Virus record (IMG/VR): IMGVR_UViG_3300021425_003554
Length of the DNA: 64,000 nucleotides
Strand: one strand, 5' to 3'
From: a virus
Lineage: Duplodnaviria; Caudoviricetes
Each line of letters opens with the position of its first letter. Within the stretch, counting starts at the first letter, position 1. Shown in pieces: positions 1 through 64,000 of the stretch. The position numbers were made by a program, and so were the translations under genes. The notes beneath the pieces are model-generated. The model was given only the letters and a program-made list of their open reading frames with translations, did not search any database and was not told where the DNA came from.

Positions 1-21
1 TTCCATATCTTTAATGTGTTG

Positions 22-1245
22 CTAACCCTCGTACCTTTCTATGAGATATCTCATACTTTTATCAACCGTGCTGTTGTCTTCGTTTCCACTATAACCTATC
101 CAGTTGTTGTCATAATAAACTGGTCTATCGATATCTATGTGTTGTATGGGATTTTTGACTCCCACTTTTGGTTTTTCAACAAAATAAATTTCATTGTGAT
201 CAAACTCATACACATATCTTTTTACATCTATTTTGTGTTGTGACCGGTCATCGTCAGGAATTAATCTTTTTAAATTGGTGTAGGACCACTGCTGGAACTT
301 GTCTGTGTTGAAGAATGTGTTCTTGGCAAACTGTTGTTGATGCTCATATGATATTGGTTTCTTGTACAAGGGCATTCCGTCTTTGTCGCCGGTAGATCTC
401 ATATAAAAGAATGGACGTTGGCAACTGAATTCCCACTTGAAGTTGAAATAGGTCCACCACCAGAAATCTGCAACAGTTGATACATAATCTTGCTGATCAA
501 TCTCGCCTATGCTTTGACTTATTTTGTCATAGTACCATTGATTGAAATCTACTGCTAGATCGTCTGTCAAATAGTTTTTAATTTTTATTTTGTGTATGCT
601 ATGCGGTTGTTTGTGCAGACCTTTGAGAAAATAATCTTTATACATGGGCATACTGGGACCAAACAAGCAGTCACCCGGATCACCGTGTAGTAAAATGTAT
701 TTGTCAAGAAAGTATGTGTTCAAACTTATATCAAGATAAAAAGATTGTTTGATCTTTCCATTGATGTGTTTTTTCCAATATTCAACATTCTCATATATCG
801 AGGAAGTTGTCATGATGACCTCTATCATGTCGTGTTCGTTGTTGGGTATGTTTTTCAACAACGATGTCAGCACTGCTGTGGAATCAATTCCACCACTCCA
901 CATCACTGCCAGTTTCTTGTTGGAGTTCTTGGCCTCGTTGTACAACTCCGTGGCCCTCTCGTCCATTAGATCTGACAGCGTGTCGTTGATGAATTTCAAT
1001 TCGGGCATGGCATACAGTGGATTGCTGGGTGCGTTCCATGGCGTGTTGAACGTGCCTCTGCGAGCTCGCAGATCTTGTACTCCGATCAATATTTTTGGAG
1101 TTCGTCTCCAAACTTCGGCAAACTTGTTTGCATAGGTTCCGTTATTTTTCAAATCGGTTTTTGCACTGGGATAGGGTATCCAGTGGTTGTCGACCATCCG
1201 TGATGAACGTATTCCTTGTATGTGTGCCTGTGGATGATGTTTCAT
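22..1245 (-). CDS. PP-loop (adenine nucleotide alpha-hydrolase) / asparagine-synthetase C-domain-like protein
   Basis: VMWSGGIDS PP-loop and LHGDPGDCLFG (AsnB SGxGxDELF-like); TAAATA 7 nt upstream of the ATG. Confidence 0.7.
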   Translation of the reverse strand: MKHHPQAHIQGIRSSRMVDNHWIPYPSAKTDLKNNGTYANKFAEVWRRTPKILIGVQDLRARRGTFNTPWNAPSNPLYAMPELKFINDTLSDLMDERATELYNEAKNSNKKLAVMWSGGIDSTAVLTSLLKNIPNNEHDMIEVIMTTSSIYENVEYWKKHINGKIKQSFYLDISLNTYFLDKYILLHGDPGDCLFGPSMPMYKDYFLKGLHKQPHSIHKIKIKNYLTDDLAVDFNQWYYDKISQSIGEIDQQDYVSTVADFWWWTYFNFKWEFSCQRPFFYMRSTGDKDGMPLYKKPISYEHQQQFAKNTFFNTDKFQQWSYTNLKRLIPDDDRSQHKIDVKRYVYEFDHNEIYFVEKPKVGVKNPIQHIDIDRPVYYDNNWIGYSGNEDNSTVDKSMRYLIERYEG

Positions 1246-1275
1246 TTTTGTTTATTTAAATAAACAAAAAAACTT

Positions 1276-2019
1276 TTAAAAAATAGTGAGTATATCTGGT
1301 AAATGAAATATTACCAAAATGTAATCTTTGTTTTTTCCGGATTTGAAAAAAGTGTTTGCCAAAAATTTGTCGGGTGTCACTTCCAGCATGGTACCAGGTA
1401 CATGATCATATACTTTTTCCACGGTTAAATTGTCTAATCGATTATACGGATAACCGTTGTTCTGAATCACTGTGTGCCGTAGGTCATATCTAAAACTGTT
1501 GCTGTTTTCTGTTGGCGATATTGGTTGAGAACATCGTTCTAACATTTCCGTGTGATTGGAAGCCGTGTCCGAAAACACCAGTGTCTTGTCCGATGACGGG
1601 TCGGTGTTTATTGGCATTAAAAACATTTTAGTGACCTGCGTCGTATCATGACTAGAATGATGGTATAGGCCGTGAGGTGCATGGCATTCTTGTAGGAACA
1701 TAAAACGAGGCTGGGCAACTTTTAGTTCACTTTTGAAATGCTGTATCTTGTTGATCACTGCCTGTCTTATGCCGTTGCTTGGATCCACGTTGACAAATCT
1801 GGAAAGTGGTTGTAATCGTTCTACTGGTTTGAAAGGAAAGACCGATTCGGGCCTAGAACCGTTGCCGGGATCTACAAAGTTTTTGAAGTCATACGGTTTG
1901 CGTGCCGATGCTTTCAACTGTTTGATCTCGTGTCGTAGCCATTTCAACTGATTGCTGTTCCACACGTCCTTGTGTACATTTGCTACATTCCTGAAAGTGT
2001 CGTTTATATTGTTGCTCAT
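1276..2019 (-). CDS. hypothetical protein, degenerate paralog of the 2OG-Fe(II) oxygenase at 3811-4500
   Basis: shares FRYDLRH..LDNLTV..KDY with LRYQLEH..VDHMTV..KDY of 3811-4500; TAAATA at 2027-2032 (-). Confidence 0.5.
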   Translation of the reverse strand: MSNNINDTFRNVANVHKDVWNSNQLKWLRHEIKQLKASARKPYDFKNFVDPGNGSRPESVFPFKPVERLQPLSRFVNVDPSNGIRQAVINKIQHFKSELKVAQPRFMFLQECHAPHGLYHHSSHDTTQVTKMFLMPINTDPSSDKTLVFSDTASNHTEMLERCSQPISPTENSNSFRYDLRHTVIQNNGYPYNRLDNLTVEKVYDHVPGTMLEVTPDKFLANTFFKSGKNKDYILVIFHLPDILTIF

Positions 2020-2075
2020 ATATCTGTATTTAACTAATTTTCGCCGACTATTCTATGATCATTAAATAAAACATC

Positions 2076-2849
2076 ATGCAAAACATCAAAGAAGCCAGAC
2101 AACTGATACGTGCCGGGGAATACACTGGATATACCAGTGGATGGTGTAGAGACTATGTTCAGGGTAACTTGTGCATAGTGGACAAGTCGGATGCCGAGGA
2201 TTTCGCAGAGTTCTGCAGATTGAATCCAAAACCGTGTCCGGTGTTGGCACAGGGAGATCCCGGAGATCCAGTGTTGAAGTCATTGGGGGATATCAACATA
2301 TGTACCGATCTTCCCAGATATCGCGTGTGGCGTAAAGGTAAATTAGTGGACATAGTTTCTGACATTTCGTCATACTGGACCAACGACATGGTGGCCTTTG
2401 TTCTCGGATGCAGTTTCAGTTTTGATCAACTGTTCTTGGATGCAGGACTGCCGTTGCCTCATCTCAATGATGGTTCGATGGTGGCCATGTACCGCACCTG
2501 GAACGAATGCGAGTCCGTGGGCAAATTTCGAGGACGACTGGTGGTGAGCATGAGACAGTTCCGTGCGGACCATGCCATAGAATCCATAGCGATATCGTCA
2601 AGGTATCCACTGGCACATGGAACTCCTGTACACATCGGAGATCCCACACAGATAGGAATACGAGACCTAACCAAACCCGATTACGGAGATGTGCCCAAAG
2701 TTGTGCAGGGACATCTGCCTGTGTTCTGGGCCTGTGGTGTGACGCCACAGAGCATATTGACCACATCGCCGGATGTGGAGATAGCGATCACACACCAGCC
2801 TGGTTGTATGCTGTTGACCGATATACCTTATTCAAAAATAGCAGTGTGA
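2076..2849 (+). CDS. DUF1445 / D-glutamate cyclase-family putative hydro-lyase
   Basis: YVQGNL, FCRLNPKPCP, TDLPRYRV, FVLGCSFSFD, FWACGVTPQ, ITHQPG motifs. Confidence 0.9.
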   Translation: MQNIKEARQLIRAGEYTGYTSGWCRDYVQGNLCIVDKSDAEDFAEFCRLNPKPCPVLAQGDPGDPVLKSLGDINICTDLPRYRVWRKGKLVDIVSDISSYWTNDMVAFVLGCSFSFDQLFLDAGLPLPHLNDGSMVAMYRTWNECESVGKFRGRLVVSMRQFRADHAIESIAISSRYPLAHGTPVHIGDPTQIGIRDLTKPDYGDVPKVVQGHLPVFWACGVTPQSILTTSPDVEIAITHQPGCMLLTDIPYSKIAV

Positions 2850-2857
2850 TAGATCTA

Positions 2858-3493
2858 TCACTGATCGATCATCAGATCATGTATTTGTTGGAAGTCATGA
2901 TCTTTTCTCATTTTGTTTTCTAATCGCAAACTCATGATTATCCTCTCATGTGTGGTAGAGGTGTTCCCCCAGTAATGCCACTCGCCGGTGTTTATCAACA
3001 TTGCCTGGTCGTTCTGTAGCACAGTGGTACAGGCCCGAGGTGTCTGTAGTTGACCTTGCATGTCCCACCATTCATCGTCCACGTTGTGTACATCGCTATA
3101 GATTGTCCGTGGATCATTCTTCAACACTTCATCATCCACCCAGTAGGTGTTGCAACATTGGTCCAGCACCTTTATGGGGAAATTCAATCCCACCAGGTCG
3201 TCGGCACCTGGGCCTTCGGTCCTGTCTCTGTGCAGTGAGGAATAATCTCCGGGCTGTGATATCAGAACACTTCCGATTCTTTGCCACGATATGCTGTCCG
3301 GGCCGGGCAGGCAATGATATATCTCTGACAGATCTATGCTTTTGCGAGTGTGCTTCCGGGCTGTCGGGAATGTGTGTGGTTGACAAACCCTGTCGTCATT
3401 GACGTGTGCCTGTAGCCAAGATATTATTTTGGGCAATCCGGGCCAGGTGATCGTGGTGTAATAGGGAGAGTGATCTGAGATGACTTTCATCAT
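2858..3493 (-). CDS. 2OG-Fe(II) oxygenase / cupin-like protein
   Basis: SSLHRD (HxD) and WHYW..RIIMSLR; start moved to MMKVISD because TAAATA lies at 3501-3506 (-). Confidence 0.65.
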   Translation of the reverse strand: MMKVISDHSPYYTTITWPGLPKIISWLQAHVNDDRVCQPHTFPTARKHTRKSIDLSEIYHCLPGPDSISWQRIGSVLISQPGDYSSLHRDRTEGPGADDLVGLNFPIKVLDQCCNTYWVDDEVLKNDPRTIYSDVHNVDDEWWDMQGQLQTPRACTTVLQNDQAMLINTGEWHYWGNTSTTHERIIMSLRLENKMRKDHDFQQIHDLMIDQ

Positions 3494-3562
3494 GTGCTGA
3501 TATTTATCGGCATGGATCAAACAGCATATTATGGTGACACACGCGATATTAAGTATTTTTGT

Positions 3563-3817
3563 ATGTACACCATAGAGCAGAGGAAGACCATATACCTCAT
3601 GACACGCAAACCGGTGTGGTATCACACTCACTGCCTCACACCGGGACCGGGCAAACCCCTGTGGTACGATCCCACGTGGGTCATAGGCGAGTGCGAACTG
3701 TGCCGCATGGACATAGCCGGCCAGGACTGGTGGAACGGTTGCAGTTATCGACAATCACAGAGAAAGGTGTACGACGGCCTGATCAATCAACGCCACTGGT
3801 TTGGTGTTGATCAGTAG
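3563..3817 (+). CDS. hypothetical Cys/Trp-rich protein
   Basis: TAAGTA at 3550-3555, 7 nt before the ATG of MYTIEQRK. Confidence 0.5.
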   Translation: MYTIEQRKTIYLMTRKPVWYHTHCLTPGPGKPLWYDPTWVIGECELCRMDIAGQDWWNGCSYRQSQRKVYDGLINQRHWFGVDQ

Positions 3818-4500
3818 GACTCGTTGCGGAACTGTCGGGCGAAGGGTCCTTGTTTGATGGTGGTGTGTATCAGCAGATAGTCCTTGTGTTGGCGTTCCGG
3901 TGAGTGCCTCTGCCAATCAGATCCAGCGTGTATGGCGTGTGCATCAAAACACACAGCATCTCCCAACCTGTACTCGAACACACCGGCCACTGTCATGTGA
4001 TCCACCACTGATTCACAGTGTTCCAGTTGATAGCGTAGTCGGTGATCACCCCTGTGGGGCCATGTGCTCGCACTGTGTATTATGCGTTGTTGGGCCTGGT
4101 GTGCATCGATCTGTTCCTGTCGTAGGTCAGTGATGGTGCTGTGATCAAACACCACTGTGCGATCCACGCCGGGGGTGACGTGTCGCAACGGCAACAGTAT
4201 GCTGTGTCCACGACCCTGATTGGGATGGTTGTCGGTGTGCAGGCTATTTGACCGGTGCTGTTCCACGAAGGCCATGAATGTGAGCTTCTCGTCGGGCAGG
4301 TCCTCCATGACACGCATCGCGAACTGCTGTGTGATGGGATAGAGGTGCTGTTGGGCATTGATCCTGTATCTCCGGGCCATTGCAGTGCGTCCCATGTCGG
4401 GCAGGGGTTCACGCTCCAGGCACTGATCCATTTCCGCACAGATCTGCTCCAGCTCTGCTGTGCTGACCACATCGTGCAGTACTCGGAAATCCACTGTCAT
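3811..4500 (-). CDS. 2OG-Fe(II) oxygenase-like protein
   Basis: SLHTD (HxD) and IHAG distal His; TATAAATA at 4506-4513 (-) places the start at MTVDFRV. Confidence 0.65.
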   Translation of the reverse strand: MTVDFRVLHDVVSTAELEQICAEMDQCLEREPLPDMGRTAMARRYRINAQQHLYPITQQFAMRVMEDLPDEKLTFMAFVEQHRSNSLHTDNHPNQGRGHSILLPLRHVTPGVDRTVVFDHSTITDLRQEQIDAHQAQQRIIHSASTWPHRGDHRLRYQLEHCESVVDHMTVAGVFEYRLGDAVCFDAHAIHAGSDWQRHSPERQHKDYLLIHTTIKQGPFARQFRNESY

Positions 4501-4765
4501 GCTGATATTTATAGGGTGATTGTTTGACCCGGCTCCGCTGTGGACGAAACCGGGCGGATCCCACAGTCCCTTTGGTACGGTCAACAGGACTCGAACCTGT
4601 AGTGCCCTCTCGAGCTCCAGCGTCAAAACACCGGATGTGTCTGGATACTCCTGATTTCACCATGACCGCACACGCATTATAACATGGCCCCGATGGTAAT
4701 GCTAGACCTTTTTTTTCTGCTGTGCAAATTTTTTTGATCTGAGGAACACCGGGTGTAGGCAGTTT

Positions 4766-4936
4766 TTACAACAGCAATCGCCTGTCCACTTCGCTCGCGG
4801 GCACATCACACACCTGTACCAGATCATATCGCTGTTCCAGTGAGTCATGCAGTATGTCAGCGGATTCCCGATCCAACTGCACATAGCAACGATGTAGTAT
4901 ACGGCCCTTTTGACACATAACGTAGTAGTACTTCAT
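4766..4936 (-). CDS. small hypothetical protein (MKYYYVMC..), leaderless
   Basis: perfect TTGACA-17-TATAAT ends 7 nt before the ATG. Confidence 0.6.
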   Translation of the reverse strand: MKYYYVMCQKGRILHRCYVQLDRESADILHDSLEQRYDLVQVCDVPASEVDRRLLL

Positions 4937-4943
4937 GTAGGTT

Positions 4944-4972
4944 ATTATACGTTCAAACGACACAGTTGTCAA
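4944..4972 (-). promoter_or_regulatory. consensus sigma70 promoter TTGACA-17-TATAAT
   Basis: direct sequence match. Confidence 0.85.
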
Positions 4973-5170
4973 ACCTGGGTATGCAGGGTAAAAAAATCCG
5001 CTGTGCATTTTTTTTAATATGGGGGTATTTTAGCACCACCCCGGTCCTTTTTAGGCCATGGGGCTTACAAATTGCCAAATTTATTACCAAAATAAAAATG
5101 CTATGCGACCGGGGCCAGATCTTTTTCTTTCTGGGTCCAGCCGGCCGACCCTGATTATTAAATATAACAT

Positions 5171-5842
5171 ATGGACAGGATGCAGAGATTGGTGGCCTTT
5201 GGATGTAGCAACACCCTGGGCGAGGGACTGGAGGGCTTCCAGTGGCGACAGCCTCACCCACGGGCATGGCCGGCCGTGTTGGGTCAGCAACTGGACCGAC
5301 CGGTGTTGAACCTGGGCCACTCGGGCGCCAGCAACAGGTACATAATGGATCGTGTGTTGAACACACCGCTCACACGCACCGACACAGTGGTGATCATGTG
5401 GACCAGTTTCGCCAGGCACTGTTGGTTCGATGCGGGGGGACAGGTGCGGCGTGCATTGCCACACGACATAGGAAGGCCACACGAATGGCCACACGACGGA
5501 CCCGAGATCGATGGTCGGCTCAGCGAGCTCTATTACCAACACATATGGTCGGCGCACGATGCCTGGCACGCCAGCATGACACAGATCAACTGGACACAGG
5601 CCTACCTACAGCGGCTGGGCGTGAGATGCCTGCACCTGCTGTGGTGGGAGGGCGATCATCACCGGGACAGGCCCTCATGGAACCAGACCCTGATACACAA
5701 CCTGCCGTTCAGCCAGGAGGACCGTGCACCGGACGGCCACCATCCGGGCGTGAACTCACACCACACACAGGCCCTACGCATCCGGGAACTGCTGTTCCGC
5801 ACACACCCCAACCACCCGGCCACCCTGCGATCCCACAGTTGA
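5171..5842 (+). CDS. SGNH/GDSL-like hydrolase
   Basis: block I FGCSNT, block II NLGHSGASN, block V DGHHPG; TAAATA at 5159-5164. Confidence 0.75.
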   Translation: MDRMQRLVAFGCSNTLGEGLEGFQWRQPHPRAWPAVLGQQLDRPVLNLGHSGASNRYIMDRVLNTPLTRTDTVVIMWTSFARHCWFDAGGQVRRALPHDIGRPHEWPHDGPEIDGRLSELYYQHIWSAHDAWHASMTQINWTQAYLQRLGVRCLHLLWWEGDHHRDRPSWNQTLIHNLPFSQEDRAPDGHHPGVNSHHTQALRIRELLFRTHPNHPATLRSHS

Positions 5843-6107
5843 TCTCTCCTTAGATGTGCCTCAATTACCAATAGATCGGGTTGATCTCTCCGTGTGCCCA
5901 CTCGGCACAACGAAGCTCACTGTGCGAACACTTGGTCAAAATGGTCCAAAATGGTACGCCAGGCCCGCCGCCAGCCCTGTGGTTATTGCATAGATTTTAC
6001 CAGATCAACTCGGTAATTGGATTGGCTATGTGGTTATCGCATGGCACTCGGACCGGTCGGGATCGCCCTTTACCACCACCAATCCGGCTGGGGATAAGTA
6101 CTCATAT

Positions 6108-6311
6108 ATGTTCAAGATGATAGTGGTGATATGTGCCCTGGGCAATCCCTGTGTGCAATTCGTGGAGAACCAACACCGGGTGTATGCCACACAAAACCAG
6201 TGCCTGGATCGTGCGGAGATCAAGTACCAACAGCTCACAGCAACACTGATCCAAGCGGGTTATCGACTGGCCGATTCCGGCTACTACTGTGTGAGGGACG
6301 ACAGCATATGA
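6108..6311 (+). CDS. small secreted-type Cys-containing protein
   Basis: TAAGTA 7 nt upstream; hydrophobic N-terminus; 4 Cys. Confidence 0.55.
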   Translation: MFKMIVVICALGNPCVQFVENQHRVYATQNQCLDRAEIKYQQLTATLIQAGYRLADSGYYCVRDDSI

Positions 6312-6382
6312 TCTGGGATCTAGTGATAATAACGCTGTCAATGGTGGCCTATGCCTACATGGCCTGGTCACTGCATAAGTGA
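6308..6382 (+). CDS. 24-aa membrane peptide
   Basis: ATGA overlap with the previous gene; single hydrophobic helix. Confidence 0.45.
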   Translation: MIWDLVIITLSMVAYAYMAWSLHK

Positions 6383-7243
6383 ACCAACACACCCCCCACC
6401 GACCCCAAGGCATATTGTTCGCAGATCAGTACCGCTCCCTACCTTTGCACACGGTGGCCAATCGGTGGCCCTCACCCCGGCCAGATCAACCCCAACACGC
6501 CTTTAGGCGTTTGCGACCCAGATTTGCGTATCGAAGGTCACAATTCTTTTGGTAAGATCCTAAGGATGGGGCACTATGCTAAAATACGGCAACCGCTTTT
6601 AGCCACCATACGACACGATCCCGCATACATACTCGTATGCCGTTTAGATACTATTGGGAATGGTTCCTGTTCTGGGTCACTGGCTATCCCTGTTGGGACT
6701 GTGTGAGGATACGCCTGATCATCCTGGTCCTGCTCGTCATCGTTGCCCATTTTTTGCTAGCCTAAACAGCCTCCACCATAAACGACCCACGGTGCTCTAC
6801 CATTCCAATTGTGCTTCACACACTGAACTCGCAGGCGATCTAGCCAAGAGGAGTCAGGGTAGATCACAGTTGGGATTATCAGCAGGCACTCTAGGTTAGG
6901 ATAGGGCTCGGTGTCAAAAATTGCTGTCGCGATATGCCTGTAAGGCATATAATGGAAACAAGCATTTGGTAAAATTTTTGCGGCGCACCGCTTCGCGGAC
7001 AGGGCCTATGGCTTCCGGTTGGTAATACCATGTCTGTGTGCTCTGGGGGTGGCTAGGTTAGGGATTGGATGGACTATGGATTCACATACTGGCCACACTC
7101 AAAACCGTGATGGTCGTGAGGTAAGTGATCAGTAGGGTGTATATGGCTATCTTGAGCTTCAGCATCTGTTCCTTGTTGTTGGGATTGTTGAACCTAGACT
7201 ATATATCTGTGGTTGGTTTTTTTTGGGTGGATATGCGAGCCTA

Positions 7244-8134
7244 TTACTGTTGACCCGCATACTTGATTATGAACTTGAGAACTTCCTGTGTGAATACATC
7301 CTTGACTCCAGTGAAACCATGTGCGTCTGCCTGTACTCCGCAACCTCTGGGATCCTTGCCCGGTCCCTTCCAAGTTTCCTCACCGCCTGTTATCTTGACC
7401 AAATATGTGGGTCCGGCGTTCATGCCCTTGTCGGTGTATTTCTTGTATCTGTTCTTGGCCGCCCTGTAGGATGTGCTGGGACACTTGTCCTTCTCGTGGT
7501 GTATGATCAGGGCCGGTATGTTGAATTGCTGGACCTCCAGTCCTCGTTTGCCCGGATACGGAGCCGATTGATTGCCCCCGGACCATATGGCACCCGACAC
7601 CAGGGTTTGGTTCTCTTCCTGCATCAACAGATAGCCCGAGACTCCCTGGGCACCCGCCGAATGACCCATGATGAACACGGGTTTTCCAAATTGCTCGTGA
7701 GCCCACAGCACCACTGACTTGACTCTGGCCACATAGTCCTCGGACCATCTGCCCGGACCACCCCAATCACCGTTGGGCATCTTCTTGTCGTTCCTGATCT
7801 CATAGCCCACGTCAACACCCACGGTGGTAATGATGTTGGAAAGGTGTTCTATGGGACCAAAGTTCAGTGAGTTGACACGACCCCTGCCACCCTGCAACCA
7901 AACGATCACGGCCGGCGAGTCCTCAACGGCACTCACCACCATTTTGGTGAAGAGACCGGTCTGTCCCTTGTCTTTACAGTCCTCGGACACACACTCCACG
8001 AATCTGATGGAATCACCCGCCAAACCATGATGTGCCTTGGCCGGCAACGAAACCACGCCCAATAGCATCAACACCGCTATGGCACCACCCACGGTGCCCA
8101 CGGTCAATTTGACAAAATCAATGATGTTCCTCAT
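7244..8134 (-). CDS. exported alpha/beta hydrolase
   Basis: N-terminal TM/signal; GHSAG nucleophile elbow; HEKD and AHGF as candidate Asp/His. Confidence 0.75.
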   Translation of the reverse strand: MRNIIDFVKLTVGTVGGAIAVLMLLGVVSLPAKAHHGLAGDSIRFVECVSEDCKDKGQTGLFTKMVVSAVEDSPAVIVWLQGGRGRVNSLNFGPIEHLSNIITTVGVDVGYEIRNDKKMPNGDWGGPGRWSEDYVARVKSVVLWAHEQFGKPVFIMGHSAGAQGVSGYLLMQEENQTLVSGAIWSGGNQSAPYPGKRGLEVQQFNIPALIIHHEKDKCPSTSYRAAKNRYKKYTDKGMNAGPTYLVKITGGEETWKGPGKDPRGCGVQADAHGFTGVKDVFTQEVLKFIIKYAGQQ

Positions 8135-8358
8135 TGGGCCATCTCCCTCTCTGGATCGTATTCCGATATCTCGTAATTGTGGATCTCCAGAACCCGCTTC
8201 ATGTTCTCAACGGCCTCCAACCTATTGGTCCTTGTTGGAAAACCCGTGTCCGACAGGTCCAACTTGATCTTGTCAAACAGGTCCATCAACTTCGCCACTT
8301 CCTTGTCCGTCAGGTAGTCCTTGATATTGTATCTCATTTTATCTCCGATCTTTGACAT
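8131..8358 (-). CDS. early hypothetical protein
   Basis: TAATG-coupled ORF in an early cassette. Confidence 0.6.
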   Translation of the reverse strand: MSKIGDKMRYNIKDYLTDKEVAKLMDLFDKIKLDLSDTGFPTRTNRLEAVENMKRVLEIHNYEISEYDPEREMAQ

Positions 8359-8633
8359 TAGGCAACCGCCTTTCTAATACCATAACCCTCTGGTGGGTGG
8401 CAACCATCTACTGGATAAAACTTGTAAAAATATTCTGCCGGATCCAATCCTAACTCATAGGCATCCTTGACTAATTCTCGGATTCGTTCTCTGTGAGCGG
8501 TACCACTCTTCCATACACCTTGATCATCACTCATCTCATAGGTCCAATCGTGCTTCTTCAATTCGTGTGTGATCAACTCACCTAGAAAATGTCCTTTTAG
8601 TTCTGTTCTCATTTTATCTTCGATCTTTGACAT
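8358..8633 (-). CDS. early hypothetical protein
   Basis: TAATG-coupled ORF. Confidence 0.65.
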   Translation of the reverse strand: MSKIEDKMRTELKGHFLGELITHELKKHDWTYEMSDDQGVWKSGTAHRERIRELVKDAYELGLDPAEYFYKFYPVDGCHPPEGYGIRKAVA

Positions 8634-8941
8634 TAGGCAACCGCCTTTCTTGTCACATTGTCCAACAGGATGTTCATCTGTTCTTCCACCGCGATCGCTT
8701 TTTTGAATAATTTTTTGGCATCACCGTCTCTCTTGAAACCGTACTCACTGGCGAAATCCATGGATGAAGAAGCCATCAAAGTGTCCTCAACACCGATCTC
8801 TGCCAGCATTCTGCCCAGTATGTTTGGATCCTCAGAAGCAACTTCTTTTCTCACACCCAATTCTGTGTAAGTGAAAACCAGTTTACCGTCTTCTGCGGAT
8901 ACGAAATTTATTTTTGTATTTTTTAATTGTGCCATTAACAC
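8633..8941 (-). CDS. early hypothetical protein (probable start MAQLKN)
   Basis: AGGAGG SD; first gene after the promoter at 8955-8982. Confidence 0.65.
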   Translation of the reverse strand: MLMAQLKNTKINFVSAEDGKLVFTYTELGVRKEVASEDPNILGRMLAEIGVEDTLMASSSMDFASEYGFKRDGDAKKLFKKAIAVEEQMNILLDNVTRKAVA

Positions 8942-8954
8942 CTCCTATATAATC

Positions 8955-8982
8955 ATAATAACACGAAACACTATACGGTCAA
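8955..8982 (-). promoter_or_regulatory. phage early promoter TTGACC-16-TATTAT
   Basis: member of the 10-copy GGTTGAC/16-bp family. Confidence 0.8.
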
Positions 8983-9090
8983 CCACCCAAAAAGTCGCAT
9001 AAAATGGAACTTTTTTACACCTTTTATGTGGGTAGACTCCAAAGAATCTACCCCATCTTCACTTACAGGGAGGTGTAAGATAGTGAAGCC

Positions 9091-9165
9091 TTAAAACCTG
9101 TTTGTCCAATATGGACCTAGCAACAAGATCAATACCAAGATCACTGCGAATACCGGATCCATCAT
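9091..9165 (-). CDS. 24-aa membrane peptide MMDPVFAVILVLILLLGPYWTNRF
   Basis: ATGA-coupled, hydrophobic; translated by hand. Confidence 0.5.
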   Translation of the reverse strand: MMDPVFAVILVLILLLGPYWTNRF

Positions 9166-9263
9166 ACCGTGTTGGCCATCCAATACAATAACCAGACTGC
9201 CATGGGCAATAAATGGTAAAGTACAAAAACTGACAGAGCAATTATCACGGACGCCTTGATCAT
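9162..9263 (-). CDS. 33-aa membrane peptide MIKASVIIALSVFVLYHLLPMAVWLLYWMANTV
   Basis: TGATG-coupled, hydrophobic; translated by hand. Confidence 0.5.
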   Translation of the reverse strand: MIKASVIIALSVFVLYHLLPMAVWLLYWMANTV

Positions 9264-9442
9264 CAAACCACTTTCAGTTGAACATCACTTAGGTACAACT
9301 CCTCTTTCTGTGCCATCACTTTTGGATAACACTTCTTACAGAATTGAACCGGTATGATGCCCAACATTCCCACCAATGTGTCGTTGTCCTTGTGTTGGAA
9401 GGACACGGAACACACGGTGCATCTATGTTTCTTATTTCTCAT
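9263..9442 (-). CDS. small zinc-finger-like protein (CxxC..CxxC)
   Basis: CTVC and CKKC; TGATG overlap with the ATPase stop. Confidence 0.6.
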   Translation of the reverse strand: MRNKKHRCTVCSVSFQHKDNDTLVGMLGIIPVQFCKKCYPKVMAQKEELYLSDVQLKVV

Positions 9443-10494
9443 CAAGACCCCGCTCTCATACAGGTCTGCTCGGCCAACTGCTGGTACCTGTCCGGAGCCA
9501 TCTTCCAAAGATCTGCTATCTTCAATACCATCCTCAAAGATATCTCTCTCAGTCTTGTACGATTATCAAATATGAAATTGACCAATTGATCCTCGACCTC
9601 TTGTGACATCGAGTATTTGGATAATAGACCTTCACGACATATCTGTTTGATACGAAGCATTCTATCTCTCATGGAATCAATTGTGAGATCCAGGTAGTGA
9701 CATCTTGATTGTAATGCCTCTAGATGGTCTCTCAACTTCTTGGATTTGACATTATCAAATTTGACGTTAGTGATGAATATGATACCAGCATTGAAGTCAA
9801 ATGAGTTTGGAACTCCCTCGGCGTGTAGGAATCTCGATTCCGTGCCCCATTGTAGAGTTCTCTTCCTACCTGTGTCCAGTGCGGCCTTCAATAGGTTAAG
9901 TGCTAGGTCATCGTAAAGGATAACGTCACAGTCATCAAAACATACCACATGACCTGGATCCGCGTGTTCGTATAACTTCTTATACAGACCTATGGCACTC
10001 ATGGCACCTTTCACAACTTCAAACTTTCTTCGGTTTCCTGCTATGTCATCAAATGTGGAATACTTCATCAAAGAAGTTTCAACACCGTAAGACTTACCAA
10101 TGCCCGGAGGTCCCGAAACGATCATACCTTTGATCTGTTTCTGTGCTATGGCCTCGGTCATCTCATTCAAGATGGCAAAACGATCTCCAATTCTTTTGAT
10201 CGCTTGTTCATCACTTTCTGATTGAGGCTTTGGATCTGTCTGAGCCGAATCATTCAGTTCTTCTTTGAACTTCACATACTCGCCCTCCGGCACTATCTTG
10301 ATAGATTGGATGTTGGGTACATTTACTCTGACCTTGTCCAGACCTTCGTAGCCGTTCAGTTCCGTTGTGGTCACTGTGACGAAGCCACCCTCTCGGTTGC
10401 TGTGTTTTTGATAGTCCTTGAACAACGGAAACACTCTACCTGATTGGTCTATGTTTCTGTAGGACCCTTCTTCTATTTTAATGTATTTCTTCAA
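9442..10494 (-). CDS. phage AAA+ P-loop ATPase
   Basis: Walker A GPPGIGKS, Walker B VVCFDDCD, IFITN sensor, ALQSR arginine finger. Confidence 0.85.
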   Translation of the reverse strand: MKKYIKIEEGSYRNIDQSGRVFPLFKDYQKHSNREGGFVTVTTTELNGYEGLDKVRVNVPNIQSIKIVPEGEYVKFKEELNDSAQTDPKPQSESDEQAIKRIGDRFAILNEMTEAIAQKQIKGMIVSGPPGIGKSYGVETSLMKYSTFDDIAGNRRKFEVVKGAMSAIGLYKKLYEHADPGHVVCFDDCDVILYDDLALNLLKAALDTGRKRTLQWGTESRFLHAEGVPNSFDFNAGIIFITNVKFDNVKSKKLRDHLEALQSRCHYLDLTIDSMRDRMLRIKQICREGLLSKYSMSQEVEDQLVNFIFDNRTRLREISLRMVLKIADLWKMAPDRYQQLAEQTCMRAGS

Positions 10495-10513
10495 ATTAAC
10501 CTCCCGTTTTGAT

Positions 10514-10669
10514 TTAAAGATATGTTATGTTTTTAATTGATACTCTCATTCCAGGATATCTTGCCTCACACAATGATTGAGCCATGGTCGATGATATGGC
10601 CTCGATCGTGTCAAACAACATACCTTTGGGTGAATTTATTATAAATTCTACTCTAACTTTGTTTTGCAT
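10514..10669 (-). CDS. 51-aa early hypothetical protein
   Basis: GGAGG SD; directly after the promoter at 10705-10732. Confidence 0.55.
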   Translation of the reverse strand: MQNKVRVEFIINSPKGMLFDTIEAISSTMAQSLCEARYPGMRVSIKNITYL

Positions 10670-10704
10670 TTTACCTCCCAATAAAAGTTTTTTTTAACTT
10701 CTTA

Positions 10705-10732
10705 ATTATAACACAGGTCTGTCTAGAGTCAA
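10705..10732 (-). promoter_or_regulatory. phage early promoter TTGACT-16-TATAAT
   Basis: direct match to the repeated family. Confidence 0.8.
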
Positions 10733-10743
10733 CCTGATGGTAA

Positions 10744-11289
10744 TTATTCATTTTCAATAGGTTTCCAATCTTCCACATAAACTTTACCATACTCTTTCTT
10801 ATCAACGATGTCATACCGTACTTCTCCGTCAATGATCAACTGCTCATCCTCTATCTGCCAGGTGTCCTGGTAATCATAGACCCAACCCATGCCCGATCTA
10901 CCTTCATCGTCGTTTGGATCTCCGTTGTACCATTTGTTTGAAAAATCATCCATGTCTTCATCGGTCCAATCACCATCAAAGTCAAAGTCCACGGCACAGA
11001 GATCATCTAGATCTGCTCCATGACCCACAGTTGGATCACAATAGGTCTGACCGTTCTGTGGCAGTATCAAATTGGGCCAATCTAGGTTGTCCCCATCCAT
11101 ATAACCATAACCCCAACGATAGGTTTCTCTCACTTCCACAAATCTATGTCCTGGTTCATTCACTGGTACATTGTAGAGTTGGATCATCTGTGTGATACTT
11201 TTCTTGTTCTTGGGTGTGAGCCTCACAAACACATCTTCCTTGGTGAAACCGTGTTTGAGATAATTAAATGTCTTCTGTTTGTCGTCCAT
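10744..11289 (-). CDS. acidic early hypothetical protein
   Basis: coupled ORF, Asp-rich. Confidence 0.7.
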   Translation of the reverse strand: MDDKQKTFNYLKHGFTKEDVFVRLTPKNKKSITQMIQLYNVPVNEPGHRFVEVRETYRWGYGYMDGDNLDWPNLILPQNGQTYCDPTVGHGADLDDLCAVDFDFDGDWTDEDMDDFSNKWYNGDPNDDEGRSGMGWVYDYQDTWQIEDEQLIIDGEVRYDIVDKKEYGKVYVEDWKPIENE

Positions 11290-11495
11290 TATTTCACACT
11301 TCGTTTTAGGTCATCTCGATTGTTCACAAAAACTCTTACCAACCTAGAAACATCTACTGTTTCTTCTTTGAGTGTTTTTGGATTAGTGAAGATCACTCTG
11401 CTTGAATTTACTTTTAAAATTTTGTCACCTGTGTCGTCTACTACAACGGCATCGTCGGTGTTCTTTCTCCAATCGTGTGATGAATATGCTGTCAT
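11289..11495 (-). CDS. early hypothetical protein
   Basis: coupled ORF. Confidence 0.6.
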   Translation of the reverse strand: MTAYSSHDWRKNTDDAVVVDDTGDKILKVNSSRVIFTNPKTLKEETVDVSRLVRVFVNNRDDLKRSVK

Positions 11496-11872
11496 TTATT
11501 TCCTTTCATGAGTGAGATTTCTGTGGCCGCTTTTCTGCCCGACACATCATCATCGTCGGCAAATACCGGAACCTGGTTGCTCTTGTGCATGGTCGCGATA
11601 CCCACTAATTTTCTTTTACCGGAATAGGTCATGGGTTGTCTTTTACTGCCCACACCCGGAGTCATGACCGGGATCTTGTCACCGCAAGGTACTCCTTGTC
11701 TGTCCTCCAACCTTTCAGGTTCATAGTCGCCCGACGTGTCCTTGGGTTTAAGGTCATGGAGATTGTTCTTCTCTAACCATGCCCTGTGTTTGGCTCTTGC
11801 TTCTCTCAATCTTTTCGTGTTGCTCAATTTGATCCTAATCCTTTTCCGTTGTGGTATCTGAATGAATCCCAT
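11492..11872 (-). CDS. basic phage hypothetical protein (GIATMHKSNxVPVF motif)
   Basis: motif recalled from T4-like phage hypotheticals. Confidence 0.65.
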   Translation of the reverse strand: MGFIQIPQRKRIRIKLSNTKRLREARAKHRAWLEKNNLHDLKPKDTSGDYEPERLEDRQGVPCGDKIPVMTPGVGSKRQPMTYSGKRKLVGIATMHKSNQVPVFADDDDVSGRKAATEISLMKGNK

Positions 11873-11882
11873 GACAAATAGA

Positions 11883-12122
11883 TTATTTCTCCTGTTCCGC
11901 GATTGCTTCTTTTAGTAGGTTGTTCATAAATGTCTTTATATTATATTCTAGATCTATATTTGAGTCAACCATACCCATCAAAGGTCTCATCTCACCTTCC
12001 GTCCATATGACCCTTTTCTGTAGGTCTTTCACGGCCACGGCCAGGTAAATCAACAAACCTAATATGGCGAGATTAATCGCCATATTAACCAATCCAGAAT
12101 TTTCAGATATCTTATTCTTCAT
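11883..12122 (-). CDS. single-TM hypothetical protein
   Basis: hydrophobic N-terminal helix. Confidence 0.6.
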   Translation of the reverse strand: MKNKISENSGLVNMAINLAILGLLIYLAVAVKDLQKRVIWTEGEMRPLMGMVDSNIDLEYNIKTFMNNLLKEAIAEQEK

Positions 12123-12390
12123 TGTTCTTTTTTCCTGTTGTTAGGTTACCAAAAAATTTCTTGATCGTGGCAATATTTTTTGCTGTCTGCTCCTTGCCCG
12201 ATTCCCAACTTGTTTTTTGGTATTCTTTGATGTCTGTCCATTCGTTTTTGATATGTTCAGATATCTTGCCCGGTACAGCCACTACCGTGTCCGCAAATTC
12301 TTTTGTGGTCACTGTCTTGGTCTGTTCTGCCATTGCCTGTCCAGATAATGTAATCATACATATCAAAACAAGTGTCTTTATCTTTGCCAT
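12112..12390 (-). CDS. secreted hypothetical protein
   Basis: signal-peptide-like N-terminus (A-M-A); AGGAGG SD. Confidence 0.65.
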   Translation of the reverse strand: MAKIKTLVLICMITLSGQAMAEQTKTVTTKEFADTVVAVPGKISEHIKNEWTDIKEYQKTSWESGKEQTAKNIATIKKFFGNLTTGKKNNEE

Positions 12391-12391
12391 A

Positions 12392-12589
12392 TTATCCTCC
12401 TATTTGGTTTTTATAAAGTTCAAGTTCATTTGGTCTATACACCAGTTCATCGTCCGGAGACTCATATTCAGAGTACAAGTCTTTGATAACGATCTCATTG
12501 GTGTCATAATGAATTCTCAAGATTTCTCCAATTATATCTTGTTCAATATGTTTGACCATGTCTCCGATTTCAAATTTTCTGTCCGACAT
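12392..12589 (-). CDS. SH3/KOW-like small protein
   Basis: FEIGDMVKH..GEIL pattern. Confidence 0.55.
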   Translation of the reverse strand: MSDRKFEIGDMVKHIEQDIIGEILRIHYDTNEIVIKDLYSEYESPDDELVYRPNELELYKNQIGG

Positions 12590-13017
12590 TAAAATGGTAC
12601 CTCCATGTTATCTTTTTTGTCTTCGGTAGATGCCTTGTTCTCATCGACCTGCCATTCGAACTCACTCTCGGTCCAATTGGGATCATCAAAATAGATGCCG
12701 TCGGAGTCTTCGTATGGAACACACTCTGCGACTTTTTTCACCAATGGACCTCTATACTTTTTATAGTCCTGATCATCCTGATCCGACCAATCCCAATCTG
12801 TGGCATACACTTCCACGGGCTCGTCTTTGTGATAACCGTCTTTCCATTCGATCTTTTCAATACCACCTTGATCAAATACCACATCTTGAGCCTCATCCTT
12901 GTTGTCGGCCACCACATCATATTCCACCCAGACCGAGTAGTGTTTTCTCACTCTGAATTTCTGTTTGCCGATGTCCTTGTGTGGATTATCTTTTGAATAT
13001 ACTTGTCTCTCTGACAT
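12589..13017 (-). CDS. acidic early hypothetical protein
   Basis: TAATG-coupled. Confidence 0.65.
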   Translation of the reverse strand: MSERQVYSKDNPHKDIGKQKFRVRKHYSVWVEYDVVADNKDEAQDVVFDQGGIEKIEWKDGYHKDEPVEVYATDWDWSDQDDQDYKKYRGPLVKKVAECVPYEDSDGIYFDDPNWTESEFEWQVDENKASTEDKKDNMEVPF

Positions 13018-13018
13018 A

Positions 13019-13276
13019 TTATTTTCCTCCCTTTTTCAATTTATTGATAATATCCTTCTGTTCCATATCATAACTCATTGAATACCAGTGCCATAACATA
13101 CCGATTGGAACCAGCAATCCAACGAGTGGTAAGAACAAATCTCTCACATCAAAGTAGATCAAGACCTTGATCAACAGTATCATTGCCAACACCAGTCCTG
13201 CTCCCTTCAATAACCATTTAAAATTTTTCTTACCGTCTTTGTAGATTTCTCGAACTATCCAATTTAATCTATTCAT
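13019..13276 (-). CDS. two-TM membrane protein
   Basis: two hydrophobic segments. Confidence 0.65.
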   Translation of the reverse strand: MNRLNWIVREIYKDGKKNFKWLLKGAGLVLAMILLIKVLIYFDVRDLFLPLVGLLVPIGMLWHWYSMSYDMEQKDIINKLKKGGK

Positions 13277-13277
13277 A

Positions 13278-13640
13278 TTATCTGCCCTCTATCGCATCGT
13301 TTTCCAGGTCCATCAATATTTCTGCTTCTGCCTCTTCCTGTTCTGTCAATTTGATTTCTTCTTCCTCGTCCTGGTCCTCGTCCTCGTGTATGAACACAGG
13401 AGCCTCTCTGTCTGCTGGAACGAAATCAAAACAGAATTCGTCGCCTAGGGCATACATATTCACGCCACCTGCTGGGTTGATATTGTCCTTGTAAAAAGTT
13501 CTGATAACTCTGTGGAAATGATCAAACTTTTCCGGTTGTACCAATGTCACATATAAAGTTCCATGAACCATTTCGTGTCTTTCTGTTAGACCTGTTAATC
13601 TTGTAAAGTCTAAAATTCTTTTTTCTATTGAGTTTAACAT
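13278..13640 (-). CDS. early hypothetical protein with acidic tail
   Basis: AGGAGG SD after the promoter at 13676-13703. Confidence 0.7.
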   Translation of the reverse strand: MLNSIEKRILDFTRLTGLTERHEMVHGTLYVTLVQPEKFDHFHRVIRTFYKDNINPAGGVNMYALGDEFCFDFVPADREAPVFIHEDEDQDEEEEIKLTEQEEAEAEILMDLENDAIEGR

Positions 13641-13675
13641 TTTAACACCTCCTATATTAATTAAATGTATAATTC

Positions 13676-13703
13676 AGTATAGCATGGAACGAATATGCGT
13701 CAA
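13676..13703 (-). promoter_or_regulatory. phage early promoter TTGACG-16-TATACT
   Basis: direct match; TGn extended -10. Confidence 0.8.
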
Positions 13704-13771
13704 CCACCTAAAAGTTTCCATTTTATGCGACTTTTTAGTCAGATCAACTATTTTTTTCACAATATCTTGTG

Positions 13772-13993
13772 TCATTTTCTTTTTTTGGTATATTTTTCAG
13801 GATTGGTGTAGGGTTCTATCATTTTATCAAACTGATCTTTGGTAATCATCTCCAACTCCACTGCGTCGGCTCCATCCTTGTAGAGTTGTTTCACATCATC
13901 CATTACCATCTTATATGGAAAATATCCCCAATGACGGATATCAATTTTCTTGCCTTTGGTTATCTTGACCTTGTAGAAACAATCATCCTTCAT
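13772..13993 (-). CDS. early hypothetical protein
   Basis: ATGA-coupled. Confidence 0.6.
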   Translation of the reverse strand: MKDDCFYKVKITKGKKIDIRHWGYFPYKMVMDDVKQLYKDGADAVELEMITKDQFDKMIEPYTNPEKYTKKRK

Positions 13994-14295
13994 CGGTCTG
14001 TTTTCTTTTCAGAGAAATCATACAACGGAATCCACTTCTTACACACGGTCTCAACCCCGCCATCCAGTAGTCGTTTCAATTTACAGTCATAACCGGTTAT
14101 GGAAGACAGGAACATATCATCTGTGGTTTTTTTATCCTTTGATGCCAAACCTATATCAACGGCACTCTTCACATAGGATACAGATTTATAAGATTCATAC
14201 CCCGCCGTTCCCGAGCCTATGAACCCGCCAATGGATCCACAGGCCGTCATGAAAGATAATGAGATTATTAATGAGATCCTAGTAATATTTCTCAT
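13990..14295 (-). CDS. putative lipoprotein
   Basis: MRNITRISLIISLSFMTAC-G lipobox-like signal. Confidence 0.6.
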   Translation of the reverse strand: MRNITRISLIISLSFMTACGSIGGFIGSGTAGYESYKSVSYVKSAVDIGLASKDKKTTDDMFLSSITGYDCKLKRLLDGGVETVCKKWIPLYDFSEKKTDR

Positions 14296-14497
14296 AATAT
14301 TCTGTATCGATCGCCTCACCGTTCTCGTCATACTCTACATCGTCATCGTCTTGATGCATACCTGTTCTTGGTGCCTTACATCTAGGACACTTGGTCTTCT
14401 CTCCATCGATGTCGTCCATATTACATTCGCCACATATCCAAGGCTTCTCTGCCTCATCACTCTCTGCGTCAAACATAAAATCATATAAGTCGTCCAT
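14279..14497 (-). CDS. acidic zinc-ribbon protein
   Basis: WICGEC..KCPRC; 24 of 72 residues are D/E. Confidence 0.65.
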   Translation of the reverse strand: MDDLYDFMFDAESDEAEKPWICGECNMDDIDGEKTKCPRCKAPRTGMHQDDDDVEYDENGEAIDTEYYEKYY

Positions 14498-14538
14498 ATT
14501 TCTCTCCTTTGTTGATTGTTAGACTTTTATACAAATTC

Positions 14539-14628
14539 TTAACCATACCTCCACCATAACCATATCATAGCGATAACGGCAATGGTCAGATATTGCCATA
14601 AAGTTGGTTCCGTTGATACTTCTATCAT
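14539..14628 (-). CDS. 29-aa membrane peptide
   Basis: AAAGGAG SD; hydrophobic; translated by hand. Confidence 0.5.
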   Translation of the reverse strand: MIEVSTEPTLWQYLTIAVIAMIWLWWRYG

Positions 14629-14655
14629 CTGTTCTCCTTTCAGTCATCTGTCAAT

Positions 14656-14787
14656 TTAAAATAATTTTATCAAGATTATAACCTGTATCACAAGGATGAA
14701 GAATGGTACGATCGTTCTAATCAATTCCATTGTGTGATTGTATTCATCCAACTTCCTCTCAAATTTATTTCTTTTCTTTTTTCTCAT
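14656..14787 (-). CDS. 43-aa basic peptide with C-terminal TM
   Basis: GGAGG SD; MRKKKRNKFERKLDEYNHTMELIRTIVPFFILVIQVIILIKLF. Confidence 0.6.
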   Translation of the reverse strand: MRKKKRNKFERKLDEYNHTMELIRTIVPFFILVIQVIILIKLF

Positions 14788-14794
14788 ATTCCTC

Positions 14795-15382
14795 CTATTC
14801 CGGTTTCATAAATGTGTGATTGCCTATCACTTCTATCAATTCAAATTCTTTGGCCCAATGTGGATACACAAGGTTATGGTTATAATAGTATGTGGCTCCT
14901 TGAGTGTTATCATATAGATGTCCTGATATGGTGTCCAGAGCAATATGCACCGAATCTCTCCATGCTGTCATATTGGCTTCTATGGTCGTGCCATCCATAT
15001 ATTGGATCCAAATAGTGTCCTTCTCTCCATCACACCACCATGAAAATTGGCATCTGTGTTTCCTAGGAATATACACTCTGTCTTCTTTAGACAATGTGGG
15101 ATCCTTCTTTGTCTTCCAACTTTCTCTCACTGGACCTTCCTTGACCACTTCACAATATGTGTTGGGGTGTGCCTCACTCTTAACTCTATTACGGGTCACA
15201 TTGGCCACCGCCTGTTTGCCTGAATGCGATTCTGCTCTGGCTTCGAAATATATGTTCTGCGATAGACACCATAATTCTTTTTGATCAATCTGGATATGGT
15301 TGTCTGCCCCAAACTGGGTCATTAGACTGATCATCAGTGCCATTGCCGCTTCGTTGATTATATTCATTTCATATCCTTCCAA
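14795..15382 (-). CDS. cell wall hydrolase (SleB/Hydrolase_2 family)
   Basis: CLSQNIYFEARAE, AVANVTRNRV, CQFSW, GATYY, IGNHTF. Confidence 0.9.
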   Translation of the reverse strand: MEGYEMNIINEAAMALMISLMTQFGADNHIQIDQKELWCLSQNIYFEARAESHSGKQAVANVTRNRVKSEAHPNTYCEVVKEGPVRESWKTKKDPTLSKEDRVYIPRKHRCQFSWWCDGEKDTIWIQYMDGTTIEANMTAWRDSVHIALDTISGHLYDNTQGATYYYNHNLVYPHWAKEFELIEVIGNHTFMKPE

Positions 15383-15527
15383 TCCATAGTAGGATCTGTG
15401 TCTAATTTTGTAATATCAGTCACAGTATAATCCGGAAATCTAGAAACGATATCCTCGCCTGTGTCTGAATAGACATGAGTTGTAATAGTTCTATCTGTCA
15501 TCTTCAATGTAAAACTCCATGCCTGCA

Positions 15528-15851
15528 TTATTCGTCCTTTGCCAGAGCATCTGCCATATGGTCTGCTCTGCCCTGTTCGTATTCGTCGTTTTCGTCATTG
15601 TTAAAATAGTCTTCCCAAAACTCATCTGTCTCTTTCTCCCTTAACAGGTTTGAGTGTAATTGGCTCTCCTCGTCGATCAAGCCCAGCTCTCTGAAATCAT
15701 GGAGCATATCTTCAAATGGTATTTGGTCATTGCTATTCCATCTGACCACGCCTTCATGATCAATATGGGCACCTGTGTGACCGTTGGTACCAAACCAGTT
15801 GTCTCTGATCTGGTCTTCGTTGTATCTACAATCGTTGATCAATTTAACCAT
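15528..15851 (-). CDS. early hypothetical protein with acidic C-terminus
   Basis: TAATG-coupled start MVKLIN with AGGAGG SD. Confidence 0.65.
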   Translation of the reverse strand: MVKLINDCRYNEDQIRDNWFGTNGHTGAHIDHEGVVRWNSNDQIPFEDMLHDFRELGLIDEESQLHSNLLREKETDEFWEDYFNNDENDEYEQGRADHMADALAKDE

Positions 15852-16231
15852 TAAGCCACCTCCTTTAAAAGTTCTGTAGCCGGTTCCCAATCAATACCGT
15901 TGTCTGAATATTGCCAAGTACCCTTCATGAATAAAAATAAATGACCGATGTGTTTTCTCATTTCTTCCTTGTTCCAAGAAAGATTAGATTCAATAACATC
16001 ACCAAATCCATCCACATACCAATAATCATCTTTTCGGAAAGTTGGCATCAGAGTAGGTGAGTCCACCGCTTTCATGGCATCTTCTTTAGTTGGATATTTG
16101 TTCAAAAGTATTTGAGCCATAGCCGTATAACTTACATTCCAACCTGTTTCGATGGCAACCACATTTGACGAAGCGTCAATGTATCCTACCATGATACCGT
16201 GTTTATTTGTATAATCAATTTTGTTTAACAT
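15851..16231 (-). CDS. early hypothetical protein, distant relative of 17741-18259
   Basis: AGGAGG SD; similar N-terminal pattern. Confidence 0.6.
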   Translation of the reverse strand: MLNKIDYTNKHGIMVGYIDASSNVVAIETGWNVSYTAMAQILLNKYPTKEDAMKAVDSPTLMPTFRKDDYWYVDGFGDVIESNLSWNKEEMRKHIGHLFLFMKGTWQYSDNGIDWEPATELLKEVA

Positions 16232-16262
16232 TTTTTACACCTCCTGTTTAAATGTATAATTC

Positions 16263-16290
16263 AGTATAACACGGAACCAAATACGGTCAA
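16263..16290 (-). promoter_or_regulatory. phage early promoter TTGACC-16-TATACT
   Basis: direct match. Confidence 0.8.
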
Positions 16291-16310
16291 CCTGGTGATC
16301 TTGCTAAAAG

Positions 16311-16358
16311 ATACTATATCTAGTGCCACCCTTCCGAGCTCGATACTACATCTAGTAT
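16311..16358. promoter_or_regulatory. tandem NrdR-box-like pair (ATACTATATCTAGTGC / ATACTACATCTAGTAT, 32-bp start-to-start)
   Basis: fits the acaCwAtATaTwGtgt consensus core and three-turn spacing. Confidence 0.6.
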
Positions 16359-16387
16359 CTTTCTAAAAAACCTATATTTTTTGGAAA

Positions 16388-16618
16388 TTATTTGGTGATT
16401 TTTTTGTAGATCGAATGTAATACATAAAACCAAACACCGTTGATCGCGGGTTCTATCAAGGCCACTGCTCCCGACTGCCATAGACTGGCTCCGGTCATCA
16501 CACTTACCACAATCATGGCGATGCAGATGTGTCCTATGGTGTAAATGATCGCCAACATAAGGCTGGATCCCTGTAGGAGTCGTTTCAGAAAATTAAATGC
16601 GCCTTCGTTTATTTCCAT
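16388..16618 (-). CDS. DUF2061-like small membrane protein
   Basis: IYTIGHICIA..ALIEPAINGVWFYVLH pattern. Confidence 0.7.
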   Translation of the reverse strand: MEINEGAFNFLKRLLQGSSLMLAIIYTIGHICIAMIVVSVMTGASLWQSGAVALIEPAINGVWFYVLHSIYKKITK

Positions 16619-16695
16619 ATCAATCTATAATTAGCAACCAGCAAGGTGAGGTGTAAAGTATGAATCCTTGCTGGTTGTATTCCCTACGGAATTCT

Positions 16696-16842
16696 TTAAT
16701 CCTTTTCCTCCCACCAAAGTTTTTCTGATTTTTTCTCTTCATCATTGAAATATTTTGGTAAAATTTTGAGAGCGAGGTAAAAACCCCCCACGGTCAATAT
16801 CATGCCCAAGGCGAACAATCCAAATCCTGCTTCTACCGTCAT
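16696..16842 (-). CDS. 48-aa membrane peptide
   Basis: overlap-coupled; single TM; translated by hand. Confidence 0.55.
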   Translation of the reverse strand: MTVEAGFGLFALGMILTVGGFYLALKILPKYFNDEEKKSEKLWWEEKD

Positions 16843-17072
16843 TGTTCTAGATACACTCCGTTCTCCTCCAATGCTTTCTCAATGATGCCCCTGTCTTTGT
16901 AGGTCCAAACCTCGAAACCGGCCGAGTTCATCTCGTCACCGTCCACCACACAATCAATACCTTCTCCTGATAGGATTGATTTTATGCTCGGAACAATGCT
17001 CCTGTCCTCATCCAGATCCCAACTTCCTATGTCAGCGACTTGGAAATAATGTTTTTTAGTTTTATCAGTCAT
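16839..17072 (-). CDS. early hypothetical protein (start MTDKTKK)
   Basis: follows the stop of the upstream ORF. Confidence 0.6.
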   Translation of the reverse strand: MTDKTKKHYFQVADIGSWDLDEDRSIVPSIKSILSGEGIDCVVDGDEMNSAGFEVWTYKDRGIIEKALEENGVYLEQ

Positions 17073-17073
17073 T

Positions 17074-17271
17074 TTATTTTCCAACCATCTTTTTGAAATT
17101 TTGATTGATAAGATGATGATCTCTAGCATCGGCCACCGTCTCCGGTTTTGGGGTGTCGTGGTCTATCAATTGGTTGATCATATCGATCGCCAGATCATTG
17201 TTCCCATCCTGGATACTTTCTTTTATGGCAGTCAATACCTGCAACTTATCGGTCATTCCGTTTATGTTCAT
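17074..17271 (-). CDS. early hypothetical protein
   Basis: TAATG-coupled. Confidence 0.6.
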   Translation of the reverse strand: MNINGMTDKLQVLTAIKESIQDGNNDLAIDMINQLIDHDTPKPETVADARDHHLINQNFKKMVGK

Positions 17272-17501
17272 TATGCCTCCTCCTTCACTAAACCTAAGTC
17301 ATAAAGCCTATCGGCTATCCACACTTGGGGATCTCCGTCTCTGGCTTTGGCTGTACCATATGGCATCTCTCCTGATCCCACATAGTAATCATATAAATCA
17401 TCATACAACGGTCCTCCCACATCGGCTAGATCGTCTAGATCTCCGCCCAGAGCATCGTGTTTGATCAATATGTTTTTCACTTCATCGTATTCACTTGTCA
17501 T
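17271..17501 (-). CDS. phage hypothetical protein with MPYGTAKARDGDP motif
   Basis: motif recalled from large-phage proteins. Confidence 0.65.
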   Translation of the reverse strand: MTSEYDEVKNILIKHDALGGDLDDLADVGGPLYDDLYDYYVGSGEMPYGTAKARDGDPQVWIADRLYDLGLVKEEA

Positions 17502-17741
17502 CTATGCTACCTCCCTTTCTAAATGATTTATGGGTCTACCATACTTTGTGAAAAGATAATCATTGGCTTGGCAATGTTCATCAATTTCAATATCAGTCAT
17601 ATCTGAAAAATAACGGAACTCAAATTCTCCTTTGTCATTCTCCACTTCGATGGGTACTTCATCCAACCAAATCCTCACAGAAGCCTTGCCTGCTTCATCC
17701 AAATCATTGTAATCGTATGCCTCAATCTTGATTATTTTCAT
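17502..17741 (-). CDS. early hypothetical protein
   Basis: TAATG-coupled. Confidence 0.6.
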   Translation of the reverse strand: MKIIKIEAYDYNDLDEAGKASVRIWLDEVPIEVENDKGEFEFRYFSDMTDIEIDEHCQANDYLFTKYGRPINHLEREVA

Positions 17742-18259
17742 TATGCCACCTTCCTTTCCTTCTTGTCATTGAGATATCTCTGTAGGCTCTCGATGTGTTC
17801 CTGGATGGCCTTTTCTTCCACAGGATTGAAACCCGCGGCATCTGAATAATGGGCATAGAACCAAGTCATACAAGGTTTGCCCAAGAAATCCTTCTCGCCC
17901 GCATCCTTCATTAGGTAGATGTATTCCTCACCAGAGTTGAATCCATCTTTGAGATACTCTGCTTCATTTTTGAATATCCTAGGGCCTTGATCCCGCTCAC
18001 CTCGGTCTCTCATATAATAACAATTCATATGCTCAAAGTCCGATCCAAACCTTGCCTTGTCGAAGTCGTGCTTCTCACCTATTGTGACGCCCCACTTGGA
18101 TGAATTGCCCAGTTTGATCGCCTTTAATACCTTTTTGGAATCTGTCCAGTTTTCACATAGGTTGTAGCCTAGACCCGAAAGGTATCCATCCCAATGTTGA
18201 TATGCGGAAATGATTGTTCCGTTTTTTTGTTTTATTCCTATTCTTGCTCTTGTTGCCAT
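17741..18259 (-). CDS. conserved phage hypothetical protein (MATRARIG..HWDGY family)
   Basis: recognisable N-terminal motif; EEYIYL. Confidence 0.75.
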   Translation of the reverse strand: MATRARIGIKQKNGTIISAYQHWDGYLSGLGYNLCENWTDSKKVLKAIKLGNSSKWGVTIGEKHDFDKARFGSDFEHMNCYYMRDRGERDQGPRIFKNEAEYLKDGFNSGEEYIYLMKDAGEKDFLGKPCMTWFYAHYSDAAGFNPVEEKAIQEHIESLQRYLNDKKERKVA

Positions 18260-18333
18260 TATGCCACCATCCCTTCTTTTAGTTTGTCGTTGATTTTCAT
18301 ATATGCTCTAACAGTTTCAAATTTTGGTTCTTT

Positions 18334-18672
18334 TTACAATTGATTGATTGCCACCAACTCTGCTTCTGCCTTGTGATATGCTCTTTCATTGTCGATAGTT
18401 TTTTTAATATCGTTTAGGTAATATGATCTATCTGATGAACCAAAACCTTCCTCTTCTGGCCAATCGTTCAAAGACCAAAGACATTCATTGGCAACTCCTA
18501 ACTCGTGTCTAGTTTTAACCCAACCTTCTCTAACGGCACTGATCATCAATGATCGAACTAGATCTGTTTCACCTGTATAATTTTCAATTATTTCATTTTC
18601 TAACTCTGATTGAGTAAGATTTTTGGTATAGTGTTCACATTTTTTATACATTTTCACCTCTCCTTTGTTCAT
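18334..18672 (-). CDS. early hypothetical protein
   Basis: directly after the promoter at 18678-18705. Confidence 0.6.
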   Translation of the reverse strand: MNKGEVKMYKKCEHYTKNLTQSELENEIIENYTGETDLVRSLMISAVREGWVKTRHELGVANECLWSLNDWPEEEGFGSSDRSYYLNDIKKTIDNERAYHKAEAELVAINQL

Positions 18673-18677
18673 AATTC

Positions 18678-18705
18678 AGTATAGCATGGATGGTAATAGC
18701 GTCAA
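18678..18705 (-). promoter_or_regulatory. phage early promoter TTGACG-16-TATACT
   Basis: 40 bp (18671-18710) identical to 21786-21825. Confidence 0.8.
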
Positions 18706-18725
18706 CCTGGTGATCTTGCTAAAAG

Positions 18726-18773
18726 ATACTATATCTAGTGCCACTCCTTCGAGCTCGATACTACATCTAGTAT
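18726..18773. promoter_or_regulatory. second copy of the tandem NrdR-box-like pair
   Basis: both 16-mers identical to 16311-16358; 32-bp spacing. Confidence 0.6.
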
Positions 18774-18806
18774 CTTTTAAAAAAATCATATTTTCTAAGG
18801 GTTTTT

Positions 18807-19037
18807 TCATCCAAATATCAAACCTGCCACATAGATCAGAGTTAGACCAGCATTCAGAACGATCAAAGAGTTCTCTCTCCAAAGTATGCCTATTACCACC
18901 CATATGCCATTTGCCACACAGAACAGATACACATACCAAGGATACAAGTTGAATGCCGCCAGTGTGGCCGCCATGATCAGTATGACTGTCCCAGTCCATG
19001 CCAAGGGTTGGTAAGGTTTAATCATTGGTTCTTTCAT
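18807..19037 (-). CDS. three-TM small membrane protein
   Basis: hydrophobic pattern; start uncertain. Confidence 0.6.
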   Translation of the reverse strand: MKEPMIKPYQPLAWTGTVILIMAATLAAFNLYPWYVYLFCVANGIWVVIGILWRENSLIVLNAGLTLIYVAGLIFG

Positions 19038-19302
19038 ATAAAGTAAATCTATCTGCGAATTTTTTGTGGCAATATGCCGACGGTCTCGAATAAACACATA
19101 CCCTACCCTCTTCTATGAATACCGATGATCCACGGTACTTTTTTCTGATCTTAACAACCTTTGCCAGTCTACTCGCCATGTAATGATTATACCAATTGTT
19201 AGGTATGTCTTTGGCAAAAGCCGATTCAGACTCTGGTGCCTTGTATTGTTTCAACCATACCTGTATATCTACGGGCAGACAAAATTTAACTAAACTGTCC
19301 AT
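19018..19302 (-). CDS. early hypothetical protein
   Basis: coupled ORF. Confidence 0.6.
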   Translation of the reverse strand: MDSLVKFCLPVDIQVWLKQYKAPESESAFAKDIPNNWYNHYMASRLAKVVKIRKKYRGSSVFIEEGRVCVYSRPSAYCHKKFADRFTLYERTND

Positions 19303-20051
19303 TAGACGTCGTCACCCTCCATCACATAGAAACTTGATGACTTACCGGTGCTGTCTTCTTGAAGGTAATGAATTTCACCATCATACTCGATCTCATTGAA
19401 ACACTTGAATCCATCACAATTTTCATAGGCTATCTTCATCCTCTTGAAGTCAAACCCATCTGGTCCGGTCTTGATAACGCCTTCGGTACCCCAACCACCT
19501 TTGTTGAAATACTGGCCGAACAGGTAATACTTGTCCTTGCAAGAGTCAGATCCGGAATGATGTTCTGCCAAACAATTGACCTTGACACCAAGTTTCTTGA
19601 ACTTCTCCATCTCGACCTGTTGATCCTCAACGAACCCACCATCGTCGTCTCGTAGGGCATTGCCGTCTTTGTCCGTCTCCGTTATCGTCACATACTGACC
19701 ATCAGAGAACTCCGGTCCGCTCATATGGCAGATGTCCTCGTACTCGTAGAACTCCTTATCAAATCTTGCATTTTCAGGCACACCATATTTCTCATTGGCC
19801 TCCGCTGGATCGAATCCTCTGTCGTTTAGGTATTGTGCCAGGTCATCCTTGCCTTCCCAGAAGTCAAATTGCTCCTTGGTTATCGAACCCATTGCCACTT
19901 CTCCTCCGTACCTACCAAAGTCCAACTTGAAATACCTTTCCGGTGTCTTGATTGCTTTTATCAATCGCTTCTGTTCCTTGATCTTCTTGGCTGTTTTCTT
20001 CACAGCCTTCTTGGTCTTCTTGGGTGTTGCCTTTTTCTTTTTCTTCGCCAT
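19302..20051 (-). CDS. hypothetical protein with Lys-rich N-terminal tail and acidic core
   Basis: MAKKKKKATPKKTKK N-terminus. Confidence 0.7.
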   Translation of the reverse strand: MAKKKKKATPKKTKKAVKKTAKKIKEQKRLIKAIKTPERYFKLDFGRYGGEVAMGSITKEQFDFWEGKDDLAQYLNDRGFDPAEANEKYGVPENARFDKEFYEYEDICHMSGPEFSDGQYVTITETDKDGNALRDDDGGFVEDQQVEMEKFKKLGVKVNCLAEHHSGSDSCKDKYYLFGQYFNKGGWGTEGVIKTGPDGFDFKRMKIAYENCDGFKCFNEIEYDGEIHYLQEDSTGKSSSFYVMEGDDV

Positions 20052-20063
20052 AGTCTCTCCTTG

Positions 20064-20327
20064 TTATCCGTTTAAGAAATGCCCCAGGTGATCTGGTTGT
20101 CTGTTCTTGGCAGGTGTATGACCCAGGTAATTGTGGCCTTCGTTGACCACTTGGGGTCTACCACCACCTATGTCAATCACCCAACCTGCAGGCCCTTGCA
20201 TAACTGCCTTGCCTTTGCAGACTTGACCAACATTGTTTTTATACCAAACCCGGTCGCCCTTCTGGATCTCGTCAAACAATTCGTCCTCCCATGCTTCGTC
20301 CTTTAATGGAAAATATTTTTCTGGCAT
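20064..20327 (-). CDS. SH3/KOW-like hypothetical protein
   Basis: IQKGDRVWY pattern. Confidence 0.6.
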   Translation of the reverse strand: MPEKYFPLKDEAWEDELFDEIQKGDRVWYKNNVGQVCKGKAVMQGPAGWVIDIGGGRPQVVNEGHNYLGHTPAKNRQPDHLGHFLNG

Positions 20328-20665
20328 TATACCTTCTCCTTTTCAAGTTCGTGGATAGGGTCTTCTTGGTATGGTTCAAAGTCCAATGACGCCGACTCAT
20401 ACAATTCGTACCATCTATCCTCTATCTGTTTATATTCCTCTATCAGCTCGCTCGGTTCCATGTTATGGAAACCCTTGAAACCACCTTCCAAGATGTGGGT
20501 CAGTGTAGAGTAATCACCCTCACGATAATCTGACATGATGCCCGCGAACTCCGCCTGTAGGCATCTCTCTGCCATCACATAGGGTGTCAGTTTCATAGCA
20601 CGATTGTCTTCGTATAAGTGATCCTCGTGTCTGTCCATTATGATGTCTGCCAGTCTAGTTCCCAT
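20327..20665 (-). CDS. acidic early hypothetical protein
   Basis: TAATG-coupled. Confidence 0.65.
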   Translation of the reverse strand: MGTRLADIIMDRHEDHLYEDNRAMKLTPYVMAERCLQAEFAGIMSDYREGDYSTLTHILEGGFKGFHNMEPSELIEEYKQIEDRWYELYESASLDFEPYQEDPIHELEKEKV

Positions 20666-20835
20666 TATATTTCCTCCGTTTCAATATGTTCTCTATATTC
20701 CCAATCTTCATTGTCGACTTCGCCCTCACCGTTGTGGGCCATTTGGTAGGCCTCATCTTCGTCCTTGGCTTCTACTATGAAAGTCTTTTGAACATCATAA
20801 CTCAGAACGACTGAGAATTGTTTTTTGTCTGCCAT
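20665..20835 (-). CDS. 56-aa acidic protein (VEAKDEDEA), resembles the N-terminus of 12589-13017
   Basis: TAATG-coupled at both ends; translated by hand. Confidence 0.6.
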   Translation of the reverse strand: MADKKQFSVVLSYDVQKTFIVEAKDEDEAYQMAHNGEGEVDNEDWEYREHIETEEI

Positions 20836-21470
20836 TATGCCTCCTCACCTATGTTGATCGCATTGCCTTTCACATACTCCGTGACATCTTCTTTCTCGGC
20901 TTCCTGTTCGGCTTCCCATTCTGCCATGGACTCTGTGATATTGAACATCTCGTCCAGTGTGGAACCAACGCCGTCCTGCCAAAAGTCATCTGTGGATTCG
21001 TAATCGCTGGGTTTATAACAATCATCTGCTCCATTGTCCCACTCACCCATGAAGTCACATCCACCTTCATAGTAGTATGCCTTCAATGAACATTCCTCGT
21101 TCTTGGCAAGGAAGTATTCATAAGCACCGATGGGTGGTGACCAGGCCGATGAGAATGCGAACGAAATAGTTGATTCGCCCTCACTCTGTTCTGTTAGATA
21201 TTGTCTGTCCACTCCGTAGAACTCATTGACGTCCCACTTGGTGCTCCAATTATCGCAGGCCCAACTGTACCAGTCTGAGTAGCCATACTTGGCCTTCAAC
21301 TTCTTGTTTTCTGAACCATCCGCCGTTGTGTTTCTCAACTCCTCAGGCATTGGATGGAAGAAGTTCAGAAGTCCACCACTATCTTTTTCTTCCTTTACTA
21401 TCTTCTCGATCTTGTCTATCACGGAGTTTGGCCCCGTGATAGTGACTTGATTATCGCACCAATTAGGCAT
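20835..21470 (-). CDS. DUF1281/YubB-like protein
   Basis: MPNWCDN start, WACDNWSTKW, FSSAWSPP. Confidence 0.8.
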   Translation of the reverse strand: MPNWCDNQVTITGPNSVIDKIEKIVKEEKDSGGLLNFFHPMPEELRNTTADGSENKKLKAKYGYSDWYSWACDNWSTKWDVNEFYGVDRQYLTEQSEGESTISFAFSSAWSPPIGAYEYFLAKNEECSLKAYYYEGGCDFMGEWDNGADDCYKPSDYESTDDFWQDGVGSTLDEMFNITESMAEWEAEQEAEKEDVTEYVKGNAINIGEEA

Positions 21471-21759
21471 TGATCGCCTCCTTGGTTTTGATTGGCGTTA
21501 AGTGAGAACCAGGTACATTCCATCTAGTTCCACTATCAGTTCTTACCAACACATATTTGATCTTGATCTTTTCAACAGTACCTTTTTCTGTTCTGCCGTA
21601 TCTGCCTTGGAAAGACACCCTGTCACCAACTTTCAATGAACGAGCATCCAATGAGTGTAATTGATTTCTTCTCAATTTCACCGCATCTATAACTTGATTC
21701 AATTCATCCGTGTTCAAAGTGTAGATGTCTTGGATCATTTTGTTTAGTTTTATATACAT
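21463..21759 (-). CDS. SH3/KOW-like early protein
   Basis: LKVGDRVSF..GTVEKI. Confidence 0.65.
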   Translation of the reverse strand: MYIKLNKMIQDIYTLNTDELNQVIDAVKLRRNQLHSLDARSLKVGDRVSFQGRYGRTEKGTVEKIKIKYVLVRTDSGTRWNVPGSHLTPIKTKEAINA

Positions 21760-21792
21760 ATTCTTAACACCTCCTATTAATGTTTATAATTC

Positions 21793-21820
21793 AGTATAGC
21801 ATGGATGGTAATAGCGTCAA
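21793..21820 (-). promoter_or_regulatory. phage early promoter TTGACG-16-TATACT
   Basis: direct match. Confidence 0.8.
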
Positions 21821-21893
21821 CCTGGCAAAAAGTCGCATAGAATGGAAGGTTTTTAATTATTTTTGGTGTGAAATATATAGAAATAATTACAGT

Positions 21894-22781
21894 ATGCCTG
21901 ATTTGATAGTGAGACTTGATAAAAATAATGATCATAATGACACATACGATTTAAACTATAATTTTTTGGATAACTCTTTTGTATCAAAATGGATAGATCG
22001 TTATCGTTTTTCACAGAGCCGAGGCGATGACATATCCACCCGGGATCAGTTCTATGGATTGAATTCAGAATGGACCGCGGAAAAGACCATATCGATCATC
22101 AACGAACGAGTGGATCAAATTAATCAATTGGTACCCGGTCTCATAGATAAAAAAGTGAATGATATAAATGATCAAGACACTCTCAATTATCTACACTCTT
22201 TCTTTGAACGATATCACGGCAAAGTAGATGCATGGTTGTCCGACCCGTGGTGGCAGGATAAACCTCGTGAATTAAGACCCATATGGTCAGACCTAAACAA
22301 TTACATTCACAGGTTGGAAGGATACAGGAACGGCAATCCAACACCCAGGATCAAGGTGTGTTGGTATGACACTCCCAAGATCAAAACATTTGATCCGGAA
22401 GACTATGCTCTGTTTGAAACAGGACATCGTTTTGGTTATATGTATTCGCTCTATGCTGATGTGGGCAAGGACATCAGATCATTGGCCTACGACGATGACG
22501 ATCACCATTTGGATTTTGTTCCACCCACTTACTACTCGGCCGACTTCCATTTGAGATTTCAAACTGAATCACAGGAAAAGATAAATGAGGTAGAAACTCG
22601 TTGTCGATCTTTCTACAATCAGAATAGCAACTATTTCATATCAAAAGGATTTGATGCTGATGATCCTAGATTGGTCATGGGATCCATACCCATTTCAAAA
22701 TTAGACTATGATGGTGACCAAGATCAATTACTGAAAGATTTAGGCAATTACAATCGTATCCAAGGTGTGTACCTTGTTTAA
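21894..22781 (+). CDS. hypothetical protein (start MPDLIV), lone + strand insertion in the early region
   Basis: long ORF with phage-like composition. Confidence 0.7.
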   Translation: MPDLIVRLDKNNDHNDTYDLNYNFLDNSFVSKWIDRYRFSQSRGDDISTRDQFYGLNSEWTAEKTISIINERVDQINQLVPGLIDKKVNDINDQDTLNYLHSFFERYHGKVDAWLSDPWWQDKPRELRPIWSDLNNYIHRLEGYRNGNPTPRIKVCWYDTPKIKTFDPEDYALFETGHRFGYMYSLYADVGKDIRSLAYDDDDHHLDFVPPTYYSADFHLRFQTESQEKINEVETRCRSFYNQNSNYFISKGFDADDPRLVMGSIPISKLDYDGDQDQLLKDLGNYNRIQGVYLV

Positions 22782-23002
22782 TTGATGCTTTCTCTTTCTT
22801 TTTGTAATTCGTGTTCAGACACATCTTCAAACCAAACACCGTTGGTTATCTTGTCCAGTGTGTCTTTGACCTCATACAGATCGTCTTCCAACTTCTTTAT
22901 TTTTTCAGATCTTGTTTCAAATTGAATTTGATCCTCTAAAGAAATCTTCTGCCTGATCAACTCTCTTATCTGTCTTTTTTTATCGTCTGTCATGATTTCC
23001 AT
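22778..23002 (-). CDS. coiled-coil hypothetical protein
   Basis: AGGAGG SD before MEIMTDD. Confidence 0.6.
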   Translation of the reverse strand: MEIMTDDKKRQIRELIRQKISLEDQIQFETRSEKIKKLEDDLYEVKDTLDKITNGVWFEDVSEHELQKERESIN

Positions 23003-23009
23003 ATGCCTC

Positions 23010-23240
23010 CTAGTCCAATAGTACCATGTATTCTTTGGGATAGTATTTTTGGAACCAGGCGATGCCTTTTTCCATGTGGTCATAATTGCCCAACATCTCC
23101 GCACCCTTGATAGTATCATAGACTGCCACCGCATCGGGTGATAGTTCAACTTCCTGACCCGAGTATGGATTTTTTATCGTTTCCGGTTTGTCTCCCACCA
23201 CACATTCGAATGGTAAGACCGGTGCCACTGATTTACTCAT
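23010..23240 (-). CDS. early hypothetical protein
   Basis: AAGGAG SD after the promoter at 23262-23289. Confidence 0.65.
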   Translation of the reverse strand: MSKSVAPVLPFECVVGDKPETIKNPYSGQEVELSPDAVAVYDTIKGAEMLGNYDHMEKGIAWFQKYYPKEYMVLLD

Positions 23241-23261
23241 ATCATCTCCTTTGTTAATTTG

Positions 23262-23289
23262 ATTATATAATAGATTACCATACGGTCAA
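23262..23289 (-). promoter_or_regulatory. phage early promoter TTGACC-16-TATAAT
   Basis: direct match. Confidence 0.8.
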
Positions 23290-23559
23290 CCTTGCCTCTT
23301 TGAGTGCCCGTTCTATGGCTGTTCTCCTGCCCTCTTCGGTGTTGGGCGAGGTATATCTGTATGTCCAATCGGGTGATCCATCGCCATCGGTGTGACCCCT
23401 GGGATATTTCTGGCCGTTGATCCTGACCAACCACCCTGCCACATTCACACACTCCAGTTCGTCGGAATCCTCATACTTTCTATTCCAATAATCGTTGTCG
23501 GTCCACTCGGTCTGTATCTTGAGTGGGATACCCTCATTCGCTATCGCTCTACTGATCAT
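23275..23559 (-). CDS. early hypothetical protein
   Basis: coupled ORF. Confidence 0.6.
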   Translation of the reverse strand: MISRAIANEGIPLKIQTEWTDNDYWNRKYEDSDELECVNVAGWLVRINGQKYPRGHTDGDGSPDWTYRYTSPNTEEGRRTAIERALKEARLTVW

Positions 23560-23749
23560 CTTTTATCCTCTTTATTATTTTGGGTTTTCTTGGAGCCAAT
23601 TGATTCCTGATATGTTCCTCGTCAAAACCCATCATCCTTTTGAATTTTCCGTTTACCTTGACTGAATAATTGTATGGTGGTCCGGACCACGGAGACAACT
23701 CTATGTTCTCGTATCCGACCACCATCTGCTTTTTGGATTTTTTTACCAA
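23549..23749 (-). CDS. early hypothetical protein
   Basis: coupled ORF. Confidence 0.55.
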   Translation of the reverse strand: MVKKSKKQMVVGYENIELSPWSGPPYNYSVKVNGKFKRMMGFDEEHIRNQLAPRKPKIIKRIKDDQ

Positions 23750-24133
23750 TTAGTCCGCTCTACTTTCTGAATAAACCCTCATTCCATATTTTTCAAGTTC
23801 ATTGGCAAAGGCATCACAGGCTATTTCTTTTATGCTCATCGATTGAGTCATTCTGTATTGATGATCTTTTGGCATGATGTCATAGTAAGATATCCTGTAT
23901 CCACCTCTGAAACCCGAATCACCTATTCCGTTGTTCTTACAGAACTTGACGAATCGTCCTCTCGCCGGATGTATTGAAACATTGGCGAAACCACAGTATA
24001 ATGGTTCACCGTGTTTGGCTGTATAGGCATCAACAGCCTCAATCGCTCGGTTTCTGGCATTATCAAACATAACCCCAGGTTCAATACCTTCTGCATTAAA
24101 TTTTAATAAAGTTTTATTGTCTTCTGTAATCAT
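23750..24133 (-). CDS. conserved T4-like hypothetical protein (YCGFANV motif)
   Basis: CGFA..QSM..KE..AFA..L pattern; AGGAGG SD. Confidence 0.7.
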   Translation of the reverse strand: MITEDNKTLLKFNAEGIEPGVMFDNARNRAIEAVDAYTAKHGEPLYCGFANVSIHPARGRFVKFCKNNGIGDSGFRGGYRISYYDIMPKDHQYRMTQSMSIKEIACDAFANELEKYGMRVYSESRAD

Positions 24134-24163
24134 TACACCTCCTGTTTTAAAAATTACTCTTTC

Positions 24164-24290
24164 ATTATAACATGGATGGTATTATGGTCAACCTGACTAA
24201 TAACTCGCATAAAATGGAAGTTTTTTGTTCGGCTTTATATATTATAATATAACTTTACCAGGTTGACCGTATTTGGTTCCGTGTTATAAT
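24164..24290. promoter_or_regulatory. divergent early promoter pair (- 24164-24191; + 24263-24290), both TTGACC-16-TATAAT
   Basis: direct match; marks the strand switch. Confidence 0.8.
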
Positions 24291-24296
24291 GACAGT

Positions 24297-24572
24297 ATGA
24301 TATATTTGGAAACAAAAAACGGTCAAATGGTCAAATCTTTGGAAACCTTGTATGAAGAATTCATAGATGGATACATCCAAGGCAATTTCATCGAAGGGGT
24401 CTGCTCTTGGAACGGAGACGATGCTTTGATGGGACCTAGATCATTCTCACATAAATTCAAAAAAGAAGCATCCAAATTGGGATTTGGTTATGAAGAATAC
24501 ATTGGTTTCGCCAATGAGTTGGAAGAGTGGTGCCAATCATATCTAGGTAATTTGGAGATGAAATTTAGATGA
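24297..24572 (+). CDS. early hypothetical protein, leaderless
   Basis: ATG 6 nt after the -10 box. Confidence 0.6.
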   Translation: MIYLETKNGQMVKSLETLYEEFIDGYIQGNFIEGVCSWNGDDALMGPRSFSHKFKKEASKLGFGYEEYIGFANELEEWCQSYLGNLEMKFR

Positions 24573-24775
24573 GTATAGAAGGATTGATAGGCGGAGTGAT
24601 GATGTTGATGGCATCTGTGTCAAACACGGGCACGGTGGATTCAAAAACTGTCTGGAATGCTGTGGTACTTGCGGACAAGGCCATGATCAAGACCGAACAA
24701 GGCACTTGGGGTGATTCGATCCACGAGGAATCATATCAGATAATCAAGGATACCATTAGGAAAATTGGTAGATAG
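24569..24775 (+). CDS. hypothetical protein
   Basis: ATGA-coupled. Confidence 0.55.
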   Translation: MSIEGLIGGVMMLMASVSNTGTVDSKTVWNAVVLADKAMIKTEQGTWGDSIHEESYQIIKDTIRKIGR

Positions 24776-24776
24776 A

Positions 24777-25250
24777 TTATTTAGGCTTAACTATTTTAGA
24801 CTTCTGTAATTTCTTTTTAGAGGCGAGACCCTTACCTTTTTTCAACTTCTTGCCTTTTTTCATTTTGGCAGTTCCGGTCTTCCTTTGCCCGATCTGTATG
24901 TTTTTCAATCTAGTGGATGCTCCACCTGACTTTATTGTTCTTGCTCTCTTCTGGGCGGTCTGCTTGGCTTTGGCCAATCGTTTCTGTGAAATCTTGGCAC
25001 CTGTTTTTGGTTTCAAAGGTGCGGAACAGGTATCCTGGTTGGCCACGATACGACCTTTCCTAGGACCTGCTATACATCTAAAACCTCTTTTCAAACCCTT
25101 GCCTTTGGTTCTTCGGAGGATTTGACCTATGCCTTCTGCTATGGCCGAATGGTCCGATGATGATACTATATCTTGTGCCACAATATCTTGTGCCTTTGAT
25201 TCGGTTATGGCACTAGAAGATTTGATTTGGATGATTTCGTTAATTCTCAT
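24777..25250 (-). CDS. Lys/Arg-rich basic late protein (MRINEII)
   Basis: TAAATA at 25259-25264 (-); very basic. Confidence 0.7.
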   Translation of the reverse strand: MRINEIIQIKSSSAITESKAQDIVAQDIVSSSDHSAIAEGIGQILRRTKGKGLKRGFRCIAGPRKGRIVANQDTCSAPLKPKTGAKISQKRLAKAKQTAQKRARTIKSGGASTRLKNIQIGQRKTGTAKMKKGKKLKKGKGLASKKKLQKSKIVKPK

Positions 25251-25447
25251 TATGACACTATTTATGGATCTTACACACCTTACAACCCGCTTAAGAACTT
25301 AAACACTCTTATAACTTAATCGCTTATAGGTTATAACTTAACCGCTGAACTGTTCTAAAACTGACACTATTACATGACAATGACAAAGTTGATCTTGCTC
25401 TTTTGTAACAATGATATAAGATCAACTTTAGACGGTTAAATACACAT

Positions 25448-25684
25448 ATGCGAATATTTGAAGTGATACAACTCAAAGACAACATAGGACCCGCACCGCG
25501 TGGCGTGTGTTCCAAACCCACATCATCACTGCCGGCATCGTGGGTGTCATCTTGTAAATCACAAGGTAAACGAAAAAGAACCGGTGCTAGGAAACAAAAA
25601 GTCAAAGGAAAAACCATCAAGGTTGCCAATAAAAGAATCAAGGGCAAGAAATATGGCGGCCCTCTGCCCGATTACTCCGCTTAA
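25448..25684 (+). CDS. small basic late protein (MRIFEVI)
   Basis: TAAATA at 25437-25442. Confidence 0.7.
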   Translation: MRIFEVIQLKDNIGPAPRGVCSKPTSSLPASWVSSCKSQGKRKRTGARKQKVKGKTIKVANKRIKGKKYGGPLPDYSA

Positions 25685-25757
25685 CATCAAAAAATTAAAA
25701 ACCTAATAGCGAGCCAAACTGCTATACAAAACCTAATAGCGAGCCATAATTAACTGT

Positions 25758-26897
25758 ATGCGTATAGGATTTGTAGGACTTGGTAAATTGGGTATGCCTT
25801 GTGCGGAAGCCATGGCCGAACGTGGTACCACAGTGAGTGGCTATGACATAGTGCCAAAAGTCAGTGAATACATTGATATAAAGTCTAACATCAGAGAAGC
25901 AGTGGAAGGGCAGGACATAGTGTTCGTGGCCACACCCACTCCACACACAGAAGGCTATGATGGTAGGAATCCAACCAGTCATCTAGAGCCACGTGACTTC
26001 AATTACGACGCCGTGATAGAAGTTCTGAAACAATGTGATCAACACATGAACAAAGATCAGATACTGGTATTGATATCAACGGTGTTGCCTGGAACCACTC
26101 GCAGAGAGTTTGATCCTTTGATAAAAAACACTCGCTTTGTATATAATCCTTATTTGATCGCCATGGGAACAGTGAAAGCAGATTTCCTATCTCCAGAGAT
26201 GTTGATAGTGGGCACCAAGAATGGTAGCATGACAGAGGAAGCAAACACCCTGATCAATTTTTATCAAAAAGTTTTGGGATATTTTCCCAGGATAGAAACA
26301 GGCACATGGGAAGAAGCGGAAGCCATAAAGATATTCTACAACACATTCATATCCACAAAGATCGCTCTGGTCAACATGATACAGGACGTGGCACAGAAGT
26401 TGGGCAACACCAATGTTGATAGAGTGACCACAGCATTGGCCAACAGCACCAAACGTATAATAAGTTCAAAGTACATGAAAGCAGGCATGGGAGATGGTGG
26501 AGCCTGTCATCCCAGGGACAACATCGCCCTGAGATGGTTATCCAAAGAACTGAAATTGGGTTATGATCTTTTTGATGCTGTGATGACTGCTCGTGAACGT
26601 CAGGCGGAAAACATGGCATTGGAAATATTGAAGTATGGAAACAATATACATTTCACTTCCGACAGTTACAAACCCGGAACAAATCTCACCGATGGATCAT
26701 ACAGTATTTTGGTTCAACATTATGTAAATAAACACGGAGGACAGTTGGTTAACGGATTTGATAATGTTGTGGAAGTAATTGTGAGAGTGCATGAGTCAGA
26801 TCAATTCACAACAGACGACAAAGTGATTATCTTCGATCCATGGAGGACATACCCCAAAGCAGACAACGTGATTTATTATGGCGAGACTACCCAGTAA
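25758..26897 (+). CDS. ugd: UDP-glucose/GDP-mannose dehydrogenase family
   Basis: GFVGLGKLG Rossmann, FVATPTP, YNPYLIA, KIFYNTF, GDGGACHPRD catalytic Cys. Confidence 0.9.
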   Translation: MRIGFVGLGKLGMPCAEAMAERGTTVSGYDIVPKVSEYIDIKSNIREAVEGQDIVFVATPTPHTEGYDGRNPTSHLEPRDFNYDAVIEVLKQCDQHMNKDQILVLISTVLPGTTRREFDPLIKNTRFVYNPYLIAMGTVKADFLSPEMLIVGTKNGSMTEEANTLINFYQKVLGYFPRIETGTWEEAEAIKIFYNTFISTKIALVNMIQDVAQKLGNTNVDRVTTALANSTKRIISSKYMKAGMGDGGACHPRDNIALRWLSKELKLGYDLFDAVMTARERQAENMALEILKYGNNIHFTSDSYKPGTNLTDGSYSILVQHYVNKHGGQLVNGFDNVVEVIVRVHESDQFTTDDKVIIFDPWRTYPKADNVIYYGETTQ

Positions 26898-27255
26898 AAC
26901 GGTAATGAGAAAGTTCGGAACTTTCAACAAGATGAGTAAGATCTATTCCCCACACAGAAAAAGTTTCATATTCGAAGGCAGAGTTTACTGGATACATTTC
27001 AAAACAGTCGAGGAAGCATTAGATTATTTTTTTACTCCAAAGGCACTGGCAAGTTACAAATACTGTCATAGATTTGAAAAAAAGTTGATTGACAATTATT
27101 CATTACACTGGACCATTGATTTTGGTGTGCCCGAAAATCCCAATGAAAAACCCTGGGCCGACCGCTGGAAAGATATCAAAGAGATGTTGACAGATCGGGG
27201 TTTGTGGTTCAATCATCCAACAACAATCACACACGACGCTCCTCATCTATTTTAA
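26878..27255 (+). CDS. hypothetical protein
   Basis: overlap-coupled; followed by a terminator. Confidence 0.55.
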   Translation: MARLPSKTVMRKFGTFNKMSKIYSPHRKSFIFEGRVYWIHFKTVEEALDYFFTPKALASYKYCHRFEKKLIDNYSLHWTIDFGVPENPNEKPWADRWKDIKEMLTDRGLWFNHPTTITHDAPHLF

Positions 27256-27261
27256 AGTCAT

Positions 27262-27296
27262 AAAAAAAGGGCGACACATTTCTGTACTGCCCTTTT
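27262..27296. terminator. bidirectional intrinsic terminator
   Basis: A7-GGGCG..TGCCC-T5 between convergent genes. Confidence 0.75.
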
Positions 27297-27308
27297 TATA
27301 CTCTAAAT

Positions 27309-27509
27309 TTATGCTACTGATAGATTCACAGCACTAGGTCCTTTTGGACCATCCTGTGTTTCAAACGTAACCGTGTCGCCTTCGTTCAACGAGTTTAGGC
27401 CTGCGGCCTCCACTGCTGAGATGTGTACGAACACATCCTTGTCTTCGCTGGCGATGAATCCAAAACCCTTGGAGGCGTTGAACCATTTAACTGTTCCTTG
27501 ATTGCTCAT
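27309..27509 (-). CDS. cspA: cold-shock protein
   Basis: [24 protein letters not shown] motifs. Confidence 0.95.
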
Positions 27510-27628
27510 GTTTGCTCTTTCTTTATTGTTTATGTTATGAGGTAGTCTGTATCTAAAATAGGGCGGGAGGTTTGTTATATCTTCTGCGTCTTGTCTTGTT
27601 ACTCTTGTCTCATCTTTACTTATGCCTT

Positions 27629-27660
27629 AAAAAAAGGGCGATAGTTTCCTACCGCCCTTT
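27629..27660 (-). terminator. intrinsic terminator
   Basis: AAAGGGCG(A/G)TAG stem with T-run on the - strand. Confidence 0.75.
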
Positions 27661-27684
27661 AACAACTAAATCTAAACGATTAGA

Positions 27685-28059
27685 TTATGCAGAAAAGTTA
27701 ATTACTTTTCTTCCAGACTTTTTAAGTAATGAAATAATGTTTGATTTCATTTCTAATGCTGATGATTGAGGAGCAACTCCTAATACATTAACATTAAAGT
27801 CAATACCTTTAGATAACAACTTGTTAGTCGCTGTTTTTCTTGCAGTGTTTTTAACTGCTAGGTTTTTGAACTTGATTTTACCACCATGAACTGAACCGTT
27901 CACTGTGTAAGCCTTAGCCGGCTCCGCGAATACACCGATTTGTTTAGCTCTTGATTTGAACTCTCTAGTGTATACAACGTATTGTGTGCTTTTTGCCATT
28001 TTCTCTTCCTTTGTAGTTTTAGAAGAGGTTGTTTTTTTACCAAATAGATTAAAAAACAT
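27685..28059 (-). CDS. basic hypothetical protein (alternative start 27999)
   Basis: highly-expressed-type codon use; terminator downstream. Confidence 0.65.
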   Translation of the reverse strand: MFFNLFGKKTTSSKTTKEEKMAKSTQYVVYTREFKSRAKQIGVFAEPAKAYTVNGSVHGGKIKFKNLAVKNTARKTATNKLLSKGIDFNVNVLGVAPQSSALEMKSNIISLLKKSGRKVINFSA

Positions 28060-28174
28060 AGTTGCCTCTTTCTGTTAATTTAGATGAAGAATTTATTTTC
28101 AACATCATATTAAAATATATTTTACACTAAAAAGTTGTTTTGGTCAACCTTTAAAAAAGGCTGTAAAAATGGAA

Positions 28175-28630
28175 TTAATTGTCCTTGACTTTGGGCACAT
28201 GAAATAAATCTATGCCTTTATCTAGCAATTTGTTTGTTTCTTCTTCTGTGGCTGTGCCAAAAAACTGATCATTTCTTTCACCTTGATCACATTTGATGGC
28301 TTCCTCGTAGAATCTATTGCCCACGTTCTCAAAATTTTTGGTAATGTATTTGCCAATACGTCTCAGTACATTGGAAGCCTGTGAAGCCGGCATCATTTGT
28401 TCAGAAGACAGAGATTCCTCTCTCATTTGTTGTAGTCTTTCTTTCTTGGATTCAGATCTTGTTTTTGTTTTCTTGACATTGGGCGCCATGATGGCCTTGT
28501 TGACATAGGGACTGTCGCACACAGGACAAAGCAGTTGTCCTTTTTTCTTTTGTTTGGTAAATTCTTTACTATCTGGAAACCAACCGTCAAACTCGTGATC
28601 CAAATCACAGATAAGTCGATATTTTATCAT
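28175..28630 (-). CDS. DUF1178-family zinc-ribbon protein
   Basis: MIKYRLIC..HEFDGWF..CPVC..KAIMAPNV..FENVG..FYEEA; TAAGTA 5 nt upstream. Confidence 0.85.
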   Translation of the reverse strand: MIKYRLICDLDHEFDGWFPDSKEFTKQKKKGQLLCPVCDSPYVNKAIMAPNVKKTKTRSESKKERLQQMREESLSSEQMMPASQASNVLRRIGKYITKNFENVGNRFYEEAIKCDQGERNDQFFGTATEEETNKLLDKGIDLFHVPKVKDN

Positions 28631-28689
28631 ATACATACTTATTATAAAAGCAATTTGACAACAAGTCAATATTGTATTAGTATTATTAC

Positions 28690-29235
28690 ATGAAGTATAA
28701 AATTGAGGACACAGTAGACAAAACAGGAGAACCTGTTTCGATATGGCATTCTGATTGTTTCGTACAAAACAAAGAACTTTACACGATATATGAAAAATCA
28801 ATAGCCTTCATGATGGAGAAAGGCTGGGCAATGAATCCATCAGGACTCATAAAGTCCGATCACAAGGTTATATTTGCAGAGAACAAGGATGGACGACCCA
28901 TGGGAGGAGTTGTGTATGAATACCATCCATGGAATAGGCAAGGATGGATCGTGTTAATTTTCACAGCGGACGAATTCAGAGGCAGACATATTTACAGTCT
29001 ACTACAAAAAGCACTCGAAGATGAGACCATCAAGTTGGGTGGTACCAGCATAGCCAGTCTGGCACACAAGGACAATGAACCCAGAATCAAGGCAGGAGCC
29101 AGGGAAGGAATGCATCCACAATATCTTCGATTGTACAAAGATCTTTCCAATGAGTTAGAAAAAAGAAAAACTTATATGCAAATCAAATTAAAAAAAGAAT
29201 GGAAAGACATCACTAAAGAAAGATGGAGAGGCTAA
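28690..29235 (+). CDS. GNAT-family acetyltransferase
   Basis: FTADEFRGRHIYS motif A; TTGACA-17-TAGTAT, leaderless. Confidence 0.7.
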   Translation: MKYKIEDTVDKTGEPVSIWHSDCFVQNKELYTIYEKSIAFMMEKGWAMNPSGLIKSDHKVIFAENKDGRPMGGVVYEYHPWNRQGWIVLIFTADEFRGRHIYSLLQKALEDETIKLGGTSIASLAHKDNEPRIKAGAREGMHPQYLRLYKDLSNELEKRKTYMQIKLKKEWKDITKERWRG

Positions 29236-29236
29236 C

Positions 29237-29422
29237 ATGGCGTTAGAAATCAAACACAAAAACAAAATCGAAGAATACACACTGACCAATGAAGAACTAC
29301 AAATACAAATTAAATTATTATCGGCACAGATAGGTAATCTAGAAGTTCAAATAGCAGATTATAAACAGATTGTTGTAGAACTTTCACAAAAAATTAAAAA
29401 TTTAGAGGCACAAATAAAGTAG
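29237..29422 (+). CDS. coiled-coil small protein
   Basis: heptad pattern. Confidence 0.6.
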   Translation: MALEIKHKNKIEEYTLTNEELQIQIKLLSAQIGNLEVQIADYKQIVVELSQKIKNLEAQIK

Positions 29423-29475
29423 ATATCAGTTAAATATATAGACAACAAGCAAAAATGTGTTAATATATTAAAATT

Positions 29476-29781
29476 ATGAAAAGAAGAACAAAAAGTATCC
29501 TCGAAGAATTAAGTTCAGTAAGAATTAACAAAGATGAATCTGAGCATTTTGTGGAGTCTAGAGCATCGCATATCATCGACTCTGCCATAAATTTGATATA
29601 TTTCATAAGAGAAAATTTTACCCCGGAGACTGCTTACATCCTAGAAAAAAAGTTTAATTCGTCGATAAAGAACCTCGATGCCAGTAAGTTCACAAGAGGT
29701 GTCAACAAACTAAAAGATCTAAAAGAAGTCAAGAAGTCTTTAACTATCAAAGAGGGTGAATTACAAGAAGAGGACGACTAA
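29476..29781 (+). CDS. conserved large-phage hypothetical protein
   Basis: coupled to the next gene. Confidence 0.7.
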   Translation: MKRRTKSILEELSSVRINKDESEHFVESRASHIIDSAINLIYFIRENFTPETAYILEKKFNSSIKNLDASKFTRGVNKLKDLKEVKKSLTIKEGELQEEDD

Positions 29782-31001
29782 TGTTAATTGAAGAAGTCCT
29801 TAGAGAGTTCAAAAGAACACACCTAGAGCACATTGAAGATATTATCCTCACATCCGGATATCAAGGAGGTGAAGCAGTAGTCGGCTATTTCACTGACATA
29901 TATAATATGCTGAAAGGACAGAGTTCAACAGCATTACAGATGTCAGTGAAATGGGATGGTGCTCCTGCTGTTATTTGTGGCATCAATCCTGCAAATGGAA
30001 AATTTTTCGTTGGTACCAAATCAGTATTTGCCAAATCACCAAAAATAAATTATACCAAAAAAGATATCGCAACAAATCACGGAACTGGAGATTTGGGAGA
30101 GAAACTATTAAAATGTTTGGTGCATTTGTCCAAATTGAACATACAAGGAGTTGTACAGGGAGATATGATGTTTACCGACAACGATCTTGTGAGACAAAAG
30201 ATCAACGGAGAAAACTTTATCACATTCAAACCCAACGAAATTGTTTATGCTGTTCCCGAAAATTCCGAAATAGGCAAAACGATATCACAAGCAAAAGTAG
30301 GAATTATTTTTCACACAACATACACAGGTGAATCATTGGGAGAAATGAACGCCCAAGCAGGCGCAGATATATCTTCTTTCGTTAAAACTAACGATGTATG
30401 GTATGACAACGCCACTTATAAAAATGTTTCGGGCTCGGCCACTTTTACAGCATCTGAATCTAAAAGTTTTGCCAGTGGTATCCAAACACTAAAAAAACTT
30501 TTGTCAAACGTTCCACAAAATTTATCAGCCATGTTATCAACCAACAAAGAGTTCATTCCGATGTTCCAGATGTTTATAAACTCAGAAGTCAAACAAGGAC
30601 GTTTGCCTGATAACGTCAATCAATTTCTAAAAGGTTTTCAAGAATTCTATGTTGCAAGAATGAATCAACAAATGGCTGGACTGAAAGCACAAAAGGCCAT
30701 TCAACTAAGACAACAAAAAATGAAACAGATGCCGGCATTTATGAACACAATAAAAAAACCATTACAGGTCATGCTGACTTTTTACAAACAAGTGCAAATA
30801 CTAAAAGCAGAAGCACTCCAAAAAATGAACCAAGCCATGCAGGTTGGCACATTTGCTCAGACTGAGAATGGTTTGGAAGTCACAGACCCGGAAGGTTTTG
30901 TTGCTGTTGGATCGGACGGTGGTGCAGTCAAATTAGTGGACAGGCTCACATTCTCAAGAAGAAACTTGAGTGCCATCAAAAAATTTGATAAAACCCAATA
31001 A
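29781..31001 (+). CDS. conserved phage protein (HLEHIED / KWDGAPA / PEGFV; DUF6267-like)
   Basis: motifs recalled from cyanophage/jumbo-phage proteins. Confidence 0.75.
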   Translation: MLIEEVLREFKRTHLEHIEDIILTSGYQGGEAVVGYFTDIYNMLKGQSSTALQMSVKWDGAPAVICGINPANGKFFVGTKSVFAKSPKINYTKKDIATNHGTGDLGEKLLKCLVHLSKLNIQGVVQGDMMFTDNDLVRQKINGENFITFKPNEIVYAVPENSEIGKTISQAKVGIIFHTTYTGESLGEMNAQAGADISSFVKTNDVWYDNATYKNVSGSATFTASESKSFASGIQTLKKLLSNVPQNLSAMLSTNKEFIPMFQMFINSEVKQGRLPDNVNQFLKGFQEFYVARMNQQMAGLKAQKAIQLRQQKMKQMPAFMNTIKKPLQVMLTFYKQVQILKAEALQKMNQAMQVGTFAQTENGLEVTDPEGFVAVGSDGGAVKLVDRLTFSRRNLSAIKKFDKTQ

Positions 31002-32000
31002 GGTTTTGTTTATTTCATTCTGTAGAGCAGACCTATTAAAAAAATGTTTTGAATTGTGGTCTCTGATAAGTGTTGACTCTTTGTATAACTCTTCGGCTTT
31101 CTGATCTTTCAAAAACTTACACAACTTAACAATGGCATCAATTCTTTTATCACTGTCATTTTCTTTATCATAACTCTCGTCGAACAAGGTACTGAAAGTT
31201 TTAAATCCCATCTCATTTAACTCCTGTAGATAATTTGGTTTGCTGTGTACTATGAATATCTGTTTCATTAATATGGGTTTCCATATTTTTTCTGTTATGA
31301 ATGTCTCACCAAAGTCGTGTGTTTCCGAAACTATATTGTAGGAAGAATGATTGTACGGAAGTTCATAGATGTCTCTATCTTTTCCGTACTTTGGATAATT
31401 GTTGACATCCACCCATGGTAATTCATATTTTGGATCTAAGTTTTTGTTTTCGCTAAGGAAACTGTACAAACTATCGGCCAATAATCCCTCTGACTGTAAC
31501 TTTTTAAACAGTTTTATCCTGTGAGGTCTTTCCTGTTTGTTTAGATAAAAAAAATCAAATGTTTTTTTTGAATGATCTATGTCAAATTTCTGATCTTTGT
31601 ACCTTTCAAACATCATCCACCAAAACCAACTTGATCCCCCGGTCCAGTAGGTATATCTGTTTTCTTCTATGACGATTTTTCTTAATTGCTTTATGATTGT
31701 GTGCTTGGACTCCCAGGGATTTGAAATTATCATAACAAACTTGTTTTTGACAAGATATTCGATTCGATCGTACAAGTCTTTCCAATAAAAATCATTTTCC
31801 CATAATTTGTAGTTTCCTATTCGATGATCTATCACAGCAAACTTTCTTTTATACTTTTTTAAATCATAAGAGGGTATGGAGTACCAATCACTGGTGCATT
31901 CAAATGTTTGATCATTCAACGAATGCATATCGATAAAAGATTGTAACTGTTGATGGTTTCCAGTCTTGAGTATATCGGTTAATATTAAGTTGTGTTCCAT
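30954..32000 (-). CDS. glycosyltransferase-like protein (GT10-like C-terminal motif)
   Basis: NIVSET..FITEKIWKPI resembles the GT10 ENxx..ITEK motif. Confidence 0.5.
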   Translation of the reverse strand: MEHNLILTDILKTGNHQQLQSFIDMHSLNDQTFECTSDWYSIPSYDLKKYKRKFAVIDHRIGNYKLWENDFYWKDLYDRIEYLVKNKFVMIISNPWESKHTIIKQLRKIVIEENRYTYWTGGSSWFWWMMFERYKDQKFDIDHSKKTFDFFYLNKQERPHRIKLFKKLQSEGLLADSLYSFLSENKNLDPKYELPWVDVNNYPKYGKDRDIYELPYNHSSYNIVSETHDFGETFITEKIWKPILMKQIFIVHSKPNYLQELNEMGFKTFSTLFDESYDKENDSDKRIDAIVKLCKFLKDQKAEELYKESTLIRDHNSKHFFNRSALQNEINKTLLGFIKFFDGTQVSS

Positions 32001-32018
32001 TTTACGGTAAATATTTCT

Positions 32019-32591
32019 ATGTTAATGCCCTTCATACAGTATGTATCTGAAGCAAGAGTGGTTCGAAGACAAAACGACCTACAACGCTTCACGTTCCAAG
32101 ATATACAAGAGCGTATATATCTAACATTTTTGGGTTTGTCTCTACTAAAAAATATCAACAACGAAGGAAAACAGTGGGCAAAAATGTATGCTCAAAGCAC
32201 ACTGACTTATGGTGATTTTAAAATCGTGAGAACATCAGGAAACGATTTATACAATATGCTATCGGTCGTGGATGGTAAAGAAGACATAGTCAAAAAATTG
32301 AGAAATCCAAAACAGGCAGAGGCGTTGAGACAAAGGTCCACCTTGCCGACACTGGCTGTGAAACGTTACCTAAGGAAATTGTCTGATGATTATGACTTCC
32401 TCACAAAATTAGAAAACACACTCAACATCAGCAACGTCGAATACAAAAACCTACGTAGAAGCATCAGTGATTATTCAAATCTCAAAAAAACAGATAAGAA
32501 CAATGTCAATCACAGAATGGCAAAATTATTACAAAATAAATTACACGCCACAGATATAACAAAAAAAATAAAACAACTGCTGGGACAATGA
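32019..32591 (+). CDS. late hypothetical protein (start MLMPFIQYVSE)
   Basis: TAAATA at 32008-32013. Confidence 0.7.
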   Translation: MLMPFIQYVSEARVVRRQNDLQRFTFQDIQERIYLTFLGLSLLKNINNEGKQWAKMYAQSTLTYGDFKIVRTSGNDLYNMLSVVDGKEDIVKKLRNPKQAEALRQRSTLPTLAVKRYLRKLSDDYDFLTKLENTLNISNVEYKNLRRSISDYSNLKKTDKNNVNHRMAKLLQNKLHATDITKKIKQLLGQ

Positions 32592-32869
32592 AACACATAG
32601 GTGCAATATTAGGTCCCCCGGAAAACTATTACAACAAAAAGTTTGCATGGATACCAACACGTTTAAAAAACGGATCGTATGTTTGGCTCACCGATTACAT
32701 GGAAAAAGAAACCACCTGGCGTTGGTACAAAGGAGCACCCGTGCTATATAAAATCAATATCAGTATGCATGAAGCCATGCTGGAAGGATTGAAAGAAATA
32801 AATCATAAAAGATATCACACCAAGTCACATTATCAGGCATGGGAAGATGATTACATGGGCAGAGATTAA
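32588..32869 (+). CDS. hypothetical protein (KFAWIP motif)
   Basis: ATGA-coupled. Confidence 0.6.
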   Translation: MKHIGAILGPPENYYNKKFAWIPTRLKNGSYVWLTDYMEKETTWRWYKGAPVLYKINISMHEAMLEGLKEINHKRYHTKSHYQAWEDDYMGRD

Positions 32870-33598
32870 ATGAAAAAAGTAAAATGTTTTAGATGTGCTT
32901 GTGATACACACTGTGGAAATGCTTGTGCCAACTGTGAGAATTGTGATCATTGCGACTGCTCCAACTGCCTTCAAAAAGATAATGTATATCCGACCGGCAA
33001 AGACTTTTGGGTGGCATACAATGGTCAACATACCCAACCCACATTCGTCAAGGATGCCGGTGATGGACAATCTGAACTGAGAAGAGAAGCCTACTCACAC
33101 ATCAAAAGTTGGAGAGGGTGCATAGACGCAGGAGCCAATGTGGGTATGTGGACACGAAACCTAATGAAAGATTTTGAGATAGTACACTGTTTTGAACCCA
33201 ACCCGATATTTGTGGAATGTTGGAAAAAGAACATACCTCATGACCAAAATGCCATCTTGCATGAATTTGGACTGGGAGATGTTGAGAGCACGGCCACCTT
33301 CCACGAACCACTACACCAAATGCTTGATCGTACTCCTGGTAGCATACACATCAAGACCCTGGACAGTTTTGAACTGACCAACATCGATTTCATAAAGATA
33401 GATGTGGACGGATACGAAGACCTGTTAATGAAAGGTGCTGTGGAAACTGTTGCCAACAACAGTCCTGTGATCAACATAGAAATGAAAAGAGCAAAAAGAC
33501 CACACGTGGTGCGAGTAGCAGAAGACATATTGAAAAAACTGGGTTATAAAATCAAAAAACGTACCAGAAGTGATGAAGTTTGGTTAAAATCATTATAA
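32870..33598 (+). CDS. FkbM-family SAM methyltransferase with N-terminal Cys-rich domain
   Basis: IDAGANVG, CFEPNP, IDFIKIDVDGYE; 10 Cys in residues 6-33. Confidence 0.85.
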   Translation: MKKVKCFRCACDTHCGNACANCENCDHCDCSNCLQKDNVYPTGKDFWVAYNGQHTQPTFVKDAGDGQSELRREAYSHIKSWRGCIDAGANVGMWTRNLMKDFEIVHCFEPNPIFVECWKKNIPHDQNAILHEFGLGDVESTATFHEPLHQMLDRTPGSIHIKTLDSFELTNIDFIKIDVDGYEDLLMKGAVETVANNSPVINIEMKRAKRPHVVRVAEDILKKLGYKIKKRTRSDEVWLKSL

Positions 33599-33693
33599 TA
33601 CAGCATAAATTACCATAGTTTACCATAAATAATTGCAACGTGTCACCGGAGCGGTGACTCGCCATTAACGAAGAGAAAAAAAGGAGAAAAACA

Positions 33694-34059
33694 ATGGCAA
33701 CGATATCAAGAAATATCAGCACGACTCCATTTGCAGTGGGAACTTATGTTCAAACTGGAAACGTTGGAGCATTCAAAGTAACGTGTCAAAACTCATCAGA
33801 TGCGGCTCAGGATCTAAGAAACGAGACTGGTGCAAACGAAGTTATTCAGATGATTTTACACGCAACAAATGCCATCGGTTACACGATCGCAGATGCTAAC
33901 ACAGGCGTTATCTCATTATTAGTAGATAACTCTCAGTGGGACGCGGCTGGCTTACAGACTGCGATCAGAGGATTAGGATCTGTAACAGGTGACGACTCAA
34001 CTTCAATCGACCTAACTGGTTCGGATGTGGTTGCGGCAACAACATTAACAGTAGCATAA
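33694..34059 (+). CDS. putative abundant virion protein (A/T/G/S-rich)
   Basis: TAAATA at 33626-33631, 5' hairpin, strong SD, biased codons. Confidence 0.6.
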   Translation: MATISRNISTTPFAVGTYVQTGNVGAFKVTCQNSSDAAQDLRNETGANEVIQMILHATNAIGYTIADANTGVISLLVDNSQWDAAGLQTAIRGLGSVTGDDSTSIDLTGSDVVAATTLTVA

Positions 34060-34086
34060 TACTGATAATAAATTAGGAGAAAAACA

Positions 34087-34425
34087 ATGGCTGATTTAAC
34101 ATCATCTACAACAATAGCACCTAACTACGCAAAGTTAAATGTTAACACTAGCGGTTTAGGAGCAAAAACGTTAATCGTAACTATCGCGAAAGATTCTGGC
34201 GATGCAACTGAGGCTCAATTAAAATCTGTAATTAGAGCATTAGAAGTATCAGGTGGATCTGGAAACGGTACAGACACAAACGGTCCAGACGCATTCGTGT
34301 GTGTTGGTCTTTCTGGAACAATCGGAACTGACCCAGTATACGCGGCATTCCAAGGTAATGGAACTATAGCGACTGCACCAGTAAGTGGTTACACAGTAAC
34401 AACTGTTGCGACTTTCAACGTATAA
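34087..34425 (+). CDS. putative abundant virion protein, probable paralog of 33694-34059
   Basis: identical AGGAGAAAAACAATGGC start context; similar composition. Confidence 0.6.
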   Translation: MADLTSSTTIAPNYAKLNVNTSGLGAKTLIVTIAKDSGDATEAQLKSVIRALEVSGGSGNGTDTNGPDAFVCVGLSGTIGTDPVYAAFQGNGTIATAPVSGYTVTTVATFNV

Positions 34426-34457
34426 TAAATTCTGATTGTTAACACAATCATTATTTT

Positions 34458-34496
34458 GAAAGGGTGAGCATTTATTTGTTCACCCTTTCGTCTTTT
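34458..34496 (+). terminator. intrinsic terminator
   Basis: GAAAGGGTGAGCA/TGTTCACCCTTTC stem. Confidence 0.8.
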
Positions 34497-34516
34497 GTAA
34501 ATACCTTGTAAACATC

Positions 34517-34990
34517 ATGCACAACTTTTGTATCATAACTTTGGTAGACATTGGTAATCCCGGGAACACAACATTACCTTTTCCCTTCACCTCCCCCACA
34601 GGAGTGTTGGTGGATAGCAAAGACACACTGGAAACTGTGAGATTGCAGAAAGCCAATTTCGTCACGGTGCAACAACTGATACAGTTGAGGGCCAACGTGG
34701 ATTGGGACCACGATCCTGTAAAACAATCAGTTGATCTAAAGGAATTCCATTTTGGATCTTTCTACAAAGAAGGCAAACAGAACATATGGTCCTTCACATG
34801 GAGGACCGAGCAGACTGGTGCTTACAGTGATGGCGATAACGGAGTGGCTGGATTGATAACAGATTTTGACCTGATACCAACACACGGCTTTTTACAGGAA
34901 ACAGTCACATTTCCGGCCAATTGCTTCAACACGCAGGATACAAAATTTAAAAATACATACTTTATTGATATAGGCCCGACAGATAAATAA
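34517..34990 (+). CDS. late hypothetical protein
   Basis: TAAATA upstream. Confidence 0.7.
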   Translation: MHNFCIITLVDIGNPGNTTLPFPFTSPTGVLVDSKDTLETVRLQKANFVTVQQLIQLRANVDWDHDPVKQSVDLKEFHFGSFYKEGKQNIWSFTWRTEQTGAYSDGDNGVAGLITDFDLIPTHGFLQETVTFPANCFNTQDTKFKNTYFIDIGPTDK

Positions 34991-35052
34991 TAGTATATTA
35001 GGCTCAAATAGGCAGATCAACTTCTCAAACAGGCAACAAAAACTGCATCCAT

Positions 35053-35307
35053 ATGGATGCGAAAAAGAGAACTATTATGAGTGATTTAGAAAAAACAAAT
35101 TTGGAAGCACACGTGGACCTTTGCGCCGAAAGGTATAAAGGCCTACACGATCGCCTGTCGTCAATTGAACTGGCATTGAAAAGAATCAACGACGACTTGT
35201 TGAACAATCACAAGAGTTCCAATAAAACTTTGATCATGACCGCGGGTACCGTGGTAGCAGGATTACTATCAACGATTGTTGTGATCCTGATGAAGATGCC
35301 CTCATAG
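35053..35307 (+). CDS. coiled-coil plus C-terminal TM protein (holin/XhlA-like architecture)
   Basis: LEAHVDLCAERY coiled coil followed by one TM helix. Confidence 0.45.
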   Translation: MDAKKRTIMSDLEKTNLEAHVDLCAERYKGLHDRLSSIELALKRINDDLLNNHKSSNKTLIMTAGTVVAGLLSTIVVILMKMPS

Positions 35308-35330
35308 AATTCAAACTTAAACTTTAAAAA

Positions 35331-35552
35331 ATGTTCATACAATTATCTCGATATGCTCGAGTCTACATAACACAAAGACAAATTGCTTTTATAAAAAAAT
35401 ATAAAAGTAAATTACCAATCCTACAAAGCAACCTCGATGTGGAAGACATAGAAACTGCAAGGATATTGGCCAGCAAGGGTGCTCTGGTAAGAAAAAAACT
35501 TGTTGATGATACCCAATATGCATTAAATAGAAGCATACGTTTAGTTAAGTAG
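35331..35552 (+). CDS. small basic hypothetical protein
   Basis: ORF in the late block. Confidence 0.6.
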   Translation: MFIQLSRYARVYITQRQIAFIKKYKSKLPILQSNLDVEDIETARILASKGALVRKKLVDDTQYALNRSIRLVK

Positions 35553-35563
35553 TATGAATTTCT

Positions 35564-36094
35564 ATGGCAAAAAAAATTGTTGATAATAAAAATGAGATAC
35601 TTGAGAGTCAAATAAAATCCTACAATCTCAAGAACAAATTAAATGAACTGGCCAAAAACGACGAAAAGCAAAGACCTTTTCGACATTTACCAAAACAGTT
35701 TTCCAAAGGTATCTTAATTGGTAATATCGCAATCGTCCCCAAGAAGATAGATCCAACCAGATATGTTTATGTGATAGCGGACATGACACAGGCAAAGATT
35801 TTGTATGACAGTATTTTCCTCAAACAGACTGCCATATTGGTTGCACATTATCTGGCAGATAAAAAAAACATACCTTCTCAAATATTAACATTGGATGAAC
35901 AATTCGCATCAAAACTATTTGATATAAAGAACTTCAAGAGGTTCTATAAAATGGCAGTCAAAGAAAACGATGACGACAAGGAGTTTGTTTATTCTAACAA
36001 ATTGATAGAGACCAACAGGCGAGCAGACGAGATAAAGTCAGAAATACATCAAATATTCGATCACACATTTAGGTTTTTAAATGATTATAAATAA
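35564..36094 (+). CDS. hypothetical protein
   Basis: ORF in the late block. Confidence 0.65.
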   Translation: MAKKIVDNKNEILESQIKSYNLKNKLNELAKNDEKQRPFRHLPKQFSKGILIGNIAIVPKKIDPTRYVYVIADMTQAKILYDSIFLKQTAILVAHYLADKKNIPSQILTLDEQFASKLFDIKNFKRFYKMAVKENDDDKEFVYSNKLIETNRRADEIKSEIHQIFDHTFRFLNDYK

Positions 36095-36112
36095 CAGTAA
36101 ATATATATTATT

Positions 36113-36415
36113 ATGGCTACTAAAGTAACATATACATTTATTATACCTGTTGGCAAGGTAAGATATTTCAGATCTAGTCCTGAACTAGAAGAGTTATGGC
36201 GAACCTATTGTTTAACAACCATAGACACAAAAGTCACAACAACAAAAGAAGTCACTAGCATGGATGGTGCAAACAAGCTCGTATTAACCACACACTGGCC
36301 AAACGATGCTGATTACAAAGATTTTGAGTCTAAAATCAGTAGTCATACTGACGCTATTAATGAGTACAATAGAATAAATAACATACAAGTAACAAGAGTT
36401 ATTGAAAAACTTTAA
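36113..36415 (+). CDS. small alpha/beta protein, paralog of 36431-36730
   Basis: TYTFIIPVGKVRYF aligns with TQTFNIPAGSVRFF. Confidence 0.7.
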   Translation: MATKVTYTFIIPVGKVRYFRSSPELEELWRTYCLTTIDTKVTTTKEVTSMDGANKLVLTTHWPNDADYKDFESKISSHTDAINEYNRINNIQVTRVIEKL

Positions 36416-36430
36416 ATTTGGAGAAAAAAA

Positions 36431-36730
36431 ATGGCGATAAGAACAACACAAACTTTTAATATACCAGCAGGTTCTGTCCGTTTTTTCAAAACATATGCTC
36501 CTTTGAGAACTGAAATCATGAGAATGACGGAAGCAGGAGAGATACAAACTGAAAAAACTGTGACTGCGAACGCAGATGGTTCACATGCATTAAAGATTGT
36601 AAACGTTTGGACTAATCAAGCGGCATTAGATAAATTTGACGCATTCGTAGAAACAATAGCAGATCAAGTAGATGCCTACAACAATGAGCAAGGTATTACA
36701 AAATCTGAAAGAACAACAGAAACAGTTTAA
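36431..36730 (+). CDS. small alpha/beta protein, paralog of 36113-36415
   Basis: shared W..AD/AA..F..YN pattern. Confidence 0.7.
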   Translation: MAIRTTQTFNIPAGSVRFFKTYAPLRTEIMRMTEAGEIQTEKTVTANADGSHALKIVNVWTNQAALDKFDAFVETIADQVDAYNNEQGITKSERTTETV

Positions 36731-36732
36731 TA

Positions 36733-37578
36733 ATGAAAGCATTAGATCTAACTAAGAAAGTAACCACAGAATCTTTATTGAAAGAATTTGAATCTAGATT
36801 CGGACAAACACTTGACCTTTCTGGGTTAAGCAAGATCCAACTGGAAAACATGGCCAACATGGTTAGGACTAAAATTCATACAATCACAGACAACACACAT
36901 TTTGGCAGAGAGCTAAATGATGCAAATTATCAAAAACATCAAATGATGTTGGACGTGATAAATCAAGCAATCAAAGAAGTTGATGCAGGATTTACAAAAA
37001 AAGCATTAAGCGATCCCAAGACACAACAGATGATCAAGAAAATTGAAAGAACACCTCAACTGACCGACATAGAGAAAAAAGCAGTGGTGGGTGATCTATT
37101 AAGCAAAGAGTCTGTTCAAGAAGGTGTGGAGCAACAATCAGAATTGATCCTGGCCGCCAAAGACATGATGGACAAGGTAACAGGTTATCTAGAAGATCTG
37201 GCCACAATGAAAACTGAAAGTATGTTAGAACTGGCAGACAGAATCAGAGATGAGATGGGTGCCGACAAGGCAGATGCATTTATCTCAACTGTTCAACCAG
37301 CACTGGAAACAGCAGAATCCACATTGACACAAACAAGGCAAGACCTTGACAACGGTGTGAGAATTTTGACTGGTGAGGAAACTGCTTCGGAACCAATGGG
37401 TGCCGACGACACAGCAGAATTGGACACTGAATTGGATTCATTAGATTCAGAAACAGACGAGTTTGGAACCACAGATGCAGAAGCAGGTGGCACAGAACCA
37501 GAAGGCAGAGAACAAAGAGAATCGCGTGAAGTTTTTGAATCATCATCAAGAATATACGCAAAACTTGCCGGGAAGTAA
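36733..37578 (+). CDS. helical protein with acidic tail, possible head scaffold/core
   Basis: coiled-coil, acidic C-terminus; position in the late block. Confidence 0.5.
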   Translation: MKALDLTKKVTTESLLKEFESRFGQTLDLSGLSKIQLENMANMVRTKIHTITDNTHFGRELNDANYQKHQMMLDVINQAIKEVDAGFTKKALSDPKTQQMIKKIERTPQLTDIEKKAVVGDLLSKESVQEGVEQQSELILAAKDMMDKVTGYLEDLATMKTESMLELADRIRDEMGADKADAFISTVQPALETAESTLTQTRQDLDNGVRILTGEETASEPMGADDTAELDTELDSLDSETDEFGTTDAEAGGTEPEGREQRESREVFESSSRIYAKLAGK

Positions 37579-37583
37579 TCCCG

Positions 37584-37943
37584 ATGAGATTCCGAGAATT
37601 TCAAGATCCCAAAACACAAGAATTGCAATCCGCAGTCATGAATACGTTGACCAACCTTAGAGGTTCAGCCGACGATGTTGATCAAACTTCGGAAATCAGT
37701 TTTGATGCCTTGGAGCAGATATTGAAAAACACAGGATATCCCATGTTCAACTATAATCTTTTCAAGTCCATGTACGACAGTTCCGATGTTTTAAAAAGTG
37801 TTGTTGATGATTTTGATCAAGAAAAAGTCATATTGAAAACTGAGAAACAAGCCGAAAAAGATCCAGAAATGGATTTTGACGACCAAGGGTCCACGGATAA
37901 AGTTAAGCAGATGGCCAAGTCTGCTATGAAACACAGACAATAA
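37584..37943 (+). CDS. late hypothetical protein (MRFREF)
   Basis: capsid-targeting-like N-terminus. Confidence 0.65.
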   Translation: MRFREFQDPKTQELQSAVMNTLTNLRGSADDVDQTSEISFDALEQILKNTGYPMFNYNLFKSMYDSSDVLKSVVDDFDQEKVILKTEKQAEKDPEMDFDDQGSTDKVKQMAKSAMKHRQ

Positions 37944-37999
37944 TTCATAATCAGAATTTTATTGTAATATAATCTAATATACTATATAATTTTTACTGT

Positions 38000-38704
38000 A
38001 TGAAAATACCAACAGAAACATTCAAAAGCAAAGGTATAGAATATATTCAACGTTTTGAATATAACGAACTCAGTCGAGCATCTCGTAACGGTAAACGTCA
38101 TTACGAAACACCCGACGGAAGACAGGTGCCATCGGTCACAACTGTACTGAGCGCCACAAAGGATATGACACACCTACACGCCTGGCGTAAAAGGATTGGT
38201 GTGGAGAAGGCACAGCAGATCACGACAGAGAGTGCCAACATAGGAACAGTGATGCACCGTAGCCTAGAGAAGCACGTGAAAGGTGAAGATCGAACTCCAG
38301 GGTCTAATCTCATACAGCAGAAGGCACATGCCATGGCCAATATAATAATTGACAATGGGTTGAACAATGTTTCGGAGGTTTGGGGATCTGAGGTTTCGCT
38401 TTATTATCCCGAGCTATATGCAGGTACCACAGATCTTGTGGGAGTGTACAAAGGAGCACCTGCCATAATGGATTTCAAACAAGCACGTAAATTGAAAAAG
38501 AAAGAATGGGTGGAAGATTACTATCTTCAATTAGTGGCTTATGCAGAAGCACACAACAAACTATTTGACACTGATATAAAAACAGGACGTATTTTTATCT
38601 GCACACAAAACAACGAGTATCAAACCTTTGAAATTGACGATTATGATAAATGGTCTGACCAATGGTATCGTCGACTAGAGCAATATTATAAGTCTATCCT
38701 TTAG
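38000..38704 (+). CDS. PD-(D/E)XK exonuclease (Cas4/MGME1-like)
   Basis: PSVTTVL, GTVMH, EVSL..YAGTTDL..MDFK, YLQLVAYA. Confidence 0.9.
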   Translation: MKIPTETFKSKGIEYIQRFEYNELSRASRNGKRHYETPDGRQVPSVTTVLSATKDMTHLHAWRKRIGVEKAQQITTESANIGTVMHRSLEKHVKGEDRTPGSNLIQQKAHAMANIIIDNGLNNVSEVWGSEVSLYYPELYAGTTDLVGVYKGAPAIMDFKQARKLKKKEWVEDYYLQLVAYAEAHNKLFDTDIKTGRIFICTQNNEYQTFEIDDYDKWSDQWYRRLEQYYKSIL

Positions 38705-38737
38705 CATAAATACTGTAAATTTTAAGGAGAAAATACA

Positions 38738-40348
38738 GTGCCAATAGTGCAAATTTCAAGAATCCAACACCGTAGGGGTAAAGCGACCGACTTGCCACAA
38801 CTTGCCGCGGGAGAACTGGGTTGGGTGATTGATGAACAAAAACTCTACATAGGTAATGGCACAGTGGCCGATGGTGCACCGGCTGTGGGCAACACAGAAA
38901 TCATCACAGAAAATTCCACAGGATTTGCTTCTGCTTTACAATATATCTACAAGGGTTATAGACAAGATGACACAATATTAACTGGTGCAAATGTCAATTC
39001 TCCAACAACAAGATCTCTACAGGCAAGACTCGACGATATTGTTTCTATAAAAAGTTTTGGAGCAATAGGAAACGGTAATGATTCAATTGCTACCACCAAC
39101 ACACAGGCTATTCAAAGAGCCCTAGACGAAATTTACTCCGACATAGTGGATCAAGGTGATGCTCAAAGCAGAAGAATAATTCTTTTTCCTGCAGGCATTT
39201 ACAAAATAAATTCAACATTAAAGATTCCACCTTATGCCCAATTGGTGGGAGAAGGTAACGGCAAGACAATTATTCATAACATAGGTACAGGTTCAATAGC
39301 ACAAACAGTCGATCAAGATGGCGTAGGATTTGGAAGCATGACTGGATCAGCAACAACACCTAAAAATATTTCCGTAGAAGGAATCACTTTTAAAACAGGT
39401 ACATCTTATGGTGGGATATCTATAGACTGTGCAGAAAATGTTTCGTTTTATGATTGTGGATTTGAAGGTGCATACACTTTAGGTGCTGGTGATGTTGTTC
39501 CTTCGATAGATTCTTCTGTCGGCAAAGGGATCACGATTAGATCCACAACCGCACTGACTTCATCAAACATAACATTTGACAAATGTACTTTCACAAAATT
39601 TGCTAGATTGGTACAATTGGATCATGATGTTGTATCTGTGAAATTTATCAATTCAGATTTTACACTGGCTAGGTTTGGAGCGGTAATAGGTACGCTGGGA
39701 GATGGATCGTCGTCAGGACAAACAACTGGTCCAAAAAATATTCAGTTTTTATCTAATCAATTTAAACAAATTCATGAGAGTGCTGTAAAAGTTTCTAACT
39801 CCCCAGGAGAAGTTAAAAATGTGGTAACTTTCAATAACTTTTTTGATCGAACAGTTGGTTTGGCCAATTCCGGAGGTGTTGATAACATAACGACATACCC
39901 GATCGTGCAGTTTGACGCAGATGAATGTTCTTCTGTACTTGACTATTTTGACATCAGCGGTAGAAGAAGTAACACACTGGTTCCTCTAGATGAAGTGCAA
40001 GGAATTTGCAATGTGACCAGTCCTGTTAGAGTTGCAACTCTGCAAAACAATCAGTCATTGGCATCAACAGGAATAATGATCCCGGCGGCCGAAAACAAAA
40101 AGATCACAATTGAATACAAAATTGAAAGAGGTTCTAATCATAGAGTTGGAAAATTAATCATCAACGCATATACCACTGGCGTTTCCTACAGTGACGAATT
40201 TGAAGAAAACAGTGATGTGCAGGTTGATTTGATACCTTCGTGGGATGATCTAGATTCTTCAGGATCAAGCGATTCTGTGGTAATTAGATATAACACCGAC
40301 AACAGTGTTGCCGGCACATTAAACTATCAAGTCACAGTTGGTGTTTAA
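38738..40348 (+). CDS. virion structural protein: Mtd-N-like head plus beta-helix (tail/baseplate-associated)
   Basis: RIQHRRG..LPQLAAGELGW..LYIGNG; VSIKSFGAIGNG..AIQRAL..FPAGIY pectate-lyase-like start. Confidence 0.75.
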   Translation: MPIVQISRIQHRRGKATDLPQLAAGELGWVIDEQKLYIGNGTVADGAPAVGNTEIITENSTGFASALQYIYKGYRQDDTILTGANVNSPTTRSLQARLDDIVSIKSFGAIGNGNDSIATTNTQAIQRALDEIYSDIVDQGDAQSRRIILFPAGIYKINSTLKIPPYAQLVGEGNGKTIIHNIGTGSIAQTVDQDGVGFGSMTGSATTPKNISVEGITFKTGTSYGGISIDCAENVSFYDCGFEGAYTLGAGDVVPSIDSSVGKGITIRSTTALTSSNITFDKCTFTKFARLVQLDHDVVSVKFINSDFTLARFGAVIGTLGDGSSSGQTTGPKNIQFLSNQFKQIHESAVKVSNSPGEVKNVVTFNNFFDRTVGLANSGGVDNITTYPIVQFDADECSSVLDYFDISGRRSNTLVPLDEVQGICNVTSPVRVATLQNNQSLASTGIMIPAAENKKITIEYKIERGSNHRVGKLIINAYTTGVSYSDEFEENSDVQVDLIPSWDDLDSSGSSDSVVIRYNTDNSVAGTLNYQVTVGV

Positions 40349-40473
40349 TTATTTTTTTCCAAAATAATATAATAATATCACAAGTTGTGTGTGTGATTTA
40401 CACATTTTGTCATAGACTTGTCATTATTTTTTTATTATAATAGTCTATAATAAACAAAAATAAAAATAAAATT

Positions 40474-42906
40474 ATGACAGCAAACATTTCAGTACAAGAA
40501 CAAAAAACTCTGATAAATACCCATACAAAAAAAACAAAATCCAATTTGAATAATACTGTAATGACCAATACTAATACCTCCGCCATCAATGTTGCAAAAA
40601 GAGATGGCAGGTTGGAGCCATTGGACATCAATAAAATTCATTTTGTTGTTGAAGAAGCCTGTGAAGATTTGTCTGGGGTATCAGCATCACAGATAGAAAT
40701 CAATGCCAACTTGCAATTTTATGACGGAATGTCGACAAAGGACATTCAAAATGTTCTTGTGCGTTCGGCCAATGACCTGACCACTCTGGAAAATCCCAAT
40801 TATCAATATGCCGCGGCAAGGTTACTGCTTTATGATGTGAGAAAAGAAGCACACGGTCAATATGAATATATGCCACTCTTGAAATTAATTTTGAGAAATA
40901 TCAGATTGGGTGTGTATGACAAAGGCATCGTTGAAAAATACAATAAAACCGAATTAAAAAAATTTAACACTTGGATAAGAAGAGACAGAGATCTAAATTT
41001 TGCCTATGCTGGTTTAAGACAAGTAGTAGATAAGTATCTTGTACAAGACAGATCGTCGGGCGAGTTGTACGAAACTCCACAAGATATGTACATGATGATC
41101 TCAGCAACACTGTTTGCCGATTATCCAAAAAACAAAAGGATGAGCTATGTTAAAAAATATTATGACGCAATTTCTCAATTCAAAATTAATATCCCAACTC
41201 CGGTCATGGCCGGTGTACGTACGCCTATCAGACAGTTTGCAAGTTGTGTTCTCGTTGACAGCGACGACACTCTTCCTAGCATTTTTAGTACTGACATGGC
41301 TATTGGTCTTTACGTGGCTCGTCGTGCAGGAATTGGTATTAATGCTGGTAGAATTCGTGGTATCAATTCTAAGATACGTGGTGGTGAAGTTCAACACACT
41401 GGTGTCGTCCCGTTCCTCAAAAAATTCGAAAGCACAGTAAGGTGTTGCACACAGAACGGTGTGCGAGGTGGTTCAGCAACTGTACACTTCCCAATATGGC
41501 ACCAAGAAATCGAAGACATATTAGTTCTGAAAAACAACAAAGGCACAGAAGACAACAGGGTTAGAAAATTAGATTATTCAATCCAGTTATCTAAACTGTT
41601 TTACGAAAGATTCATTAACGACGAAGAAATAACTTTGTTCTCTCCACACGAAGTTCCGGGACTGTATGATGCGTTCGGCACAGACAAGTTTGATGATTTA
41701 TATGTAAAATATGAAAAAGATAAAAATGTTCCTAAAAAAACTATTTCAGCACAAGAACTATTTTTTGATCTATTGAAAGAAAGAGCAGAGACAGGACGTA
41801 TCTACATAATGAACATAGATCATTGTAATTCACATTCGTCCTTCAAAGATAAAGTTAGTATGTCAAACCTTTGCCAAGAAATAACATTGCCAACAACACC
41901 CATACAACACATCGACGACGACAAAGGTGAGATTGCTTTATGTATTCTTTCTGCAATCAATGTGGGTGCCCTCAATAATTTAGAAGAGTTAGAAAACTTA
42001 TGTGACCTGGCTGTGAGAGCCTTGGAAGAAATTATAGAATATCAAGAGTATCCTGTCAAAGCGGCAGAGACCAGCACAAAGAAAAGAAGAAGTTTGGGTG
42101 TTGGCTATATTGGGTTGGCACATTATCTAGCCAAACTAGGTTTTAATTATTCACAACCAGAAGCATGGGACTCAGTGGATAGACTATCTGAAGCATTTCA
42201 ATTCAATCTACTTAAAGCATCCAACAAACTGGCAGAAGAACGTGGTGCCTGCGAAGGTTTCTCTCAAACAAAATATGCAGACGGAATACTGCCTATAGAC
42301 ACATACAAAAAAGATATAGATAAAATTGTGCCACACAAACAAAGATATGCGTGGGAGTCACTGAGAAAAGACATTATAAAATACGGACTAAGACATTCAA
42401 CATTGTCAGCACAGATGCCATCGGAAAGTTCTTCAGTTGTTAGCAACGAAACCAACGGCATTGAACCACCGAGAGCATTGTTATCCATTAAGAAAAGCAA
42501 GAAAGGTCCACTCAAACAGATTGTGCCAGGATTTCCTAAATTGAAAAATGCCTACACTCTGTTGTGGGATATGCCATCAAATGAAGGTTACATCAATGTT
42601 GTGGCAATGATGCAGAAATATTTTGACCAAGCCATATCGGGCAACTGGAGTTACAATCCACTCAACTATGAAAATAACGAAGTACCGTTGTCAGTAATGG
42701 CTTCGGATTTATTAAATTCATACAAATACGGTTGGAAAACTTCTTACTATCAAAACACTTATGATTTCAAAGGTGACGAAGAAGATGTACAACCATCGGG
42801 TATAGAAACCACAGAGACCGCAGAAGGCGAAGACGTACAACTAACCGATCTTGGAGTAAATGAGAACAGTGAGGACGAAGAAGCCTGTGACGCCTGTGCA
42901 ATATAA
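40474..42906 (+). CDS. nrdA: class Ia ribonucleotide reductase alpha subunit with ATP cone (alternative start 40561)
   Basis: VAKRDG ATP cone, FASCVL, SNLCQEI, C-terminal CDAC; no intron/intein seen. Confidence 0.98.
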   Translation: MTANISVQEQKTLINTHTKKTKSNLNNTVMTNTNTSAINVAKRDGRLEPLDINKIHFVVEEACEDLSGVSASQIEINANLQFYDGMSTKDIQNVLVRSANDLTTLENPNYQYAAARLLLYDVRKEAHGQYEYMPLLKLILRNIRLGVYDKGIVEKYNKTELKKFNTWIRRDRDLNFAYAGLRQVVDKYLVQDRSSGELYETPQDMYMMISATLFADYPKNKRMSYVKKYYDAISQFKINIPTPVMAGVRTPIRQFASCVLVDSDDTLPSIFSTDMAIGLYVARRAGIGINAGRIRGINSKIRGGEVQHTGVVPFLKKFESTVRCCTQNGVRGGSATVHFPIWHQEIEDILVLKNNKGTEDNRVRKLDYSIQLSKLFYERFINDEEITLFSPHEVPGLYDAFGTDKFDDLYVKYEKDKNVPKKTISAQELFFDLLKERAETGRIYIMNIDHCNSHSSFKDKVSMSNLCQEITLPTTPIQHIDDDKGEIALCILSAINVGALNNLEELENLCDLAVRALEEIIEYQEYPVKAAETSTKKRRSLGVGYIGLAHYLAKLGFNYSQPEAWDSVDRLSEAFQFNLLKASNKLAEERGACEGFSQTKYADGILPIDTYKKDIDKIVPHKQRYAWESLRKDIIKYGLRHSTLSAQMPSESSSVVSNETNGIEPPRALLSIKKSKKGPLKQIVPGFPKLKNAYTLLWDMPSNEGYINVVAMMQKYFDQAISGNWSYNPLNYENNEVPLSVMASDLLNSYKYGWKTSYYQNTYDFKGDEEDVQPSGIETTETAEGEDVQLTDLGVNENSEDEEACDACAI

Positions 42907-42914
42907 ATAACCCA

Positions 42915-44015
42915 ATGACGAAGACAGTATTCAATAAACAAAAAATAGATTTCACAAAACAACCCATGTTCTTTGGTGAGGACGGTGGCGTACAGAGGTA
43001 CGACGATTTCAAATATCCACAGTTTGATAAACTGAACCAAACCATGATTGGTTACTTCTGGAGACCAGAAGAAGTTTCATTACAAAAAGACAGAGCAGAC
43101 TATCAAGGATTCAGGCCAGAACAAAAACACATATTCACCAGCAATCTAAAATATCAAACACTGTTGGATTCAGTGCAGGGCAGAGGACCAAGTCTTATGT
43201 TCCTACCATATGTTTCTAATCCGGAACTGGAAGGCTGTATTGTGACTTGGGATTTCTTCGAAACCATACACTCAAGATCATACACACACATCATGAAGAA
43301 TGTGTATTCGGATCCATCAGAAGTGTTTGACACAATATTAGATGACAAGGAAATATTAAAAAGAGCAGAAAGTGTAACAGGCGAGTATGACAAGTTCGGA
43401 GCAATGGCCATGGATTATGCTGTGGGCAAAAAAGTGGACATGATTGAACTTAAGAAACAACTATATCTGGCAATGATGACCGTGAACTTGCTGGAGGGTT
43501 TGAGATTTTATATTTCATTTGCTTGTACCTTTGCATTTGGTGAATTGAAATTGATGGAGGGATCGGCCAAGATCCTCTCACTGATCGCTAGAGACGAAGC
43601 CACACACTTGAACCTTTCAACACATGTGATCAAAGCATGGCAAAAAGGTGATGATCCTGAAATGACCAAAGCAATGAAAGGCACAGAAAAAACTGTGCTC
43701 CAGATGTTCAAAGACTGTGTGGAAGAAGAAAAAGCCTGGGCGAAATATCTATTCAGAGACGGGTCGATTATTGGATTGAACGAAAGATTATTAGGATCTT
43801 ATGTTGAGTGGACAGCAAACAAGCGATTGAGAGCATTGGGCTTTGATCCAATTTACGATATATCAGCATCACAAAATCCTTTACCTTGGACACAGCATTG
43901 GTTGTCATCAAAAGGTATGCAGGTGGCTCCACAGGAGACAGAAGTAGAGTCTTACATTGTGGGTGGCATCAAGCAAGACGTCAAGAAAGACTCATTCAAA
44001 AAGTTTTCATTATAA
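42915..44015 (+). CDS. nrdB: class Ia ribonucleotide reductase beta subunit
   Basis: FWRPEEV, LDSVQGR, ETIHSRSY, EGLRFY, RDEATH, APQETE. Confidence 0.98.
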   Translation: MTKTVFNKQKIDFTKQPMFFGEDGGVQRYDDFKYPQFDKLNQTMIGYFWRPEEVSLQKDRADYQGFRPEQKHIFTSNLKYQTLLDSVQGRGPSLMFLPYVSNPELEGCIVTWDFFETIHSRSYTHIMKNVYSDPSEVFDTILDDKEILKRAESVTGEYDKFGAMAMDYAVGKKVDMIELKKQLYLAMMTVNLLEGLRFYISFACTFAFGELKLMEGSAKILSLIARDEATHLNLSTHVIKAWQKGDDPEMTKAMKGTEKTVLQMFKDCVEEEKAWAKYLFRDGSIIGLNERLLGSYVEWTANKRLRALGFDPIYDISASQNPLPWTQHWLSSKGMQVAPQETEVESYIVGGIKQDVKKDSFKKFSL

Positions 44016-44057
44016 ATCAATATTGACTTTTAAATTATTTCGTGTTACCATAAGAAC

Positions 44058-44459
44058 ATGATACTAGAAAAAATAAAAGAATTTGGTAATGATCTAAAAA
44101 TGTTAGAAGGTCACGATCGTCTACAATATCTTGTTGACAAAGCAAAAGAAGTAGAGCCGTTACCAGACGCCGTTAAAACAGAAGAAAACAGAATACACGG
44201 TTGTGCCAGTAAGTTGTGGATAGTAGGCGGTGCAGATGCAGAAAATAAAATGCAATACAGAGTTGATGGTGATGCCTTTATTACTAAAGGAACTGCTAAA
44301 GTTGTCACGGACATAGTAAACGGAGCTCATCGTAGCGAAGTTGCAAACTTGACAGTAGAAAATTTTACAGAACTAGGAATCAAAGAATTGTTAACACTTC
44401 AAAGACAAAACGGATTGGGCGAATTAATTTTAAGAATTATAAGGATCGCCAATGCATAG
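44058..44459 (+). CDS. sufE: SufE-family sulfur acceptor
   Basis: RIHGCASKLW, DGDAFITKG, LQRQNG. Confidence 0.9.
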   Translation: MILEKIKEFGNDLKMLEGHDRLQYLVDKAKEVEPLPDAVKTEENRIHGCASKLWIVGGADAENKMQYRVDGDAFITKGTAKVVTDIVNGAHRSEVANLTVENFTELGIKELLTLQRQNGLGELILRIIRIANA

Positions 44460-44850
44460 CACACCCCCAGGCTGGATCCCTCAAGACAATGCATCAGTGG
44501 ATCCTAGCCTACACGCAACACTTGAAGATATAAAAGAAGACACAGAAGTTCATCAAGAATTTATAGATATAGTAAAAGAAAAATTAAAAACTGTGTATGA
44601 TCCAGAGATAACTGTGGATATCTACACACTGGGATTGATCTACGATGTAAAAATTACCAGTGACAGATATGTGTTTGTGTTAATGAGTCTGACCTCGGCA
44701 TTCTGTCCTGCCGCTGATTCCATGCCCAGAGAGATACAACAAAAGATTGAGAGCATACCCGGATTGAGATGCAAAGTGAGGATCACAATGACTCCACAAT
44801 GGAGCAGAGAAATGATAGAACCCGGAATGAGAGATCTTTTAGGTCTATGA
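44452..44850 (+). CDS. SufT/DUF59 (MIP18-like) Fe-S assembly protein
   Basis: LKTVYDPEI..IYTLGLIY..LTSAFCP..PQWS. Confidence 0.9.
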   Translation: MHSTPPGWIPQDNASVDPSLHATLEDIKEDTEVHQEFIDIVKEKLKTVYDPEITVDIYTLGLIYDVKITSDRYVFVLMSLTSAFCPAADSMPREIQQKIESIPGLRCKVRITMTPQWSREMIEPGMRDLLGL

Positions 44851-45020
44851 AGTTTGCAAAATTAGATCAGATAAAACAATTACGTGAGTCAGGACCTCGC
44901 AAGAAAGACAAGGAGTTCTGGGAAATAGGTCGCAAGGACATCAACAGTTCTAACTACAACATATGGTTGTGCTGGATTGATACAGTGATACAATGGTTGG
45001 AAAAAAGAAAACAATCTTAA
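44847..45020 (+). CDS. 57-aa hypothetical protein
   Basis: ATGA-coupled. Confidence 0.55.
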   Translation: MKFAKLDQIKQLRESGPRKKDKEFWEIGRKDINSSNYNIWLCWIDTVIQWLEKRKQS

Positions 45021-45058
45021 CAAAAGTTTAATATATCTGTAACAAAACTTTAAGGTTT
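45015..45058 (+). promoter_or_regulatory. Pho-box-like array of four 11-bp units
   Basis: TCTTAACAAAA/GTTTAATATAT/CTGTAACAAAA/CTTTAAGGTTT upstream of pstS. Confidence 0.6.
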
Positions 45059-45124
45059 CTGTGTTTAAATAATAGCGTTTTATAACCAATGAAAACATTA
45101 AAACAAATCAAACAAAGGAAATAA

Positions 45125-46081
45125 ATGAAAAAACTAATACAAATTCTTTGTGCGGTAGTTTTATTTTCATCACTGGCCCAAGCGGCAGAACAATCAATCA
45201 AAGTTGTTGGCTCGTCAACAGTTTACCCTTTCACCACTGTGGTGGCAGAGAGATTCGGTAAGGACAGCAAACACGGAACTCCGATTGTTGAGTCGACTGG
45301 CACAGGTGGTGGAATGAAATTATTCTGTGCAGGGATAGGACCAAACTCTCCCTCTGTAACAAACGCCTCGAGGGCTATCAAAGACCAAGAGATCGAATTG
45401 TGTAAGAAGAACGGAGTATCATTCGTAGAATTCAAAGTGGGTAATGATGGTATCGCTTTCGCTAATTCTGTGAAAGGACCAAAAGTGAACTTAACCAAAG
45501 AGCAACTGTGGCAGGCCATGGCGGACCTAGGGACGAGACCCAAGTTGTGGTCAGACATAGACCCCAGCCTACCAAGTTATGAGATCAAGATCATGACACC
45601 TCCCGCGACGAGCGGAACCAGAGACGCATGGGTCGATCTCGTGATGAACAAAGGTTGTCCGAAAGAGATCAAGGACAAGGACAAGGAATCCTGTAGCATC
45701 CTGAGGGAGGACGGTGCGGTGATCGAGGTGGGTGAGAATGACACACTGTTGATCAACAAACTGACCGCGGACAGAGAGATGTTCGCCATCTTTGGATTCT
45801 CATACCTGGACTCCAGCAGGGACAAGATCCAAGCGGCACAGATCGAGGGCAAGACCATCAGCCTAGAATCAATCCAGAGCTATGAGTATCCGATCGCGAG
45901 ACCACTGTTCGTGTACTTCAAGAAAGAGCACTTCGACCTAGTGCCCGGCCTGGAGGGGTTCATGAAGGCCTACATCAGCACCAAAGCGATGGGCAAGAGG
46001 GGTTACCTCTCAAACCTTGGACTGGTGCCACTGGACGAGGCAACCTTCGAGGAGATGGTAAAGAGAACCAAACTCAAATAG
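45125..46081 (+). CDS. pstS: phosphate ABC transporter substrate-binding protein
   Basis: signal peptide; VGSSTVYP, STGTGGGMKLFC, SGTRD, YPIARPLF. Confidence 0.95.
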   Translation: MKKLIQILCAVVLFSSLAQAAEQSIKVVGSSTVYPFTTVVAERFGKDSKHGTPIVESTGTGGGMKLFCAGIGPNSPSVTNASRAIKDQEIELCKKNGVSFVEFKVGNDGIAFANSVKGPKVNLTKEQLWQAMADLGTRPKLWSDIDPSLPSYEIKIMTPPATSGTRDAWVDLVMNKGCPKEIKDKDKESCSILREDGAVIEVGENDTLLINKLTADREMFAIFGFSYLDSSRDKIQAAQIEGKTISLESIQSYEYPIARPLFVYFKKEHFDLVPGLEGFMKAYISTKAMGKRGYLSNLGLVPLDEATFEEMVKRTKLK

Positions 46082-46119
46082 TAGACATTGTTCATAATAC
46101 CCAGTATAATATACAACAT

Positions 46120-46917
46120 ATGAAACTGGGTATTATCGGACATGGGTTTGTAGGATCAGCAGTGGATCATGGATTCACGCATAATATTGATAAATTGATA
46201 GTTGATCCAAAACACAACAACAATTCAATACAAGATTTAATTAATTTCAAGCCAGACGCAACCTTTGTTTGTGTTCCCACTCCACAGTCGGTTACAGGGG
46301 AATGTGATGTTTCTATTCTTTTCGATGTCATGAAACAATTAAACAACTACACACAATTTGTAATATTAAAAAGCACAGTGCCATCTTACATGATAGAAAA
46401 AATAATAAAACAATTTTCAAATATAAGATTAGTATATAATCCAGAATTTCTCACTGAAAAAAATTATATAAATGATTTTTGTAATCCATCTATGCATATT
46501 TTTGGCGGAGAACATGAGAGCACAGATTGGGTTGAAAACTTATATAAGAATCATTCAATCTGTAAACCTTGTCCTGTTTTTAAAACAGATATAATAACAG
46601 CGTCCATGATCAAATATTGTATCAATAGTTTTTTGGCAACCAAAGTTACTTTCATGAACGAGATGTATGATGTATTAAAATCTGCCGGTGGTGCTGATTG
46701 GGAAACTTTTGCAAAAATTATCGCAACAGATCCTCGTATTGGAGCAACACATCTTAAAGTACCAGGCAATGACGGACAAAGAGGATATGCGGGATCCTGT
46801 TTTCCAAAAGATACTTCGGCTTTGGCTTACTTTGCTCGAGAAATACTAAAGACACCATTCACTCAATTGGAAAAAACAATAGATATCAATAATAATTTAA
46901 GAAGGGAAAAACAATAA
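46120..46917 (+). CDS. short UDP-glucose 6-dehydrogenase-family protein
   Basis: GHGFVG, CVPTP, LKSTV, YNPEFL, KYCINSF, GYAGSCFPKD. Confidence 0.88.
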   Translation: MKLGIIGHGFVGSAVDHGFTHNIDKLIVDPKHNNNSIQDLINFKPDATFVCVPTPQSVTGECDVSILFDVMKQLNNYTQFVILKSTVPSYMIEKIIKQFSNIRLVYNPEFLTEKNYINDFCNPSMHIFGGEHESTDWVENLYKNHSICKPCPVFKTDIITASMIKYCINSFLATKVTFMNEMYDVLKSAGGADWETFAKIIATDPRIGATHLKVPGNDGQRGYAGSCFPKDTSALAYFAREILKTPFTQLEKTIDINNNLRREKQ

Positions 46918-47723
46918 TGAATATAGACTCAATGCTAGGCAACGATAAAAAATTATTTGCTGTGTTAGGACCTTGCCAAATAGAATCAGAGAGCCATGCA
47001 TTTAGAATGTGTGAATCCATTAAAAGTATTTGTGACAAAAATAACTGGAACTTTATATATAAATCATCTTTTGATAAGGCCAATCGTACTTCTCTACAAG
47101 GTAAGAGAGGTGTGGGACTTGAAGAAGGACTAAAGATATTTGAAAAATTAAAAAAAGAATTTGATGTGTCTGTGGTAACAGACATACACACGGCCGAGCA
47201 GTGTGGTCCTGTCGCAGAAGTTGTAGATATGTTACAGATACCTGCGTTCCTTTCCAGACAGACTGATCTGTTATTAGCGGCTGGCAGAACAAACAAATGG
47301 ATCAACCTTAAGAAAGGACAATTCATGGCACCATGGGACATCAAGCATTCGGCAGAAAAAATAGCATCCACGGGTAACAATAAAATAATGTTATGTGAAC
47401 GTGGAGTGTCTTTTGGATACAACACACTGGTCACTGATATGCGATCTTTATACGAAATGAAGAAGACAGGATACCCTGTGTGTCTAGATGCCACACACTC
47501 TTGTCAACAACCGGGAGGACAAGGAACAACATCCGGAGGAAATAGAGAACACATTCCGGTGATCGCACAGGCAGGTGTTGCCGTTGGTGTTGCTTCGATC
47601 TTCATGGAAGTTCATGACAATCCTGATCAGGCATATTCAGATGGTCCCAATAACTTAAATTTGAAAGATCTAGAACCGTTGTTACGTAAATTACACGACA
47701 TCGACTCTATCATTAAACATTAA
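46917..47723 (+). CDS. kdsA: KDO-8-phosphate synthase
   Basis: GPCQIES, KSSFDKANRTS, QIPAFLSRQTD, KKGQF, DATHS, EVHD. Confidence 0.97.
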   Translation: MNIDSMLGNDKKLFAVLGPCQIESESHAFRMCESIKSICDKNNWNFIYKSSFDKANRTSLQGKRGVGLEEGLKIFEKLKKEFDVSVVTDIHTAEQCGPVAEVVDMLQIPAFLSRQTDLLLAAGRTNKWINLKKGQFMAPWDIKHSAEKIASTGNNKIMLCERGVSFGYNTLVTDMRSLYEMKKTGYPVCLDATHSCQQPGGQGTTSGGNREHIPVIAQAGVAVGVASIFMEVHDNPDQAYSDGPNNLNLKDLEPLLRKLHDIDSIIKH

Positions 47724-47756
47724 AAACGCACATATTTCACAGCCATAAATATTGGT

Positions 47757-48053
47757 ATGTCTAGACCAATTGCAAGAAAAGGTGATCGAGAAGCAACACA
47801 CTGTTCAACACCTTATAGAAAAGGTGCATTTAGAAGTGTGTTTGCCAATGGTATAAGAGTGTCCGGAAACGGTCATAGGAACACAAGACATCTCTTACCG
47901 TGTAGATGTCCGCCGTGTTGTTGTCCTCATTCGGCAACCTTGAAAGCAACCACTCGATCTGTGTATGCGGAAGGTATAAGAGTTGGTAGGGTGGGTGACC
48001 CGACCTGTACTAGAGTAATACAAGGTTCGCCCAATGTATTTGTAGGATCATAG
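47757..48053 (+). CDS. PAAR-type baseplate spike tip (T4 gp5.4-like)
   Basis: IARKGD..HC, SVFANG, VGRVGD..C..GSPNVFVG. Confidence 0.85.
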   Translation: MSRPIARKGDREATHCSTPYRKGAFRSVFANGIRVSGNGHRNTRHLLPCRCPPCCCPHSATLKATTRSVYAEGIRVGRVGDPTCTRVIQGSPNVFVGS

Positions 48054-48054
48054 A

Positions 48055-49269
48055 ATGGCAGTCTTAAAAGGTTTAAAAACATTAGTTAACACATCTCCAA
48101 ATTTCTCTAATCAAGGAGTTCAAAATGGAATAACAAACTGTAACACAGGATTTATTTCCAAAACGAGAACATTGCTTTCAAAAACAGATGTCAACGAAGT
48201 TTTGACCAACTCACAAAAGAACAGCATAAAAGATGCCATAAACACAAATACGTATCTAAATGTCAAATATCTGGACGAACTAGATGCACACACTGTAAAA
48301 ATTTTAGATGGTAGCCTAGGTGAACAAGATCCAGACGACGACAGGCCAAACACAGGAACATTCTTACAACATCTAAGCGAAGTGCAAGGATTTATTTTGA
48401 CCATACCCACATTGTACGGAGTGACTGCAGATTCTATGAACAGAGGAATAAATGGACACTTTGGCTCTATAGCCGGTTACTTGGATAACACCCTAGAAAC
48501 CTTAACGAGAACAATGACTTTTATAAATCAACAAATTATGTCAACAGACACAGCATATCAGACAGCATTGCAAAACATGAGTGATTTGATAGATACATTA
48601 GAAGACAGCACAGATTTGAACGTGTCCACATTTAATTCTTTAGTTAGTTCCATCATTTCAACATCAACAAACTTTCACAACAATTTGTCGACCGGTATAT
48701 ATACTGAATATTATAATAATCTTGTGTCTGTTAAAAATACGATCGAAACACAAATTGCACTTGAAACATCCAACTTAGGATCTATTTTTACCTACAGCGA
48801 ATCATTGACCACACACAACATATATCAAAGTTTTGCTTCTGACAAAACAATAGCACAGTTGCTATCTAGGTTGAGTCAGAACGCCGATTGGAAAAAATAC
48901 TTTGACGAGTATGAAACAAATTCCAGTTACGATAATGCATTATATCACAATCCTGCATCTGATTCGTCGGCAAATGAAATAATAGAAAGTGTTATGAGAT
49001 TGAGAGGATTACCGGATGTCGTTGATTATACAGATATAAGATCAGTCACACGTAAGGCATTAAAAGATGTTAGAATCAAAAATAAGATTTCGGATTCCGG
49101 AAAAACCGCAGAACAAATCATAAATGATTCATTGAACATATTAGGACTATCTGTTCCTGGCAGTGTATATGCAAAATCAAAAGTTCTTTTGGAAAATATG
49201 AACAACAACGATATTGAGATAATAAAGAAAGAACTTGCATTGTTTCAAGACGTCAATACGCTTTCTTAA
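48055..49269 (+). CDS. helical late hypothetical protein, possibly structural
   Basis: coupled to the PAAR gene. Confidence 0.55.
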   Translation: MAVLKGLKTLVNTSPNFSNQGVQNGITNCNTGFISKTRTLLSKTDVNEVLTNSQKNSIKDAINTNTYLNVKYLDELDAHTVKILDGSLGEQDPDDDRPNTGTFLQHLSEVQGFILTIPTLYGVTADSMNRGINGHFGSIAGYLDNTLETLTRTMTFINQQIMSTDTAYQTALQNMSDLIDTLEDSTDLNVSTFNSLVSSIISTSTNFHNNLSTGIYTEYYNNLVSVKNTIETQIALETSNLGSIFTYSESLTTHNIYQSFASDKTIAQLLSRLSQNADWKKYFDEYETNSSYDNALYHNPASDSSANEIIESVMRLRGLPDVVDYTDIRSVTRKALKDVRIKNKISDSGKTAEQIINDSLNILGLSVPGSVYAKSKVLLENMNNNDIEIIKKELALFQDVNTLS

Positions 49270-49290
49270 CACCCAATAAATAAAATTGTT

Positions 49291-50169
49291 ATGTTGCTCG
49301 GACACAAAAACGATTTGGAAAATAATTCGTGGAAAGTTTTACCACATTTAAAAGATTGGTCATTAAATAAAAACAAAGACCTGTACACTCTTTACAGCAA
49401 TATCTGTCCACATCAGGGTTCTTATTTTAAAGGAACACAAGGACAAAATACCAGACTATGTCCATATCATGGTTGGTCATTCACAAGCAAAGGAGAACCT
49501 GTTGGTTCCGGTAGCACTTCACATTGGTGTAAGAATGAAGAGAATTTAGAAAATAAAGAAGTTTTTGAATGGAATGGCTATTTGTTTTCTGAAAAACACG
49601 ACTTGCCCACAATAGATTATATCAAGAGCGATCATCTTGTGTTGGAAGAAATGCGTGTAGATAATGTGAAGGCAAATTATATTGATATTGTTAATATTTT
49701 TTTAGACATGGATCATCTTCCAGTAGTTCATCCAAAAATATATGATCAACTATCTGTGGAAAAAGTTGAATGGGAGATTTTAGAAAATTCGTCAGTGCAG
49801 TATGCTCCCAACAACAAAGAAAAATTAGATAATGATTTTGGACAGACAATGCTACAAGAAGATCGAGAAAGGAAACACGGTGCCGCTTGGTTCTGTGTGT
49901 ATCCATACACAATGATGGAATACTTTCCTGGTGCTTGGTTCAACACCGTCTGTAACCCAATCAACGATAAAGAAACCAATGTGACTGTTTACAAATACAG
50001 AGACACAAGATATTCCGAAAAGAATTGGGAGTTGAACTGTCACATATGGGAAACTGCCTGGAGCCAAGATAAAACACAATCCGAATCGGTTGTACCTCAC
50101 TTTCAATCTAAATTTTTGGAAAAACAAAAAACACATTACATAAATTGGTTACGAAATAATGGATTATGA
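49291..50169 (+). CDS. Rieske non-heme iron oxygenase (compact alpha subunit)
   Basis: CPH-x16-CPYH Rieske motif and DMDHLPVVH mononuclear Fe motif. Confidence 0.88.
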   Translation: MLLGHKNDLENNSWKVLPHLKDWSLNKNKDLYTLYSNICPHQGSYFKGTQGQNTRLCPYHGWSFTSKGEPVGSGSTSHWCKNEENLENKEVFEWNGYLFSEKHDLPTIDYIKSDHLVLEEMRVDNVKANYIDIVNIFLDMDHLPVVHPKIYDQLSVEKVEWEILENSSVQYAPNNKEKLDNDFGQTMLQEDRERKHGAAWFCVYPYTMMEYFPGAWFNTVCNPINDKETNVTVYKYRDTRYSEKNWELNCHIWETAWSQDKTQSESVVPHFQSKFLEKQKTHYINWLRNNGL

Positions 50170-51076
50170 TTCTCTGCCAGGATACGGTAAAGATAATTGG
50201 ATAAAATATAAATGGAATAGAAGTTATGAAAATCCATATCCAAGCAATGATTTTGAATGTTTTTTAAGACCTCAAGGAAACAATAAAATTGTTCCTATAG
50301 ATGTCGCCACAAGAAACGCAGTATCAGACATACACGAAACTTACAATAAAAAAATCTATCTTGCCATGAGTGGGGGGATAGATAGCGAGTATGTTGCGGA
50401 CATATTGGTCAAACAAAAAATTAAATTCACACCAATAGTGGTAACTCTCAACAAAGAGAACTCGTTAGACACCTGGTGGGCATTTCGTTGGTGCAAACAA
50501 AACAACATCGAACCTCACGTGATCAACATCAATGAGGATCAGTATATTGATAATCTGATTGCTCATTCGAAAAAATATTGTAGCATAATGACAGCAGGTT
50601 CTGTCACTGTGAAATTTGTGTTGGATTATGTGAATGATCGCGATGGGATATTATTGACGGGGATGGGGTTTAATGAATTGTACATACCCGATCCTATCAT
50701 GTACGAAGAGGAATACGATGCCACACTAAAAGACAGCGAGGGAAATATGAAACACGGATACCTACAAAGTGAAGCAGATCTTGTAAAATTATTGATTGCC
50801 GATGGCAAACATCCAATGACTGTTTTAAATTGGAATCCGGAAGTGACCTTGAGTTACATAGCCGCAAGAGATCCAAGAATGACAACAGAAGAAAACAGGT
50901 TCAAGATATTTAATTGCTCTCCCAGACCAAAGATCGCTCTACCCATGGACAGAAGAATCATTGATTCAAAAAAATACAAAAATTTTACAACACTGATAAG
51001 ACACGTGGGCACAACAAAAAGTTATTATTTAGGAACAACAGAAAAATTAATTGATCTGTTGTCGAAAGGAATATAG
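50159..51076 (+). CDS. PP-loop/AsnB-C-like protein
   Basis: LAMSGGIDSE, LTGMGFNE. Confidence 0.7.
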   Translation: MDYDSLPGYGKDNWIKYKWNRSYENPYPSNDFECFLRPQGNNKIVPIDVATRNAVSDIHETYNKKIYLAMSGGIDSEYVADILVKQKIKFTPIVVTLNKENSLDTWWAFRWCKQNNIEPHVININEDQYIDNLIAHSKKYCSIMTAGSVTVKFVLDYVNDRDGILLTGMGFNELYIPDPIMYEEEYDATLKDSEGNMKHGYLQSEADLVKLLIADGKHPMTVLNWNPEVTLSYIAARDPRMTTEENRFKIFNCSPRPKIALPMDRRIIDSKKYKNFTTLIRHVGTTKSYYLGTTEKLIDLLSKGI

Positions 51077-51292
51077 ATGTACAATTGGCTGAACTGGTGG
51101 GTACCCAACGAGAGAGTGTTCAATTATGTATTTTTCCTGTTCTTGGGGTTGTATCTGTTGCCAAGCATAATGGGAATACGGTTTACAATGTTGGGATATG
51201 TTGTAAATCTAATATGGCTTGATGCCTTATACTATTGGAGTTATAAAAAAGCAGAAGAATTAAAAGATAGATTCAAGGACGACGATGAATAA
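51077..51292 (+). CDS. two-TM membrane protein
   Basis: hydrophobic pattern. Confidence 0.65.
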   Translation: MYNWLNWWVPNERVFNYVFFLFLGLYLLPSIMGIRFTMLGYVVNLIWLDALYYWSYKKAEELKDRFKDDDE

Positions 51293-51656
51293 ACATTTAG
51301 ATATATCAATCTACATAGACACTTTAAAAAAAACAAACGAGAATCCTGTTGAAATAAAGTTTAATAACAACAAAGTCACAAATTATACAATGGAATACAA
51401 TAACAAAAGAATCGTGGTCAAATTTAGTGTCCAAGAACCCACATCGATCACACAATCTATTTTAGAAGTAAAAAATGCTTATAAACAACATTATATTAAC
51501 ATCGCCGACATGACTATAAATGATTTTAGTTGTTTATCTTATTTTTCTTTGTTAACTAATGATAAAAATGAAATTATTATGAAACCCGACAACGAAATTA
51601 TCCTAAGGTGGAACAGTCCTTATTCTTACTATTTTCTCAAAAATTTTGATCTTTAA
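51285..51656 (+). CDS. hypothetical protein
   Basis: coupled ORF. Confidence 0.55.
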   Translation: MNKHLDISIYIDTLKKTNENPVEIKFNNNKVTNYTMEYNNKRIVVKFSVQEPTSITQSILEVKNAYKQHYINIADMTINDFSCLSYFSLLTNDKNEIIMKPDNEIILRWNSPYSYYFLKNFDL

Positions 51657-52674
51657 TGTAGATCAAATCACTATAAATTGCTTTTTCAAAATTAATACTT
51701 TTTAATACTTTCATTCCTTCTTGATAAATGTCAAAAACTTCTTTATCATTTTCTTTGGCATATTTTTCCATAGATGCACATTCATAATTAACATGAGTTG
51801 TGGATAAAAAGGCATTTTGTCTTTTATAAGCAATATCATCGTTATCCGGCATAACAAGTCCTAGAGATTTTTTAAACTCTTTGTGATCAAACACAGGATT
51901 GTGCCCTTGAAATTTTTGTACTTTTTCATTATCTAAATCTGCGTGTTGTTCATAAAAAGCAATGGCTTTGTGTGTTTGCCAATTGAGAATTTCAAAATCG
52001 TCCCAAAATAGATTAAAAAATTGAGGTAGATAGTATGTGCAATATTCTTGTGTATCAAAATAAATTAAATACCATTTATTATCGTCAAGGTAAAGACGAG
52101 GATGATCGTTTCCAGTTATATGAATTGTTTTGTCGTTGATTAATCTTTCTTTCTCTATTGGGTGAGTATCTAAAATATTATATCTCATATGTTTGCTAAA
52201 TCTATCTGTGATAAAAGGTTGCCTAACCCAATCTTCTTTGTGTTTTAAATAAAAACTTTTGGCAGTCTCGTATCCCACATCCAATACTGTTATTTTACTA
52301 TTGAATTTTTTATTGTAATTTTGTATATCCTTCATTACTAATCTTTTTTCTTCTTTATACAATGAATAAGGATCATATAATTTGTCATAAAAAACTAGTT
52401 CATCAAATTCAATATTATGACGATACGCACAATCTAATATTGTCTTGCTGTCTGTTCCTCCACTGTACCACAAGATCAACCTAATATCTTGTTGTTTTAA
52501 TTTTAGAAGTCTGTTTTTTATTAATTCATCTAAAGTGATGTCTGGACAATTTTTAAAATCATAATTCGTCAATGCATCTGTTTTATAATAAAATTTACAA
52601 TTAGGATCGGACTCCACAGCGATCACTTTGCTTAGATGTTTTTTTCCATTAGCCGTCCAGTAAACATCAATCAT
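51637..52674 (-). CDS. PP-loop/AsnB-C-like protein
   Basis: LWYSGGTDS, ITGNDHP. Confidence 0.7.
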   Translation of the reverse strand: MIDVYWTANGKKHLSKVIAVESDPNCKFYYKTDALTNYDFKNCPDITLDELIKNRLLKLKQQDIRLILWYSGGTDSKTILDCAYRHNIEFDELVFYDKLYDPYSLYKEEKRLVMKDIQNYNKKFNSKITVLDVGYETAKSFYLKHKEDWVRQPFITDRFSKHMRYNILDTHPIEKERLINDKTIHITGNDHPRLYLDDNKWYLIYFDTQEYCTYYLPQFFNLFWDDFEILNWQTHKAIAFYEQHADLDNEKVQKFQGHNPVFDHKEFKKSLGLVMPDNDDIAYKRQNAFLSTTHVNYECASMEKYAKENDKEVFDIYQEGMKVLKSINFEKAIYSDLIYIKDQNF

Positions 52675-52988
52675 GTAAAATCCTTTAATTTTTTATCTAA
52701 TAATTTTTGCACGATATTTTTGTTTAACTTTTTATTATGATACAGAACAACAAACCTACGATGCTGTCTGCTTAAATTCAAAGAACAATAAGATTGTCCA
52801 AATTTTGTTGTGTGCATAGAGTGTTTTTTCCAATTGGATACTATTTTATTATCAACTTCGTACACCTGAGCCTGCTCCCATTTATCTATAAAATACACAG
52901 TTCTATAGTTCATACCCTTATAGTTGATTGATGGTATTTCAAACTCCCCCGGGGCCTGATGTACTAGCTCTAATATTATTTCGCTCAT
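52671..52988 (-). CDS. hypothetical protein
   Basis: 4-nt overlaps at both ends. Confidence 0.6.
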   Translation of the reverse strand: MSEIILELVHQAPGEFEIPSINYKGMNYRTVYFIDKWEQAQVYEVDNKIVSNWKKHSMHTTKFGQSYCSLNLSRQHRRFVVLYHNKKLNKNIVQKLLDKKLKDFT

Positions 52989-53599
52989 AACTTTATAATT
53001 TTTTTCTTTTTAAATTTTTCAAACTTCTTCGTTGGGATACCTGTTATTCTCAATATCCAACGAGGTTCATTTCCGCAGTTTCCTGCTCCGTGATATACTT
53101 CCTTGCTATTATAATAAAACATATCGCCTTGTTTCCAACTATTAATAATTTTGTCTTCGATGTGCATGAACTGTCCAGGCTTTCGATCATTCAACATTAA
53201 TAACATTCTATGGTACTCTGGATTTTTAAACTCATTTGCTTTGACATATAATTCTTTTCTCTCTGCTATATCGTAATCGGGCATATGATCTATGTGTCTT
53301 AGTTGTATTTCGCCTTGTTCATATTTCATTATGATCATTTGAGTATTTTTCCAACCTAGCAATTTTCTTAGTTTCTCTAATGTTGGCATTTTAACAGGAT
53401 CTATATAACCTCGAGAATTTCTTTTTATACCAATCTTTTTGTAATCGATATTTGCTTGTCCCATTTTAAGTGACTTTTTATAATCTTTCTTTTCAAGCAC
53501 TTGTTCCAAATATTCTCTGCCAAAGTTTGCCTTATAGTATGATAATTCTTTATCAAAATTGCCACCCACTACTTGAAATTTGTGTACTTTCTTATTCAT
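52985..53599 (-). CDS. 2OG-Fe(II) oxygenase (Asp/Asn-hydroxylase-like cupin)
   Basis: RHID (HxD), WKQGD, YHGAGN..RWILRITG. Confidence 0.75.
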   Translation of the reverse strand: MNKKVHKFQVVGGNFDKELSYYKANFGREYLEQVLEKKDYKKSLKMGQANIDYKKIGIKRNSRGYIDPVKMPTLEKLRKLLGWKNTQMIIMKYEQGEIQLRHIDHMPDYDIAERKELYVKANEFKNPEYHRMLLMLNDRKPGQFMHIEDKIINSWKQGDMFYYNSKEVYHGAGNCGNEPRWILRITGIPTKKFEKFKKKKIIKL

Positions 53600-53600
53600 T

Positions 53601-54329
53601 TTAATTTTTCTCCTTTAGAATTTTATCAAATAACTCGTTTACAACAATACCTATTAATATAATAATGAAAAAGACAGCATACATGGTAGATGTTTCCATT
53701 ATGTCTTTGGCATCTGTCATGTAAGTGCCTATACCCCAATGACTGCCTATAGTGCCAAACACAACTTCTATACCTATCAATATCCTCCAACTCAAATTCC
53801 AACACGTTTTGAAATTAGCGACCAATAAAGGTTTTAAACTAGGAAGATAAACTTTTATTATACTTTCTATTACTCCCAATCTTAGATTGCCACAGTGTTT
53901 AGACCATTTTGTCAGAGATTCCTCCAAGGAAACGATCATGTTTAATCCCACCATCCAAACGGTAGCAAAGATCATTAATAAAATTATTGTTAATTCATTC
54001 ACTCCAAACACGAGCATGAAGACCGGCAACCATGCAAAAGTTGGTGTGGGTTGTAAAGATGCACAAAGGCTCTTGAAGATAAATCTAAATTGCTTATTTA
54101 AAACAGATATTATAATCACAACAAACAATAGACTCAATATCAAAAACCAAGTTTTAATTAGGAATAAAATACTGTCTGTTAAGGCACCTATAAATCTTAT
54201 ATCAGTTAATAATTGAGGATATTCGACTATCAATATATCGATGCCTGGTAAAATATAATTGTTACCTATAGACATTGATAGTAATTGCCAAACTATTAAA
54301 ATAATTACAAAACTTTTTATACTATTCAT
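53601..54329 (-). CDS. NitT/TauT-family ABC permease
   Basis: QPTPTFAWLP, SWRILIGIEVV, GIG, multiple TMs; ATGA overlap with the ATPase. Confidence 0.9.
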   Translation of the reverse strand: MNSIKSFVIILIVWQLLSMSIGNNYILPGIDILIVEYPQLLTDIRFIGALTDSILFLIKTWFLILSLLFVVIIISVLNKQFRFIFKSLCASLQPTPTFAWLPVFMLVFGVNELTIILLMIFATVWMVGLNMIVSLEESLTKWSKHCGNLRLGVIESIIKVYLPSLKPLLVANFKTCWNLSWRILIGIEVVFGTIGSHWGIGTYMTDAKDIMETSTMYAVFFIIILIGIVVNELFDKILKEKN

Positions 54330-54877
54330 TTTACTTTGATAACTTTTCCTAATTGTTTGGCTTCTGTTTGATTGTGTGTAACCCATAAAACTTTTTTGTT
54401 TGTGCTTTTAACTAATTTTTTAAATTCTCTCACTATTTCTTTTCCTGTGGCACCATCAACACCGCTCATGGGTTCGTCACATAACAATATTGATCTATCA
54501 CTATATAGAGCTCTCATCAGAGTAAACCGTTGTTTCTGACCAACTGAACACTCGTTGGGCATTTTATCCAAATGTTTTTCTAATTTTAATTTTTTAGCAA
54601 TCTTGTTCCAATTTATATCTGTAACCAGTCTTAAATTTTCCCTCACGGTCATCCAAGGAAATAGTTGTTCTGTATCTTGAAATACCCTGAAAATATTTGA
54701 ATTGTCTATGATCTTTCCTGTGTATTCACAACCTCCGGAGATACATTCGAGAAGACTAGTTTTTCCAATACCCGATGCTCCCATCAATGTGTTTACTTCG
54801 CCAGGTCGTAGATGTAGAGTTATAGGTCTAAATAACTCTACATTGTTTCTGAGAGGAGCAACAGAAATCAATTGCAT
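54326..54877 (-). CDS. NitT/TauT-family ABC ATPase (short)
   Basis: GASGIGKT, VFQD..LFPW, SVGQKQR, LLCDEP, VTHN. Confidence 0.9.
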   Translation of the reverse strand: MQLISVAPLRNNVELFRPITLHLRPGEVNTLMGASGIGKTSLLECISGGCEYTGKIIDNSNIFRVFQDTEQLFPWMTVRENLRLVTDINWNKIAKKLKLEKHLDKMPNECSVGQKQRFTLMRALYSDRSILLCDEPMSGVDGATGKEIVREFKKLVKSTNKKVLWVTHNQTEAKQLGKVIKVK

Positions 54878-55812
54878 TATTTCAACGCCTCTGCACGATA
54901 GATCATTTTTGATATGTCGCCTTTGTTATCTTTGAGATATTCTATTTCGTATAAAAAATTATTAAAATACTCTGATCCCCTTAGATCGGAATGGAATATT
55001 GCTTGATTTTTTATGTGTCCCTTTTGTAGATACTCCGCAGTTGTGTCCATTTTGTCTTTCTGAATAAATTTTTCTAAAATTGTTATAGGATCCTTGTTAT
55101 AATCACGTATAACTTCTACCGCTGTTGTTATGAAAGCATAAGCCAAATCGGGATTCTGATCAACCCAATCTTTCCTTGTCCAATAGGCATTGTATGATCC
55201 TGCTATACCTTTTTCAACATCACTTGTGGCAACTGTAACAAAACCCAGTTCGTCCTGTATCTTGTTCTGTAATGGTGCTCCGGTCATCACGCATTTCACG
55301 TCAGAAGATCCGGCCTGCAATATTTGCCATATTTGAGGTCTTTTCATGGTAATAAAATTTTCATCAAGTGCATAAGGATCTCCAAAGTGTTCTTTTGCCA
55401 ACCACCTGATTGTGTGATGTTCCAAGGTGTTTCTACCAGAAGTGACAATTTTTGTAGTTTTAACATCTTCCATTGTTTTGATGTCAGGTGTACATTGTAA
55501 GAAATACTTGTAATGCCCAATGGCAGATAGCAACAAACTTTGCTCAGGCATCTTATCATTTAAAACAATGAACGATGTGATAGACCCCACGTTGACATCT
55601 ATCTGTTTATTCATCAGTAAGGAATTGCCTTTGATGGATGATTTTGTTGGTACTGTGTTTACTGTTATGCCTCGTGCTTCTAATCTCTCGATTATTTCAT
55701 ATCCTATATGCTGATGAGCACCAAAGGTGGGTTGAATGGCCATTGTAAATTCCTTGGCCGATATTGTTGTTGTTATGATAGATATCAACAACGTCAGAAT
55801 CATTTTCTTCAT
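54877..55812 (-). CDS. NitT/TauT/NMT1-like ABC substrate-binding protein
   Basis: signal peptide; periplasmic-binding-protein size; heads the operon. Confidence 0.75.
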   Translation of the reverse strand: MKKMILTLLISIITTTISAKEFTMAIQPTFGAHQHIGYEIIERLEARGITVNTVPTKSSIKGNSLLMNKQIDVNVGSITSFIVLNDKMPEQSLLLSAIGHYKYFLQCTPDIKTMEDVKTTKIVTSGRNTLEHHTIRWLAKEHFGDPYALDENFITMKRPQIWQILQAGSSDVKCVMTGAPLQNKIQDELGFVTVATSDVEKGIAGSYNAYWTRKDWVDQNPDLAYAFITTAVEVIRDYNKDPITILEKFIQKDKMDTTAEYLQKGHIKNQAIFHSDLRGSEYFNNFLYEIEYLKDNKGDISKMIYRAEALK

Positions 55813-55850
55813 ATAATATTCTCCTAGTTTTAAGTTTAACTACTAGGTTT

Positions 55851-55880
55851 ATTATACCATACGGAAGGGCGTTCTGTCAA
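55851..55880 (-). promoter_or_regulatory. sigma70 promoter TTGACA-18-TATAAT of the ABC operon
   Basis: direct match. Confidence 0.7.
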
Positions 55881-55977
55881 ACAGTAAAGAGTAAAACTCA
55901 AGCGTCCTGTTAATTCCGACGTCACTACTGGAGTGGCGCTGTAATCGTATTTATAGATTTGATAGATGTGTTAAAAA

Positions 55978-56196
55978 CTATCTACCTAGTTTTTTTGATC
56001 TACCCAACGGTAATTTTTGTAGTTTGTAGAACTCCTCACCACTTTTGGTAGTCCATTCCACTTCCACAAATTTTGCTTTGGAACCGGACTGATAAGATTT
56101 CACTGCTCGTCTGTAACCCAGTGCTTCAACTTCTTTGACCTGTTCTTCAGCGGGTGCTGTTTTATCTGTAAAAATAAATTTTCTGTTTTTTGGCAT
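55978..56196 (-). CDS. small basic hypothetical protein, leaderless
   Basis: TTGACA-17-TAATAT at 56203-56231 ends 6 nt before the ATG. Confidence 0.7.
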   Translation of the reverse strand: MPKNRKFIFTDKTAPAEEQVKEVEALGYRRAVKSYQSGSKAKFVEVEWTTKSGEEFYKLQKLPLGRSKKLGR

Positions 56197-56270
56197 AAAC
56201 TTATATTAACATCCAAAAAAACAAGTGTCAACCTATTGACAAAATACCATTAATGTGTTTAAATACTAGC

Positions 56271-56576
56271 ATGGACGTTGATGGGTAGACAATACCTGGA
56301 CAAGACGTCGGGGCAGTACCGACCACCTCCACCACTCACTTGAAACACACACAATAGATTTGTGCTTTGAGGGGGTGAACTAGGATCGATTGACAGTTAA
56401 AACTATCTGGAGTTCATCGTGATTATTCCGACGTAATCGGGTTATTTTATAAATGCTAATAAAAAAGCATTGGGATTTGCTGACCTAACAGTTGGTCAAT
56501 CTCAACTAAGATTAGCGGCTTAATAGCCAACAATCTTGCGGGTTTGGGGACACCTGGGAACAGAAGTTCCCCCAAC
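56271..56576 (+). ncRNA. ssrA: circularly permuted (two-piece) tmRNA
   Basis: T-arm plus CACCTCC-ACCA at 56305-56334 precedes 5' GGGGGTG at 56371; 7-bp acceptor stem with G3.U70; tag ORF 56455-56523 ends LAA*; outer ends approximate. Confidence 0.95.
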
Positions 56577-56658
56577 ATAATACGATCGTATAACTTATAA
56601 TGTCGTATATTCATTTGTCATCCTAACCTTAAATATTTCATATTAAACAGGGGTGTGA

Positions 56659-56949
56659 ATGAAAAAACGTAGACTACCAAAGCACAAACAGGTTTGGATG
56701 AAAATAAGGAAAAAGGCTCCCAAAGTTCCCGACATAACCTGCCCGGTCATTGATGATGTGATTGACAAGATAACCAAAATCAAAGAACTGGAAAAAATAA
56801 TATCTCCCGCTCAATTAAAAACATTGAAAAAGAAAATGGAAAGACTACGAACAATGAACGAGCAATTGAGAGAAAGCGGACAGTACTGGCATGACGAATG
56901 TCAAAAATTAGTGGACGACGTTTTCAAACACGGAAAATATAAATTTTAA
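56659..56949 (+). CDS. basic coiled-coil hypothetical protein
   Basis: plausible ORF after the tmRNA. Confidence 0.65.
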   Translation: MKKRRLPKHKQVWMKIRKKAPKVPDITCPVIDDVIDKITKIKELEKIISPAQLKTLKKKMERLRTMNEQLRESGQYWHDECQKLVDDVFKHGKYKF

Positions 56950-58418
56950 TTTATTTTTACAACAGCAGTAGGAAAGTTATCTGCATATAGCAAGGTCACT
57001 TTGTTTGTGAATTTCATTTGTAGTAGATCTGATGCAAATATCCAACCCGTTCTTTTTGCCACCTGTAATGCTTTCTTACAAAAAGATACATTATGAAGGT
57101 TGCTTTTTTTATTCACATATAAATTTAAATTTTCAGGATCAAGTTTTGAAACGGGTATCCTTGCCAGAGTCCAAAAATTCATCCAATTGTTACCTTCTTT
57201 GACTATCAAGTGATCAAATTTATCTCCAACCATTTGATGTATCATTTTTTTAATCATTGTTGCGTTCGCTACATCTAAAGGATCTATAGTTTCTGTGTCA
57301 ATAAAAGGCAACATTGACATCAATTCAAAATCAGAAATTGGAGTGAATTCGTTGCCTATGTCTTTATTATCATACCCTCTTTGTTTTGGTTGAAAAAGTG
57401 TTATGATTCCCCAGTCGTTGTCCCATTCCAAATCCCAATCTATGCCGTTTACAGTTTTTGTATAATAATTTTCATCGATAGGTATGCGTTTTCCGATACG
57501 TCTGATCCATTCCCATTTATGAAATAAAACAGAATTCCCTTCGTGGCCGATTATTACAGGTCTATCTTTGAAATGTTCGGCGACCTCATAAGATTGATAA
57601 TTAAAAAATGGTTCTGGATCTATATTGTTCGCCCATTTGATCAGCGTGTCCTCGTTCATTTTTAATTCGGTGATTTTCTTAAAACCAAGTGTTTTTTCAA
57701 AACTCAGGTCAAGGTTGTTGTCAAATTTCAGAATTGCACCTTCACTGAGAACGTGTGACTTATTGGGATTATGCTTATTCTCATGATGATTTTTGTATTC
57801 TAAAGTTGGATTGCTAAGACGGTCTTTCCAATATGTCTCGGCGTAAGGATTTTTATTCCACAAAGGCAAAAATATTTTTCCATCGACTATTATTGGTTCA
57901 TAGTCAGGCTCCTGATTATTCACGTATACGAGTTCTGTTTTACCTAGAGCGTTGTATTTGTGCAAATAAGCCATTAATAGTATCGAGTCTATGCCTTGGC
58001 TGTACATTAAAACTATGTCATCATGCGAATCAATAAAGTCTTTCATTTTTTTATCAAGTTTTTCTACTGCAAATTTCTCAAATTCTTCGTATGGTATCGT
58101 GTTTCGAGGTAGGTCTCTAACTTCAATCAACCCCTCACTGTTCAATTGAAAATTTTGATAAAATGTGCTAGATTCCCACCCATGGAATATGGTTTCTTTG
58201 ATGTTGTGTTTTTCAATGAACGGATAACATTGAAAATTTACTCTACCTTTAGTCTCGACAGTGGTATTTGTATCTTGCTCTATTTGTTCAAGTGTTTTTG
58301 CAGTGATGGTATTGTCTGGACCATATTTTAAAAATATCTCCCAGTTCCGGCCATTTTTCCTTGTCCAATTTTTTAATAAGTCTTTTGTGTTCTGATCGGT
58401 GGGAGTATAGGTTTTCAT
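56946..58418 (-). CDS. PP-loop/AsnB-like protein
   Basis: LMYSQGIDS, IIGHEGNSVLF; TATAAATA at 58426-58433 (-). Confidence 0.6.
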   Translation of the reverse strand: MKTYTPTDQNTKDLLKNWTRKNGRNWEIFLKYGPDNTITAKTLEQIEQDTNTTVETKGRVNFQCYPFIEKHNIKETIFHGWESSTFYQNFQLNSEGLIEVRDLPRNTIPYEEFEKFAVEKLDKKMKDFIDSHDDIVLMYSQGIDSILLMAYLHKYNALGKTELVYVNNQEPDYEPIIVDGKIFLPLWNKNPYAETYWKDRLSNPTLEYKNHHENKHNPNKSHVLSEGAILKFDNNLDLSFEKTLGFKKITELKMNEDTLIKWANNIDPEPFFNYQSYEVAEHFKDRPVIIGHEGNSVLFHKWEWIRRIGKRIPIDENYYTKTVNGIDWDLEWDNDWGIITLFQPKQRGYDNKDIGNEFTPISDFELMSMLPFIDTETIDPLDVANATMIKKMIHQMVGDKFDHLIVKEGNNWMNFWTLARIPVSKLDPENLNLYVNKKSNLHNVSFCKKALQVAKRTGWIFASDLLQMKFTNKVTLLYADNFPTAVVKIN

Positions 58419-58479
58419 TTTTCAATATTTATATAGCAGTTCATTTGACAAAAAAATATTTGTCATATACAATAGAACA

Positions 58480-58779
58480 ATGATAATAGAAAAAGAAAAA
58501 ATAGCAACTATAAAATTGGTCACTGGGGAAGAAGTCATTGCCAAAGTAACTGATCACGATCAAAATAAAATCACCATACAGAAACCTTTAGTAATCATGA
58601 TGAGTCCACAGGGACTGGCATTTGGTACATTTGTGCCCACAATGGATCAATCAAAAGATATAGAAATAGAAACCAGGAATATTGTGGTAATTGGATTGGC
58701 CAATGAAAAAGTGATCAACGAGTACAAGAATGCAACTTCACCTATCAAAACACCACCAAAAAGTAATATTGTTGTTTAA
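58480..58779 (+). CDS. Sm/SH3-like phage protein, leaderless
   Basis: IKLVTGEEVIA motif; TTGACA-17-TACAAT ends 6 nt before the ATG. Confidence 0.7.
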   Translation: MIIEKEKIATIKLVTGEEVIAKVTDHDQNKITIQKPLVIMMSPQGLAFGTFVPTMDQSKDIEIETRNIVVIGLANEKVINEYKNATSPIKTPPKSNIVV

Positions 58780-58789
58780 AAACAGACGG

Positions 58790-58817
58790 TTGACATATTT
58801 TGATAATGTGTTAAAAT
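58790..58817 (+). promoter_or_regulatory. phage early promoter TTGACA-16-TAAAAT
   Basis: GGTTGAC and TGn extension, as in the other copies. Confidence 0.75.
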
Positions 58818-58941
58818 TAAATTAACAAGACATATTAAAGTAAATGTCTATAAACTTGTTCCGTCGGATCTCGCTTATATTCGGCGGAACACACGACTCC
58901 ACACCCTTTGGGTGTAATTGAGTCAACATACAGGAGATGAT

Positions 58942-60048
58942 ATGGAAAACAAAGTGAAAACTCTCAATCAAGTGGTTGAGGAATTCTACAAAGACGGCGA
59001 AGATGAAGTAGCCAATTTCAAAACAAGGTTAGAAACAGCCAGAGATAGGCTGAAAGAATTACAAAAAGATCCTGAAATGATATTACCGCAAGGTATTTCA
59101 CAAGTGGAGATCAATGACGATCTATGTTTCAATTACTCTGTACAACGAGACTTGAGACCTTCACACGTGGTTCGTATATGTGAAAAATTTGATCCCCGAG
59201 TGGTAAGACCCGCATCAGCAGTCAAAAGAGACGGAAAATACTTTTTGTTTGATGGACAACACACGTCTGTCGCATTATCGGTATTGGGTTTCAAGGCAGT
59301 GCCCATGACCTATGTTGAGACATCACATCAATCTTTTGATGCCATCGCATTTGAGATATTGAATGACACAGGTATATTGAGGGCAGGCACAGAAGAGATA
59401 CACAGGGGTCTATTACACAGATGGCACAACGATGTCCATTCTGAAAACGATAGGAATAATCCTAGGGTAAAAAATGCCTACACTGTTGATACCCTATTCA
59501 AAAAATGTGCTATAGATTTAGAACCCAAGCGAGTGAGAAAGAGCCCGGGCAAGTGTGGTCCAAACAAACACTATTTCTCACATTTCGATTATGCATACAA
59601 AGGTTTAGAAATGACCGGCGATGCTGATGTTCTTGAAAAGATATTGTTGGGAATCAAACAATATTACGGAGATGAGGACGGAGGAGAAATCAATCAAGGT
59701 ATCTACATAGGACTTGTAAAAATGTACGCATTAGCAAAAGAAGACGGTGCAACTAAATTTCTACCCAAAGATTGGATAGATAAAATTCTATCGGCACTGA
59801 TCGATATATGTGGAAGGAATGCACAAGGAATACATTCTGCCTCTAAAAAGCAATGGCAACATTGCCGAGGCACATCATGGGACGCACCAGTGGCAATGAG
59901 TACTCTTATGAGAGAAGCATATCTTTCACACGCATCAGAAGATGATCAGTTCAATCCACCACACGAACCTAAGGTGTCCATGGGTTTATTGAAAAACGAC
60001 ATCTGTGCAGAGTTTGTTCCTTATTGTAAAATGAAAAACAATGTTTGA
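58942..60048 (+). CDS. ParB/Srx-fold protein (DGQHT; DUF6551-like)
   Basis: QRDL..FDP..LFDGQHT; AGGAG SD before MENKVK. Confidence 0.75.
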   Translation: MENKVKTLNQVVEEFYKDGEDEVANFKTRLETARDRLKELQKDPEMILPQGISQVEINDDLCFNYSVQRDLRPSHVVRICEKFDPRVVRPASAVKRDGKYFLFDGQHTSVALSVLGFKAVPMTYVETSHQSFDAIAFEILNDTGILRAGTEEIHRGLLHRWHNDVHSENDRNNPRVKNAYTVDTLFKKCAIDLEPKRVRKSPGKCGPNKHYFSHFDYAYKGLEMTGDADVLEKILLGIKQYYGDEDGGEINQGIYIGLVKMYALAKEDGATKFLPKDWIDKILSALIDICGRNAQGIHSASKKQWQHCRGTSWDAPVAMSTLMREAYLSHASEDDQFNPPHEPKVSMGLLKNDICAEFVPYCKMKNNV

Positions 60049-60583
60049 ACTAGATAGATATATGCGATTAGATCGCGAATTGGTAGGTAAGTTACAATTT
60101 AAATCTGCCAACAAAGTATCGCTTGAGGCAGATGTAGAAATTCTAAATAGATTCAAAAACGATTTATTAAGTGAAAATGTCAACAGAGAAGTCAAAGGCA
60201 AGTACTTTTATTTTTTACAGAGATACTTGAGGGACACACAAAAGGCACGATGTCCTGGACAGTCCCATTATGTGGCGGAAGGTGCCAATGAGGGCAAAGC
60301 ACATCTCGAGCATCCAATACCACAAAATAGGATACTACAAGCATACCTGGAAGGTCATATATCTGAGATTGAAGCAATCCATATGCCTTTGTGCCTTATA
60401 TCAGATGCTGACAAACACATCCTGGAAGGAGAATGGCAATACAATGCCACATGGCAGTATCCATTTCGAAGATATAAAATGGCAGGATTTACCAAAACAA
60501 TTAAAAATTTAAGAGGAGAACCTATTGATTTAGACTTGTGGTCTATTGAAAATCATTTTACAATGTTAGGAGTAATAAAATGA
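60041..60583 (+). CDS. hypothetical protein with EHxxP (HNH-like) motif
   Basis: HLEHPIP..PLCLIS..D..L; overlap-coupled on both sides. Confidence 0.5.
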   Translation: MFELDRYMRLDRELVGKLQFKSANKVSLEADVEILNRFKNDLLSENVNREVKGKYFYFLQRYLRDTQKARCPGQSHYVAEGANEGKAHLEHPIPQNRILQAYLEGHISEIEAIHMPLCLISDADKHILEGEWQYNATWQYPFRRYKMAGFTKTIKNLRGEPIDLDLWSIENHFTMLGVIK

Positions 60584-61866
60584 AACCCTGGAAAATCATA
60601 CAAGAACTGGAAGCGGACAATTCGAGACTGAAGAAAGAAGCCATCATAAGGCGTGAGTCAGACGCGGAGAACATCAGGTTCTTCAACGGCGTTGGTGCGG
60701 CCTTGGATGGATTCAGGACTTTTGGTGTACAGAAGGTGCCCGTATCAAAGAAGGATGGCACAGGAATCACACAGACCGAATTCGATGATGTCTTGAGAAG
60801 ATTGGAAGACAGAACTCTCACAGGCAATGAAATGCGAGATGTGATCCAAGACCTTTGTGATAGATCAAACATGGAAGAATGGAACGACTGGTATCGTAGG
60901 ATCTTGATAAAAGATCTAAGATGTGGGGTCACACACAAGACAATCAATAAGCATTCTACGATGAAGGTTCCTGTGTTCGAGTGTATGTTGGCAGACGACA
61001 GCAAGAAGCACGAAAAGAAGATGACAGGTGAAGTGTATGTTGAACCCAAACTGGATGGAGTCAGAGTGATAACAATATGCGACGTGGACAAGGACGAGGT
61101 TAAGATGTTCTCAAGAAACGGCAAGGAATTAGTCAACTTTCCAAAGATACTTCAACAATTTGACGAGATGCTGGACCAGATGTCCGAGAGCATGGTGTTT
61201 GACGGCGAGGTCATGAGTGACGACTTCCAGACCCTGATGAGGGAGATACACAGGAAGGGTGGTGCCAAGACCGATGACGCGGTGCTTAACCTGTTTGATT
61301 GCCTGCCACTTGAACACTTCAAGGAGGGTGGATCAAATAACACTTTGGGTCAAAGAAAGGATTGGTTGGACGGATATGATTATGGTCCAAACATATCCAA
61401 AGTAGAATATGTAAAAATAGATTTAGATGACGACGATGGACAGAAGCAGTTCGCGGATTATAATAGATTATGTATAGACAAGGGATTTGAAGGTATAATG
61501 GTCAAACCCATCACAGGGATCTATGAGTGTAAGAGATCCAGCCTCTGGTTAAAAGTAAAACCTTTTATAGAAGTTTCTTTAACTGTCAAAGATGTTGAAG
61601 AAGGCACGGGTAGAAATATTGGTAAACTGGGTGCTCTCATTGTTGAAGGTACCGACGATGGTAAATTTATAAAAACTAATGTGGGATCTGGATTGACAGA
61701 CCAGGATCGTGAAACATATTGGCAACACAAAGATAAATTATTAGGACAGGTTGTTGAAATTAGAGCAGATGCAATAACCCAAAATCAGGACACGACTAGG
61801 GAATATAGTCTACGTTTTCCTAGATTTTTAAGATTTAGAGGATTTGAAATAGGAGAAAAAATGTAA
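60580..61866 (+). CDS. lig: ATP-dependent DNA ligase
   Basis: EPKLDGVR, FDGEV, EGIMVK, WLKVK, SLRFPRF. Confidence 0.97.
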   Translation: MKPWKIIQELEADNSRLKKEAIIRRESDAENIRFFNGVGAALDGFRTFGVQKVPVSKKDGTGITQTEFDDVLRRLEDRTLTGNEMRDVIQDLCDRSNMEEWNDWYRRILIKDLRCGVTHKTINKHSTMKVPVFECMLADDSKKHEKKMTGEVYVEPKLDGVRVITICDVDKDEVKMFSRNGKELVNFPKILQQFDEMLDQMSESMVFDGEVMSDDFQTLMREIHRKGGAKTDDAVLNLFDCLPLEHFKEGGSNNTLGQRKDWLDGYDYGPNISKVEYVKIDLDDDDGQKQFADYNRLCIDKGFEGIMVKPITGIYECKRSSLWLKVKPFIEVSLTVKDVEEGTGRNIGKLGALIVEGTDDGKFIKTNVGSGLTDQDRETYWQHKDKLLGQVVEIRADAITQNQDTTREYSLRFPRFLRFRGFEIGEKM

Positions 61867-62888
61867 TGAAAAATATTGGAATTATAGGTTCTGGTAAAAT
61901 TGGATCAACAATATATGCTTATCTAAAAACAACAGATCATAATATTAGTATAGCGGACAAAATACAAAAAAATGAAGTACAAAAGATAGATGTATTCAAC
62001 AAAGACGACCTGGAATCCTTTGTGTCTAAACAAGACATATTGGTCTCAGGAGCACCTTATGATGCTAATCCTTTGATAGCAGATGCCTGTAATAAATTCA
62101 ATGTGGCATATTTTGATCTCACAGAAGACACAGCAGTGACAGATCACATCAAGACTTTCAAATCAGACACATTCATGATGCCGCAGTGTGGTTTTGCTCC
62201 GGGAGCCATTAATATTATTGCAAGTAATCTTATCAAGCAATTTGAAAGAGTGGACAAAGTTAATATGAGAGGTGGAGCATTGCCTAAGTATCCAAACAAT
62301 GCCATGGCCTATTATCTCACATGGAGTACGTCCGGATTGATCAACGAATACGTAAATGATTGTGATGTTATTAGAAATAACAAACACATCAAAACACTAC
62401 CATTGGACGGTTTAGAAACTTTATATGTTGATGGTGATAGATATGAGGCTTTTAACACATCTGGTGGAGCGGCCTCTATGTGTGAAACATTTTCTGACAC
62501 AGTCAAAACACTTGACTACAAAACTATAAGATATCCAGGACATCATGCCAGCATGAAATTCTTGTTGGACGATTTGAATTTAAAACACAACAAAGAAAAA
62601 TTTATTGATCTATTTGATCAGGAAGTGCCTTACACTACCGCTGATGTCATTGTGATGTTCGTTAGTGTGGTCGGCATCAAGAATGGTATGCTACAAGAAG
62701 TAACGTATAGTAAAAAAATTTACGGAGATGAAAACTTCAGTGCCATACAGAGAACCACTGCATCCGGGGCCTGTGCGGTAGTCCTGGCCTATGCCGAAGG
62801 CAAATTAAAAGGCAAAGGATTTCAACGTCAAGAAAATATACCGTTTGATGTATTCACTGGTAATAAATTTGGAGAACTTTATGGATAA
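61866..62888 (+). CDS. lysine 6-dehydrogenase / saccharopine dehydrogenase family
   Basis: GSGKIG, YFDLTED, CGFAPG, TWSTSGLINEY, EAFNTSGG, KTIRYPGH. Confidence 0.9.
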   Translation: MKNIGIIGSGKIGSTIYAYLKTTDHNISIADKIQKNEVQKIDVFNKDDLESFVSKQDILVSGAPYDANPLIADACNKFNVAYFDLTEDTAVTDHIKTFKSDTFMMPQCGFAPGAINIIASNLIKQFERVDKVNMRGGALPKYPNNAMAYYLTWSTSGLINEYVNDCDVIRNNKHIKTLPLDGLETLYVDGDRYEAFNTSGGAASMCETFSDTVKTLDYKTIRYPGHHASMKFLLDDLNLKHNKEKFIDLFDQEVPYTTADVIVMFVSVVGIKNGMLQEVTYSKKIYGDENFSAIQRTTASGACAVVLAYAEGKLKGKGFQRQENIPFDVFTGNKFGELYG

Positions 62889-64000
62889 ACAAAAATATAA
62901 CGTGATTGTCAACAGGGCCATGGACGCCCAGATGTTATGGAAAAATGTTCCTGCTCCGAAAAGAGGAGAACTAATCAGAATATTTGGCAACAAATTAAGA
63001 GAAAATTTACAAGAGTTAGGAGAACTGGTCACAAAGGATTCCAAAAAAATTATTGCGGAAGGAATAGGAGAGGTACAAGAAGCGATAGATATGTGTGATT
63101 TCGGGGTGGGATTGTCAAGACAACTTTACGGATTGACTATGCCATCGGAAAGACAAGATCACAAGTTAATGGAAGTATGGCATCCACTCGGAGTTGTTGG
63201 AGTCATATCTGCTTTTAATTTTCCTTGTGCTGTATGGTCATGGAATCATATACTTTCTATAGTGTGTGGAAATTCTGTTGTATGGAAACCATCACCCCTC
63301 AGTATGAACATCACTCTAAAATGTAAAGAGTTATGGGATGAGTCAATTGTTGAATTTTTAAAAAACGTGACAGTGAAACATACACAAGGTGATAGATTTC
63401 ATTTACAAGATCTATTGGGCATAGTCGAAGGCGGAAAAGAAGCCGCCGAATGGATAGCAGACGATCCTAGAATAAAATTAGTAAGTGCCACAGGTTCCAC
63501 AGAGATGGGCAAAGCATTGGCTCCTAGAGTTTCGGCAAGATTAGGAAAATCTTTATTAGAATTGGGTGGTAACAATGCAATGATAGTTTCACAACACGCA
63601 AACTTGAATCTTGCGATTAGAGCCATAGTATTCAGTGCTGTGGGAACTTGCGGACAAAGATGTACAACATTGAGAAGATTGATTGTTAACGAAAACATTT
63701 ACGATACACTACTTGAAAAAATTAAATCTGCATACAGCAGTTTGACAATAGGTGATCCAATGGATCCTAAAAATTTAGTGGGACCTTTGATCAATCAACA
63801 ATCTGTTGACAGAATGCAAGAAGTTTTAAAAAAATGTCGAGAAAGAGGACATATTGTACACGGTGGAGAAGTTATCGAAGGTTGCTATGTAAAACCTGCC
63901 ATAGTGGAAGTCAAAGAGCAGGACGAGTTGGTACACAACGAAACTTTTGCTCCTATACTGTACATTTTGAAGTATATCACTCTAGATAATGCTATCAGAA
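62881..64000 (+). CDS. ALDH7-type aminoadipate-semialdehyde dehydrogenase (runs off the window; absent from the ORF track)
   Basis: translated by hand: PAPKRGE, EGIGEVQE, MPSER, PLGVVGVISAFNFP, LELGGNN, GQRCTT. Confidence 0.92.
   Translation, partial: MDKQKYNVIVNRAMDAQMLWKNVPAPKRGELIRIFGNKLRENLQELGELVTKDSKKIIAEGIGEVQEAIDMCDFGVGLSRQLYGLTMPSERQDHKLMEVWHPLGVVGVISAFNFPCAVWSWNHILSIVCGNSVVWKPSPLSMNITLKCKELWDESIVEFLKNVTVKHTQGDRFHLQDLLGIVEGGKEAAEWIADDPRIKLVSATGSTEMGKALAPRVSARLGKSLLELGGNNAMIVSQHANLNLAIRAIVFSAVGTCGQRCTTLRRLIVNENIYDTLLEKIKSAYSSLTIGDPMDPKNLVGPLINQQSVDRMQEVLKKCRERGHIVHGGEVIEGCYVKPAIVEVKEQDELVHNETFAPILYILKYITLDNAIR

Follow-up and report, generated by a model that had tools for sequence, protein, structure and literature searches.

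Two early promoters of a marine phage are each preceded by a pair of 16-bp boxes that closely resemble the operators of NrdR, the dATP/ATP-sensing repressor of bacterial ribonucleotide reductase (RNR) genes. The phage is an uncultured jumbo (giant) T4-like phage, probably of SAR11, and is represented here by a 64-kb window, by which we mean the whole stretch of DNA that was analysed. The reading that we favour, to which we give a probability of roughly 60%, is that these are genuine NrdR operators embedded in repeated cassettes of the PeSL (promoter-early stem-loop) type, and that host NrdR would lower the activity of both early promoters in response to dATP/ATP.

Exact position checks across the window place box 1 (ATACTATATCTAGTGC) at 16311 and 18726 and box 2 (ATACTACATCTAGTAT) at 16343 and 18758, with a start-to-start distance of 32 bp in both pairs, just as an earlier sequence-only reading of this DNA had reported. 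Pair A comprises a promoter-proximal box 1 (16311..16326), a 16-bp linker (16327..16342) and a distal box 2 (16343..16358), and pair B has the same composition (box 1, 18726..18741; linker, 18742..18757; box 2, 18758..18773); none of these elements is assigned a strand. Mutational work has identified C4, A6, A8, T9, T11 and G13 as the critical positions of NrdR boxes (PMC13584703), and all six are present in each of the four window boxes, as is an ACTA-N4-TAGT core. Specifically, box 1 of pair A agrees with the consensus at 13/16 positions, and box 2, a 6+6 palindrome, is identical at positions 3-16 (14/16) to box 2 of E. coli nrdHIEF, which is experimentally bound by NrdR (PMC13584703). The spacing is likewise that of known operators: a spacer of 16 bp is optimal for four tested NrdR proteins, 15-16 bp is the norm and 14-18 bp is tolerated, which puts the centres of the boxes at a distance of about three helical turns (PMC12051234). 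The length of the linker matters whereas its sequence is free, and NrdR proteins bind the boxes of other species (PMC13584703). Furthermore, the strict pair pattern ACTANATNTAGT-N19-21-ACTANATNTAGT occurs at 120 or more bacterial loci across phyla, with nrdA/B, nrdJ or nrdD within about 8 kb at 89/120 of them (Pfam-confirmed), and is therefore diagnostic of NrdR operators. By sequence, the window pairs are indistinguishable from real NrdR operators; their key positions, 16-bp spacer and free linker, together with the substitution pattern in relatives and the match to a bacterial pattern found beside RNR genes, uphold the sequence-only reading in treating them as putative NrdR-type operator pairs.

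It is informative to ask how readily such a likeness could arise without selection. Pairs A and B belong to one 115-nt repeat whose copies are 89% identical, and because they are a single duplicated block they amount to one independent event; this would suit a chance resemblance that reached two places when the promoter repeat was duplicated. We regard that explanation as very improbable, since an exact match to 20 specified bases is unexpected in 64 kb (0.00 in shuffles) and the element is selectively conserved in relatives whose neutral sites are saturated. Within the window, the strict pair pattern has 2 matches as against 0.00 in 100 shuffles, a relaxed pair scan returns pairs A and B only (0.23 expected), and a degenerate 16-mer matches 7 times (0.16 expected).

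The genes around both pairs lie on the minus strand, and each pair stands upstream of a minus-strand sigma-70 early promoter. Promoter A (16263..16290) combines a -35 element TTGACC (16290-16285), a 16-nt spacer and an extended -10 element TG-TATACT (16268-16263), with 10/12 consensus matches and the TG present; promoter B (18678..18705) has TTGACG, a 16-nt spacer and TG-TATACT. Box 1 ends 20 nt upstream of each -35, in line with the earlier placement of the boxes 21-68 bp upstream of that element, and the boxes span about -55 to -102, overlapping neither the -35, the -10 nor the transcription start. A promoter scan called no second promoter overlapping the boxes on either strand. The TTGCTAAAA flank was considered as the MotA box of a middle promoter and rejected, its spacing to any -10 being wrong. 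This near-consensus early promoter is repeated between unrelated small ORFs, with minus-strand copies at 8982, 13703, 16290, 18705, 21820, 23289 and 24191 and a plus-strand copy at 24263, and in the cassettes at 8982, 13703, 21820 and 24191 the slot of the boxes is filled by an AAAAGT element, which had also been noted before.

The first gene of cassette A (15851..16231, minus strand) encodes 126 aa of no known family and has orthologues of about 52% identity in the distant relatives L339 and L340; it is followed by genes of 120 aa and 54 aa and then by a 195-aa Hydrolase_2/endolysin-like gene (14795-15382). The first gene of cassette B (18334..18672, minus strand) encodes about 105 aa, again of no known family, and its true start is likely the ATG at 18651, which is preceded by the ribosome-binding site GGAGAGGTG. 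Upstream of pair A the last gene (16388..16618, minus strand; 76 aa) encodes a weakly matching DUF2061 membrane protein, with its stop codon 29 nt from box 2, and upstream of pair B the last gene (18807..19097, minus strand; 96 aa) encodes a DUF6552 protein, with its stop codon 33 nt from box 2. Searches of Pfam, PHROGs and a protein atlas gave the cassette genes no functions beyond the Hydrolase_2/endolysin-like gene and the two DUFs, and by family searches the genes behind promoters A and B have no tie to nucleotide metabolism. The phage does carry nrdA (with an ATP-cone) and nrdB on the plus strand (40474..44015), and box scans found no NrdR-like box before nrdA at 40474, which bears out the sequence-only reading on this point.

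Comparison with relatives shows which parts of the element are held constant. Six versions of the cassette were retrieved with a pattern free of box sequence, two of them from relatives with flanking-protein identities of about 50-70% (best alignments). Across the six versions, 1 of 12 columns at key box positions varies as against 12 of 16 in the linker (Fisher p = 6e-4), box 2 changes solely at the degenerate positions 7 and 10, and the spacer is 16 bp in six of six. The earlier statement that the linkers differ accordingly holds among relatives, whereas within the window those of pairs A and B differ at just 3/16 positions. The distance from pair to promoter is also constant in all six, a constancy that the search pattern partly imposed. 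Distant relatives keep the cassette A pair at the orthologous promoter; in L339 and L340, which carry 1.4-2.3 kb of extra DNA immediately upstream of the cassette, box 1 retains 5/6 key positions and has lost the critical C4, so the complete pair is not strictly maintained. In the overlapping relative G001 and in two metagenome runs, box 1 of pair B reads ATACTATATGTTGTGC, and the cassette A-like box 1 and linker that cassette B has in the window are not found there; it looks as if box 1 and the linker of cassette B were exchanged with those of cassette A in one lineage. Beyond this group, neither a pair nor an excess of the box core was seen in two cultured pelagimyophages, Mosig and HTVC008M, or in Melnitz, a related phage of Methylophilales, and searches with the region and with the 58-bp pair gave no match among 50,697 phage records (megablast, blastn).

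The same comparison bears on the possibility that the element acts through structure only, the boxes being the stem-loop of a PeSL promoter-terminator cassette that has no protein reader, stops or slows read-through from upstream and serves as a substrate for recombination. On the transcribed strand, box 2 and box 1 form a hairpin of -24 and -29 kcal/mol in the two pairs (z = -3.6 and -5.2). It is long, is preceded by an A-run and followed by CUUUU, resembles the A3-4G3-loop-C3T3-4 stem-loops of PeSLs (PMC4122927) and occupies the slot of the A5GT...ACT5 element of other cassettes, and the apparent exchange between cassettes B and A would also fit a recombining structure. The boxes' complementarity continues for 5 bp past them in both the window and G001 (AAAAG ... 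CTTTT), an extension not needed by NrdR. However, tandem palindromes pair with one another automatically, covariation is nil (score 0.058 as against 0.056 in shuffles), 8/23 pairs change and do so by breaking only, and in L339 and L340 the element folds differently and the pairing of the flanks is lost. Likewise, a consensus scan called no terminator, and a structure alone leaves unexplained the invariant central AT, the restriction of change to positions 7 and 10 and the exact NrdR spacing. The earlier reading had proposed that conservation of the boxes be set against that of the hairpin; relatives keep box sequence and phasing, not hairpin pairing, and we consider a purely structural role improbable. 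Metagenome and metatranscriptome contigs break at the repeated cassette and so cannot reveal transcript ends. Parts of the region are contained in a salt-marsh RNA library; their presence there is not a sign of transcription.

The window holds an alpha-type tmRNA (RF01849, 112 bits), and the phage tmRNA DNA matches 63/81 Pelagibacterales genomes as against 8/301 across the class; from this phage-borne tmRNA we infer a probable alphaproteobacterial host from the Pelagibacterales (SAR11). The presence of nrdR in the predicted host, another point that the sequence-only reading had raised, is borne out within the limits of a host assigned through the phage tmRNA: 78/81 Pelagibacterales genomes score above the cut-off for TIGR00244 (NrdR). 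Upstream of five sampled Pelagibacterales nrdA genes there is a 6/6 box, in four of them about 50 nt before the start codon. Perfect-core pairs occur in only 3/81 SAR11 genomes, not above the reversed control; judged by their sequences, native SAR11 operators are more degenerate than the perfect core.

It is just as necessary to consider that the boxes might be read by a phage-encoded regulator or by a different host factor, their likeness to NrdR boxes being convergent. The genes behind the boxes have nothing to do with dNTP supply, and the phage-specific flanks ATA...TAT and GCCAC are conserved past what the NrdR consensus needs. No credible phage-encoded NrdR emerged when G001 was searched with TIGR00244 and the window by tblastn with four bacterial NrdR proteins, and no NrdR homologue or other match was found within the window or G001, which make up a minor part of the phage genome. 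A 21-residue NrdR match in the first gene of cassette A was dismissed as spurious, the protein having no zinc ribbon. Against another reader, the variable and invariant positions match those of NrdR boxes exactly, including the central AT and the 16-bp spacer, and several viral contig families with no relation to each other have this box together with a partner 31-33 bp away, a distribution that suggests a universal host factor. We think it unlikely that something other than NrdR is the intended partner.

The position of the pairs is where they depart from known practice. An RNR operon usually has its NrdR sites across its promoter or its transcription start (PMC9110341), whereas the window pairs precede non-RNR genes and lie upstream of the core promoter. 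Sites upstream of the promoter rather than over it are unusual for NrdR repression, and since NrdR normally acts over the core promoter, repression from -55 to -102 is not assured. There are native precedents in the site of S. pneumoniae nrdHEF, which is wholly upstream of the -35 and -10, and in the distal pair of L. monocytogenes nrdAB (PMC12051234). On the favoured reading, that of operators read by host NrdR, a tetramer of the protein in its dATP plus ATP/ADP form would occupy about -55 to -102 and sharply bend the DNA immediately upstream of the -35. This would block the UP-element/alpha-CTD region, so that both early promoters fire less, and the bound protein may additionally block read-through from the upstream cassette. 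The dATP/ATP status of the cell would then set the expression of two small-gene cassettes, one of which encodes a cell-wall hydrolase, as it does that of host RNR genes. The anatomy of the sites, the pattern of their conservation, their position relative to the promoters and the presence of nrdR in the likely host clade are observed; binding by NrdR, and which way and how strongly transcription might respond, are what we predict from the sequence.

The sequence-only reading had offered two functions, gating of the cassettes by host nucleotide status and titration. The same operator evidence would serve equally if the boxes were decoys that bind host NrdR for titration, replicating phage DNA thereby derepressing host nrd genes. 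A SAR11 cell is tiny and would have few NrdR molecules, which the two pairs and extra single boxes would absorb, any effect on the phage promoters being incidental. Consistent with this, the sites avoid the core promoter and occupy positions from which a repressor works least well, and strong NrdR-like boxes are enriched in the window (7 as against 1.1 expected), some of them away from promoters (for example 25163/25178 within a gene). A copy scan that covered the window and G001 also shows a partnerless strong box, TCACAATATCTTGTGT (13757..13772, no strand; 14/16, 6/6 key positions), which lies upstream of the AAAAGT element of early promoter 13703 and is identical in G001. Nonetheless, there are only two full pairs in 64 kb, distant relatives still have the cassette A pair at the orthologous promoter, and a decoy does not need the fixed promoter distance that six of six versions keep, even allowing for the part that the search pattern imposed. 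In addition, the phage has its own nrdAB without an NrdR box and thus relies less on the host enzyme. Titration as the main role of the boxes seems to us unlikely. The sites are distant from any RNR gene, and the phage thus probably links the cassette genes to the host dNTP sensor or disturbs that sensor.

Bacterial NrdR operators at ribonucleotide reductase promoters were reportedly described by Rodionov and Gelfand in 2005, and to our knowledge RNR genes are the only targets described for NrdR to date. The window pairs share with these operators two 16-bp partly palindromic boxes, six key positions and a free 16-bp spacer (PMC9110341, PMC12051234, PMC13584703), but they are carried by a phage, precede small genes without known function rather than RNR genes, and leave the RNA polymerase site uncovered, ending 20 bp short of the -35 on its upstream side, while the RNR genes of the phage itself (nrdAB) are box-free. 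The PeSL cassettes of T4-type phages offer a second comparison. They likewise have repeated near-consensus sigma-70 early promoters (PMC2839356, PMC4122927), with an upstream element of A-run, inverted repeat and T-run among the unrelated small ORFs of a hyperplastic region, traces of exchange between copies, and adjacent insertions or deletions in relatives. What sets the two window cassettes apart is that their stem-loop part is a putative protein-operator pair whose pairing is unconserved, and literature searches found no report of a PeSL with a host repressor site. Temperate phages place LexA boxes on their own promoters, and datA titrates DnaA. The logic would be the same here, in that an operator for a host sensor is carried on mobile DNA to read physiology or to absorb the regulator, except that the sensor would be the dATP/ATP-sensing NrdR and that the phage is lytic and T4-like.

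At least 119 viral contigs contain the same pair pattern, with an RNR gene nearby in only 8, and literature searches found no paper describing NrdR boxes in phages. This invites the tentative proposal, which we hold to be possible rather than probable, that hijacking of the host dNTP sensor is a general, undescribed phage strategy and that NrdR pairs are portable modules placed before non-RNR genes. Given that the pairs are carried in recombining PeSL cassettes, any early gene could come under dATP/ATP control.

Canonical NrdR-type operators thus stand on non-RNR early promoters in a lytic phage whose probable host belongs to the ocean's most abundant bacterial clade. If the general proposal is true, two early cassettes, one of them with a cell-wall hydrolase, would be timed to the state of the precursor pool, the sites could in addition derepress host RNR genes once the phage genome is present in many copies, and the NrdR regulon would reach far beyond RNR genes into the virosphere. 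Binding of NrdR at these sites would mean that phages read or jam the dATP/ATP sensor of their hosts, which would add a metabolite-sensing layer to the timing of phage genes and a new class of NrdR targets.

The window derives from an uncultured marine T4-like myovirus that best matches Pelagibacter phage Mosig, cyanomyophages, HTVC008M and Methylophilales phage Melnitz; its products include an NrdA that has an ATP-cone, NrdB, a DNA ligase and DUF6267. At about 8–25 kb, an array of small ORFs on the minus strand is interspersed with copies of a near-consensus sigma-70 promoter, aGGTTGAC(C/G)-N16-TG-TATACT, after which comes a GGAGGTG ribosome-binding site. On the minus strand these copies are at 8982, 13703, 16290, 18705, 21820, 23289 and 24191, and on the plus strand at 24263. 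These cassettes share the promoter-early stem-loop (PeSL) architecture described for T4-type phages (PMC2839356; PMC4122927). The plus-strand promoter (24263–24300) opposes the minus-strand array (24326/24191) at a divergent switch point near 24.2 kb; its -35-to-spacer stretch is identical to that of promoter 16290, and its -10 is TATAAT. Outside the array, 4700–7200 has 53% G+C, compared with about 39% in other parts, is poor in long ORFs, and adjoins a tRNA-like RNA at 4573–4669, with no Rfam match there at gathering threshold.

Two of the cassettes, A (promoter 16290) and B (promoter 18705), carry the paired boxes that the sequence-only reading had proposed as a dNTP sensor or repressor decoy. 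The promoter-proximal box 1, ATACTATATCTAGTGC, occurs as an exact 16-mer at 16311 and 18726, and the distal box 2, ATACTACATCTAGTAT, as an exact 16-mer at 16343 and 18758; in both pairs the box starts are 32 bp apart, precisely as that reading had it. Box 1 and the -35 downstream of it are separated by 20 nt, and hence each pair spans about -55 to -102. Both pairs lie within one 115-nt repeat (89% identity between copies) and thus represent a single event within this genome. In four other cassettes an A5GT-N13-ACT5 element, facing one way or the other, sits 5–6 bp from the -35 (8989–9016, 13710–13736, 21827–21854 and 24199–24226); its predicted folding is weak or absent (0 to -7 kcal/mol), and it may be a protein site, not a terminator. 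The phage nrdA was said to lack an upstream NrdR box, and our box scans of the window bear this out.

The operators of NrdR, the bacterial repressor of ribonucleotide reductase (RNR) genes, comprise paired 16-bp boxes, in which six positions (C4, A6, A8, T9, T11 and G13) are highly conserved and C4 and G13 are critical, and a 15–16-bp spacer of which length alone matters; binding of NrdR to its operator functions across species (PMC13584703; PMC12051234). All four window boxes match at 6/6 key positions, the spacer is 16 bp, and box 2 shares 14 of its 16 positions with E. coli nrdHIEF box 2, CAACTACATCTAGTAT, which is bound by both E. coli and S. coelicolor NrdR (PMC13584703). Chance is a very improbable source of this likeness: the degenerate 16-mer has 7 matches in the window versus 0.16 expected, the strict pattern ACTANATNTAGT-N19-21-ACTANATNTAGT has 2 versus 0.00 in 100 shuffles, and a relaxed scan (at least 5/6 key positions, at least 10/16 overall, spacing 30–33) returned pairs A and B only, versus 0.23 expected. 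As an independent check, the strict pattern was scanned over 185,579 species genomes, where it occurs at at least 120 loci in many phyla. Among the matches listed, 89 of 120 have an RNR gene (nrdA/B, nrdJ or nrdD) within the roughly 8-kb locus, which makes the pattern diagnostic of NrdR operators; in four sampled bacterial loci NrdD or NrdJ, confirmed by Pfam, lies directly beside the pair. The phage pairs fit this pattern exactly, and sequence evidence from key positions, spacer, the RNR-linked bacterial pattern and conservation supports them well as candidate NrdR operators. Recognition of the same boxes by a protein other than NrdR is improbable.

The nearest record, G001, carries both pairs. 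When metagenomes were scanned with a pattern drawn from the flanks and devoid of any box sequence, this recovered G001, a fragment matching it exactly at pair B, and two more distant relatives, L339 and L340, where the cassette precedes the orthologue of cassette A's first gene. In the latter two, flanking proteins are only about 50–70% identical in best alignments, a divergence at which neutral sites should be saturated. All six versions have a 16-bp spacer; box 2 varies at positions 7 and 10 only (C..C, G..A or A..G), box 1 at positions 1–4, 7, 10 and 12, and the linker at 12 of 16 columns, such that changed columns number 1/12 at key positions versus 12/16 in the linker (p = 6e-4). However, C4 is lost from box 1 of both distant relatives, which counts against a strictly kept pair. 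Pair B of G001 has C10 to G and A12 to T in box 1, both at degenerate consensus positions and both seen also in two metagenome runs. Box 1 and linker of cassette B (18726–18757) resemble those of cassette A in the window; the G001 equivalent (L341:2615–2646) differs by 2 box and 7 linker changes between nearly identical flanks, and both variants occur in metagenome runs. An A-like state in the window and a divergent one in G001, within near-identical flanks, suggest gene conversion between the two cassettes.

It is also worth considering the pairs as PeSL stem-loops that act through structure only. On the transcribed strand, boxes 1 and 2 can pair at -24 and -29 kcal/mol (z = -3.6 and -5.2), in a stem extended by flanking AAAAG and CTTTT that resembles the PeSL hairpin, and NrdR does not explain this flank complementarity. 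However, any two tandem palindromes are necessarily able to pair, covariation in the six-sequence alignment equals that in shuffles (0.058 versus 0.056), and 8 of 23 base pairs change only through breaking, with one double change. Furthermore, the two distant relatives adopt a different fold without the flank pairing, and a consensus terminator scan called none at the hairpin. Relatives thus do not keep pairing in place of box sequence and phasing. We consider a purely structural explanation doubtful, and retain a residual role for structure because of the flanks.

Other NrdR-like boxes occur in the window. The best single box, TCACAATATCTTGTGT at 13757–13772 (14/16), has no partner, lies 1 nt past the stop codon of the upstream gene, is identical in G001, and lies upstream of the AAAAGT element of promoter 13703. 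In a late-type gene (ORF 24777–25250, minus strand), two overlapping 6/6 boxes 15 bp apart (25163–25193) encode a tandem AQDIV-AQDIV repeat; the first, with its flank, matches cassette box 1 and flank at 19 of 20 positions and is kept in G001. It may serve as a binding site, may have given rise to box 1, or may resemble it by coincidence.

Several unrelated viral contig families also have box 2 and a partner 30–33 bp away (L020:2570–2615, L019:108–155, L058, L043 and L012), either at the start of or close to a gene for a primase-helicase, or in the vicinity of terminase genes and contig ends. The strict pattern occurs in at least 120 viral stretches, versus 38 when the spacing is set off phase and 22 when the pattern is reversed. 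An RNR gene is nearby in only 8 of 119 viral loci examined, all nrdD, by a tblastn search with few queries that may miss divergent RNRs. Mosig and HTVC008M, both cultured pelagimyophages, have no such pairs, nor does the related Methylophilales phage Melnitz, and a literature search for phage NrdR boxes found no description.

The host is likely a member of the Pelagibacterales, the order of Ca. Fonsibacter. The window encodes an alphaproteobacterial two-piece (permuted) tmRNA (56216–56574, plus strand; RF01849, 112 bits), a useful host marker whose DNA matches 63 of 81 Pelagibacterales genomes and only 8 of 301 sampled across the Alphaproteobacteria. Neither the window nor G001 encodes an NrdR homologue. 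Since NrdR (TIGR00244) scores above cut-off in 78 of the 81 genomes of this indirectly assigned order, a host without nrdR is unlikely. All five sampled Pelagibacterales nrdA genes have a 6/6 box upstream, such as ACACAACATCTAGTTG; in four, its distance to the start codon is about 50 nt. In the MAG of a freshwater SAR11 relative, Ca. Fonsibacter (L118:3258–3301), a perfect NrdR-type pair stops 15 bp short of the cell-cycle regulator gene gcrA, a possible non-RNR target of NrdR within the host clade.

The most likely reading, at a little under 60%, is that host NrdR at pairs A and B lowers promoter firing. We infer that its form with dATP plus ATP/ADP, a tetramer that kinks each box (PMC9110341), would bind at -55 to -102, bend the DNA and, by occluding the UP-element/alpha-CTD zone, make the promoter fire less; bound NrdR may also stop read-through from the upstream cassette. 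There are native precedents for NrdR sites that lie entirely upstream of both the -35 and the -10 (PMC12051234). The same binding could instead make the pairs a decoy that titrates host NrdR, which we regard as unlikely. Under promoter control by NrdR, the two early cassettes would track the dATP/ATP status of the cell. The pairs would then be operators of a known type in a setting new for them, within PeSL-type cassettes and at early promoters from which a phage expresses non-RNR genes.

Follow-up and report, generated by a model that had tools for sequence, protein, structure and literature searches.

Phage-borne tmRNAs imply that some phages invest in keeping host ribosomes free during infection. 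The locus described here raises the question whether such a phage owns a working tmRNA in the circularly permuted, two-piece form that is known from Alphaproteobacteria, and what this RNA would do. The locus lies near the end of a viral DNA stretch of 64,000 nucleotides (IMG/VR record IMGVR_UViG_3300021425_003554), hereafter termed the window. ARAGORN reports a single permuted tmRNA at 56239–56614 on the plus strand, with the tag ANKKALGFADLTVGQSQLRLAA followed by two stops. When Rfam 15 was searched with cmscan, the alpha_tmRNA model (RF01849) aligned over its full length, 1–355, to positions 56216–56574 (112.1 bits, E 9e-30; gathering score 50) and the tmRNA_permuted model (RF04321) aligned over its full length, 1–213, to positions 56272–56488 (93.4 bits, E 9e-17; gathering score 47). 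The original prediction, made from the letters of the sequence, had claimed the permuted alphaproteobacterial architecture and named ARAGORN and Infernal among the ways to check it; ARAGORN and both covariance models agree with that claim, with scores well outside the range of chance matches. The parts of the gene are the following.

56272–56574, plus strand: permuted tmRNA gene (ARAGORN and two Rfam models)
56272–56334, plus strand: acceptor piece (cmscan alignments, pair counts)
56272–56276, 56285–56288 and 56297–56303, plus strand: 5′ strands of the long P2-type helices, within the acceptor piece (cmscan alignments)
56307–56323, plus strand: T arm, with the alpha-type loop GGCAGUA
56324–56330, plus strand: 3′ strand of the acceptor stem (cmscan alignment and sequence)
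56331, plus strand: discriminator A (sequence)
56332–56334, plus strand: encoded CCA (sequence); the acceptor piece ends ...CCACCUCCACCA at 56334
56335–56370, plus strand: intervening segment of 36 nt, predicted to be removed, with a hairpin (MFE fold) and an (AC)n run
56371–56574, plus strand: coding piece (ARAGORN, cmscan), with the first letters GGGGGUGAACUAGGAUCGA at 56371
56371–56377, plus strand: 5′ strand of the acceptor stem, GGGGGUG, which pairs with 56324–56330
56390–56416, plus strand: 3′ strands of the P2 helices, within the coding piece (cmscan)
56428–56440, plus strand: hairpin ahead of the tag (compensatory variants in relatives)
56455–56526, plus strand: tag reading frame, with the resume codon GCU at 56455 and 22 codons to 56520
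56521–56526, plus strand: tag stops TAA and TAG (ARAGORN)
56546–56550 with 56568–56572, plus strand: terminal helix, whose loop contains the conserved ACCUGG.AACAGAA

The order of these parts is that of a permuted gene, since the CCA end at 56334 lies upstream of G1 at 56371, with the spacer between them. The tRNA-Ala-like domain is complete and comprises a 7-bp acceptor stem (56371–56377 with 56324–56330) that includes G3.U70, the discriminator A, the CCA and a 5-bp T arm with a 7-nt loop. The resume codon specifies Ala (GCU, 56455) and the tag ends ...RLAA, which is of the Ala-Ala type. The hairpin at 56428–56440 is placed where a pseudoknot PK1 would be expected, just 5′ of the resume codon; among relatives this hairpin varies as CCGA/UCGG, UUGG/CCAG and UGGC/GCCG. 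The original prediction had placed the end of the acceptor piece, the 36-nt spacer and the start of the coding piece exactly where they are found, and it had described the spacer as a hairpin, which the MFE fold of 56335–56370 also predicts. Its further statements, that the tag is intact, that the alanyl identity element G3.U70 is present and that the gene is preceded by TTGACA at 56236 and TAAATA at 56260, hold as well: the tag has 22 codons and two stops in ARAGORN, G3.U70 is kept in 33 of 33 relatives, and both hexamers (the second at 56260–56265) are in the sequence. As far as can be read from the sequence, a phage here carries a full-length alpha-type tmRNA gene in circular permutation, together with a promoter that belongs to it.

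Comparison among relatives carries much of this reading. Folding of the single sequence gave z = −1.7 and mis-paired the acceptor stem with the spacer, so it is uninformative for this locus and the alignment is the informative approach. In the alignment of 33 distinct variants, in which the tRNA-like domain, three long-range helices between the pieces and the terminal helix were mapped, 90.8% of cells are paired (36–50% in slid controls) and double-sided changes occur in 223 cells (67 in shuffles). For covariation the alignment scores 0.572, a value that none of the 500 shuffles reached (0.186). Pairing is complete (100%) in the acceptor stem and the T arm of the 33 relatives, although 6 of these 12 pairs have changed on both sides. 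An alignment of 8 sequences gave a similar picture, with 92% of cells paired against 32–48% in slid controls and with both-side changes in 15 of 32 pairs. Compensatory variants of the acceptor stem, such as GGGGUGG/CCACUCC and GGGGCUG/CAGCUCC, each retain the G.U at 3:70, and the terminal helix, GGGG/CCCC in the window, becomes CCCC/GGGG in relatives. Some members of the phage clade carry a canonical UUCGAAU-type T loop in place of the alpha-type one. Purifying selection acts on the helices, G3.U70, the promoter and the tag.

The spacer behaves differently, being variable in both length and sequence among relatives. The nearest of these, the IMG/VR viral contig G001, has a tmRNA locus 99% identical to that of the window, and the sole difference inside the gene is a 2-nt AC indel in the spacer; the set of relatives with the same tag is about 70–74% identical to the window gene. 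The spacer of the window is unrelated in sequence to those of other clade members and lacks their CCA-pairing hairpin, which may be taken to mean that the gene is a relic, captured from an alphaproteobacterial host and decaying out of use. Yet numerous compensatory changes have left the helices paired, and at about 70% overall identity the tag, G3.U70 and the promoter are all kept. Neutral decay would not produce this pattern, and we regard a relic as extremely improbable.

The features that surround the gene, including its putative promoter, are listed below.

56236–56264, plus strand: sigma-70-type promoter, with −35 TTGACA at 56236–56241, a 17-nt spacer and −10 TTAAAT at 56259–56264
56256–56258, plus strand: TGn ahead of the −10 (sequence)
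55978–56196 (element 55978–56231), minus strand: 72-aa ORF, the divergent neighbour, with its own promoter back to back with the tmRNA promoter
56231–56203, minus strand: promoter of the 72-aa ORF, with TTGACA at 56231–56226, a 17-nt spacer, TG and TAATAT ending at 56203 (promoter scan)
56659–56949, plus strand: 96-aa basic protein, the downstream neighbour, an ORF directly after the tmRNA

Transcription of the tmRNA is predicted to start near 56271, where pairing in the acceptor piece begins, and this piece would then require no 5′ trimming. TTGAC is invariant in all 33 aligned relatives, and the −10 element stands at 17-nt spacing in 33 of 33, either as TTAAAT (often after TG) or as a perfect TATAAT. 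The tmRNA promoter was passed over by the consensus scanner, since its rule demands A at position 2 of the second hexamer. By its elements the promoter is of the near-consensus host sigma-70 type, and early expression may be deduced from this. The promoter and terminator scan found no terminator-like site after 56574, nor between the tmRNA and the 96-aa ORF; read-through and co-transcription with this ORF are therefore possible.

The locus occurs in metagenome runs from seawater, marine and salt-marsh sources. Three metatranscriptome runs from salt marshes yielded Logan contigs that match 56305–56869, 56305–56648 and 56305–56548 with 0–3 differences. These contigs from RNA libraries attest the presence of the locus including its spacer, and at most the precursor form of the RNA, carried-over DNA being a possible source. 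Depth over the tmRNA differs from that over the flanks about 2–3 fold, but this is one figure per contig and unfit for ranking expression, and stretches that lack coverage are likewise uninformative. The contig breaks at 56304/56334 were considered as RNA ends and rejected, since they fall on a 31-mer that is shared with many other tmRNAs and are an effect of assembly.

What sets this gene apart is its tag. A back-translated tag pattern matched 40 IMG/VR contigs, which carry 23 tag variants of the form AN-[KTR]-[KR]-ALGFAD-[LF]-T-[VL]-[GS]-x-[SPT]-x-[LM]-RLAA, summarized by the consensus AN-K/R-K/R-ALGFADLTVG-x-S-x-LRLAA. The tag is 22 residues long in every variant but one (25 residues), its RLAA end is invariant in the 23 variants and 40 contigs, and a double stop follows the tag in 20 of 26 cases. 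Only synonymous change is seen at tag positions 1, 2, 6, 7, 9, 10, 12, 13 and 22; as the search pattern itself fixed the residues at positions 1, 2 and 5–12, only positions 3, 4 and 13–22 are unbiased. The nucleotide invariance of the last tag codons may come partly from RNA structure (a predicted helix) and not from selection on the peptide. The origin of the long tag was sought in a 1-nt insertion before the ancestral stop, by which the canonical GCUG-CUUAA would align with GCUGACCUAAC, and this was rejected, the alignment being too loose at such divergence. Among other viral alpha-type tags, 63 of 72 start with ANDN, ANE or ANS and end with ALAA. Among the papers open to full-text search, none contains the core motif of the tag.

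A search with the tag pattern in 185,579 genomes, one for each bacterial or archaeal species, gave only one contig, NZHE01000011.1, which belongs to 'MAG: Rickettsiales bacterium MED657'. This contig and the IMG/VR record UViG_2823573081_000014 are both 46,675 bp long and have the same tmRNA tag; they are the same record. The MED657 bin holds three permuted tmRNAs, one of them canonical (tag ANDNEMALAA, 185 bits to the alpha model) and two of the phage type on other contigs, along with one SmpB gene, and it looks like a case of phage contigs binned with a bacterium. The tag subfamily is thus found on no clearly cellular contig, and a phage-only subfamily of permuted tmRNA with a 22-residue tag is, on present sampling, the new part of this work. 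There is also a practical side: a public bin named 'Rickettsiales bacterium' contains at least two contigs of this phage lineage, each of which adds a tmRNA gene, and this could lead surveys of tmRNAs and the assignment of hosts astray.

The genes of the window mark it as a contig of a marine T4-like (Kyanoviridae-like) phage. Strong PHROG matches were obtained for the class I ribonucleotide reductase subunits (NrdAB), an ATP-dependent DNA ligase and a clamp-loader-like protein. Other genes of the window code for a tail-fibre-like protein and a cell-wall hydrolase, and auxiliary metabolic genes are numerous. A conserved 406-aa protein (phrog_455) has its best tblastn matches, at 38–41% identity, in Kyanoviridae, i.e., in Synechococcus phages, Methylophilales phage Melnitz and Pelagibacter phage HTVC008M. 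The parent sequence extends at least 152 kb before the start of the window and about 10 kb past its end; the genome is therefore larger than 200 kb, which makes this a jumbo phage, and CheckV completeness of 4–39% for related contigs of 7–93 kb agrees with such a size. The Gp23 capsid family (PF07068) had no match on the 40 clade contigs and none in the controls either, so that this search carries no information. The permuted form was seen on at least 120 IMG/VR contigs with a degenerate pattern that describes the tRNA-like domain of the alpha type; blastn of the locus against 50,697 GenBank phage records gave no match, so that a close isolate relative is lacking among these records.

One may ask if the gene could still be host DNA, brought in by chimeric assembly, by the host flank of a prophage or as a partial copy of a tmRNA at an attachment site. 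The original prediction had named a host-derived segment among the things that would refute it. Integration at tmRNA genes is common (PMC11915505), the label 'provirus' is attached in IMG/VR to 4 of the 40 related records, and one related contig lies within the bin named Rickettsiales bacterium. Against this, the gene is complete with both pieces and tag and is not a 3′ fragment, and no integrase was found among the scanned ORFs (most ORFs of at least 120 aa and the small neighbours of the tmRNA), on which grounds a partial tmRNA at the attachment site of an integrative element was rejected. The GC content of the gene is continuous with that of its flanks, and the bin has its canonical tmRNA on another contig beside the two phage-type copies. 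The flanking phage ORFs and the promoter recur on independent viral contigs from many metagenomes, at 50–64% protein identity, and near-identical as well as divergent copies of the gene all lie on IMG/VR viral contigs. Among the divergent relatives, the 72-aa ORF adjoins the tmRNA in L118, L103, L082, L129 and L014 (54–64% identical) and the 96-aa ORF lies immediately 3′ of it in L129, L130, L082, L113 and L014 (49–61% identical); in the window the block of tmRNA and neighbours adjoins an ABC-importer operon. Neither small neighbour had an informative match in PHROGs and Pfam. BLAST of the window tmRNA against 401 sampled Alphaproteobacteria returned only short conserved segments, mostly in genomes of 1.1–1.4 Mb, and no close bacterial copy; naming a host from these segments was rejected, as they are too short and weak, and the binning with 'Rickettsiales bacterium MED657' is a hint of the host at most. 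Taken together, the occurrence of tag and flanking genes on viral contigs, the binning, the 401-genome BLAST and the lack of an integrase among the scanned ORFs led us to reject the host-derived and attachment-site readings, to which we give next to no credence. Instead, the gene has been inherited within the phage lineage along with both small flanking genes.

We consider it probable that the locus serves a marine T4-like jumbo phage as a working ssrA gene, in the circularly permuted layout of the Alphaproteobacteria. How it may work can be proposed from established knowledge of trans-translation in general and of the two-piece tmRNA of Caulobacter (Keiler et al., 2000, as cited in PMC9004378). 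Early in infection, host RNA polymerase with sigma-70 would make a precursor of about 300 nt whose 5′ end lies near 56271. Cleavage by host RNase P 5′ of G56371, and 3′ trimming that exposes the CCA at 56334, would yield an acceptor RNA of 63/64 nt and, paired with it, a coding RNA with a length of about 204 nt. Due to G3.U70 the RNA would be charged by the host alanyl-tRNA synthetase, and host SmpB and EF-Tu would take it to ribosomes that have stalled on broken mRNAs, which should abound after cleavage of RNA by the phage or by defences of the host. Translation would resume at GCU 56455 and add the 22-residue tag, whose LAA end would be a ClpXP-type degron. The benefit to the phage would likely be more free ribosomes and recycled amino acids, and ribosome rescue during infection, as proposed by the original prediction, is a plausible role.

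This scheme leans on the host for SmpB. A search for a phage smpB had been suggested by the original prediction; tblastn found no SmpB in the window, and none was found on the 40 related contigs, which are all fragments of a genome of more than 200 kb, while the control search found SmpB in the MED657 MAG. It is therefore assumed that the function relies on host SmpB accepting this tmRNA. The same result has a different side, since an RNA that has to compete for host SmpB could also act as a decoy, which would occupy SmpB, AlaRS or ribosomes of the host and block host trans-translation instead of tagging, and inhibition of host tmRNA has been reported for a tmRNA-like RNA of mycobacteriophage DS6A (PMC11915505). 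A pure decoy, however, needs no tag, whereas the frame here is intact, of constant length, ends with RLAA and stops and varies synonymously; the form on record, from DS6A, is without any coding sequence. We hold a decoy to be very unlikely in comparison with a tmRNA that tags.

A different departure from general rescue is suggested by proteolysis genes. Of the 40 clade contigs, 14 encode a full-length ClpX equivalog at 487–504 bits, where the cut-off is 371; nearly every clade contig longer than about 44 kb is in this set. G001 encodes a ClpP about 2 kb before the start of the window, which passes the ClpP subfamily model (288 bits; cut-off 249) and scores under the cut-off of the head-maturation model. 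With ClpX and ClpP in the lineage, the degradation step may be partly phage-supplied. One could go further and propose that the RNA works as tmRNA, with a main purpose other than general ribosome rescue: the tag would route proteins to phage ClpXP or a phage adaptor, or away from the host adaptor, and the phage would choose which truncated proteins are destroyed. This would suit the basic AN-K/R-K/R, which stands in place of the acidic or neutral ANDN in the SspB-adaptor region of canonical tags, as well as a tag core that is kept in 23 variants, in contrast to the ANDN/ANE/ANS...ALAA pattern of most other viral alpha-type tags, and the absence of the family from clearly cellular contigs. On the other hand, ClpX and ClpP also occur in jumbo phages without a reported link to tmRNA, in which they are usually given a role in replication control or assembly (PMC6102473; PMC7824862), and for this reason the link between tmRNA and Clp stays hypothetical here. 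Moreover, the Clp genes lie 17–58 kb from the tmRNA (ClpX at 17–22 kb on two measured contigs), outside any common operon, and the LAA end is an ordinary signal for host ClpX. Such a use of the tag strikes us as unlikely, although it is the alternative with the most to recommend it. Somewhat more doubtful still is its extension, in which a marine jumbo-phage lineage would have its own branch of quality control and proteolysis, made of the phage-only tmRNA subfamily and phage ClpX/ClpP, with the ALGFADLTVG core as a private signal. If this were true, the core would be read by a phage unfoldase or phage adaptor, the host SspB route would be bypassed, the phage would decide the fate of proteins from broken mRNAs, and the long basic tag would have diverged from every sampled cellular tag. 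The favoured reading remains a phage ssrA gene that serves general rescue. For this reading the locus is a well-defined, strongly conserved candidate: it has relatives on 40 contigs, its covariation is clear, its early promoter is close to consensus and its tag is distinctive. Owing to these properties a direct test of a phage two-piece tmRNA is possible.

We know of no phage two-piece tmRNA that has been characterised at the bench, and in this literal sense the remark of the original prediction that it was aware of no characterised permuted one in phages can stand. As a statement of novelty it was already superseded by publication, since the ssrA of Melnitz was described as two-piece, along with pelagimyophage forms that include HTVC008M (Buchholz et al., 2022; PMC9004378). 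The two-piece form was reported there in 53 of 133 unique tmRNAs of isolate phages, 50 of the 53 being marine or aquatic, and permuted tmRNAs were reported in 17 of 47 Melnitz-like contigs (PMC9004378). The tmRNA database holds 79 phage sequences, and the GenBank record of Melnitz annotates the gene as SsrA.

The genes of Melnitz (MZ577097.1) and HTVC008M (KC465899.1) are the closest known systems. Both phages are marine T4-like (Kyanoviridae-type) myophages, as is the one described here, and their genes match the same two Rfam models (107–113 and 84–91 bits, vs. 112 and 93 here); in all of them an early-type promoter lies ahead of the gene and no phage SmpB has been reported. Yet the window phage belongs to a jumbo lineage, unlike these two, and the sequences are barely alignable outside the tRNA-like core. 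In Melnitz and HTVC008M the gene sits between PhoH/nuclease and the gp33 coactivator, whereas in the window it sits between the 72-aa and 96-aa ORFs near the ABC-importer operon, and the 96-aa ORF showed no similarity to Melnitz gp33. Their tags are short and canonical (ANDNYVPVDYALAA, ANFNEYALAA) and the tag here has 22 residues with a basic AN-K-K start. Melnitz has a glutamine riboswitch at the 3′ end (52.8 bits), while the window has no riboswitch match at gathering score.

The gene agrees with the bacterial two-piece tmRNA of Alphaproteobacteria (RF01849; Caulobacter) in the order of the pieces, in the alpha-type T loop (GGCNGUA), in G3.U70 and a CCA that is encoded, in the UAAAU-GCN context of the resume codon, in a conserved ACCUGGCAACAGAA loop close to the 3′ end and in a tag that ends Ala-Ala. 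It differs from it by its place in a phage, by the lack of a linked smpB and by a tag about twice as long, in which AN-K/R-K/R replaces ANDN. One-piece phage tmRNAs, e.g., those of mycobacteriophages, keep the standard gene order, in contrast to the permuted order here, and the tmRNA-like RNA of DS6A has no tag frame and acts as an inhibitor (PMC11915505), whereas the gene described here has a conserved tag frame. What the one-piece phage tmRNAs, the DS6A RNA and the window gene would have in common is that they belong to the phage-borne tmRNA family and depend on host SmpB.

The tmRNA cassette, which holds the circularly permuted two-piece tmRNA gene, is bordered on both sides by unusual auxiliary genes, which are listed here together with a pair of overlapping ORFs, all by window position:

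51637-55812, minus strand, upstream of the cassette: an operon encoding the ATPase of an ABC importer together with an NMT1-like binding protein, plus PP-loop-like enzymes.
58918-60583, plus strand, just upstream of the DNA ligase: a ParB/DUF6551-like ORF of 376 aa overlapping an ORF of 180 aa.
61866-63999, plus strand, downstream of the cassette: a saccharopine-dehydrogenase-like protein, then an aldehyde dehydrogenase.

The ParB/DUF6551-like ORF is also kept near the tmRNA on two other tmRNA-bearing contigs, L129 and L130 (49-53% identity). Elsewhere in the window, the stretch 2001-8000 is richer in GC (0.49-0.55 versus 0.30-0.43 in the remainder), and it contains a D-glutamate cyclase-like ORF (2076-2849) together with a tRNA-like gene:

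4573-4669, minus strand: tRNA-Gly(tcc) of 97 nt, called by ARAGORN.

The Rfam tRNA model stayed below its gathering score throughout the window, this gene included.

In this lineage of jumbo phages, among the 40 contig fragments of the tmRNA clade, a full-length ClpX equivalog was found on 14 (L082/G004 and 13 other IMG/VR contigs) and SmpB on none; the distance between the clp genes and the tmRNA is 17-58 kb. Two of the clp genes have these coordinates on related contigs:

63102-64307 of L082/G004: ClpX equivalog.
1130-1720 of G001, a near-identical relative, about 2 kb ahead of the window start: true ClpP.

The public bin 'Rickettsiales bacterium MED657' (G007) contains three permuted tmRNA genes (L127/L130, which is NZHE01000011.1, L129 and L128). 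One of the three is canonical, with the tag ANDNEMALAA; the other two belong to the phage tag family and are found on contigs resembling the phage lineage of the window, one of which doubles as an IMG/VR viral record. Such a mixture likely means that contigs of phages ended up in a bacterial bin, or else gives a weak hint of the host. Short contigs from the tag region of a close relative (window 56446-56495), reading ...GMSEMRLAA, were recovered from the salt-marsh metatranscriptome runs X15, X16 and X18 at a depth about tenfold that of contigs exactly matching the window, and the tmRNA of this sister phage may be abundant in these metatranscriptomes.

The T arm (columns 99-115 of alignment A4, window 56307-56323) is of two kinds within a single clade whose members have tag, promoter and 3′ domain in common, with either the alpha-type T loop GGCAGUA or a canonical one of the UUCGAAU/UGCAAUU type, which suggests that tRNA-like modules are swapped among phage tmRNAs. 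The spacer varies as well. That of the window (56335-56370) differs from G001 by one unit of an (AC)n run. It is unrelated in sequence to that of most relatives and lacks their pairing: L103, L113, L082 and others carry UUGGUGG in the spacer (columns 102-126 of alignment A2), perfectly complementary to CCACCAA, with which the acceptor piece ends at its 3′ side, and the predicted hairpin would hide the CCA in the tmRNA precursor.
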